DNA of 58,173 bases from Nemertoderma westbladi (Eukaryota > Animalia > Xenacoelomorpha), in contig JAUCBJ010005115.1 in the NCBI GenBank assembly GCA_032718475.1, positions 1 through 58,173 on the forward strand, written 5' to 3'. A program made the position numbers and the translations under genes. Shown piece after piece: positions 1-58,173 of this stretch (the stretch's first letter is position 1; the number at the start of each line of letters is the position of its first letter). The notes beneath the pieces are model-generated. The model saw only the letters and a program-made list of their open reading frames with translations. It ran no database searches and was not told the DNA's origin.

Positions 1-800
1 AATGGTGTGCATTGTAAGAATGACCCGAGGTAGTAAAATGTCTGTAGATGACAGTCGATGGTTTGTCATTAATTATCTTTGTCCTGTAGTTGGCTATCCT
101 AGGCTTTAAGTCCTCTGTTGAACCGATACCAAATAAGTTATATTTAAGGCAAGTCACCACATAAATAACATTTTTAGCATTGCAAGATAAATCATTCTTT
201 ATATAAACCCTGTGGCTTTTGTTAATTGTTGAGCTGACATATTTTAAAGGTAATAATACTTTACAGGGGACACATGCCGCTCTGTCACATTTATGAACTC
301 CTAGAAAATCACTGGATGAAGATTCCCTTGTACACCTCAGTCTGGATGGCGCAAGGATATTCTCTGAGGCTGGTGCGCGGCGAGTTACAACTTATTACAA
401 CTTACAACAATTTATGACTATTCCAAAAAGATTTTGTCATAGAATGTTCATCTAGAATTGTGGAATGTTTTGAAATAATCACCTTGGGGTTAGGTAATAG
501 AGGGTCATTATTGTGTACATAGAAAAGTTGGTTGCTTTTTATTCTTTCTAGGCTTGTCTTTTTTTTCTTTAAGTGCTTGAAACTGCGTACTGACTGCTGC
601 AGAAGCAAATTGTGATACAAATATTATAGTGATGATTATTACTACCTGATACATACGATCTACCTGATACAAATCAGCATGTGGAGGAATTGGGCAAAAC
701 GAAGGTCCTTTCTTGAGCAACAAAATTGCTGGGTCATCGATTTCTATGTCTTCATAGACAACACACACATCGACAGTCGATACATCCAAAGTAATCATAA
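1..800 (-). mobile_element. Penelope-like retroelement fragment, inverted copy (N-terminal segment joined to linker and GIY-YIG; RT core absent)
   Basis: 1-613 is the reverse complement (about 90% identical by eye) of 867-1465. The minus-strand segment at about 640-800 encodes LLLKKGPSFCPIP, resembling the L..GLxFxPTP motif found upstream of PLE reverse transcriptases. Confidence 0.75.
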
Positions 801-1628
801 AACTAGTCTAATAGAGTATGGTTCTGCATTTGTCGCGAGAGGCTGGGATGAGAAAATTTTTGCTCAACAATTTGCTTCTGCAGCAGTCAGTACGCAGTTT
901 CAAGCACTTAAAGTACAAAAAGACAAGCCTAGAAAGAATAAAAAGCAACAACTTTTCAATACACACAATAATGACCCTCTATTACCTAACCCCAAGGTTA
1001 TTATTTCAAAACATTCGGCAATTCTAGATGAACATTCTATGACAAAATCTTTTTGGAATAGTCCTAAATTGGAAGTTGTAACTCGCCGCGCACCAACCTT
1101 AAAGAATATCCTTGCGCCATCCAGACTGAGGTGTACAAGGGAACCTTCATCTAGTGATTTTCTAGGAGTTCATAAATGTGACAGAGCGGCATGTGTCCCC
1201 TGTAAAGTACAGTATTATTACCTTTAAAATATGTCAGCTCTACAACTAATAAATACCACAGGGTTTATATAAATGATTTCTTGCAATGCTAAAAATGTTA
1301 TTTACGTGGTGACTTGCATTAAATGTAACTTATTTGGTATCGGTTCAACAGAGGACTTAAAGCCTAGGATAGCCAACTACAAGACAAAGATAATTAACGA
1401 CAAACCATCGACTGCCATCGACATACATTTTACTAACTCGGGTCATTCTTACAACGCACACCATTTGATTGTCTACCAATCTCAGCAAACAAAAAACTGA
1501 ACCGACAAAAACTCAGAATTAAAGAGGGAGAATGGCAGTGCCGGTTGGAAACTTTACAACCGATGGGTTTGAATGTTCTCAACGAGGCGGTGATCAATAA
1601 CTTTGGACTTCATGTTTTCAACCCTTAA
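801..1628 (+). mobile_element. Penelope-like retroelement 3' part: RT C-terminal region, Cys linker, GIY-YIG endonuclease (degenerate)
   Basis: F.ARGW...QF..A, then RRAPTLKNILAPSRL, KC...C..C, SCNAKNVIYVVTCIKC...GIGST...RIANYK...HF...H. After a frameshift it reads KEGEWQCRLETLQPMGLN, with a stop at 1626-1628. One internal stop and one frameshift. Confidence 0.85.
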
Positions 1629-1853
1629 GAATTATAAAGATTAAAGATTCACAGATTTAATAAACTCATTAGTTGCTAGGGTAGTATTATTATTTGTAGT
1701 GCAATAATTCTAGAATATCGTTTATTTGAGAGAGATATCGAAAGCTAATAATAAAAAAATAAAATTTTTAGTAATTGATCATATAAGTTGTCACCTTTAG
1801 AATTCTTAAAATATTATTATACTAAAACAACTTGATCTCACACCCTACAGTCA

Positions 1854-3042
1854 TGTAAAAGCTTTTGCGGATATAACCAGTCATTTTCTCCGCACTGTAC
1901 CGTGTAGGTGCTTTTAGCGGACATAACTAGCCATTTTACCGTAATTCGCTTAATACTCTAAAGACTGTAACTCAGATGACGAAATCTGTCAGCTGATTTA
2001 ATGCCAGCGTGGAGCTTTCTTTGTTCTTTGTTCGGCTCGCTCGACCAATCAGAGCGATTTTCACTTTGTGTTGACCAGTGCATACAGAAACCCACCCAAT
2101 TCAGTCAGTGTGTATCTTTCTAAGCCCAGAACACCGGCTTAGGATTCTTCTGTACTTCTGTGGAAGTTTCAGACTTTGACCTAAACATCAGAAACATCAG
2201 ATGGCTTTGATTAAAGGAACGTAAAACTATTAACGCAGCACACCGCCACATCGCGGCATTATGCAACTCAATTCAACTACTGAATCATTGCTGAATCATA
2301 CTTCATATCTGAATCGCCACACCGCGGCACTACGCAACGCGATTCAACTACACATACTGACTGTTCACCGCATTATTTGATTCTGTTATTAATTGGTGTT
2401 ACTGTGTTATGTTGGTACATATTGCTGATACATTTAGAGAATACCGATGAATAATCATAAAACCCTCAATCTCTTTGATTACTAAAGGTTAGAGGAACAG
2501 GTTTACCAGTAGCAACTGCGACTTACATTATAGTGGTTTTTGTGTGAATTGAATGCTATTTAATAATCCCTACATGTGTCAGTTGCGATCCTCCTTATAT
2601 ATGATCAAATTCAGTGACGGTCGGCAGATCAGTGCGCAGTAGTGTGAAGTAGTGTGAAGTCGTGTGAGGTAGTGTGAAGGTTAATAAAGCATCTCCTAAA
2701 GAATGCGCCTTTTACGAAACTCAGTAGCCATCCAGTTGTGATTAGTATAAGTCATAACTCTGTTTTCATACTTAAAGCGCCACGTCCTAAAGGAACTGTT
2801 AATATTTCCCCGAAAGTAAATATATTGTCAGAGATTATATATTAACGATCAATCGAATAATACAGTAGGTCTACACTGCAATCACTATCAAAGCATCCGA
2901 ATCCAGTCTCCCTTAACTGTGGGTGAATGGTCGCGCACAGGCTGGCTTCGGCTGATGTACCTTCAGTACATTAAATAATTGATATACAAAAAGACACCTA
3001 AAATTGGCAGGTTAAACTGCTAAAGGTCTAAAAGCGCGAACA
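1854..3042 (+). repeat. 5' LTR (1189 bp)
   Basis: Direct repeat of 12540-13769 with roughly 25-30 substitutions plus a few indels by eye. Contains CCAAT (about 2045), a (GTAGTGTGAA)x4 repeat (about 2639-2679) and AATAAA (2683). Confidence 0.95.
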
Positions 3043-3054
3043 TTAATAGTTTTA
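3043..3054 (+). promoter_or_regulatory. Non-tRNA primer-binding-site position; candidate self-priming PBS
   Basis: TTAATAGTTTTA directly follows the LTR, with no TGG. It is the exact reverse complement of TAAAACTATTAA at 2222-2233 inside the LTR. Confidence 0.55.
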
Positions 3055-4276
3055 TTCTTGATTGCACGTAGGCAATAAATTCGAATGTACCGGTCGGACG
3101 GTAAACTGTAGGCCTAACTGCCTAAACACCCGAAACCGGTACTTACAGGTACCAGTATTAGATCGATTGTGATATATTGTATATTGTAGGCTATTAGGGG
3201 ATTAGGGATTGATCACCCCTTCTTCCTTTGTATGGTTTACGTATTTCTGTCAGTTATATTTCTGCCAGCGTTTGGTTTGTATTTTGTTTGTGTAGTCTGT
3301 ACGGGTAGCGTAATATTTATTATTCAGAGTTATGCGATTATTCGCAACATACACAACCCCAAGTTTATTCCTACAGTAATTGTGCTTGTTATACATACCG
3401 TTATAGTTAAATTAACCCCGGTACTACATCAGGGCTGTTTGGCGTAGGTAAAGACTGGTGATTTTATGCTCTAGTCACTCCAGCAGATACCGTGGTTCTT
3501 TTAGCTGTACAAGTATTTTTAACTGCTGGTTATTTGTTCTATAAGTACTTGTACCTAATTTAGGGTTTAGTGTACAGTGCTTTCCGAAGGTAATTACTGT
3601 GTAGGCAGTATATTTGTGTTGTAAAGTGGTTAATAGGCACGTTAGCTATGGTTGGCTGCGGTAATTAACTTCTAGGTAGGGACATTCCGGGTACATAATG
3701 TAGTACTTATAGAGCTGTAAAGCTAGAGACTATAAGTCGTCAGACGGTGGTAATTTCTTATCTAGACGACGCAATATATTTACTACTGCTTTATTATTTT
3801 CAAATACCGTAGTTTCCTGTCCGTTTGTAAGAACCAGAAATTCTAACCCCTTATTAGGCTGGTTTGTAGATTTCCTGTAAAATTACCCCTAAAAATTTGT
3901 ACGTGTAACTTTTGTGTTTATATAGAGATTGTAATCTCACACAGTAATTGTACGTAATTTGTAGTAATAAGTAACTTAGTAAATTATAATTATTTGTTTT
4001 AGTGTCCAATAAGTAGCACTCCACTGAGAGCGTTCAGCTTCTGTGAAGTGACTCCTTACCTAGAAATAATAACATTTATTTCAAATATTGTTACAAAAAC
4101 CCATTAAATGGGTATATATATATTATAAATCAACTCAAGCCGATTTATAAAATAGTAGGCCTGTCATCCATCAATTAGGTCTTAATATCAGTTGGACTAC
4201 TGCTTAAATAACGGTAATAAAGTAACGTAAAGTAACCCTAAAATTCAGAAATTCAGTTATTATAAAATAATTGACA

Positions 4277-4530
4277 TACCGGTATTTACGATAGGCTTAT
4301 TATATTTATTTCTATAAATTTAAGCTGAAATTATATACCGGTATTCTGTAATTAATTCTAGTCTATAATTATACTTATATATACTATAGGTGTATACTGT
4401 ATACCGGTATTCACAATAGGCTTATTATATATTTATATATATTTGCGCTGAAATTATATACCAGTATTCTGTGACGAACCCTAGTCTGTAATAATACTTA
4501 TATATATACTATAAGTGTATACCGGTATTC
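4277..4530 (+). repeat. Two-copy tandem duplication (about 125 bp) in the LTR-element leader
   Basis: taccggtatt...ataggcttattatat...gctgaaattatatacc..tattctgt...ctagtct...tatactata..tgtatac occurs twice. Confidence 0.75.
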
Positions 4531-4670
4531 TAATATATTATATATATTGCGTTACATTGAGTAACGGTATTGGCAATTAATTACTAGGCTTACAGTTACA
4601 GTTGATACTGAATTACTAGACTTGCTTTAACTGTCGTTATAGTAGTAGGCATTCAACTGTACAATCCAAC

Positions 4671-6716
4671 ATGTCTGACACAAAACAAACACTGTCAGAT
4701 AGTCTCTTAGAAAGTGTTAGAATAAGTATTAGACTTAGACAGCGTATTAAAAGGATCTGTGACCAAGATCAAAGTATAGAACATCCCAGACCAAAGTACA
4801 AGTCCCCTCCTACTGTAAGAAAGGTCATCCCTCCAGTAGTAGTATCAGACCCTAGGCTAGTAAAGCACCATAGGTCTATCATAGGCACTAGGGCTCAAGT
4901 TAAGCGGGACCAAGAGGCAGCTGTTAAACAGCAGCAGCACCCGAAACGAGAACTTATTTCCCAGCGGCCCGAAAACTCCAGTAGTTCAGACACTCTAGAG
5001 TTGACACCCGAAATCGGAGCAAGGATGACAGAAGCGGTTTCTCCAGATCCACTTCTCATTCTTCCTGAAGCCATCCTCACTAGAGTATTGATTGCGGTGG
5101 AGGAACACCAAATTGATTGGGCATGAAGTAAGCGATCGACCAAGGACAGTTATGCGGGATACACAATAGAGGAACTGAAGTCTATTGTCGAGACGCAATG
5201 GAACTTCCCCGGACCCGGACTCCCGTTTAACTTGTCGGAAGCTGCCTGGGAAGACTTATACAGGATGGGAGTGGTAAAGGACACTAGAGATCCAGCTGTG
5301 TGGAAGAGGTCGGCAGCAGGATATGTACAGGGATTCTTCAGCTCTTTGGAGCGATTGGAGGAACAACTGTTTCAACAACCCCAAGGACCTCAAGAGCAGG
5401 GAGAACTGCTTTATCAAGTTCGAGAAAGAATTCTAAGAATCAGACTAATCCTATCGGCCTTTGAGGAAGCTTCGAAAAGAAGCCAAGACACGTCGTTGCA
5501 AGTTGCCGTAAAGACTTGGTTCCAGCGGGTGGGTCTCAAAGTTCAAAGAACGGCCCAGTGGAAATTTCAGCTGGCTGAGCGCTCAACCCACGGAGAATCA
5601 ACAGACGCTACCTTTTCTCAAGTGGAAAGCGAAGCGACAGCAGAGAAACCTCAGAAGAAGGACGCTATTGACATATATCTGTCAGACTATCAACGATTTC
5701 TAGGTGACGAAGAGTTGAGGAGACGGCTGGCTGGACTTCGTCCTAATAGTGAAGGAGCCAAGTTTGTGTTGGACGCAATAGATGCGGAAAGGTTAGAAGC
5801 GGATCGAGCTAAATTTGATGAAAGAATCCGCATCGTTAGGGAACAGGAAGAACAATTAAAGAAAAAACAAATAGAAAACAGAAAGGCAGCAACAGCAGCA
5901 GCGGCAGAAGTGAAAAGTAAAGCTGCAGCAGCAGAAGCCGAAAGAACTGCGGCGGAGGCAGTGGTAGAAGCAGAACGGAAGGCATCTGAAGAGACAACCC
6001 AACTAGAGTTGGAAAATCTTCAAGAGAAGCAAGACTACTAAATAAACAGATAACAGCTAGTCAGATGCAGCTGATAAGTCGATCTACTCCCAAGCGACAG
6101 GGATTTACATCATCTGATGGAGGCGAGACAACAGATACTGAAGGTAGAGGAAATAAATCTCGTTCCAGCGGACGTAGAAGGGCGCTGCACCGGCAGAAAT
6201 TGCCTGATTTGCCTCCAGCCGTGAGAAGGCAACTAGCTAGTGTAGATTTGAGTAATCCTGCGCCTACAGACCAAATTATTAGGGAAGAAAGACTCCCTAC
6301 TATAGTAGATGAGCCTGAAATAATTAGGCCTGTTCTCGAAGCCACTCCCTCTGTGATAGAGACCCCTGTACTTCCAGAACCTAACTCTAAATTCCCTTTG
6401 CACAGTACTAAACTACCTGTGCCCAGTAGAATAGGCCCTGAATCCGCCCCAGTCCTGGACGCCGAGCAAGACATCAACAATTTGTTGCCCGTCGACCCGC
6501 TACTATGTTGCGGCTCCCGCTTCGGCGGTCGAGTGGGTGGATGAGGGACGGCGGGGGATGGATCTCCTGCTCGGGCGGATGCAGGAGACTGTTCACCAGT
6601 TCAAGGGAACAGTAAGGGAAAGTAGGTTAGAGTTGCAAGAAGTGCAGTAGAGTATCGCGTTAGAACGCGATAAATTAGTAAATATACAAAGGGGTATACC
6701 ACCACCCCCTGTAACA
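4671..6716 (+). pseudogene. Degenerate N-terminal part of the Gag ORF (charged, coiled-coil-like and Pro-rich)
   Basis: ORFs 4671-5126 and 5232-6041 share a frame and are separated only by TGA at 5124-5126. A further stop and frameshifts lead through 6065-6544 towards the 6717 ORF. Confidence 0.65.
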
Positions 6717-8663
6717 ATGTGTCAACCTGTTAGGTCTGAAGTATTTCATGCGCAAGGTGTGGAGCCTACACGCATCTATACTTCTAGTGAAATAGAAACT
6801 CCTATAGTAAACCCTATTAATGGTAATTATAAACCTGTTGACAATGATATTCCATATAGACATGATCATAATCCGAGAAATTTATATACCGATAACTCGA
6901 TATTAAATAACACGATGGCCCAAGAAAGTTTTAGCGTCAAATGGCGTCAAATGCCTAGAACCGAAGCCCGTCAAGCGGTAAAGGTGGGAGAGATCGTCAA
7001 GTTCAATGGAGATGAGATGAAATGGTTACCTTTTAATGAATATTACAAAGATAACATACAGAACTCTGTACTATCTAACGGAGAGAAACTAAGATTCCTC
7101 ATCGAGTGCTTGGAAGGACCTCCCAAGTTAATGGCGTTAAAGTTTATTGGACATCCAGATGGATTGAGACTAGTTTGGGATACACTAAACATCAGGTATG
7201 GTAATAGGACTAACATAGCTCGGTATTTGTATGCGAAATTAATGACCGAGAACAGCGGGAAAGACACCGAAAGATCTTATTATGTCAACAAAACTCGGAA
7301 AGACGTAAGTAAATTTAAGTCTCGAACCAGTGACAGAAGAGAACAGGTAACAACTCCTCCCACGTCTCCTAAGAGAATTCATGGAAGAAGGCCCGAGGAA
7401 AGAACAAGCGTGCACCACACAGCACAGGTTAAAGTAAGTAACATCAAGCCCAAATGTGTATTGTGTGACGGGCCCCATCGCTTGAGTGGGTGTGATGAAT
7501 TCTTAAAGAAATCCCTAAAGTATAGACGTGATGTCATGTGGGATAAGCGGTTGTGTTATAATTGTCTCAGACGAGGACACCAATGGCAGACCTGTTACTC
7601 AGATGCTAGGTGTGCTAAGTGCGGCGCGAAACATCATATCTTGCTGCACACAGAATTTGAAAGAACCCGCACAAGTCAGGTAAGTGAGCCCGAACTACAT
7701 GTCCAATTCGGTGATGTGAACGACACTGACCACAGCTCTGAGATGGAAGGATTCTACACAGACGAATTCTCCGATGAAAATGAATCCTGTTATATGACAA
7801 ACACAGCGGTGTATCGAGCACTTACGTATGAGACTGAAACCGATAGCGAGCTCCCCCTAACTATTCCGGACCGACAACCATCTTGGAAAGCGCCAACTTC
7901 CAACGTAGGAATCCGGGAATTTCCCATAGTGCAGTTGAGAGTCCACGGGTTAAAAAAGAGCTATATAGTGAACGCCCTCCTTGACTCTGGCAGCACAGGA
8001 ACATTCATCGACAAAGAACTAGCCGAAGACATCTTTGCTGGACAACCCAAGTTCCGAACTAAGTTGAACCTTTCAGGAATTATGCAGGTTTGGAAATCTA
8101 CAGTAGCTACAGACTACTATGTAGGCGCGTTGTCCACCCCCCAGGATGAACTAGGAGAACACAGTATAAGGTCAGTAAAAATGGTGGCGATAAAGAACTT
8201 CGCTACCAGCCAAGTGGAACCTTATAACTGGGATGAAGACGATTTCACCCAGCAGCATGAGATACCTAGATTCAACATCGACTACCCAGGGGTACAAATA
8301 CTCATCGGCCAAAATGCGCATGAGGCGCTTGAGACATTAGAGAAACGGCCTGCTCAACCGCAACCACTGCAAACCTATGCGGGAAGAACAAGAGTAGGTT
8401 GGTACTTCACTGGACCTTCCCATAGGACACTCATGGAAAGGCTACCCAAAGATCAGGTCCATCAGGTGAGTGAATGGGAAGAAGACATCAGTGAGGGAGA
8501 GACAACCACAACTGAGGGAACACCATACTCTTCAGGTAATGACGATATTAACTCTAATGTAGATCAATGGAGACATTGCCTTGGGACGATTAATCCAGCC
8601 GACATCGCTTCCAGAGGAGCAACTCCTCAAGAACTGATAGATATTCCAGACTGGTTAGGTTGA
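6717..8663 (+). CDS. gag: BEL/Pao Gag-protease polyprotein (DUF1759-like region, three Zn knuckles, aspartic protease) fused to an RNase H C-terminal remnant
   Basis: KFNGDEMKWLPF...F/Y..LSNGEKLRFL; CVLCDGPHRLSGC / CYNCLRRGHQWQTC / CAKCGAKHHILLH; ALLDSGSTGTFI; ILIG; TRVGWYFTGP; QWRHCLGTINPADIASRG. No YxDD-type RT motif. Confidence 0.9.
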   Translation: MCQPVRSEVFHAQGVEPTRIYTSSEIETPIVNPINGNYKPVDNDIPYRHDHNPRNLYTDNSILNNTMAQESFSVKWRQMPRTEARQAVKVGEIVKFNGDEMKWLPFNEYYKDNIQNSVLSNGEKLRFLIECLEGPPKLMALKFIGHPDGLRLVWDTLNIRYGNRTNIARYLYAKLMTENSGKDTERSYYVNKTRKDVSKFKSRTSDRREQVTTPPTSPKRIHGRRPEERTSVHHTAQVKVSNIKPKCVLCDGPHRLSGCDEFLKKSLKYRRDVMWDKRLCYNCLRRGHQWQTCYSDARCAKCGAKHHILLHTEFERTRTSQVSEPELHVQFGDVNDTDHSSEMEGFYTDEFSDENESCYMTNTAVYRALTYETETDSELPLTIPDRQPSWKAPTSNVGIREFPIVQLRVHGLKKSYIVNALLDSGSTGTFIDKELAEDIFAGQPKFRTKLNLSGIMQVWKSTVATDYYVGALSTPQDELGEHSIRSVKMVAIKNFATSQVEPYNWDEDDFTQQHEIPRFNIDYPGVQILIGQNAHEALETLEKRPAQPQPLQTYAGRTRVGWYFTGPSHRTLMERLPKDQVHQVSEWEEDISEGETTTTEGTPYSSGNDDINSNVDQWRHCLGTINPADIASRGATPQELIDIPDWLG

Positions 8664-9200
8664 CCCGACTTCCTAAGTAAAGAAGAGGATGAATGGCCTC
8701 CTCATCTCACCACGGCTGAGATTAGACAAGCCAAGGGAGCGGAGAAAGTCAAACCTAAAACCCGGACGAGTAAATCAAAGTTATTTAAACCCGCGATTGA
8801 TCTGTCTTTACTACACATTTCAGGGGACGACGCTGTGGGTCTAAACTCCCCCGCCGCAAAAAACTCTGTTGTGGAAATCAGAGAAAGAGACTGGAAATCT
8901 GGAACACCAGACGTCTCGCAGGGACTCTCACCTCTCCTACAGGGAGCGATAAACCACTATAGCTCCTGGAATCGGCTTTGTAAGGCCGCCGTGTATTTGA
9001 AGCGATGTTTCTATCGTCACTATTCCAGGACGAAGAGGAAACCTGGAATTGTATTCGAAACACAACAACTCAATCGCCCAGTTGGTCGTTTATGTTTACT
9101 GGAAAGAGACCGAGAACTGTCAGGAAACTATGGAAGGCAAGATACTCTTCCCACGACCACCTCCCTAATCCAACAAACATCTAGGGACTCCCCAACGTAA
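8664..9200 (+). pseudogene. pol: BEL/Pao pol remnant (post-RNase H segment joined to extreme C-terminus; integrase core deleted)
   Basis: Same frame as the 6717 ORF past one TGA (WLG*PDFL...EWP). YSSWNRLCKAAVYLKR then jumps to LNRPVGRLCLLE, the typical Pao pol end. Confidence 0.8.
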
Positions 9201-9704
9201 CAGCGTCTGGAGTGGGTGTGTGACTATATTATTTTATATTTGTTTTTATTATTTTATATTTATGTATGTATTATTATGTAATTTTATTATAATCGTTTTC
9301 TTTAATTTTATTTAGTAGAATGTTATTTGAGCGATTATTTAGTAGATTAGTGCAATATATATTAGTGTTTATTACTTACTTACTTATATTATATTATATA
9401 TTTAGTGCAACGGCGAGAAATAATTCTTTTTCTCTTTCCTTACTGTCCGTATCATATTATAAATACAGTAAGATGAAATGTCCGTACTTATTAAAGTGCA
9501 ATAAAGCTCCTACTATATTCAAGTATTATTGGTAAGTAGAGTATTAGGAATGCAAAGTTCAGATCCTCGTGTCTCAGCTAAACCAAGCTCTGGGTAGACC
9601 TTGGAAACGACTTGCCTCTTCTCACTGACATTGCTTCTTGCAATATTGCAATATTAAATAATACATATAGTAGCGTGATGTCCCTTTAACAGTAGCGTAC
9701 AATG

Positions 9705-10100
9705 CAAATAAATCTGTTAAACCCTTTGACCATCTGTAATTCTAGTCGATTAAGATATCGTGGCACCCACCGATATACTTGAAAGACAAAATTCTAGAAT
9801 CAGTGGTTAACGTCCCCAGACAAGTTCTGGAATAAACCGGTGCCCATCTTAAATATTAACTATTAATATTTATAAAATCTGTCAAACAAATACAATAGAG
9901 TAAATACTTACAAGTTAACTCTAGAAAATCTATAAATTAAAATCTGTTAAATTTTAGATCCTTTAAAATTCTAGTCGATTAAGATATCGTAGCACTTACC
10001 GATACTCTTAAAAGGACAAATTTCCTAGAATCAAGGATCCCAGTCCCCAGACATGCCCTGGAATAAAATTGTGCTTATTCCAACATTAAATAATAAAATT
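9705..10100 (+). repeat. Diverged two-copy direct repeat (period about 230 bp) in the LTR-element 3' internal region
   Basis: aatctgttaa...aattctagtcgattaagatatcgt.gcac..accgata...ctagaatca...gtccccagaca...ctggaataaa occurs near 9711 and near 9941. Confidence 0.8.
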
Positions 10101-10897
10101 TACGGGAATAAATTTAAATTCATCTCTTTTAATGAATTTGATAAATTGTCATTTTTATACAATAATTTATAACATTCCCAAAATTCCATTAATTAATAGA
10201 CCATGGGAGCGGAGATTCACCCTATTAAGTATATTAGCGTGAGAGAATCTCCAATATATAGTCAATAGCCGATAAAATTCATAAAATCATGTATAAGGGG
10301 GAATATTGACAATTAAAGAATTACTATTAAATAGCATCCCAGATCTGTATGCATGAGAATTACCCTAATTCTACTGCTAGCTTTCCATAATGTCACCATG
10401 GCAACAACCACGCTAGAATTAGAAGTGAGTTAAAAGAACAATAAAAGGCTTGCCCCATTGAATAGCATACGGAATAAATAGCGCACTGCTAGAATCCAGG
10501 GATACATAATAATAACGTGGCATTCTGGAAGGCATTTGACTAACGGACAAATGGCCTGAATGTGTACAATTTGTGACAGTTGTGTGGAATTTGTGCGTTT
10601 ATAGGTGAATGTTACTACTAAAGTGTGTTTACAGTAGCGAGTCGCAGTTGTGAAAGTAGCCCTACCTAGGTAGCGCAGTAAGAACCTGAAGTAAATCTAA
10701 GCCCTTGGGATGGACAGTGGAGTGACTCGCGCTGGTATTGTTGTCGTTGTGTAGCTACTACATTGGCGAAAGGCACATCGGCGACAGTACATCAGTGTTG
10801 AGGATCTTGCACTGTCCGGGGGCATTGAGGGGTAGGCAGCAACGACCGCTAGCCTAATTATGATTAATTATAATATCGATAAACTCATATAGCAGCT

Positions 10898-12446
10898 ATG
10901 ACTGAGTTGATAGAAGATGATCTTGATATCAGGGAGCGATATACCCTACCATTGCTAGCATTTGTTGATAGTTTAATACGCGGCGACGTTCGTCAACCTA
11001 CTACGGAGGACGATGGCCGTTATATAGAACCGCCAATGTCAAAGGAACAACTCACGCGTGAATTGGACTATAGAAAATTCACCGCTCGCTATACACATCG
11101 TAATGGTACATATATGGACTTCTTAACTACTGGTCATCCTATCGATTTACATGATATGGACGATGTCGACACCGAAAGGGAAATGGTCCTATTTAAATAT
11201 CATACCCAGCGGAGTCGGAACGATAAACTGAGAATCGAATGCGAAAATTCTATTCGAAATCGACTCGAAAGAGAAGACGTTAAAGAACCGGATAAACGCA
11301 GTGACTTCAACGTATATTTGGAATTCTTGAGAGAGACATTGTAAAACTGGAGAAAGATCACCCGCGTTTCCCCTACAAGACGTGCGTCTTTGGTATTATT
11401 ACGATGAATGCCCTAGACCCAACCAACACACGGAAAGACATAAACATCCGCGGAGACGTTGCGCTAAACACAGTTTTACTCGCTATATTTACGGGAGTTT
11501 CGAGCGAAACTTGTTCAACGTATCACCTACGCTCGCCCGACTCAAACGATCCTTAAATAAACCAATGATCGGAGTTCCGGAATACTCGGTCAGATCTCCT
11601 CATTCCCTGGTGAAACCTCAGACTCTTGATCCTAATGGTATCAACCCTGAACCCCTGATCCCCCTGAACTGTACTCATTGTTCAAAGATTTAGTGTTACC
11701 CGAACAATTAGTCGGTGGCACTCTGGTTGTGGGCTCCCTAGATATTCGCCCATTTTACCTAGCTGGATTGGGACGCGGACATCTAATATCGCCATTCAAC
11801 CGTATCATCGTCCCGGTTTAACTCCGATACAACCTGTCACCGAGGTGGAGGAGAGAGTTGTACGCAACGCGTTACACACTATTCGACAAAAGATCGGAAA
11901 GGGAACCTACGATTGTTTAGAGAAACGTAAATTGCAGCAGCAAGTCCAAGCGGTAAACGAATTAGCTTTATCTCAGTTCGATCGGGAAATCCAGAATCTC
12001 TAAGAAGATATCGAACTTGGACGACCCTACTCTCTAAACGAGTTTTAGACGAATGCTTCCAACGACAAGCGGAGGAAAATCAGCTCAAGGAGAAGCATAT
12101 CGATTTCGACAGAGCCCGAGAACGCGAGTCGGAAAGAACCATCAAACCGAGGAAATTTCTCACTACACACGGTCCACCTACCGCTCTTGTGCAGACGAAT
12201 CATCAGGGACCAGTAAGAGCTACTGTCTTGAAACACGCTCTGAAGGTTGTTCGACCTCGTTCCACTGAGGTTGATACCGATCAACCGAGTACCTCGACCG
12301 GCGGATACACCGACCATCATCCTAAACCTTCCGATGCAATTGTATTGCACCCTTCACCCAGGAGTTTTAGCCCTCCTAGTAAAGTGGCTCGCCCCAAAGA
12401 GAAAAGGACTCTTGCTAGCCTCAAAAAACTGCGTAAACGCCGTTAG
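10898..12446 (+). pseudogene. Degenerate accessory ORF (about 500 codons, unknown function) between pol and the 3' LTR
   Basis: Coding-like composition. Segments 10898-11344, 11382-11693, about 11840-12180 (EVEERVVRNALHTIRQKIGK...) and 12189-12446 join through stops and frameshifts and end in a basic tail KEKRTLASLKKLRKRR. No clear signal peptide or TM helix. Confidence 0.55.
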
Positions 12447-12539
12447 CGTAAGAAAGACTAACTGTTTAGAGTATTTTTATATTTTAGAAACTGTGATTTT
12501 TTATATTTTATAGAAGTAAATCCCATTTTCTGGGAGCGG

Positions 12540-13769
12540 TGTAAAAGCTTTTGCGGATATAACCAGTCATTTTCTCCGCAATGTACCGTGTAGGTGCTTT
12601 TAGCGGACATAACAAGCCATTTTTACCCATTATGTCTGTATGCGTGCTTTAGTGGACATAACTAGCCATTTTGCCGCAATTCGCTTAATACTTTAAAGAC
12701 TGTAACTCAGATGACGAAATCTGTCAGCTGATTTAATGCCAGCGTGGAGCTTTTCTTTGTTCTTTGTTCGGCTCGCTCGACCAATCAGAGCGATTTTCAC
12801 TTTGTGTTGGACAGTGCCTGCAGAAACTCACGCAATTCAGTCAGTGTGTATCTTTCTAAGCCCAGAACACCGGCTTAGGATTCTTCTGTACTTCTGTGGA
12901 AGTTTCAGACTTTGACCTAAACATCAGAAACATCAGATGGCTTTGATTAAAGGAACGTAAAACTATTAACGCAGCACACCGCCACACCGCGGCACTACGC
13001 AACGCAATTCAACTACTGAATCATTGCGGAATCATACTTCATATCTGAATCGCCACACCGCGGCACTCCGCAACGCGATTCAACTACACATACTGACTGT
13101 TCACCGCATTATTTGATTCTGTTATTAATTGGTGTTATGTTGGTATATATTGCTGATATATTTGGAGAATACCGATGAATAATCATAAAACCCTCAATCT
13201 CTTTGATTACTAAAGGTTAGAGGAACAGGTTTACCGGTAGCAACTGCGACTTACATTATAGTGGTTTTTGTGTGAATTGAATGCTATTTCATAATCCCTA
13301 CATGTGTCAGTTGCGATCCTCCTTATATATGATCAAATTCAGTGACGGTCGGCAGATCAGTGCGCAGTAGTGTGAAGTAGTGTGAAGTCGTGTGAAGTAG
13401 TGTGAAGGTTAATAAAGCATCTCCTAAAGAATGCGCCTTTTACGAAACTCAGTAGCCATCCAGTTGTGATTAGTATAAGTCATAACTCTGTTTTATACTT
13501 AAAGCGCCATGTCCTAAAGGAACTGTTAATATTTCCCCGAAAGTAAATATATTGTCAGAGATTATATATTAACGATCAATCGAATAATACGGTAGGTCTA
13601 CACTGCAATCACTATTAAAGCATCCGAATCCAGTCTCCCTTAACTGTGGGTGAATGGTCGCGCACAGGCTGGCTTCGGCTGATGTACCTTCAGTACATTA
13701 AATAATTGATATACAAAAAGACACCTAAAATTGGCAGGTTAAACTGCTAAAGGTCTAAAAGCGCGAACA
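12540..13769 (+). repeat. 3' LTR (1230 bp)
   Basis: Direct repeat of 1854-3042 with an extra sub-repeat copy of about 48 bp near 12610-12660; followed by the TSD AGTCA. Confidence 0.95.
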
Positions 13770-13829
13770 AGTCATATTCCCTGACTCTCTTTTACTTAAT
13801 TTAAACTTGTAGATCATCATATATATATA

Positions 13830-14180
13830 TGTAGTGTTACATATTTGAAATTCGATAGTCCAATTGATATTTTGTAAATATGAAGAAAAATTGTTATAGT
13901 CACAGTTAGAAAAGTCATGAAAACCAATGCAATCTCGCTGAATTAACTCATGTGGGGAAATAATATTAAAACAAACTGTAGCATGATCACTAGTAGACAA
14001 ATGTTCTATTACTGAAACAAAAGATACATGTAAGTCTTCCGAACAGAAAACTAGGTCTAGGACATTATCTAAGCGCGTTGGCTCTAATTGAAGTTGAGAA
14101 AGACCAGATTCAAAAAACAAAATGAAAAGAACATGAATTACAGTATATATTTGTGAGTCCGGATGAGATAGTTCAACCCA
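13830..14180 (-). mobile_element. LINE fragment: APE endonuclease C-terminal part
   Basis: GLSQLQLEPTRLDNVLDLVFCS...LSTSDHATVCF...DFSNCDY...L..INW matches the PTR...LDLV...SDH motifs of LINE ORF2 endonucleases. Confidence 0.8.
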
Positions 14181-14542
14181 ATCAAAATTCCGCACGCGAA
14201 AGCATGGCATCTGTAACAGTAGCATCTAACCAAGTTTCGGTTCCTACTGTCTCCTACGACTTGTTTCACGGGCCACTAGGTCCGTCTCTAGTATGCCTAG
14301 CGCAAGGACTACTACCGTAAACCAGGATTTTATCAGGATTCTCAGGATTTTACTATTTTACCTCTTTTATGAATTCAGAACATTGTACAATTCAGGTGCT
14401 AAAATAATATAGGAAAGCATGACTATGATGCAGTGGCGCAGCCAGGATTTCTCCAAGGTAGAGGCTCATGCAAAAATATTTCGTTTTTGTCAGGAATACT
14501 TTCCTAATTTCATTGAAATCTGTGTTTAGTTGTTTTTGGTTA

Positions 14543-14768
14543 GGGTAAACTGGGGTAATTTGGGACAAAATCGTTCTTTATAGTTTTTTTTTCAGAATCG
14601 TAAAAACATTTTTTTGATAATCCGACCTTATCAAGTATGCACCAATAACAATGTACCCATTCTATCAAACTAATTAATTATTTTTTATTTTCAAATAATT
14701 AATTACAATTGTTTAATTAATATTCATCCATGTCCCAAATTACCCCAACCTGGGGTAATTTGGTCCAC
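14543..14768. mobile_element. DNA-transposon end or MITE-like remnant with nested direct and inverted 17-mers (pogo/Fot1-like pattern)
   Basis: TA then GGGTAAACTGGGGTAATTTGGGACA at 14543; inverted TGTCCCAAATTACCCCA at 14731; direct CTGGGGTAATTTGGTCCA at 14750. No partner end found. Confidence 0.5.
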
Positions 14769-15625
14769 CGTTGACACTCAACCCAACCCATACTCGTTCT
14801 ATGGCAGACTCATACAACCGCCAGCATATTATGGATACGGCCACTGTGTAGTGGTCTCGTCTCGTTATAGTCTCGCCTCAATGGCTCGCCCCACCCTTAG
14901 TGATATAAGGACTGTCTGCTAGTAATTACTGATTCATGTTATATTTATTATACAGACATTTAGTCACTACTTATATAATGAACTATGGAATATTATATTT
15001 AGTACGAAAAACGGCGTTTTGAAAATTTGATGGAAATTTCTTGGATTTAGTTAATTATTACTGGTTCATGTTCACTAAATTCAACACTGCTTAATAATTA
15101 CATACAGTAGTTTATGTACAGTCGTGCGTATGGGAGTTAATACTTAAATGTTTTCTTTCCATGATTTCCGTAAGTTTGTATGTTTTAATGAAGTCGTGAT
15201 ACCGCCTACGCCGTATGTTTATGGTTTTATATTTAATAGTCTAATTAGAATTGTTTGATTAGAATCTTACTTATCTATTGGCAACGTGAATTAAACTCAG
15301 AAAGAAACCTTTCTTATAGTAATTAGGCCCATACCGTAATTTAACTTTCTAATCGAAGTTTCATATACATACAGTATATTCCTACGAATACCAATTATTT
15401 TGCTACTAACTATGTTTTTGAGGAATAAACTTTAAAGGAAATCTAAAACAGGGGTAAATGCAGCCTACAGTACACTGTATTACGGTACAGTACACCGTTC
15501 AGTAGTACCGGTACAGTACGGTACAGCCTACAGTACACTGTACTACGGTACTACAGTACACTGTACAGCCTACAGTACACTGTACTACGGTACTACAGTA
15601 CACTGTACAGCCTACAGTACACTGT

Positions 15626-17144
15626 GCCAGGTAGCACAGGACGTCCACGAAAGAAATTGAACGTTCATATTTGGTACTTTTTTTATGCGAATCTGAACAT
15701 CAATGAAATATTGTTCAAAATAGGTAAAAATTGCTGACGTTGTGAGTAATTTACCAAATTGTGACGTTCACATTAGGTAATTTAACGTCCTAACTTTAAA
15801 GAAATTGAATATGTACCAAAACAAACGAATATTGAACGTTCAAATTGCGTCCAGTTATGCGTTCATTTCTTTGTACCTAAATATGTACGTTGTTTGAACA
15901 TTTATGAACGTTCAAACATAATTTACTTTAACTTGTTATGTCAATGGCATGTTCAAACTTGTTCGTGATACAATTATCTGACTATTTATTATTTTGCAAT
16001 TATTTTTTATGTTGGTTAGCCTACTCCTTGTATGGTTGGTGTGGTTCCGCTTAGTTATATCTGGACTAATGGTTCATTCTCAATACAAAACAATTACTTT
16101 AAGTAATCGAAAAATTATTCACACAACAAAACATTGATAACCAATACAATGCTGACGCATTTTTAAACATTTTAAACAACAAATAACATCAAAATTAGAC
16201 AAAGGTGATTCTACTGATTACTAAAGCTAATACACTAGTACCATGTCACGAAAAATTGTAATAAAATTATTAGAATATATTAGCCCTATTGAACCAAGAA
16301 AATAACAAACAAAGAAAACCGCAAAAGTTTGTCTATTTTGATACCAACTGACCAAATACCATTACATTTTGTTGAGATAAATCGGATATATGGGCGTTGG
16401 AATGTTCAAACTTCTATCATGCGTAGGGTAATTTTATTAATCGCAAAACATTATTTTTTATTTTACAAATTTATCATATTATATAAACCTTTCTTACGTT
16501 TCAATTGCTTTTTGTATGTATTATTGCCTTATTGCATAGATACAAAATTTCAAATATCAATTATAAGGTCATAAAATTAATTAAATTTTTTAAGATTCAT
16601 CAATATGAATAATCTATTTTGACTGGAAATAAGATAAAATACAGAAATCTAGCTAATCCAATGCGAATTTGTGGATCATCACCATAATATATCATGGATA
16701 CTCTTATATCACTATCGATTAAATAATTTCATATATACTCTGATGCTTCCTTCTCTAAATGTATAGGGTAAATTGTAGGTGTAGGGCCGTAGGATATAGG
16801 GTGTAGGGATTGGATAAGGTAGGCTAACCCCCTAACACAGAACATGCACCAACAAACAGTGATTGGTTGGTCTCACGTTAAATTTTTACGTTTATTCAAC
16901 CTATGGACCTATAACACACCAGAAATGAACGTCTAGTGAACACGTCATTTGAACATAGATTGCCTGTGGTCTCTTTTACGTTCGATTGCCCGTTCATATT
17001 ACGATACTTCTGACGGCCAACTTTGAACTATTGAACGTTTAGCATCAATAGCATCTTATGGGAGAAATACAACGTCATATGAACATAAATCCAGAACGTC
17101 TGGACGAATAATGAACGTAAATTTACGTATTTGTGCTACTTGGG
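15626..17144. mobile_element. Non-autonomous TIR DNA transposon (CMC/EnSpm-like), 1519 bp
   Basis: Termini GCCAGGTAGCACA and TGTGCTACTTGGG (11/13 inverted match). 2-bp TSD GT; excision restores the satellite unit ACTGT-ACAGCC. Many subterminal TGAACGT/ACGTTCA motifs at both ends; no ORF. Confidence 0.8.
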
Positions 17145-17196
17145 GTACAGCCTATAGTACACTGTACTACGGTACTACAGTACACTGTACAGCCTA

Positions 17197-17405
17197 GACG
17201 TCACCTGGTCGTCATAGGCCTCTAAACAGGCCCTTCTTTCTTTATTTATGTTTTTATTATGTTTGTTTATGTTTATAATTATGTTGCTAGGAAACTGGTA
17301 AAAAGGGAAAGTGTACAGTACATAATGATAATGTATATAGTTTTTAAATGTGATGTTTGCCCTAAACGATAGAAATATAAAAGAGGAATTAGCCCAAAAA
17401 AAAAA
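17197..17405 (+). mobile_element. Short poly(A)-tailed retroposed insertion
   Basis: 209 bp of unique sequence ending in A10, flanked on both sides by CACTGTACAGCCTA (TSD-like, though ambiguous inside the array). Confidence 0.6.
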
Positions 17406-18035
17406 CACTGTACAGCCTACAATACACTGTACAGCCTACAGTACACTGTACTACGGTACTACAGTACACTGTACAGCCTAAAGTACACTGTACAGCCTAC
17501 AGTACACTGTACTACGGTACTACACAGTACACTGTACAGCCTACAATACACTGTACAGCCTACAGTACACTGTACTACGGTACTACAGTACACTGTACAG
17601 CCTACAGTACACTGTACAGCCTACAGTACACTGTACAGCCTACAGTACACTGTACAGCCTACAGTACACTGTACAGCCTGCAGTACACTGTACAGCCTAC
17701 AGTACACTGTACAGCCTACAGTACACTGTACAGCCTACAGTGCACTGTACAGCCTACAGTACACTGTACAGCCTACAGTACACTGTACAGCCTACAGTAC
17801 ACTGTACAGCCTACAGTACACTGTACTACGGTACACACCCTACAGTACACTGTACAGCCTACAGTACACTGTACTACGGTACACAGCCTACAGTACACTG
17901 TACAGCCTACAGTACACTGTACTACGGTACACAGCCTACAGTACACTGTACTACGAATATACAGTACTACCCACCTATGCAATACTTTTAGTATGTATTT
18001 TAATTCAATAACAATTTTCATCTAAAAAGTAGGTA

Positions 18036-18160
18036 ATTATTGCAATAAAATTATTATTATTGCCATAAAATTAAGATTATTGCAATAAAATTAATATTAT
18101 TGCCATAAAATTAATATTATTGCAATAAAATTAATATTATTGCGATAAAATTACTATTAT
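18036..18160. repeat. 20-bp AT-rich tandem repeat (ATTATTGCAATAAAATTAAT), about 6 copies
   Basis: Seen directly. Confidence 0.85.
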
Positions 18161-21100
18161 TAATTTTGTGACTTTTGTGACCCTACACGTACAGTGTAGG
18201 CCTACCGTGGAAAATTCCTGGTTACACGGCTGCTGGAGGCAGTAAGCATTACATCGTCGGGCTCTACTGTACTGTACTTTCTCAACTTGCATACATGCAC
18301 ATGTAAACATCTCATCTCGGTGGGAATTTGTAAACCACCATCTCTCTCGCTTCATATAATAACTAACATTCGTCTTCATATCTAATATACTGTAAAATTT
18401 CTCAATATAATACGTAGGTACAGTAATGTAAATAAGATAATAATATACTGTATACTGTATGTCAAAAACTCCGAACTACAGAACTTCTGACTTACTCCGA
18501 AAAATGACTACAGAATATCTGACAATTCGAACAATTCACTGACCAACTCTTAAAACTGTGTGCGTCTCGTTACTGTAGTAATCGTTCTCTCCCGTCACCA
18601 CACAGTACTCTCATATTCTAGAACGTATGGCATGGTGTATATAAGTCTCTACAAACACGATCGATGGTCGATTGATGGTTTTCCTATATTACACAATTAC
18701 ATGAAACATACAGATGTGAAATAAAATTTCATTCGCGATTTAGTGCGCAATGGGAACCCAGAAACTATATTGGATTAACACAACATTATTATACGGACAT
18801 AAATCTCGCAGGGGCGTGGCGTGTTCTACAGTATTATGAGATTTTATACTGTATAATGCTTTTTTTACTATTGTGCCCTTTTAATAAATTGGACCTAACC
18901 GCTTTATTGCCTCGCGTTTTGTGTAATACCGCACACCATTATACCACATTCAGCTCATACAGTCTTGCTATAATAATTATACCGTTTTGCGATGAGTTGT
19001 AACATTTAATTAATTATCCTGTACAATTACCACTGTTCTGTTCTGTTTATATATTCCAGGAGTCAAGAATGTCCCGAAAGTCAACTGCACAACTGCGATG
19101 GTTCTAATTTTGTCGACCCCAGGGGGGTGACTTCGTCGACCCCAGGCGGAGTGGACCCTGGCTGAGTCTCTATCCACAGAATAACATACAGTTGTAGAAT
19201 ATTTTCGAAACAATTATTTCAGATGGAATCGTGTCTCATGTTGAGTTGAATGAGATTAAGGGAATATTATTCAGTTGTTGTTGGATAACAACAACTGGTG
19301 TAGCAAAGGAATAAAAGTGTCTTGTGGTTGGATATCTGATTTAGGCAATTAAATGGAAGTGTTTTATGGTTGGTTGGTTTGAAAAGGGCTCTCTGTGAGG
19401 AAGGTTCCTACGTTAGCAGACAAAGGTCAAAATCAAGTATAAAAAGTCAGAATGTTGACCAGAATTCACTTTTTTACTGTTTACAGTAGTTGAAAGTCTA
19501 ACTTTATTGCTATTAGTTTAAAGTCACTTGTGCGACGGTGAGAAAGCTCTACTGTACCTCGGGTGGCCTAAAGTTATTTCTCAACGTATAAAATTCTCAA
19601 AGTATAAAAACTTCACTTCGGTTAGTGTAAAGTCTGGCCTTGGCCGTGGCTTTTACCTGAATTTCATAATCACTATGTCTACTTAACGGTGACTAGGGTG
19701 TTTTCTGGTGTCAACGCTGCCAAAAAGCCAAGTACATTTCCTTTTTTCCTGTTATTCCTGGTACTTTACCTAGTAAAGTATCCACGAGCCCTTTTTAATA
19801 CCCACCACAGTCATAGAGTAGGCTACACCTGTTGGACATTAAAATAAGCGAAGGTTTTGCAATTGTGATTAATTTACAACAATTTTCACAAAGTTTTATT
19901 TTTTATAAAATTTTGGAGTTTTACGATTCGATTGGTTGGACTATTTTCCGATTATTTAAAAATGATTATTCACATATTATGTGGTGTGTTTTTACTCTAT
20001 TTCTAACATTATTTTAGGTAATTTGGTCATAAAATTAAAATCAATAAGAGATAATTTACACTCCACAAGGGTATAAAATCTCTTACCCGGTTTCTACCTG
20101 TTCAAACTTAGAGATTTTCCAATGGTTTATTTCTACTGTACAGTATATCATAAAAGTTACTTATCGCACCAGCTAACTAAAATACTGAAAGAATACAAAT
20201 ACTGTACATTACTTTTGTCGATCGTAACAGAGTTATTAAATCGGGAAACACATCTGTGCAAAACTGACTGATCATTTAAGGCGTGAATAAATTTTATTTA
20301 TTGTAAAAAAATAAAAGTGCTCGTTATAAAAGCCGCCTGGAGCATAGCGTTAATCTATGCACGAATTCCATTATAAAGTAGTAAAACTGTGTGATAAATT
20401 TTTCCAGAATAAAAAATTGATTGGGCTTATTTCACACCGGTGAAATTAAGCCTGGTGGTCCCCGCTCTGAGAGGCCTCCTCTGTACGCGCTACAAAATTC
20501 ACACAAAAATTCAAATATATTTAGTAATTATGTGGCAGCCCTCATGGACATGGGTAGCGCGTAGCGAAAACTTTATTTGAATAAAATTGCAAATCCTTGC
20601 TATCAAAAAACAAAAGTGAAGTTCGTGGACCTACATTTCGTAATTAGGAATTGCTTCAATCTGGGGTGTAAACGTTACGCCGACAACAGCAAATATGAAA
20701 ATCTAACGAGTTTGTTACTCTCGTTTATTGTATTGGTTAGAGTAACCTTCCACTGTAACCTGTTCCTTTCCTCTAATTGACATGAGAATTAACATTAATT
20801 AGCTTTAATAATGCTTGTCGGTGGTGGTTGGTGGTTGTCGGTTCTTTACGCTCCTCAATCTGTCGGATTCAGGGACCGACGGACGGGTACCAGAAATCGA
20901 CGGTTTCTTTCGCCAGACTGGAAGTCTGGTTCAGCGCTTTCATCAATCTATATATTGGAATTAAATAGATGTGGTGACTAGAACAGGAGAAATACCTGTT
21001 GCTAAAACCTAATCTCGTATTGCCTTTCTGTTTTCAAGTAGGACCCATATCTGTTGAAGTATTTCAATTTTTGTTATATGTTTGATTTTTCAGATTCAGC

Positions 21101-22029
21101 TACTACAGTAGCTACTAAGGCAAAAGGCACGATGTGGGGCGAGCCACGCAGTTAGGGCGTGCCTTAGCGCTCAACCCTGTCTGTCCGTCTGTAATGAAAA
21201 ATTCATTCGTAAATAACTTTAGAAGATTTTAACCATTTTCAACCAAATTTTGTATGGGTATACTAGAGAAAAAGTTCCATTATTTTTTAAAGTTACGGGA
21301 AAATACCTCTCGAACTCTTAACTCCAGATCGAAACTAACTTGTTTCGAACTTGCTCAAGTTCGCGTGCTGCGCGACGCCCCACGAACATGTAGACTATCA
21401 TTTGTGTAGGTCGCGTAATTCAAGGGACACGGGTTGCCTCACAGAGTAGGTCTACAAAAGCCTGTAATCTTTGGGCGGCTTTGTCCTGCTTTGTCCGCAG
21501 CCCAAACGGGTGGAAACAATTGGTAGTTCTATGCAGGTAAGTGAGCCTCAGAGAACATTTCTTCGGAAACAGTGGAAGCTATAACCACGTAAAAAACCTG
21601 TCAAACCTGGTGGGTTGGTGGTATGGTTTATACTGTATCAATACAGCTTTCCCTGAAATAATACAGTATGTTGTGTACACCATCTTGAATGCGTGTAACA
21701 AGTAAGAAACACCCTCTTGTACACATGTAATGTCCTATAAAGTTATAAAGTGCTAAATATCAACTAGCTGTTAATACTAACGGCGTTGAGTAATGTTACA
21801 ATTATGGAATAAAAATTATATAATAAAAATCATATAATAAAAAATAATATAATAAAAATAATATAATACAAATTATACAATAAAACAGAGTAGGCCTAAT
21901 AGAAAAATACAGATAAAAAAATACAGTGAATTTGAAGAACATTCTAGGTAAGGTGGGGTGATTAATTTAATACAATAAATTAGGTTCAAGGTCTACACCA
22001 ACCGACAAGTAACAAAAAGTTTTCTTTTA

Positions 22030-22066
22030 GCGAGCTTTATGCCTTTGCTAGAGTCCTTCATCAGGC
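22030..22066 (-). ncRNA. Possible degenerate minimal hammerhead ribozyme (PLE-type remnant)
   Basis: Minus strand reads CCTGATGAAGGACTCTAGCAAAGGCATAAAGCTCGC. The CUGAUGA core is present, but GAAA is TAAA and stem II is poor. Confidence 0.3.
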
Positions 22067-22269
22067 TTTATTAAAATTATAAGTACTGAAGAAATACCGC
22101 AACAACAGTACCGGTACCTAAACGTACCGGTAAACTAATTATATACAGTATACCAAGGTTTAAATATAAAATGGGCATTGTAGCTATATATATTATTGTA
22201 ACTATATTTTCTATCTACCTATTTCCTGCAATACCTATTCTGCATCTTACATCTCTAGTGCACGTTGGG

Positions 22270-23360
22270 GCGATTTTTACATCTTGCATCATGTATCGTA
22301 AGAACCATACGTGAAATGTTAAGGACAATAACAACAAATAGAAACTTACATCATCAAGAAATCGACGAGGAAACCTTCCGAACCCTATTAGCCGAGGTGG
22401 AGTAACAAAAATGAACTCGAGAGCACTCTGTCCGATGGATAGCGACATCAACTTTACAGAACTGGAAAGCTATGGACTCATAGTGGACCCAGTGGTCACA
22501 CGTCCCAGATACAGTAGACCATTATTCTGCTTCGTAGGAAATACAGGAACTCTATACAAGACTGTAATGCATTTACACTTCGACCCTTCTCCAGTGATCA
22601 CCGCCTTATTGTGGCCAAGGTAAGACTTAGTCTCCGCGCTAGCGCAGAACTAAGAAATCTGCCTTGCCACGGCATGATTGATCCTCTAAATTGCAACAGC
22701 TCAGTGGGAGATCCAGCTTCACACTATAGCTGAGCAACAGGTATGGGCAATAGCAGGGAAAAGGCACACTGAACAGTCCATATAATTACAGAAAGAGTCC
22801 CGACTCAAACAGACTACAGCGGCCAAGAATGCAGTTAAGGCTGCATCTAGGTCCCAGAACAGGCAGTACTCTGTTAATCTACAGGAGCTTATAACCCCAC
22901 AGGTTAATCCCAATTCCCATGAAGGGCAACCTAACACACCATGTATCTTTTTGGGGAATATCGCTGATCTATATAGCTGCGAAGCTATTCAATAGAACTA
23001 TATTAAATCGCATTAGGGATCCCATTGAGAGACTGCTCCGCGGAAATCAGAATGGGTTCCGTAAAGGTCGTGGGACCATGGAGCTCATAATGGAAGAGTT
23101 ATCAAAAAAGAAACACAGACATCCTGGCTGTTATCTTTGTTGACTTCTTCAAGGCCTTTGATTCAATCTCTCGCTCACGTATGTTCAGCATACTTTTATT
23201 ATATGATATTTCTGATTCCTGATGAAGTTATTATTGTAGCAATCAGATCAGTATACGTTGGTTTAACGAAATTTGTATCTACTGTTGATCGTGTCACAGA
23301 TCATTTCGAAGTGTTATGGGGAGTCCTCCAGGGTGACACACTTGCACCATTCATATTATA
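22270..23360 (+). mobile_element. Degenerate RTE-type LINE, 5' portion (APE end, deleted linker, RT motifs up to QG)
   Basis: DHILLRRKYRNSIQDC...SSDHRLIVAKVRLSL; GISLIYIAAKLFNRTILNRI...QNGFRKGRGT; FVDFFKAFDSI; GVLQGDTLAPF. DNA shared with 51685-52050. Confidence 0.85.
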
Positions 23361-23577
23361 ATTTAGGTTGACTATTCCTGGTTGGTTGGTTCTATAATTA
23401 TAGCTACTTCTATGTTTCTTACATTTCGCCACATAGCGGCCACGATTCGAACTATAGAAGTCTGTCTGTGCATTGAATTTATAATATTTGTTAAGACTAC
23501 ATGTGCACCAAGTTTGGTTCCATTTCATCAACGATTGACTGCGACTGACCTATTAGCGTTCAAACCTTCCCAATAAT

Positions 23578-24735
23578 ACAGTACTACTGCTACGATCGGC
23601 ATGCTGCATTGCATATATATATATATATATACGTTATATTTAGGCATCATATATATTATATATATATTAAGAATGCTGTACCGGCTTGTCGATAAATTGC
23701 GCCGCCACAACTCCCTATCACCCATGACATTTGCAAGTTCATCCGAATCTTCAAGGCCGGTGTCCTTTAAGATGCGTATCAAGAGAGTCATGGGCTGTCT
23801 ACTATGCTTGCTTATTCGCTCCATGAGGCCGCCAAAGCCCAAGATTGTGCACTGGCTGGTCCTCACTGCGAAAGCAATGTCCTGCAAAGCGGAGGCGATT
23901 TTGTTCTAGTGTCAAGCTTGGGGGAACCAATGAGACACCTCCAATGTTATATAGTGTCTGGTTGGAGATGTGTTCATTGTACTTGACACAATGAACCCGG
24001 CGTAACATTCTTGTGAAAGTGCCATCCAGAGACTTGGTATCCTCCACAGTTAGAGCCCAGCATCGACGCCCATATAAGAGTACTGGTACTGGTACTATAC
24101 TAGTACTACTACTGCCATGAATAATCGAACCTTAAGGTACCGTTTTATTATATGGGACTTCCAAATGCTGGACAGACTATTTAACGCTGCCCATGCCTTC
24201 CCTTTACGTATCCGAAGGTCTACACCTGACTTTCTGATCCATGATCCCAAGTAGCAGAAGTCATCCACATGCTCAAGCAAGCCGTCCTTAGAGCTTATGC
24301 CCTTACGATCAGACATTTCTTGAGGGCTGTCTAGGTTAACTGTCATGATTTTGGTCTTCTTTGAATTTACAAAAAAACCAACACTAGAAGCAGCCTGCCC
24401 CAATGAGTAGCGGAGCCTTTGGGGTCCCTCTAGTGATCCTGACAGTACCCCTAAGTCATCAGCAAAGTTTAGATCAGTAACTAAGGTACTTTGCTGAAAT
24501 TCCTCTACTTCTTGAGCCAGTACGGGGTGTTACCATCTCCCCATCGTTATTAAGATGATCAAAGGCCATGCGTAGAACATAATCAACAACAATTACGAAT
24601 AAGAATGGCGCAAGTGTGTAACCCTGAAGGACTCCCCATAAGACTTCGTGACACCATCCATCAGTAGTAGACACAATTGTGGTGGAACCATCGTACAGTG
24701 ATCTGATAGCTGCAATAATTTCATCAGGCATCCAT
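23578..24735 (-). mobile_element. Degenerate RTE-type LINE, 3' half (RT to 3' end)
   Basis: GVLQGYTLAPFLFVIVVDYVL; DLNFADDL; VNSKKTK; VDDFCYLGSWI; LDGTFTRMLR; RLRFAGHCFR; DRELWR. 3' UTR GCAATGCAGCATGCCGATC followed by a degenerate (TAG)n tail. Confidence 0.9.
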
Positions 24736-25095
24736 ACAATGAAACTCAAAGTTATCAGGCAGTACCCTGTAATTATTTAGAATTTCAAATTTTTCAAATT
24801 TTAAAATTTCCAATAATAAGAACAATGACAACAGCGCAACTACGGACGGGTTCACTAATTATTATGCCCTTACACTAAGACTCTACCATACTTCGACGGC
24901 TCACCCCTCCTTGCTTTTTAATAAATGATAATAAATACTGTACAGGGTCGCATCCTGTTCATTAATCAAATATAAATGAAAAATTAATAGAAAATATTCT
25001 AAGAACTTAATAGCAACATAATTTTTTAAATTCGTCGTATTAAACCGCTAATAATATTCAATTGATCATTTTATCGCAGTGTTTCCATATAATTT

Positions 25096-25496
25096 ATGAG
25101 ACAAATGGATGAGGATAACGACAGAGGCAACCAAGACATGGCAGTGCCAAGAGGGAATTTTGGAGGAGGTGACAATATCCAGACTAACTGCGTCTTATTT
25201 TCTATGGAAAATATTATATTCCTTCTTCTGTTTATGGTATTATTATTATATGCTGTAGTTGGGGCCTCTATCTTTGGCGCCTTTGAAATGGAAAACTCAT
25301 TGATAGAGGCGAACAGGTATCAAATTACAAAAGCAACGTTTATGTCACGGCATCCCACCTGTGGAAGAATATGAACTCAGTGAGTTCCTAAACGCCTTCC
25401 AAAAAAACAAAAATTTCAGTCGAGATTCTAAACGGAAACAGTGGGACTTCTCTGGGTCATTCTACTTTATTTCAACCACTACTATTTCTACCATCG
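25096..25496 (+). CDS. KCNK13: K2P (THIK-like) exon 1: M1, cap and pore helix 1
   Basis: ORF 25096-25374 switches to the frame of ORF 25361. Ends at ACC ATC G/GTGAGT, with the donor at 25497. Confidence 0.75.
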
Positions 25497-25909
25497 GTGA
25501 GTTTCATTCCATTTTACAGGTCGGGGGGTTTGTGCATGTGCATGTTGTTTATCCAGTCGCTAAGATAATAATAAAGCAATAAACCTACGGTCAATTTTTA
25601 TACAGTATAATTTCCATTTCTATATAAATCTGGCTTATTTATTGAATTAATTTGTTTTATATAAAAATATTTAAACTATTCAAGGACTTCTAGAATACAG
25701 TATTTATTCAGGACACTGCACTTAGCTCTATATTCTATACATACTGTACTATATTCTAGAAGGCCTTGTTGTAACCAATAATAGTTTTAGAACATCAATA
25801 ATTCTAAAATTGAATGATTGAAAGACTAAACTTCAGCAGAAATTTCAAATCGCTCTATGAAATAAGTATGAAACCGAACTATATTATGCTGGTATTTTTT
25901 ACATTTCAG

Positions 25910-26469
25910 GTTTTGGAACGACTACACCTCTGACGATTCCCAGCAAAATTTTTTTAATTATATATGTGGTTTTTGGGTTATCAACAGTTATCCTTTTCTT
26001 GAACACGTTTTTAGAACGTGCCATAAGTCTTCTTACCACGTTTGGAAGGGCGTATTACAAGCTGCAGTTACATTGTAGAGGTCAGGCAGAGTTAAGCACT
26101 GAAATGCTATTGCAGTGGAAACCCTCAGTCTATTGGGTTGTGGTATATTTCACAATGGCCGAATTCACCTTAGTGATCAGTGCATCGTTACTTTACAGCA
26201 CAATAGAAGGATGGTCGTATATGGATTGTATATACTTCTGTTTTGTTTCATTTACTACTATTGGTTTTGGGGATGTGCTCCCATCCAATCGTGTCCCTGA
26301 GAATTACCAAACGTTAATCAACCCTTACCTTTACAGCTTCCTTAATGCTTTAATATTGTTTCTGGGCGTCTGCTTCACCTACTCCTTATTAAATGTATTC
26401 GCGTTTATAATAAAACAGTTTCTCGACAACATAATCCGGCATTGCCAGCAAACAAATCTGACTCAATGA
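25910..26469 (+). CDS. KCNK13: K2P (THIK-like) exon 2: GFG filter, M2, M3, P2, M4
   Basis: Acceptor TTTTTTACATTTCAG ends at 25909. Splicing gives TIG-FGTTTPLT, in frame with ORF 25966-26469. Confidence 0.88.
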
Positions 26470-26537
26470 TACAGATGAATTACATAAAAAAATGTCTATA
26501 ATGACCACCCCCCCCCCCCCCCGGGCCAAATAGCGTT

Positions 26538-27577
26538 AGGTGTTGGTATTGGCGTTGGTGTTGGTTTTGGTCTTGGTGTTGACCTTGGTATTGGTGTTGT
26601 TGTTGTTGGTGTTGGTATTGGTGTTGTTGTTGTTGGTGTTGGTATTGGTATTGGTATTGGTATTGGTATTGGTATTGGTATTGGTGTTGGTCTTGGTGTT
26701 TGTGTTGGTCTTGGTCTTGGTGTTTGTGTTGGTCTTGGTGTTGTTGGTGTTGCTGTTGGTCTTGGTCTTGGTGTTGTTGGTGTTGGTGCTGGTGCTGGTG
26801 CTGGTGCTGGTGCTGGTGCTGGTGCTGGTGCTGGTGCTGGTGCTGGTGCTGGTGCTGGTGCTGGTGCTGGTGCTGGTGCTGGTGCTGGTGCTGGTGCTGG
26901 TGCTGGTGCTGGTGCTGGTGCTGGTGCTGGTGCTGGTGCTGGTGCTGGTGCTGGTGCTGGTGCTGGTGCTGGTGCTGGTGCTGGTGCTGGTGCTGGTGCT
27001 GGTGCTGGTGCTGGTGCTGGTGCTGGTGCTGGTGCTGGTGCTGGTGCTGGTGCTGGTGCTGGTGCTGGTGCTGGTGCTGGTGCTGGTGCTGGTGCTGGTG
27101 CTGGTGCTGGTGCTGTTGCTGGTGTTGGTGCTGGTGCTGGTGCTGGTGCTAGTGCTGGTGCTGGTGCTGGTGCTGGTGCTGGTGCTGGTGCTGGTGCTGG
27201 TGCTGGTGCTGGTGCTGGTGCTGGTGCTGGTGCTGGTGCTGGTGCTGGTGCTGGTGCTGGTGCTGGAGCTGGTGCTGGTGCTGGTGCTGGTATTGGTCTT
27301 GGTGTTGGTGTTTGTGTTGGTCTTGGTGTTGTTGGTGTTGCTGTTGGTCTTGGTGATGGTCTTGGTCGTGGTCTGGGTGTTGTTGTTGTTGGTATTGGTG
27401 TTGGTCTTGGTGTTTGTGTTGATGTTTGTGTTTGTGTTGGTCTTGGTCTTGGTGTTGTTGGTGTTGCTGTTGGTCGTGGTCTTGGTGTTGTTGTTGGTGG
27501 TGCTGGTGCTGATGTTGGTGTTAGTGTTGGTGTTGGTATTGGTGTTGGTATTGGTGTTTGTGTTAGTCTTGGTGTAG
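26538..27577. repeat. Hexamer microsatellite: pure (GGTGCT)n core with degenerate GGTGTT/GGTATT/GGTCTT flanks
   Basis: Near-pure core at about 26784-27290; preceded by a C15 tract at 26508-26522. Confidence 0.95.
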
Positions 27578-28090
27578 GTATTTTAGTGCTTATTTATTTA
27601 ATGTAAATATGGACCAACTCAGTTGTAATTTAGTAGGCTGTGCATTAGATGGTTGTACGTACATATATCATATTTATATGCAGATGATATTTGTTTCATT
27701 TCTAACTCAACCATTGGGTTGCAAACACTAATTAATTAATAGATATGCTGTAAATCATAATATCCTGTTTAACCTTAAGAAAACCAAAATTATGTATTTT
27801 TTGTGCAGTAATTATAATAAAATTTGGATTCCTCCGTTTCTACAGTATTTATAAGGTAAACAAATAAATGTATAGGGCACACCAATAGGAATACTTGGTC
27901 ATTTATTCCATTAGAGCAGGGACGATGATTTTGATGTCAAGAAAGCCATGAGAGGTTGTTTATACGCTAGGGCAAATATATTATTCGTTCGTAAATTTAA
28001 ATATTGTTCTGATTATGTGAAAGTTACGATTTATCGTGCGTTCTTAATACCTAAGTATTGTATTTCGTTATAGTACCCTACCGTGTTTCT
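27578..28090 (+). mobile_element. Degenerate LINE RT fragment
   Basis: ILSAYLFNVNMDQLS...GC...YADDICFIS...GLQTLIN...HNILFNLKKTKIM...YLGH...YARANIL..RKFKYCSDYVK, with frameshifts. Confidence 0.8.
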
Positions 28091-28769
28091 TACATATAAG
28101 ATAATTCGATATCTAGCAAATTTAACAGAATAGGTGAAACCAATAATACGCTTATTACAGTAGTTTACTAACTTAATAACAGATACTTCACCTATAAGGG
28201 TATATATATATACTGTATATGGATTCCAGCGTACGAAATAAGTATTTACTATATGTTTGTTATTTAAATATTTATTTTATATTGTTTCGACGCTTATTAA
28301 TTTTATTCCAAAATTAATCAACGCCGTTAGTATTAACCTATTAACACCGAGTTGTTATTTAGCACTTTACAACTTTAGAGTACATTACAGCATTGTATTG
28401 GCCTGTACATTTAGTATTGTATTTCTGTATTATTATTTATGTAATGTCCCGAAGAGATGACTGTAAAGTCACGCCGTCATGGTTACCACATAAACAATAG
28501 TTGGTATTTATTATTAATTGCCTGACAGCCAGATATGCATACTGCATTACCTACCGGTAGCTATTTAATTACCAATAGCTTAACATGGCTCCAAACGCCA
28601 CCATAAATATAAGCTAACTTATTTATGACATAATTTATGTCATTTTTACATTTATTTATACAGCAACTAATATAATTTGTGCAGTTTCTATCACTTAATG
28701 AATATGTACAATCATTTCGTAATGTACAGTAATAATTTTGGAATAAAACTACATACATACTTGTTGCAA

Positions 28770-28872
28770 AGTACTTTACAGTGTTCTGATCCTCGTGGCT
28801 TTATTTTTCACCCACTCATTACGTTCGTTCGTGCAACAAAGCCACTCGGATCATCACACTGTAAAGTGCTAC
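28770..28872. repeat. Imperfect palindrome of about 100 bp (foldback or MITE remnant)
   Basis: ACTTTACAGTGT..TGATCC..GTGGCTTT pairs with AAAGCCAC..GGATCA..ACACTGTAAAGT. Confidence 0.7.
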
Positions 28873-29095
28873 TTTACACACAAAGTACTGTATGTACAGT
28901 AAATAGTTATTAATATACTATTATACTGTACTTAATTTTACTATAAAATTAACTATTAGCTTTGCTGTGCTCTTTGGACATATTTTTATAATGAATTAAT
29001 GTCTGGTTTAAATAATAACAACCATAATAACATACCCTCTAGTATTTACGCCCTAGTTTTACTCGCTTACGACTTATATCCCACAATTTACATAT

Positions 29096-29350
29096 GGGCA
29101 ATTCCACGGTGTCGGACGTTACGGACATTCTCGATTTTTGAATGTTTTTCTTTAAATTTACGAATATAATTGAATTTTTGACATCAGATTGCGTTGAATA
29201 AATGAGACAATTTATTAATCTTTCAGAATATCGCAAATACTCTGCATTGGGAAACGTTATTCTTCTTAAACAGTTGACTTTTAATAAGGAGTCGGACGTT
29301 ACAAAAATAGGACACTTTATATTGTACATATATTTTCTGTGGAAATGCCC
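29096..29350. mobile_element. MITE, 255 bp (Sola2-like termini)
   Basis: TIRs GGGCAATTCCACGG and CTGTGGAAATGCCC; 4-bp TSD ATAT at 29092-29095 and 29351-29354. The superfamily is inferred from the GGG termini and the AT-rich 4-bp TSD. Confidence 0.75.
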
Positions 29351-29454
29351 ATATCGAGAGAGAGAGGACGACGAACTAGGGCCCCTACAGAAATACGTGT
29401 TTCTATTTGTGAAAAACAAACTGTCCAAGACCGTTCTACAGTATTAGACTACAG

Positions 29455-32400
29455 AATACTGTACAGTAGCATAGACGCTACGGACACGGGCAAAACTAAA
29501 ACATAGAGCACTCGATTTAATACTGTACAGTAGCATAGACGCTACGGACACGGGCAAAACTAAAACATAGAGCACTCGATTTAATACTGTACAGTACAGT
29601 AGCATAGACGCTACGGACACGGGCAAAACTAAAACATAGAGCACTCGATTTAATACTGTACAGTACAGTAGCATAGACGCTACGGACACGGGCAAAACTA
29701 AAACATAGAGCACTCGATTTAATACTGTACAGTACAGTAGCATAGACGCTACGGACACGGGCAAAACTAAAACATAGAGCACTCGATTTAATACTATACA
29801 GTAGCATAGACGCTACGGACACGGGCAAAACTAAAACATAGAGCATTCGATTTAATACTGTACAGTAGCATAGACGTTACGGACACGGGCAAAACTAAAA
29901 CATAGAGCACTCGATTTAATACTGTACAGTAGCATAGACGTTACGGACACGGGCAAAACTAAAACATAGAGCACTCGATTTAATACTGTACAGTAGCATA
30001 GACGTTACGGACACGGGCAAAACTAAAACATAGAGCACTCGATTTAATACTGTACAGTAGCATAGACGTTACGGACACGGGCAAAACTAAAACATAGAGC
30101 ACTCGATTTAATACTGTACAGTAGCATAGACGCTACGGACACGGGCAAAACTAAAACATAGAGCACTCGATTTAATACTGTACAGTAGCATAGACGTTAC
30201 GGACACGGGCAAAACTAAAACATAGAGCACTCGATTTAATACTGTACAGTAGCATAGACGTTACGGACACGGGCAAAACTAAAACATAGAGCACTCGATT
30301 TAATACTGTACAGTAGCATAGACGCTACGGACACGGGCAAAACTAAAACATAGAGCACTCGATTTAATACTGTACAGTAGCATAGACGTTACGGACACGG
30401 GCAAAACTAAAACATAGAGCACTCGATTTAATACTGTACAGTAGCATAGACGTTACGGACACGGGCAAAACTAAAACATAGAGCACTCGATTTAATACTG
30501 TACAGTAGCATAGACGCTACGGACACGGGCAAAACTAAAACATAGAGCACTCGATTTAATACTGTACAGTAGCATAGACGCTACGGACACGGGCAAAACT
30601 AAAACATAGAGCACTCGATTTAATACTGTGCAGTAGCATAGACGATACGGACACGGGCAAAACTAAAACATAGAGCACTCGATTTAATACTGTACAGTAG
30701 CATAGACGCTACGGACACGGGCAAAACTAAAACATAGAGCACTCGATTTAATACTGTACAGTAGCATAGACGTTACGGACACGGGCAAAACTAAAACATA
30801 GAGCACTCGATTTAATACTGTACAGTAGCATAGACGTTACGGACACGGGCAAAACTAAAACATAGAGCATTCGATTTAATACTGTACAGTAGCATAGACG
30901 TTACGGACACGGGCAAAACTAAAACATAGAGCACTCGATTTAATACTGTACAGTAGCATAGACGATACGGACACGGGCAAAACTAAAACATAGAGCACTC
31001 GATTTAATACTGTACAGTAGCATAGACGATACGGACACGGGCAAAACTAAAACATAGAGCACTCGATTTAATACTGTACAGTACAGTAGCATAGACGCTA
31101 CGGACACGGGCAAAACTAAAACATAGAGCACTCGATTTAATACTGTGCAGTAGCATAGACGATACGGACACGGGCAAAACTAAAACATAGAGCACTCGAT
31201 TTAATACTGTACAGTAGCATAGACGATACGGACACGGGCAAAACTAAAACATAGAGCACTCGATTTAATACTGTACAGTAGCATAGACGTTACGGACACG
31301 GGCAAAACTAAAACATAGAGCACTCGATTTAATACTGTACAGTACAGTAGCATAGACGCTACGGACACGGGCAAAACTAAAACATAGAGCACTCGATTTA
31401 ATACTGTACAGTAGCATAGACGTTACGGACACGGGCAAAACTAAAACATAGAGCACTCGATTTAATACTGTACAGTAGCATAGACGATACGGACACGGGC
31501 AAAACTAAAACATAGAGCACTCGATTTAATACTGTACAGTACAGTAGCATAGACGCTACGGACACGGGCAAAACTAAAACATAGAGCACTCGATTTAATA
31601 CTGTGCAGTAGCATAGACGATACGGACACGGGCAAAACTAAAACATAGAGCACTCGATTTAATACTATACAGTAGCATAGACGTTACGGACACGGGCAAA
31701 ACTAAAACATAGAGCACTCGATTTAATACTGTACAGTAGCATAGACGATACGGACACGGGCAAAACTAAAACATAGAGCACTCGATTTAATACTGTACAG
31801 TAGCATAGACGATACGGACACGGGCAAAACTAAAACATAGAGCACTCGATTTAATACTGTACAGTAGCATAGACGATACGGACACGGGCAAAACTAAAAC
31901 ATAGAGCACTCGATTTAATACTGTACAGTACAGTAGCATAGACGCTACGGACACGGGCAAAACTAAAACATAGAGCACTCGATTTAATACTGTACAGTAG
32001 CATAGACGCTACGGACACGGGCAAAACTAAAACATAGAGCACTCGATTTAATACTGTACAGTAGCATAGACGATACGGACACGGGCAAAACTAAAACATA
32101 GAGCACTCGATTTAATACTGTACAGTACAGTAGCATAGACGCTACGGACACGGGCAAAACTAAAACATAGAGCACTCGATTTAATACTGTACAGTACAGT
32201 AGCATAGACGCTACGGACACGGGCAAAACTAAAACATAGAGCACTCGATTTAATACTGTACAGTAGCATAGACGTTACGGACACGGGCAAAACTAAAACA
32301 TAGAGCACTCGATTTAATACTGTACAGTACAGTAGCATAGACGCTACGGACACGGGCAAAACTAAAACATAGAGCACTCGATTTAATACTGTACAGTAGC

Positions 32401-35400
32401 ATAGACGATACGGACACGGGCAAAACTAAAACATAGAGCACTCGATTTAATACTGTACAGTACAGTAGCATAGACGCTACGGACACGGGCAAAACTAAAA
32501 CATAGAGCACTCGATTTAATACTGTGCAGTAGCATAGACGATACGGACACGGGCAAAACTAAAACATAGAGCACTCGATTTAATACTGTACAGTAGCATA
32601 GACGATACGGACACGGTCAAAACTAAAACATAGAGCACTCGATTTAATACTGTACAGTAGCATAGACGATACGGACACGGGCAAAACTAAAACATAGAGC
32701 ACTCGATTTAATACTGTACAGTAGCATAGACGATACGGACACGGGCAAAACTAAAACATAGAGCACTCGATTTAATACTGTACAGTAGCATAGACGATAC
32801 GGACACGGGCAAAACTAAAACATAGAGCACTCGATTTAATACTGTACAGTACAGTAGCATAGACGCTACGGACACGGGCAAAACTAAAACATAGAGCACT
32901 CGATTTAATACTGTACAGTAGCATAGACGCTACGGACACGGGCAAAACTAAAACATAGAGCACTCGATTTAATACTGTACAGTACAGTAGCATAGACGCT
33001 ACGGACACGGGCAAAACTAAAACATAGAGCACTCGATTTAATACTGTACAGTAGCATAGACGTTACGGACACGGGCAAAACTAAAACATAGAGCACTCGA
33101 TTTAATACTGTACAGTAGCATAGACGATACGGACACGGGCAAAACTAAAACATAGAGCACTCGATTTAATACTGTACAGTAGCATAGACGTTACGGACAC
33201 GGGCAAAACTAAAACATAGAGCACTCGATTTAATACTGTACAGTAGCATAGACGTTACGGACACGGGCAAAACTAAAACATAGAGCACTCGATTTAATAC
33301 TGTACAGTAGCATAGACGATACGGACACGGGCAAAACTAAAACATAGAGCACTCGATTTAATACTGTACAGTACAGTAGCATAGACGCTACGGACACGGG
33401 CAAAACTAAAACATAGAGCACTCGATTTAATACTGTGCAGTAGCATAGACGTTACGGACACGGGCAAAACTAAAACATAGAGCACTCGATTTAATACTGT
33501 ACAGTAGCATAGACGATACGGACACGGGCAAAACTAAAACATAGAGCACTCGATTTAATACTGTACAGTACAGTAGCATAGACGCTACGGACACGGGCAA
33601 AACTAAAACATAGAGCACTCGATTTAATACTGTACAGTAGCATAGACGTTACGGACACGGGCAAAACTAAAACATAGAGCACTCGATTTAATACTGTACA
33701 GTAGCATAGACGCTACGGACACGGGCAAAACTAAAACATAGAGCACTCGATTTAATACTGTACAGTAGCATAGACGTTACGGACACGGGCAAAACTAAAA
33801 CATAGAGCACTCGATTTAATACTGTACAGTAGCATAGACGCTACGGACACGGGCAAAACTAAAACATAGAGCACTCGATTTAATACTGTACAGTAGCATA
33901 GACGATACGGACACGGGCAAAACTAAAACATAGAGCACTCGATTTAATACTGTACAGTAGCATAGACGCTACGGACACGGGCAAAACTAAAACATAGAGC
34001 ACTCGATTTAATACTGTGCAGTAGCATAGACGTTACGGACACGGGCAAAACTAAAACATAGAGCACTCGATTTAATACTGTACAGTAGCATAGACGATAC
34101 GGACACGGGCAAAACTAAAACATAGAGCACTCGATTTAATACTGTACAGTAGCATAGACGATACGGACACGGGCAAAACTAAAACATAGAGCACTCGATT
34201 TAATACTGTACAGTAGCATAGACGTTACGGACACGGGCAAAACTAAAACATAGAGCACTCGATTTAATACTGTACAGTAGCATAGACGATACGGACACGG
34301 GCAAAACTAAAACATAGAGCACTCGATTTAATACTGTCGACAGTAGCATAGACGCTACGGACACGGGCAAAACTAAAACATAGAGCACTCGATTTAATAC
34401 TGTACAGTAGCATAGACGATACGGACACGGGCAAAACTAAAACATAGAGCACTCGATTTAATACTGTACAGTAGCATAGACGATACGGACACGGGCAAAA
34501 CTAAAACATAGAGCACTCGATTTAATACTGTACAGTAGCATAGACGATACGGACACGGGCAAAACTAAAACATAGAGCACTCGATTTAATACTGTACAGT
34601 AGCATAGACGATACGGACACGGGCAAAACTAAAACATAGAGCACTCGATTTAATACTGTACAGTACAGTAGCATAGACGCTACGGACACGGGCAAAACTA
34701 AAACATAGAGCACTCGATTTAATACTGTACAGTAGCATAGACGCTACGGACACGGGCAAAACTAAAACATAGAGCACTCGATTTAATACTGTACAGTAGC
34801 ATAGACGATACGGACACGGGCAAAACTAAAACATAGAGCACTCGATTTAATACTGTACAGTAGCATAGACGTTACGGACACGGGCAAAACTAAAACATAG
34901 AGCACTCGATTTAATACTGTGCAGTAGCATAGACGTTACGGACACGGGCAAAACTAAAACATAGAGCACTCGATTTAATACTGTACAGTAGCATAGACGA
35001 TACGGACACGGGCAAAACTAAAACATAGAGCACTCGATTTAATACTGTACAGTAGCATAGACGTTACGGACACGGGCAAAACTAAAACATAGAGCACTCG
35101 ATTTAATACTGTACAGTAGCATAGACGTTACGGACACGGGCAAAACTAAAACATAGAGCACTCGATTTAATACTGTACAGTAGCATAGACGATACGGACA
35201 CGGGCAAAACTAAAACATAGAGCACTCGATTTAATACTGTACAGTAGCATAGACGTTACGGACACGGGCAAAACTAAAACATAGAGCACTCGATTTAATA
35301 CTGTACAGTAGCATAGACGATACGGACACGGGCAAAACTAAAACATAGAGCACTCGATTTAATACTGTACAGTAGCATAGACGATACGGACACGGGCAAA

Positions 35401-38400
35401 ACTAAAACATAGAGCACTCGATTTAATACTGTACAGTAGCATAGACGCTACGGACACGGGCAAAACTAAAACATAGAGCACTCGATTTAATACTGTACAG
35501 TAGCATAGACGATACGGACACGGGCAAAACTAAAACATAGAGCACTCGATTTAATACTGTACAGTAGCATAGACGCTACGGACACGGGCAAAACTAAAAC
35601 ATAGAGCACTCGATTTAATACTGTACAGTAGCATAGACGCTACGGACACGGGCAAAACTAAAACATAGAGCACTCGATTTAATACTGTACAGTAGCATAG
35701 ACGATACGGACACGGGCAAAACTAAAACATAGAGCACTCGATTTAATACTGTACAGTAGCATAGACGTTACGGACACGGGCAAAACTAAAACATAGAGCA
35801 CTCGATTTAATACTGTACAGTAGCATAGACGATACGGACACGGGCAAAACTAAAACATAGAGCACTCGATTTAATACTGTACAGTAGCATAGACGATACG
35901 GACACGGGCAAAACTAAAACATAGAGCACTCGATTTAATACTGTACAGTACAGTAGCATAGACGCTACGGACACGGGCAAAACTAAAACATAGAGCACTC
36001 GATTTAATACTGTACAGTAGCATAGACGCTACGGACACGGGCAAAACTAAAACATAGAGCACTCGATTTAATACTGTACAGTAGCATAGACGATACGGAC
36101 ACGGGCAAAACTAAAACATAGAGCACTCGATTTAATACTGTACAGTAGCATAGACGTTACGGACACGGGCAAAACTAAAACATAGAGCACTCGATTTAAT
36201 ACTGTGCAGTAGCATAGACGTTACGGACACGGGCAAAACTAAAACATAGAGCACTCGATTTAATACTGTACAGTAGCATAGACGATACGGACACGGGCAA
36301 AACTAAAACATAGAGCACTCGATTTAATACTGTACAGTAGCATAGACGTTACGGACACGGGCAAAACTAAAACATAGAGCACTCGATTTAATACTGTACA
36401 GTAGCATAGACGTTACGGACACGGGCAAAACTAAAACATAGAGCACTCGATTTAATACTGTACAGTAGCATAGACGATACGGACACGGGCAAAACTAAAA
36501 CATAGAGCACTCGATTTAATACTGTACAGTAGCATAGACGTTACGGACACGGGCAAAACTAAAACATAGAGCACTCGATTTAATACTGTACAGTAGCATA
36601 GACGATACGGACACGGGCAAAACTAAAACATAGAGCACTCGATTTAATACTGTACAGTACAGTAGCATAGACGCTACGGACACGGGCAAAACTAAAACAT
36701 AGAGCACTCGATTTAATACTGTACAGTAGCATAGACGATACGGACACGGGCAAAACTAAAACATAGAGCACTCGATTTAATACTGTACAGTAGCATAGAC
36801 GATACGGACACGGGCAAAACTAAAACATAGAGCACTCGATTTAATACTGTCAGTACAGTAGCATAGACGCTACGGACACGGGCAAAACTAAAACATAGAG
36901 CACTCGATTTAATACTGTACAGTAGCATAGACGCTACGGACACGGGCAAAACTAAAACATAGAGCACTCGATTTAATACTGTACAGTAGCATAGACGATA
37001 CGGACACGGGCAAAACTAAAACATAGAGCACTCGATTTAATACTGTACAGTAGCATAGACGTTACGGACACGGGCAAAACTAAAACATAGAGCACTCGAT
37101 TTAATACTGTACAGTAGCATAGACGTTACGGACACGGGCAAAACTAAAACATAGAGCACTCGATTTAATACTGTACAGTAGCATAGACGATACGGACACG
37201 GGCAAAACTAAAACATAGAGCACTCGATTTAATACTGTACAGTAGCATAGACGTTACGGACACGGGCAAAACTAAAACATAGAGCACTCGATTTAATACT
37301 GTACAGTAGCATAGACGTTACGGACACGGGCAAAACTAAAACATAGAGCACTCGATTTAATACTGTACAGTAGCATAGACGATACGGACACGGGCAAAAC
37401 TAAAACATAGAGCACTCGATTTAATACTGTACAGTAGCATAGACGTTACGGACACGGGCAAAACTAAAACATAGAGCACTCGATTTAATACTGTACAGTA
37501 GCATAGACGATACGGACACGGGCAAAACTAAAACATAGAGCACTCGATTTAATACTGTACAGTAGCATAGACGATACGGACACGGGCAAAACTAAAACAT
37601 AGAGCACTCGATTTAATACTGTACAGTAGCATAGACGATACGGACACGGGCAAAACTAAAACATAGAGCACTCGATTTAATACTGTACAGTAGCATAGAC
37701 GTTACGGACACGGGCAAAACTAAAACATAGAGCACTCGATTTAATACTGTACAGTAGCATAGACGCTACGGACACGGGCAAAACTAAAACATAGAGCACT
37801 CGATTTAATACTGTACAGTAGCATAGACGCTACGGACACGGGCAAAACTAAAACATAGAGCACTCGATTTAATACTGTACAGTAGCATAGACGTTACGGA
37901 CACGGGCAAAACTAAAACATAGAGCACTCGATTTAATACTGTACAGTAGCATAGACGTTACGGACACGGGCAAAACTAAAACATAGAGCACTCGATTTAA
38001 TACTGTACAGTAGCATAGACGCTACGGACACGGGCAAAACTAAAACATAGAGCACTCGATTTAATACTGTACAGTAGCATAGACGCTACGGACACGGGCA
38101 AAACTAAAACATAGAGCACTCGATTTAATACTGTACAGTAGCATAGACGATACGGACACGGGCAAAACTAAAACATAGAGCACTCGATTTAATACTGTAC
38201 AGTAGCATAGACGTTACGGACACGGGCAAAACTAAAACATAGAGCACTCGATTTAATACTGTACAGTAGCATAGACGATACGGACACGGGCAAAACTAAA
38301 ACATAGAGCACTCGATTTAATACTGTACAGTAGCATAGACGATACGGACACGGGCAAAACTAAAACATAGAGCACTCGATTTAATACTGTACAGTAGCAT

Positions 38401-40309
38401 AGACGATACGGACACGGGCAAAACTAAAACATAGAGCACTCGATTTAATACTGTACAGTAGCATAGACGATACGGACACGGGCAAAACTAAAACATAGAG
38501 CACTCGATTTAATACTGTACAGTAGCATAGACGATACGGACACGGGCAAAACTAAAACATAGAGCACTCGATTTAATACTGTACAGTAGCATAGACGATA
38601 CGGACACGGGCAAAACTAAAACATAGAGCACTCGATTTAATACTGTACAGTAGCATAGACGATACGGACACGGGCAAAACTAAAACATAGAGCACTCGAT
38701 TTAATACTGTACAGTAGCATAGACGCTACGGACACGGGCAAAACTAAAACATAGAGCACTCGATTTAATACTGTACAGTAGCATAGACGTTACGGACACG
38801 GGCAAAACTAAAACATAGAGCACTCGATTTAATACTGTACAGTAGCATAGACGATACGGACACGGGCAAAACTAAAACATAGAGCACTCGATTTAATACT
38901 GTACAGTAGCATAGACGTTACGGACACGGGCAAAACTAAAACATAGAGCACTCGATTTAATACTGTACAGTAGCATAGACGATACGGACACGGGCAAAAC
39001 TAAAACATAGAGCACTCGATTTAATACTGTACAGTACAGTAGCATAGACGCTACGGACACGGGCAAAACTAAAACATAGAGCACTCGATTTAATACTGTA
39101 CAGTAGCATAGACGATACGGACACGGGCAAAACTAAAACATAGAGCACTCGATTTAATACTGTACAGTAGCATAGACGCTACGGACACGGGCAAAACTAA
39201 AACATAGAGCACTCGATTTAATACTGTACAGTAGCATAGACGCTACGGACACGGGCAAAACTAAAACATAGAGCACTCGATTTAATACTGTACAGTAGCA
39301 TAGACGCTACGGACACGGGCAAAACTAAAACATAGAGCACTCGATTTAATACTGTACAGTAGCATAGACGCTACGGACACGGGCAAAACTAAAACATAGA
39401 GCACTCGATTTAATACTGTACAGTAGCATAGACGATACGGACACGGGCAAAACTAAAACATAGAGCACTCGATTTAATACTGTACAGTAGCATAGACGCT
39501 ACGGACACGGGCAAAACTAAAACATAGAGCACTCGATTTAATACTGTACAGTAGCATAGACGCTACGGACACGGGCAAAACTAAAACATAGAGCACTCGA
39601 TTTAATACTGTACAGTAGCATAGACGATACGGACACGGGCAAAACTAAAACATAGAGCACTCGATTTAATACTGTACAGTAGCATAGACGTTACGGACAC
39701 GGGCAAAACTAAAACATAGAGCACTCGATTTAATACTGTACAGTAGCATAGACGTTACGGACACGGGCAAAACTAAAACATAGAGCACTCGATTTAATAC
39801 TGTACAGTAGCATAGACGATACGGACACGGGCAAAACTAAAACATAGAGCACTCGATTTAATACTGTACAGTAGCATAGACGATACGGACACGGGCAAAA
39901 CTAAAACATAGAGCACTCGATTTAATACTGTACAGTAGCATAGACGCTACGGACACGGGCAAAACTAAAACATAGAGCACTCGATTTAATACTGTACAGT
40001 AGCATAGACGTTACGGACACGGGCAAAACTAAAACATAGAGCACTCGATTTAATACTGTACAGTAGCATAGACGATACGGACACGGGCAAAACTAAAACA
40101 TAGAGCACTCGATTTAATACTGTACAGTAGCATAGACGTTACGGACACGGGCAAAACTAAAACATAGAGCACTCGATTTAATACTGTACAGTAGCATAGA
40201 CGTTACGGACACGGGCAAAACTAAAACATAGAGCACTCGATTTAATACTGTACAGTAGCATAGACGTTACGGACACGGGCAAAACTAAAACATAGAGCAC
40301 TCGATTTAA
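29455..40309. repeat. 64-bp satellite, about 168 copies (10.85 kb)
   Basis: Unit TACTGTACAGTAGCATAGACG[C/T/A]TACGGACACGGGCAAAACTAAAACATAGAGCACTCGATTTAA, with 69-bp (+TACAG) variants and no unique spacers. Confidence 0.98.
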
Positions 40310-40319
40310 GTCTTTCCAC

Positions 40320-40920
40320 GATTATAAATTCGATTACAGGTAAGGTTTGTAGGATCGAAACTTACATTATTGTCGAGGTATTATCAATTGTTCGTTGGAT
40401 TGTGATTTATATAAAAACATGTTAACATTTTGACAATATCTCATTCATGGTTGGAATACCTATGTTAAGCAGGAATACGATAAATCTAGACAAGCATTTC
40501 TTAGCTGGAGAACCGCCGGATCACCTCGGCGAGGATTCTTACATGATATTTTTTATGGGTGCAAGGGCTAATTATAAACGAGTATTGCGCGCCTGTAAAA
40601 AAGCAAGAACAAAAACCAAGAAGGATCAATAAAAAAAAAGGATCAATTGGCCGAATTTCTGATCATTTACTGGGAATGGAGCAATGGAGGGTGAACATAA
40701 TAAATTTAGGTCGCAAGTTCACAAATGCCGCAATGCCTGTTCCTAACGTTGTTGAGGGAGATTTCTGGTCCCGAAAAATGCAAAAAAAATAGTAAAATGT
40801 GGAAAACCCATATTGAAAATATATTTAATTTAATAATGATACAGATCAAGAGTCTGTTTTGAGAACTTTTTCAAATTTTGATTTTAGTGATTTTAATTTT
40901 GTTACTGTAGAATAATTATT
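40320..40920 (+). mobile_element. Degenerate LINE ORF2 fragment (APE-RT linker)
   Basis: GWNTYVKQEYDKSRQAFLSWRTAGSPRRG...ARANYKRVLRACKK...VPNVVEG...MWKTHIENIFN across frames. Confidence 0.65.
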
Positions 40921-41369
40921 TGTTGCTATTAATAATAATATTCTTATACGTTGTTTAGTTACGAATATTTATTTATAACTTACAGTATTGTACTCCAATT
41001 TACTATAAGGCCCTTTGGCCACCTCGTAATTATTCATTACGTGCAATTAAGTAGCGTACAACAATGCGGTGCGAATATTATTTAAAATACCTCGACTGAC
41101 TAACGATGAGCCTGCGAGTAGGTCGTTGACTTTCGGCCAGCTTAATCCGCCTACTGTATGTTCCTACATATTCGCCACTCGTCGCTGGAAAGTCTGGTTA
41201 AGAGATTGTCTAATTCCGACAACATTTTATTGATTTTTTAATTATTGTTTTGAGTGTTTGTGCTCTTAGTTACTTATAATTATGGGGATGTTATTTATCT
41301 GAAATAAAACTTAATACTAAATATAATAATATACTGTACCTCCCATTTCTTTGATTTTAATCCGTTTAA

Positions 41370-41850
41370 GGGGTGGCGGGGGGGGGGGGGGGGGGGGGGG
41401 TTAGCACCCCCAATTTAATCTCACATTTTTGTGTCTCTGGACCATAACATTGGGTGAAAATTATTTTTTGTGATACTAAACATCGTTTGGACTGTGTGAG
41501 AATAGCCAAACCAAATATTTTTAAAATTGGCCCCATCATGGCCAAAAGTGCCTTTTTGCGCCAAGGGCTATTTCTCCACCAATATTTGTTGAAAAGTGTC
41601 GAAATTTGGAATATAGGTTCAGAAGAATCCTGCATCCAATTGTTCTGAACAAATTTTGCCTCAAATGCTCTGGAGCCTTCTTAGAACAAAAAGGCCCCAA
41701 AAAGGGCATTTTTTGGGCCTTTTTGAAAAAGGCTCCAGGACATTTACAACCAAATTTGTTAAGAACAAGTATGGGGAAGGGTAATCTTAACAAGTGTACC
41801 AAATTTCAACTCATTTCAGTTAAAATTGGCGGAGAAATAGCCTTTTTCAG
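41370..41850. mobile_element. Probable non-autonomous DNA element with a G23 tract and a large internal imperfect palindrome
   Basis: Starts TTAA-GGGG. Arms at about 41560-41700 and 41710-41850 are inverted (GGCTATTTCTCC.CCAAT / ATTGGCGGAGAAATAGCC; AACAAATTT / AAATTTGTT; TGGAGCCTT / AAGGCTCCA). Right terminus not found. Confidence 0.5.
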
Positions 41851-42322
41851 AGAAAAAACGTCATTCTGAAATATGGGTGTTTAAAGTTTAAGGAACAATT
41901 CAAACCTTCCCGCTATTTTAGATAATACAAATTTTCTATGTTCAAAAATAACTTTGTAAAAAATGAATGAAATCCAACGAAATTGCCATGCTTGCTAAAC
42001 ATATAACTAGTAAAACAACTTTTTAGCAATTTTATTCAATCTGTACCGTGAGAGCCTTTTTTATGTAAAGGGCCCGTACAATTGTAAAATATAGTGCTGC
42101 TCGAAGGCTTTTCAAAAATCAGACTAGCTCTTACGTTTTGGGTAATAACTTGAGTTTGAGTAAAGATATGAGAAAACTGCTTGCAGAATTTAAATCTCCA
42201 TTAAATTCGGCATATGATAGAATAAAAAAAACGTTTTTGTCAATTTCCAAAATAGGTGCAAAATAATAATAGCTACTGCAGTAGGCCCTACTTATAAATA
42301 ATATAATGGTGTATGTAAATAA

Positions 42323-42480
42323 TTAAATCACTCATGAAATATTTAAATCACTCATGAAATATTTAAATCACTCATGAAATATTTAAATCACTCATGAAAT
42401 ATTTAAAAGATGTTCAATTATTATTGCGGAAATAAAAATTTATTGCGGCAATAAATAATTATTGCGGCGATAAATAATTA
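42323..42480. repeat. Two short tandem repeats of about 20 bp (AAATCACTCATGAAATATTT x4; ATTATTGCGG..ATAAATA x3)
   Basis: Seen directly. Confidence 0.85.
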
Positions 42481-42497
42481 TGTAATATAATTATAAA

Positions 42498-45400
42498 GTA
42501 ATAATATGTCCATGTCTGTAACATGTCCATGCCTGTATAAAAAATATACCTATGTATGAATAAAATGACCAGACAATGTCCAGTCCATGTCTGTAATAAT
42601 ATGTCCATGTCTGTAATAATATGTACATGTCTGTAATAATATGTACATGTCTGTAATATGTCCATTGCTGTAATAATATGTACATGTCTGTAATAATATG
42701 TCCATGTCTGTAATAATATGTCCATGTCTGTAATAATATGTACATGTCTGTAATAATATGTACATGTCTGTAATAATATGTACATGTCTGTAATATGTCC
42801 ATGGCTGTAATAATATGTACATGTCTTTAATAATATGTCCATGTCTGTAATAATATGTACATGTCTGTAATAATATGTCCATGTCTGTAACATGTCCATG
42901 CCTGTATAAAAAATACACCTATGTATGAATAAAATGACCAGACAATGTCCAGTCCATGTCTGTAATAATATGTCCATGTCTGTAATAATATGTACATGTC
43001 TGTAATAATATGTACATGTCTGTAATATGTCCATGGCTGTAATAATATGTACATGTCTGTAATAATATGTCCATGGCTGTAATAATATGTACATGTCTGT
43101 AATAATATGTCCATGTCTGTAATAATATGTACATGTCTGTAATATGTCCATGGCTGTATAAAAAATATACCTATGTATGAATAAAATGACCAGACAATGT
43201 CCAGTCCATGTCTGTAATAATATGTCCATGTCTGTAATAATATGTACATGTCTGTAATAATATGTACATGTCTGTAATATGTCCATGGCTGTAATAATAT
43301 GTACATGTCTGTAATAATATGTCCATGGCTGTAATAATATGTACATGTCTGTAATAATATGTCCATGTCTGTAATAATATGTACATGTCTGTAATATGTC
43401 CATGGCTGTAATAATATGTACATGTCTTTAATAATATGTCCATGTCTGTAATAATATGTACATGTCTGTAATAATATGTACATGTCTGTAATAATATGTA
43501 CATGTCTGTAATATGTCCATGTATGTAATAATATGTCCATGACTGTAATAATATGTACATGTCTGTAATACTATGTCCATGTCTGTAATAATATGTCAAT
43601 GTCTGTAATAATATGTACATGTCTGTAATATGTCCATGGCTGTAATAATATGTACATGTCTGTAATAATATGTCCATGGCTGTAATAATATGTACATGTC
43701 TGTAATAATATGTCCATGTCTGTAATAATATGTACATGTCTGTAATAATATGTCCATGTCTGTAATAATATGTACATGTCTGTAATAATATGTCCATGTC
43801 TGTAATATGTCCATGGCTGTAATAATATGTACATGTCTGTAATAATATGTCCATGTCTGTAATAATATGTACATGTCTGTAATAATATGTCCATGTCTGT
43901 AATAATATGTACATGTCTGTAATAATATGTCCATGTCTGTAATAATATGTACGTGTCTGTAATATGTCCATGGCTGTAATAATATGTACATGTCTGTAAT
44001 AATATGTCCATGGCTGTAATAATATGTACATGTCTGTAATAATATGTCCATGTCTGTAATAATATGTACATGTTTGTAATATGTCCATGGCTGTAATAAT
44101 ATGTACATGTCTGTAATAATATGTCCATGTCTGTAATAATATGTACATGTCTGTAATATGTCCATGGCTGTAATAATATGTACATGTCTGTAATAATATG
44201 TACATGTCTGTAATATGTCCATGGCTGTAATAATATGTACATGTCTGTAATAATATGTCCATGTCTGTAATAATATGTACATGTCTGTAATAATATGTAC
44301 ATGTCTGTAATATGTCCATGGCTGTAATAATATGTACATGTCTGTAATAATATGTCCATGTCTGTAATAATATGTACATGTCTTTAATAATATGTCCATG
44401 TCTGTAATAATATGTACATGTTTGTAATATGTCCATGGCTGTAATAATATGTACATGTCTGTAATAATATGTCCATGTCTGTAATAATATGTACATGTCT
44501 GTAATATGTCCATGGCTGTAATAATATGTACATGTCTGTAATAATATGTCCATGTCTGTAATAATATGTACATGTCTGTAATAATATGTCCATGTCTGTA
44601 ATAATATGTACATGTCTGTAATATGTCCATGGCTGTAATAATATGTACATGTCTGTAATATGTCCATGGCTGTAATAATATGTACATGTCTGTAATAATA
44701 TGTACATGTCTGTAATATGTCCATGGCTGTAATAATATGTACATGTCTGTAATAATATGTACATGTCTGTAATATGTCCATGGCTGTAATAATATGTACA
44801 TGTCTGTAATATGTCCATGGCTGTAATAATATGTACATGTCTGTAATAATATGTACATGTCTGTAATATGTCCATGGCTGTAATAATATGTACATGTCTG
44901 TAATAATATGTCCATGTCTGTAATAATATGTACATGTCTTTAATAATATGTCCATGTCTGTAATAATATGTACATGTCTGTAATATGTCCATGGCTGTAA
45001 TAATATGTACATGTCTTTAATAATATGTCCATGTCTGTAATAATATGTACATGTCTGTAATAATATGTCCATGTCTGTAATAATATGTACATGTCTGTAA
45101 TATGTCCATGGCTGTAATAATATGTACATGTCTGTAATAATATGTCCATGTCTGTAATAATATGTACATGTCTGTAATAATATGTACATGTCTGTAATAA
45201 TATGTACATGTCTGTAATAATATGTACATGTCTGTAATAATATGTCCATGTCTGTAATAATATGTACATGTCTGTAATAATATGTCCATGTCTGTAATAA
45301 TATGTACATGTCTGTAATAATATGTACATGTCTGTAATAATATGTCCATGTATGTAATAATATGTCCATGTCTGTAATAATATGTACATGTCTGTAATAA

Positions 45401-47537
45401 TATGTCCATGTCTGTAATAATATGTCCATGTCTGTAATAATATGTCAATGTCTGTAATAATATGTACATGTCTGTAATATGTCCATGGCTGTAATAATAT
45501 GTACATGTCTGTAATAATATGTCCATGGCTGTAATAATATGTACATGTCTGTAATAATATGTCCATGTCTGTAATAATATGTACATGTCTTTAATAATAT
45601 GTCCATGTCTGTAATAATATGTACATGTCTGTAATAATATGTACATGTCTGTAATAATATGTCCATGTCTGTAATAATATGTCAATGTGTGTTATAATAT
45701 GTCCATGGCTGTAATAATATGTACATGTCTGTAATAATATGTCCATGTCTGTAATAATATGTACATGTCTGTAATAATATGTCCATGTCTGTAATAATAT
45801 GTACATGTCTTTAATAATATGTACATGTCTGTAATAATATGTACATGTCTGTAAAAATGTCCATGTCTGTAATAATATGCCCATGTCTGTAATAATATGC
45901 CCATGTCTGTAATAATATGTACATGTCTGTAATATGTCCATGGCTGTAATAATATGTACATGTCTGTAAAAATGTCCATGTCTGTAATAATATGCCCATG
46001 TCTGTAATAATATGCCCATGTCTGTAATAATATGTACATGTCTGTAATATGTCCATGGCTGTAATAATATGTACATGTCTGTAATAATATGTCCATGGCT
46101 GTAATAATATGTACATGTCTGTAATAATATGTCCATGTCTGTAATAATATGTACATGTCTGTAATAATATGTCCATGTCTGTAATAATATGTACATGTCT
46201 TTAATAATATGTCCATGTCTGTAATAATATGTACATGTCTGTAATAATATGTACATGTCTGTAATAATATGTCCATGTCTGTAATAATATGTCAATGTCT
46301 GTAATAATATGTACATGTCTGTAATAATATGTCCATGTCTGTAATAATATGTACATGTCTGTAATAATATGTACATGTCTGTAATATGTCCATGGCTGTA
46401 ATAATATGTACATGTCTGTAATAATATGTCCATGGCTGTAATAATATGTACATGTCTGTAATAATATGTCCATGTCTGTAATAATATGTACATGTCTGTA
46501 ATATGTCCATGGCTGTAATAATATGTACATGTCTGTAAAAATGTCCATGTCTGTAATAATATGCCCATGTCTGTAATAATATGCCCATGTCTGTAATAAT
46601 ATGTACATGTCTGTAATATGTCCATGGCTGTAATAATATGTACATGTCTGTAATAATATGTCCATGTCTGTAATAATATGTACATGTCTGTAATAATATG
46701 TCCATGTCTGTAATAATATGTACATGTCTGTAATAATATGTACATGTCTGTAATATGTCCATGGCTGTAATAATATGTACATGTCTGTAATAATATGTCC
46801 ATGGCTGTAATAATATGTACATGTCTGTAAAAATGTCCATGTCTGTAATAATATGCCCATGTCTGTAATAATATGCCCATGTCTGTAATAATATGTACAT
46901 GTCTGTAATATGTCCATGGCTGTAATAATATGTACATGTCTGTAAAAATGTCCATGTCTGTAATAATATGCCCATGTCTGTAATAATATGCCCATGTCTG
47001 TAATAATATGTACATGTCTGTAATATGTCCATGGCTGTAATAATATGTACATGTCTGTAATAATATGTCCATGGCTGTAATAATATGTACATGTCTGTAA
47101 TAATATGTCCATGTCTGTAATAATATGTACATGTCTGTAATAATATGTCCATGTCTGTAATAATATGTACATGTCTTTAATAATATGTACATGTCTGTAA
47201 TAATATGTACATGTCTGTAATAATATGTACATGTCTGTAATAATATGTACATGTCTGTAATAATATGTCCATGTCTGTAATAATATGTACATGTCTGTAA
47301 TAATATGTCCATGTCTGTAATAATATGTACATGTCTTTAATAATATGTCCATGTCTGTAATAATATGTCCATGTCTGTAATAATATGTACATGTCTGTAA
47401 TAATATGTACATGTCTGTAATAATATGTACATGTCTTTAATAATATGTCCATGTCTGTAATAATATGTCCATGTCTGTAATAATATGTCCATGGCTGTAA
47501 TAATATGTCCATGTCTGTAATAATATATCAATGTCTG
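42498..47537. repeat. 20-bp minisatellite (GTAATAATATGT[A/C]CATGTCT) with 17-bp variants, about 5 kb
   Basis: Roughly 250 units. Three copies of an interrupting sequence of about 50 bp lie near 42536, 42905 and 43157. Confidence 0.97.
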
Positions 47538-48942
47538 AAATTTGACATTAGTTCCGCTGGTTTTCGTAATATGGAAACATTGAAGATTACGTTAAGATAC
47601 GTTCTTGAAATTGTGTTAATTAATTATTGACTTAATTTAGGCCCTAATCAAGTTATTTGGTTGGGGCGGTGTGATGCAGTCAATATTGCAAATTACACAA
47701 TTATCGTTAATTAATGAGTACACAATGTTTATTTTCGCTAAAATATAAATACATAATTATTTACCAATTAAATATATATTTAGACGTCAATTAATAGGGC
47801 AATACAAGTTATAAAGCTACGATAAAATTAAATTAATAAATATATTATATCCAACATGATTAGTACATAATGTAGGCCTACAATGTACAGGAGGACAACA
47901 AGGTAAAACATTCATCAAGATTGCGTTTTATAATTGTAAATTCAAATAATTTAGCGCTATTTAGTGATGCGCTATTGGTCATTATAAGCCCTTACCGGTT
48001 ATTATAGTTATAAGTTAAGAAGCACAAATAGCAATGCGTTATAAATTGTTGGCTTATTATTGTTTAACAGACTTTCAATCTCGTACGCGGTGAGATATTG
48101 AATCGTACAAGCTGATTGTCCCTAACATTTCAAACATCCGTAATAATTTTATTTAAAAAAAATTGTTTAACAACGAAATACGACTCAACATACTGAAGCA
48201 TTTTAGAATGAGACCGACATTGTAGATTTAAAGACTTATTGATAGACTATTTAATTATAACCGGTAGCAAACATTCGACCACACGTGGCTCATTTCGATG
48301 TAACATTTAATAATTATAATAAGAAACTACAATGCATAATAATTAACGATTGATAAAAAACACGCGGTATCCCTACAATTGTAATCGAACTATATGGGAA
48401 ACAGGGAAATAAACAAACTTTATTACCGACATGCGAAATTGGAGGAATGTTGTCGTTTAAAAAGTACAAAAATTTTGGGAAATATTAGGAAGGTTCGAGT
48501 TGGAAAATAACACTAGTTCGCGATTGGCCAGTTGTTCTGTTAGACAGTCGGTGTATGCTAGCAACCCTGGGAGTTTCTATGGGAACTAGGTAGCGTCGTC
48601 ATTGGTAACAAAGATTCCCAAGCCGCCAAACACTGTAACAAATAAAAATAGCTTCAAAGAGAAAACAGATATTAAAGTTAATGTTATTCGATAAAAAATA
48701 TCAATAATATCCCAGCTACGTATTTTTATATAGTAAATAACGAATGACTCATAGATAACATCACATAAATACAAACTCAGTTAGGTACAGTTCGTAGGTA
48801 ATAGAATCCATTGATTAATCGATAGTTGGTAAGTTGGGGACTAAATTGGACTTAGTGGAAGGCTGAGCTGGGGTCGGATGTAGTTGGCTCTAGAGGAGTA
48901 GTATCTCGTTGAGGTCTGCCTTGGCTGGTAGGGTACCAAGCA

Positions 48943-49040
48943 CATTGGTCCCCTACTCTTCTTAATATTTATAAACGACCTAATTGATATCACGGTTAAC
49001 CCCACTAGACTTTTTGCCGACGACACCTCGTTGTACATGA
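48943..49040 (+). mobile_element. Small CR1/L2-type RT fragment
   Basis: IGPLLFLIFINDLIDITVNPTRLFADDTSLY. Confidence 0.75.
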
Positions 49041-49268
49041 TATGTAGGTACTTGTGTGCTTGTTTGGGCGATTGTTTTGTTTTATGCATCATATTAAAAT
49101 TAGCATAATTTAAAATAATTTAGTACTTTTCTTGATAAGTGCATATGGTTAGTGCGTTAAAATAAGCACCATATGGTCACGGTCACGATCAGTGAAAAAA
49201 GACTAGGCCTATATGGTCAGTAAGATAGAGAATATAGGCCTAACTACTGTACATGTGGAAATTGGAAA

Positions 49269-50507
49269 CTGTTCACCACTATGGGTGATCTTCCACAGTA
49301 AACCCTTCCACTTGTTTCCTAAAGGAATGCCTGTTCACCACAATGGGTGAGCTTCTATAATAAATCCTTCCACTTGTTTCCTAAAGGAATGCCTGTTCAC
49401 CACCATGGGTGATCTTCCACAGTAAACCCTTCCCCTCTGTTTCCCAAAGGAATGCCTGTTCACCACCATGGATGATCTTCCACAGTAAACACTTCCACTC
49501 TGTTTCCTAAAGGAATGCCTGTTCACCACCATGGATGATCTTCCACAGTAAACCCTTCCACTCTGTTTCTTAAAGAAATGCCTGATCATCACCATGGGCG
49601 ATCTTCCACAGTAAACCCCACCATTCCGTTTCCTAAAGGAATGCCTGTTCGCCACCATGGGTGATCTTCCACAGTAAACCCTTCCACTCTGTTTCCCAAA
49701 GGAATGCCTGTTCACCACCATGGGTGATCTTCCACAGTAAACCCTTCCACTCTGTTTCCCAAAGGAATGCTTGTTCACCACCATGGGTGATCTTCCACAG
49801 TAAACCCTTCCCCTCTGTTTCCCAAAGGAATGCCTGTTCACCACCATGGATGATCTTCCACAGTAAACACTTCCACTCTGTTTCCTAAAGGAATGCCTGT
49901 TCACCACCATGGATGATCTTCCACAGTAAACCCTTCCACTCTGTTTCCTAAAGAAATGCCTGATCATCACCATGGGCGATCTTCCACAGTAAACCCCACC
50001 ATTCCGTTTCCTAAAGGAATGCCTGTTCGCCACCATGGGTGATCTTCCACAGTAAACCCTTCCACTCTGTTTCCTAAAGGAATGCCTGTTCACCACCATG
50101 GGTGATCTTCCACAGTAAACCCTTCCACTCTGTTTCCCAAAGGAATGCCTGTTCACCACCATGGGTGATCTTCCACAGTAAACCCTTCCACTCTGTTTCC
50201 TAAAGAAATGCCTGATCATCACCATGGGCGATCTTCCACAGTAAACCCCACCATTCCGTTTCCTAAAGGAATGCCTGTTCGCCACCATGGGTGATCTTCC
50301 ACAGTAAACCCTTCCACTCTGTTTCCCAAAGGAATGCCTGTTCACCACTATGTGCGATCTTCCACAGTAAACCTTTCCCCTCTGTTTCCTAAAGGAATCC
50401 CTGTTCACCACCATGGGTGATCTTCCACAGTAAACCCTAGCACTCTGTTTCCTAAAGGAATGCCTGTTCATCACGATGGATGATCGTCCACAGTAAACTC
50501 CTCCACT
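49269..50507. repeat. 63-bp tandem repeat, about 20 copies
   Basis: Unit CTGTTCACCACCATGGGTGATCTTCCACAGTAAACCCTTCCACTCTGTTTCCTAAAGGAATGC. A variant pair recurs near 49572, 49950 and 50202. Confidence 0.96.
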
Positions 50508-50677
50508 TTGATTCCAAAGTTACCTTGTTTCCCATTTATCGGCCAGTCAATGATGAAAGCCTGGGTAGGGCTAGCCTAGGATGCAGCACTTAAAGCACAC
50601 CATCTAAGGATCGAACCGTATCGAACTTGGATCCTGATTGGAAGCCCAGAAATGTTACCACTAGACCAATCTGGTGC
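50508..50677 (-). mobile_element. tRNA-derived SINE (Gly-TCC-like head)
   Basis: Minus strand: A box TGGTCTAGTGG, loop CTTCCAA, duplicated B box (AGTTCGATAC, GGTTCGATCC), then a body CCCAGGCTTTCATC...CGATAAATGGG resembling conserved SINE central domains. Confidence 0.65.
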
Positions 50678-51144
50678 TTGGAGAAAATCTGTTAAGAAAG
50701 GTAAAATTTTAACAGTGCTTGTCTCTTCTCCAAACCATATATATATATATATTGTTTATTGACAATCGGTATAAGATATGTAAATAGATACAAACACCGC
50801 TCATTCCTTGGAGAACCAAAAGTCCAAATTGCACAGGCACAAGTGAAACTGAAACTATAGACAGCACCTACAGAGTAGGCCTATTCGTGAAACAATAAAT
50901 AAATGTCATTTATGAAATACACAACTACAATACAAAAAAAACAACTGCAAATAGATAAGTCATGGGCAAAACAACAAGAGTACATATGAAAACAATAACT
51001 AAATGTCATTAATTAAATAAACAAGAAACTATAACTAAATATGTCTGGGCAAAGCACAAAGGGTACATAGGAAACTATAATTAAATGTCATTAAATCGTC
51101 ATATCCCAGATGACCCAGATCATAAACCCAGATGACTACACAAA

Positions 51145-52528
51145 GTTGGAATGGGGATGATGGCATATATCCTAGGGGCGGGAGGACATGAAACCTCACC
51201 ACGGGGGTAAATCAGCCACTGCTAGACAAAAATACGGTCGTAAATACCGCGGTCGCCAACCTTCCGTCTGGGAGGATGAACTCCGGTTGCTCTGGAAGAT
51301 ATACAATATGAGTAAAATGCCTAAGATGACACATCACCAAGATTATTACCTACAAACTGAAACTCTAGTATTGGGTGGCATCGTGTTCCGATTCATAAGG
51401 GATGAGACCCTGGCGCAATGGAAAGTACTTCCTGTTGGGGAGAGCAAGAAAGATATCTGGGACATCGCGGAAAAGAAGGTAGCATTAGCGACACAGGAAC
51501 TACTGTATAACGAACCAGCAGTAACCAACGCGGTCAGACATTCAGTCCTTGGGCTTAGGCCTACCCAACCTAAACTTAAATATTGTGTGCTACTCTCCAA
51601 CTAGTGTTGCCCCTGTAGAGGAGGTGGAAAATTTCTACCACAATATACATGCAGCTACTGATGGAGTGGATCAGCATGGACAACGAAATCTGCCTTGCCG
51701 CGGCAAGACTGGTCCTCTCTGTTGCAACAGCCAAGTGTGAGATCCAGCTTCACACTACAGCTGAGCAACAGGTATGAGGTTCTTGCCTCTGAGGCGGCAG
51801 ATCACTGTGAGGGCTATACTGTGAGGGCAGTTCAGTTAGCAGCTGCAGAAACAGTTCCTGTATACCCTCGAAACAGGAAAAGGGCCCCCTGGACTGACAA
51901 CAAAATCCAGAAGTGCCGAAATGACCTATATAAGGCGCAGAAAGAGTCCCGACTCAAACAGACTACAGCGGCCAAGAACGCAGTTAAGGCTGCATCTAGG
52001 TCCCTGAACAGGCAGTACTCTGTTAATCTACAGGAGCTAATAAATCAACAGGTTGATGCCATCAATGATGCTGACGACAGCAGGCAATCATCCCAGGCAT
52101 GGAAATCGATCAACTTGCTTACTGGGCGGAAAAGCCAACCAACCACCAAGGTTAAGGCTGAATCACCAGCCGATCGCCTCAATGGTTGGAAGGCCCACTT
52201 TGAAAAGCTCCTCAATAATGACAGGGTATTGCCTGATAACTTTATAGAAGTTAAAGTGTCTGAGTCTGTACTCACGGCTTTCGCCGTGAGGACCAGCCAG
52301 TGCATAATCTTGTACTTTGGCAGCCTCATGGAGTAAATAAGCATGGTGGACAGCCCATGACTTTCTTGAGACGCATCTTAAAGGACACTTGCCTTGAAGA
52401 TGCGGATGATCTAGCAAATGTCATGGGTGGTAGGGAGTTGTGGCGGCGCAATTTTGTCGACAAGCCGGCACAGCATTCTTAAAAATGCAGCTGCAATGCA
52501 GCATGCCGATCCTAGTAGTAGTAGTAGT
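51145..52528 (+). mobile_element. Internally deleted RTE-type LINE (5' region, APE fragments, linker, 3' end, (TAG)n tail); RT absent
   Basis: LNIVCYSPTSVAPVEEVENFY (APE); LQLSNRYEVL...AWKSINLLTGRK...WKAHFEKLLN (linker). Jumps near 52270 to the 3' end homologous to 23590-23880 and ends TAGTAGTAGTAGTAGT. The 5' boundary is approximate. Confidence 0.85.
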
Positions 52529-53395
52529 GTCGGCGTATTCGTTACATTTGTCGCAACTGGAACTTTCATCGTATATTTCTTTTATTTCTTTTTTAATTTG
52601 GTACATGGTCTAGAACATTTAATAAATGTTCTAGAACTCTTATCAATAGAAATGGCAAAATAGCATAAAAAATAATAAATATAACAATTTTTAAATAATT
52701 TTCTTTTTTTGAAGAAAATAATTTTCTCGAAAATTTAAAGTTCTAGAACACGCAATATACGTTCTAGAACATTTATAAAAGGAACTGACAAAAAAGCTTG
52801 AAAATTTGTTGATAAAAAAACAACGAAATTGTTGGCACGGGCGGAACTGTTCCCATTTTTGGAATGAAACACTAGCTACCAACCAAAACACTAGCTAGTT
52901 CCATAGAAACTAAAATAAACATTGTATTTGTAAATTCATTAGCTACCAATGAAAATGCTAGGAAACTATAGTACGATAGAAACTAAAATAAACAATGTCT
53001 TAAATTTACAAAATTAAAATTTTTATAGCTATAATTTTTGTAAAAACCATAGCTACCATAAAAGTGTAGCGCCTTTCTGACAGGAAGATGGTAGCTAATA
53101 ATTTTGATTTTGTGTAAGCTTTTATTAGCTAGTAAAAAAATTAAAATTATAATTTAATGCTCAATTAAATTTGTCTGAAACTGTAGAAAGTAATTTTTAT
53201 TAGATAATCAGGGTAGCTAGTAATTATTTACTAGCTAGTTTTTTTTATACAAACTATAGAGTAAGGTAAATAAGGTCAATTATATACATTTGTTGTACAT
53301 TTTTTAAATACGGATTGTGTATAATGAACGATCCGTGTACTATTTAACTTATTTAAAAAAGTGATTTTTTTAAATATAATGATCTAGAAAAAAGA

Positions 53396-53937
53396 TATAG
53401 AAATACATTTTTAAAACATATATCATTGTTACTATGGCAACGTTGAAGAGTTCTAGAACAATAGACAAGTGTTATATAGTATTCTAGAACATAAATAAAA
53501 TAAAAAATATTATGTTCTAGAACATATAGCTAGTTTTTTTTTATTTAAAATAGCTAGTAAATAAAAATAAATTTTTTTTAGATTTTAAAATCGCTAGTAT
53601 ATTTAAAATAATATACAATATAAAGATTGTTAAAACAAATATTATACATTTAAATTGATATGAATAAAAGAGTTTTTGAATACAGAATGTTTCTAATTAG
53701 TTTGTTAATCTATTGGGTTTTGCATTTGATTGCCTTTAATAATTCATTGAATCCATTCAATTTTCCATTATGTATCTGACGTCTCCACAAGTATTCGATA
53801 AGTTTTTCAGATAATTTTTCATGATAGGCATTGCACTCCTTGCACCATGCTTTTGCGTCATATTATATTTTTTGTTTTAGAACTCTTCACTGTTGCCATG
53901 GTAACAATGATTTATGTTATAAAAATGTAGTTCTATA
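53396..53937. repeat. Inverted repeat with arms of about 64 bp carrying X-box-like GTTRCYATGGYAAC motifs, within an AT-rich TTCTAGAA-rich element
   Basis: 53396-53459 is the imperfect reverse complement of 53874-53937. Confidence 0.7.
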
Positions 53938-54552
53938 CGGATCTGTTACCAAAAGATATATTCTAGAACATTACTATTTTTCTTAATTGATATCTAACAT
54001 GTTCTAGAACATTTGCTGTCATGTAATATTAATAATCTATGGGTACGGTAGCCAAGGTCTTGTAATGCCAACATTTCCCAACGTTTGCGAAATTCGCCAA
54101 GAATCTGTCAGTTTCTGTTCCCTAATGTAAATTTGTCAATGTAAATTTGGTATATAATAACCATTAACCAGGGGTTTATCTGAATAAGAGTAGTAGGCCT
54201 GGAGAATGTGACTAGTGCGGTGAAAACATTGACCTACTGTTTTAAATATATAATAACACAGTGGGGTAATAGATCATAAGGAAACCAATTACATGCCACA
54301 TCTGCAGAAGTGTGTGTGTCATTCCATGTTCAGTACCCAGGGTTACCTAGGCGAACCATCAATAATAGGCCTACATTGCTTACTAATGTTACCATTTATT
54401 ATTAATATTATTATATACAGCGTGTCGAGCTATCTCTATGGGCCAAGGACAAGAAGTACATGCTCGCCGCATTCTGCAGCAGAACATACAGGAAGGAGGG
54501 TGGAGTCTTTTGCAGAATTGTCATCTTGGGCTGGACTTTATGGATGAAATGT

Positions 54553-55051
54553 TGGAAACCGTACGTATCTAAGTTCATATATACTATAACCTGGAAACCG
54601 TACGTATCTAAGTTCATCTATACTGTAACCTTGAAACTGTACGTAACTAAGTTCATCTATACTGTAACCTGGAAACCGTACGTATCTAAGTTCATCTATA
54701 CTGTAACCTGGAAACCGTACGTATCTAAGTTCATCTATACTGTAACCTGGAAACCATACGTATCTAAGTTCATCTATACTGTAACCTGGAAACTGTACGT
54801 ATCTAAGTTCATCTATACTGTAACCTGGAAACTGTACGTATCTAAGTTCATCTATACTGTAACCTGGAAACTGTACGTATCTAAGTTCATCTATACTGTA
54901 ACCTGGAAACTGTACGTATCTAAGTTCATCTATACTGTAACCTGGAAACTACGTATCTAAGTTCATCTATACTGTAACCTGGAAACCGTACGTATCTAAG
55001 TTCATCTATACTGTAACCTGGAAACTGTACGTATCTAAGTTCATCTATACT
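54553..55051. repeat. 39-bp tandem repeat, about 13 copies
   Basis: Unit TGGAAAC[CG/TG]TACGTATCTAAGTTCATCTATACTGTAACC; the last unit is truncated at 55051. Confidence 0.96.
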
Positions 55052-55153
55052 ATCGACCGTGTATCCCGCACCCTGACTAGTCAGGCTGTCAGGCCTATGA
55101 CAGTACTGCAGTCTGGCAGTAGGAATAGAAATATTCACCGAAATTTTCGATCA

Positions 55154-58100
55154 ATGCGTTGCTGCAAGTGCAATCGTAGCGGAACATGTCAAAACTGCCT
55201 CTGTTCTAAAAGGGGCATTAGTTGCATCGACTGCCTCCCAGGTAAAATCACGGAGTGTCGCAACCCCCACGCCCACGCCCGATCAGCGTCAATAGTGCGA
55301 GATTCTGCCTCGGGCAGTATCAACTTCCATCTCGAAGTGGAGCCCCAATTTGCAGCCTTTTCAACTGCCTACGCGGGGTCGCTCACAGATCCCCCGTTTC
55401 CAGCGGGTCCGCCATTGGATCCCTCGATCCCAGCGGGTCTGCAAACGGATCCCTCAACTACAGTGGAATCGATAACGGATTCCCTGACTCCACCAGGTCT
55501 GCCAACAGATCCCCCGACTTCAGCAGGTCTGCCAACGGATCTACCGACATCAGCGGGTCTGCCAACGGATCCACCGACTCCAGCCGGTCTGCCAACGGAT
55601 CCCTCGACCACAGCGGGTTCGACAACGGATTCCCCGACTCCACAGGGTCTGCCAACGGATCACCCGATTTCAGCGGGTCTATCAATGGATTCACCGTCTT
55701 CTGCGGGTCTGCCAACGGATTCCTCGACTATAGCGGGTTCGATAAGGGATCCCCGGACTCCACAGGGTCTGCCAACGGTTCCCCCGACTCCAGCGGGTTC
55801 GCCAACTGATCCCCCGACTTCAGCGGGTCTGCCAACGGATCCCGCGACTCCAGCGGGTCTGCCAATGGATCCCCCAACTTCAGCGGCTCTGCCAACGGAT
55901 CCCCCGACTCCAGCGAGTCTGCCAACGGATCGCCAGACTTCAGCGGGTCTGCCAACGGATCCCCCGACTTCAGCGGGTCTGCCAAAGGATCCCTCGTTTC
56001 CAGTGGGTCTGCCAACGTATCTGCCGACTTCAGTGGGTCTGCCAATGGATCCCCCGACTTCCGCAGGCCTGCCAACGGATCCCCCGACTCCGGTGGGTCT
56101 GCCAACGGATCCCCCGACCTCAACGGGTTCGCCAACGGATCCCCCGACTCCAGCGGGTCTGCCAACGGATCCCCTGACTTCAGCGGGTCTGCCAACGGAT
56201 CCCCCGACTCCGGTGGGCCTGCCAACGGATCCCCCGACTTCAACGGGTTTGCCAACGGATCCCCCGACTCCAGCGGGTCTGCCAACGAATCCCCCGACTC
56301 CAGCGGGTCTGCCAACGGATCCCCCGACTCCGGTGTGTCTGCCAACGGATCCCCCGACCTCAACGGGTTCGCCAACGGATCCCCCGACTCCTGCGGGTCT
56401 GCCAACGGATTCCCTGACTCCAGTGGGTCTGCCAACGTATCCCCCGACTTCAGTGGGTCTGCCAATGGATCCCCCGACTTCAGCGGGTCTGCCAACGGAT
56501 CCCCCGACTCCGGTGGGCCTGCCAACGGATCCACCGACTTCAACGGGTTCGCCAACGGATCCCCCGACTCCTGCGGGTCTGCCAACGGATTCCCTGACTC
56601 CAGTGGGTCTGCCAACGTATCCCCCGACTTCAGTGGGTCTGCCAATGGATCCCCCGACTTCAGCGGGTCTGCCAACGGATCCCCCGACTCTGGTGGGCCT
56701 GCCAACGGAACCCCCGACTTCAACGGGTTCGCCAACGGATCCCCCGACTCCAGCGGGTCTGCCAACGGATCCCCCGACTCCAGCGGGTCTGCCAACGGAT
56801 CCCCCAACGTCAACGGGTCTGCCAACGGATCCCCCGACTCCAGCGGGTCTGCCAACGGATCCCCCAACTCCTACGGGTCTGCCAACGGATCCCCCGACTT
56901 CAGCGGGTCTGCCAACGGATTCCCCGACTTCAGCGGGTCTGCTAACGGATCCCCCAACTCGTACGGGTTCCAAATTCAATGAGTTTTTATCTGTACCCAC
57001 TGAGTCTCGGATGCGTTTGGGGTCACGGATAACAGACTACTTTAAGGCGGGGGTTAGGGTTAACCATAACCATACCATTCCCATAATCCTCGAAACGCCA
57101 GGGAAATGTACCCCCACCATTTGCGAATGCAACACACTAGCATCCATGAACAAATCAGTGGAAGAGGTCGATGACCTCCACAATGATGCAAGTAGTGACT
57201 GTTACGAAGTTTACCCAGACGACTCTCAAACATATACACCCACTGAATTAAAAACTAATGTAGGACAATTTATTGCCGACATGAACTCTAAGCCACCTAA
57301 CTACCCGGTGCCCATACATAGTCATTTACATGAACTTACTAGTACAGAATATTTGAGCGATGACGTCATAGACTGCTTTTTAGGTTTAGTATCAAAGCAA
57401 TTTCCGCATGTTGCCACAGTTCTTACTCACGTAACATATAATTTGCGACGTGCTAACCATGACATTACAAGTCAGGTAAAATATGTCGCAAAACGTTACC
57501 TGGCTCCCCATGCCAAGAAACGTCCTGAGACATTATTCTTTCCTGAATGTATTGACGAACATTTTGTTTTACATGTAGCAAACTGTAAGTCCTCAACCAT
57601 CTGCACAGTTAATCCATTGGGCGATACGATGCCAACTAAAACAACGTTTGCAATCGCTGACCTACTAAATTTAATAGACTCAGTTGCTAATCCCTCAAGA
57701 AGCAAATGGTTGGTTAATATTTGCAATTTTAACTATCCAAAACAGGAAAATAATTTTGATTGTGGTGTTTATATATGCCTGTACGCTCTTGCGATCACTC
57801 ACGCGCTGCCAACAATCTCATCTATTCACTCAGAGAGTGAGGACGCACGACTCTGGCTATATAACTGTCTTGATAAGTACAAGTTAGTCCATCACGATCA
57901 AGTGACTTATGATCCATCATACTCACCCTGGGATATTGCAGCACCCAATACTGATTTTAATGTGGGAATCGAAAAAGACACAGATATAATATCTGACCAT
58001 TATGGCAAGGTTGAAACTCTGCATGGGGACAATCTAATAAATTTTTTAAGTCAGAAGACAGACCCACATGACTTTGTGAAGGCGTTGCGGTCTAGCAAGA

Positions 58101-58173
58101 TGTTACAGAATCCCAAGGATGACCTAATATCCACACTTAAACAATTGGGGTTTGATATACTCTCCAAACTTCA
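55154..58173 (+). CDS. Uninterrupted ORF of at least 1006 aa, open at the window end: Cys-rich N-terminus, LPTDPPTSAG repeats, Ulp1/C48-like cysteine protease; probably a transposable-element polyprotein
   Basis: Manual translation shows no stop from ATG 55154 to 58173. MRCCKCNRSGTCQNCLCSKRGISCIDCLPGKITECRN; EYLSDDVIDCFL; LFFPECIDEHFVLHV (His 57560); TVNPLG (Asn 57611); PKQENNFDCGVYICLYA (Gln 57743, Cys 57761). Confidence 0.85.
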   Translation, partial: MRCCKCNRSGTCQNCLCSKRGISCIDCLPGKITECRNPHAHARSASIVRDSASGSINFHLEVEPQFAAFSTAYAGSLTDPPFPAGPPLDPSIPAGLQTDPSTTVESITDSLTPPGLPTDPPTSAGLPTDLPTSAGLPTDPPTPAGLPTDPSTTAGSTTDSPTPQGLPTDHPISAGLSMDSPSSAGLPTDSSTIAGSIRDPRTPQGLPTVPPTPAGSPTDPPTSAGLPTDPATPAGLPMDPPTSAALPTDPPTPASLPTDRQTSAGLPTDPPTSAGLPKDPSFPVGLPTYLPTSVGLPMDPPTSAGLPTDPPTPVGLPTDPPTSTGSPTDPPTPAGLPTDPLTSAGLPTDPPTPVGLPTDPPTSTGLPTDPPTPAGLPTNPPTPAGLPTDPPTPVCLPTDPPTSTGSPTDPPTPAGLPTDSLTPVGLPTYPPTSVGLPMDPPTSAGLPTDPPTPVGLPTDPPTSTGSPTDPPTPAGLPTDSLTPVGLPTYPPTSVGLPMDPPTSAGLPTDPPTLVGLPTEPPTSTGSPTDPPTPAGLPTDPPTPAGLPTDPPTSTGLPTDPPTPAGLPTDPPTPTGLPTDPPTSAGLPTDSPTSAGLLTDPPTRTGSKFNEFLSVPTESRMRLGSRITDYFKAGVRVNHNHTIPIILETPGKCTPTICECNTLASMNKSVEEVDDLHNDASSDCYEVYPDDSQTYTPTELKTNVGQFIADMNSKPPNYPVPIHSHLHELTSTEYLSDDVIDCFLGLVSKQFPHVATVLTHVTYNLRRANHDITSQVKYVAKRYLAPHAKKRPETLFFPECIDEHFVLHVANCKSSTICTVNPLGDTMPTKTTFAIADLLNLIDSVANPSRSKWLVNICNFNYPKQENNFDCGVYICLYALAITHALPTISSIHSESEDARLWLYNCLDKYKLVHHDQVTYDPSYSPWDIAAPNTDFNVGIEKDTDIISDHYGKVETLHGDNLINFLSQKTDPHDFVKALRSSKMLQNPKDDLISTLKQLGFDILSKL
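55378..56970 (+). repeat. 30-bp coding tandem repeat, about 53 copies (CTGCCAACGGATCCCCCGACT[T/C]CAGCGGGT)
   Basis: No indels across 1.6 kb. A 180-bp higher-order duplication lies at 56341-56520 and 56521-56700. Confidence 0.96.

Follow-up and report, generated by a model that had tools for sequence, protein, structure and literature searches.

The LTR retrotransposon at positions 1854-13769 of the DNA analyzed here (a stretch of 58,173 nucleotides from Nemertoderma westbladi, contig JAUCBJ010005115.1, hereafter the window) was found to carry, directly after its 5′ LTR, a 12-nt sequence that is the exact reverse complement of a segment of its own LTR. This single, non-autonomous BEL/Pao element probably primes minus-strand DNA synthesis with a piece of its own LTR RNA, as judged from this complementarity and by analogy with Tf1. 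Taking its distant relatives into account, we lean slightly towards the broader view that a large part of BEL/Pao self-primes without a tRNA, mostly by means of LTR exons joined by the spliceosome, the window copy being the intron-free form with an 809-nt loop. The feature is most likely a self-primer of the Tf1 kind, which would place a known mechanism in a superfamily described as tRNA-primed.

The features delimiting the element are collected in Table 1. The two LTRs are 97.9% identical (1155/1180 aligned bases), and this identity, together with the intact ends, the polypurine tract, and the target-site duplication, indicates that the copy went through reverse transcription. No second copy of the LTR element was found within the window. 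Close to the start of the LTRs, a 49-bp unit (1861-1927; 12547-12680) has one more copy in the 3′ LTR than in its 5′ counterpart. The loop between the putative primer and its binding site is lengthened by a 10-bp tandem repeat at 2638-2679 and by a 37-bp stretch matched at 2244 and 2315. From one sequencing run (X1, assembled contigs, share 0.08), 577 contigs were placed, covering many parts of the element; 2170-2489 received no coverage, and 3034-3065 was thinly covered. A loose X1 contig end at 3046 was left out; it could be the flank of another LTR.

Table 1. Positions in the window of the features of the BEL/Pao element.
Feature	Position	Strand	Remark
5′ target-site duplication AGTCA, 5 bp	1849-1853	+	left target-site duplication
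5′ LTR	1854-3042	+	TG..CA, 1,189 bp, ends GAACA
Candidate self-primer	2222-2233	+	exact complement of 3043-3054
Candidate polyadenylation signal AATAAA	2683-2688	+	sequence motif
Second candidate polyadenylation signal ATTAAA	2970-2975		5′ LTR
Primer-binding-site (PBS) position	3043-3054	+	without TGG; A/T at 11/12 bases
Three open frames upstream of Gag	4620-5126, 5127-6041, 5990-6544	+	split by stop and frame change
670-aa frame, Gag, protease, and RNase H tail	6651-8663	+	ends at in-frame stop
Post-RNase H region	8664-9200	+	weak match to last integrase residues, E 0.23
Long AT-rich 3′ internal region	9201-12531	+	two frames, 10883-11344 and 11931-12446
Polypurine tract GGGAGCGG	12532-12539	+	adjoins 3′ LTR
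3′ LTR	12540-13769	+	1,230 bp, TG..CA
Candidate-primer copy in 3′ LTR	12958-12969	+	identical to 2222-2233
3′ target-site duplication AGTCA	13770-13774	+	right target-site duplication

The presence of BEL/Pao genes, recognized in the earlier note from the letters of the DNA, was borne out by the domain analysis. The Gag encoded by the 670-aa frame matched PF03564 (DUF1759) with an E value of 4e-8 and contains three Cys-His motifs; it is followed by an aspartic protease (DSG near 7983; Pfam match below the cut-off) and, directly after the protease, by a Pao-type RNase H tail. Longer homologues of this frame contained PF05380 (Pao RNase H) and PF18701 in 7/7 matches. Alignment with the full-length homologue P0001 showed matches to residues 40-612 and 1174-1314, with residues 613-1173 unmatched. 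The reverse transcriptase, most of RNase H, and the integrase core are missing from the window element, and the remnants stand in the order protease, RNase H tail, integrase tail; owing to this loss, a helper element would be needed. The first two frames upstream of Gag gave zero Pfam matches, and all three gave zero tblastn matches in the 83 BEL/Pao loci described below. The two frames of the 3′ internal region, with zero matches in Pfam or the 83 loci, are possibly an extra gene of the element's family.

Among the features expected of BEL/Pao, the TG..CA LTRs with a short target-site duplication and a polypurine tract, and the DUF1759 Gag with triple Cys-His motifs followed by an aspartic protease, were all present, and the 18-nt PBS for a tRNA 3′ end of the ICTV description was absent. 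A quick Gag-protease tree of 77 rows placed the element on a long, unplaced branch, and it was therefore assigned to no BEL/Pao subclade. The protein searches revealed no close relatives, the best alignments showing 24-32% identity; one further protein search yielded matches over short stretches, with a single protein below 1e-30. Viral contigs gave zero matches by protein or by the LTR-end/PBS pattern.

The sequence TTAATAGTTTTA at 3043-3054 is the exact reverse complement of TAAAACTATTAA, which occurs within the window at 2222 and 12958 only. Sequence comparison thus confirmed the perfect 12-nt complementarity and its retention in the 3′ LTR, both previously noted, and the end of the 5′ LTR in GAACA was likewise found without a TGG after it, none occurring in the next 33 nt. 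The orientation is the one required for self-priming: base 2233 would pair with 3043, so that a 3′ end there would extend straight into the LTR. With 12 nt at offset 0, the match falls within the sequence rule for detecting self-priming given in the available text of PMC6317226 (a complement of 10 nt or more, placed 0-5 nt past the LTR).

It is unlikely that the match arose by chance in AT-rich DNA, with the true primer site being different or lost in this copy, and this is the alternative that survives best. Such an origin is favored by the composition of the PBS (A/T at 11/12 bases), by the length of the loop, by the absence of the helix from folding predictions of longer RNA, and by the fact that a single copy with deletions is at hand and many windows were scanned. 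When LTRs were simulated with Markov models (20,000 each, orders 1-3), a match at offset 0 had a chance of 0.00045-0.00075, and one anywhere within offsets 0-5 a chance of 0.0017-0.0025. Shuffled PBS sequences equaled the 12-nt match in 3/200 cases in one test and 3/2000 in another, and 5/9,485 internal 12-mers of the element have a complement in the LTR. The rough figure of 1 in 1000 offered in the earlier note was therefore about right (~0.0005-0.003 computed), and a probability this low at a position set in advance argues against chance. So do the absence of any alternative primer, spliced or contiguous, at offsets up to 12 in the window LTR and the same kind of match in 14/14 relatives.

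An extension of the helix by G2221:U3055 and by pairing of CGC with GCG had also been suggested. RNAduplex did predict it, at -18.5 kcal/mol, but other, unrelated windows of the LTR reached -19.5 and -19.4 kcal/mol against the same target, so that the extension is not above chance. The CGC:GCG pairing was rejected as evidence; the analogous pairing in relatives had a permutation P of 0.64.

For comparison, 83 BEL/Pao loci were drawn from metagenomes and genome bins (79 from the best 80 of 444 confirmed, plus 4), and seven more regions were added to them. A direct repeat ending inside the contig was found in 17/83 loci. L023, which duplicates L024, was dropped, as were L048, L079, and L081 with their unresolved ends; L094 was added, giving 14 relatives with the LTR end set by two LTR copies, all of autonomous type with a full BEL/Pao Pol. 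These 14 are partly non-independent, L003, L018, and L025 forming one clade and L080 and L094 being near sisters from one bin. Six of the seven extra regions (L095-L100, from bin G002) lacked an LTR pair and thus provided no tRNA-primed positive control. The contigs L080 and L094 (full-length, bin G001) and L095-L100 lie inside bacterial genome bins, where they are probably host contamination.

TGG was present within 5 nt of the LTR in 0/14 relatives. All 14 instead carried, 0-4 nt after the LTR end, a 10-15-nt complement to their own LTR, which was equaled by at most 1/300 shuffles; the reversed control gave at most 8 nt. The complement is contiguous in two relatives (L033, 11 nt; L074, 10 nt). 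It exists in the other 12 (L003, L018, L024, L025, L028, L049, L061, L065, L069, L075, L080, and L094) only across a putative GT..AG LTR intron of 72-451 nt with a canonical donor and is 11-15 nt long. These loci point to a candidate mode in which removal of an LTR intron would join two exons into a splice-made primer. The first splice test demanded GT and AG only, taking in L023 and leaving out L094; its donors were GTAAG in 10/12 loci and GTACGT and GTGAGT in the other two, with shuffle P values of 0-0.03. The stricter filter used for the 14 relatives was set after the GTAAG donors had appeared.

Specificity of each PBS for its own LTR was evident from the cross-comparison, in which matches of at least 10 nt between the PBS of one element and the LTR of another were confined to three related families; the window PBS had a longest match of 8 nt to the LTRs of 14 other elements. 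Three changes distinguish L080 from L094, each matched between exon end and PBS (TAA at the exon end goes with TTA in the PBS, and CAC with GTG). When 51 other loci were scanned blind and scored for the spliced form alone, complements of at least 11 nt appeared in 14, vs. 0 in the reversed control; 5 of these 14 are copies of already counted families. There was no match of 10 nt in 36/51 loci, many of which have short upstream DNA. Further contiguous complements were found with inferred LTR ends in L042 (15 nt) and L004 (11 nt). Offset 0, as in the window, was seen in L069 (fixed end) and in L030, L067, L076, and L079 (inferred ends). Judging by these sequence patterns, self-priming looks widespread in the BEL/Pao superfamily. 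A TATA-like motif lies 26-33 nt before the primer in only 3/14 relatives; the lack of a clear TATA box about 30 nt before 2222, pointed out earlier and upheld by zero TATA-like motifs in the 60 nt upstream, is therefore not unusual.

No GTAAG donor or pyrimidine-rich acceptor like those of the relatives is present in the window LTR, and a splice-made primer was rejected for the window element, its best spliced match being 7 nt (9 at offset 10) vs. 12 nt contiguous. Identity between the protein of the window element and those of these relatives does not exceed 30%; given this distance and the long, unplaced branch, the evidence from the relatives applies to the window copy by analogy. The loop between primer and PBS is 809 nt in the window copy vs. 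45-219 nt in the 14 relatives, i.e., 3.7 times the longest of them. The AU-rich duplex of the window copy has a computed energy of -8.8 kcal/mol, compared with -7.7 to -17.1 kcal/mol in 16 relatives, and is the second weakest of the 17 computed. The predicted pairing in the window was 0.48-0.59 for an RNA ending at 3070; it dropped to 0.04 or less with an end at 3090 and to 0.0 in longer RNA, folding models of a 900-nt RNA being unreliable; in the same test, four contiguous relatives kept at least 0.78 in 19/20 folds. The suggestion of self-priming in the earlier note thus gained from the same kind of pairing in 14/14 distant relatives, and the helix did not appear in the simple folding model of longer RNA. 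With its contiguous candidate primer, the window copy belongs to the plainer examples, and as a test case it is weaker than the relatives; the splice-junction primer of the relatives, absent from the window copy, is a stronger result than the 12-mer of the window copy.

Long-range pairings of the 5′ region are common in retroelement RNAs. This speaks for the explanation that the pairing is real but structural, serving packaging, dimer formation, or translation control, while another RNA primes. We consider it quite improbable, since the pairing lies exactly at the primer-binding position in the window element and 0-4 nt from the LTR end in 14/14 relatives, and leaves no tRNA site. No tRNA genes were found within the window, and an Rfam search of it gave zero matches at threshold, with two sub-threshold miRNA matches only. 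The run of A/T at 11 of 12 positions is unlike a nuclear tRNA stem, which counts against a host RNA as primer. Priming by an internal tRNA fragment or other host small RNA, like the half-tRNAs described for some Copia lineages in the available text of PMC6317226, is the least probable alternative of all, as the PBS letters vary by family and track each LTR, which would not be so with a fixed host RNA.

Under the preferred reading, self-priming from the LTR, the transcript would begin at 2222 or upstream of it, by analogy with Tf1. Nucleotides 2222-2233 would then pair with 3043-3054 of the same RNA or of another copy packaged with it; given the 809-nt loop, it is plausible that two co-packaged RNAs pair or that Gag assists. 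Cleavage by the RNase H of the helper would, as in Tf1, fall at the 3′ end of the duplex, either after 2233 or after 2230, the latter giving an AT end like that of some relatives. Primer 3′ ends are AC, AT, or ACT in 14/14 relatives and AA in the 12-nt register of the window, so that a cut after 2230 fits better than one after 2233. The reverse transcriptase of the helper would extend the primer end into U5. The primer may be copied back into the plus strand, so that the match would be renewed in each cycle, and this would explain the element-specific covariation.

Among the closest precedents is Tf1, in which annealing involves the first 11 bases and RNase H cleavage falls between bases 11 and 12 (available text of PMC7175516 and PMC4600332). 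Tf1/Tf2 of Schizosaccharomyces pombe, Tj1 of S. japonicus, and the Tf1/sushi and Tcn1 chromoviruses are likewise without a tRNA PBS and have, as in the window, an 11-12-nt LTR segment complementary to the PBS position. All of these belong to Ty3/gypsy, whereas the window element has a BEL/Pao Gag and RNase H tail and an 809-nt loop and is non-autonomous. A further difference is the intron-split candidate primer of most BEL/Pao relatives. Membership of the window element in Tf1/sushi (Ty3/gypsy Gag-Pol, chromodomain integrase) was rejected because its protein matches are to BEL/Pao. According to the accessible portion of PMC6317226, self-priming is also predicted in Tcn1 and Copia TAR; for the TAR lineage of Ty1/copia (Houba, Osr-1), the prediction rests on the same sequence rule under which the window element falls. 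TAR elements are plant Copia and have no protein relationship to the window element at this level.

The window element resembles Belpaoviridae (Semotivirus, e.g., Tas) in its three-Cys-His Gag, protease, Pao-type RNase H tail, short polypurine tract, and animal host, and its LTR size lies at the upper end of 0.2-1.2 kb. The ICTV account, in its accessible part, gives Belpaoviridae an 18-nt PBS for tRNA-Arg or tRNA-Gly and calls their replication poorly understood (PMC8742986), and a tRNA-Tyr PBS is given for Achilles, a BEL/Pao element of the olive fly, in the available text of PMC4580426. In contrast to these descriptions, a tRNA PBS is absent from the window element and 14/14 sampled relatives; the ICTV-described feature thus does not hold across the family. 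No report of BEL/Pao self-priming was found in the accessible part of the literature searched, and an earlier remark is possible in subscription journals, Repbase, or GyDB. The available text of PMC3601003, PMC554778, PMC3118150, PMC8220671, PMC13524379, and PMC5443660 contained no mention of it, and that of PMC3118150 and PMC554778 contained no PBS statement.

Several other features were observed in the window. Positions 1-1465 contain a long inverted repeat, with arms 90-96% complementary, around a 203-aa frame (616-1227) with zero Pfam matches; we take this unit to resemble a Penelope-type element. The right flank of the LTR element adjoins a non-LTR retrotransposon fragment at 13755-14225 (-), a second such fragment lying at 24095-24529 (-); their endonuclease and reverse transcriptase matches are both below the Pfam cut-off. 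A frame at 25861-26469 with an Ion_trans_2 match (E 2e-14) probably represents one exon of a gene for a two-pore potassium channel. A satellite of 168 copies of 64 bp with 97% matches extends over 29455-40309, and more tandem arrays are located at 17405-17922, 26539-27579, 42583-47541, 49269-50519, 54553-55051, and 55388-56960.

The start of reverse transcription in BEL/Pao is assumed to be tRNA-primed, and self-priming, if true, would correct this description for many families. It would be an independent case in addition to Tf1/sushi and Copia TAR. BEL/Pao would then be the third superfamily of LTR elements to self-prime, and the first in which splicing makes the primer. Self-priming would also explain why PBS finders based on tRNAs would miss such elements. 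Through the splice-junction form of the relatives, the replication of retrotransposons would be linked to splicing by the host.
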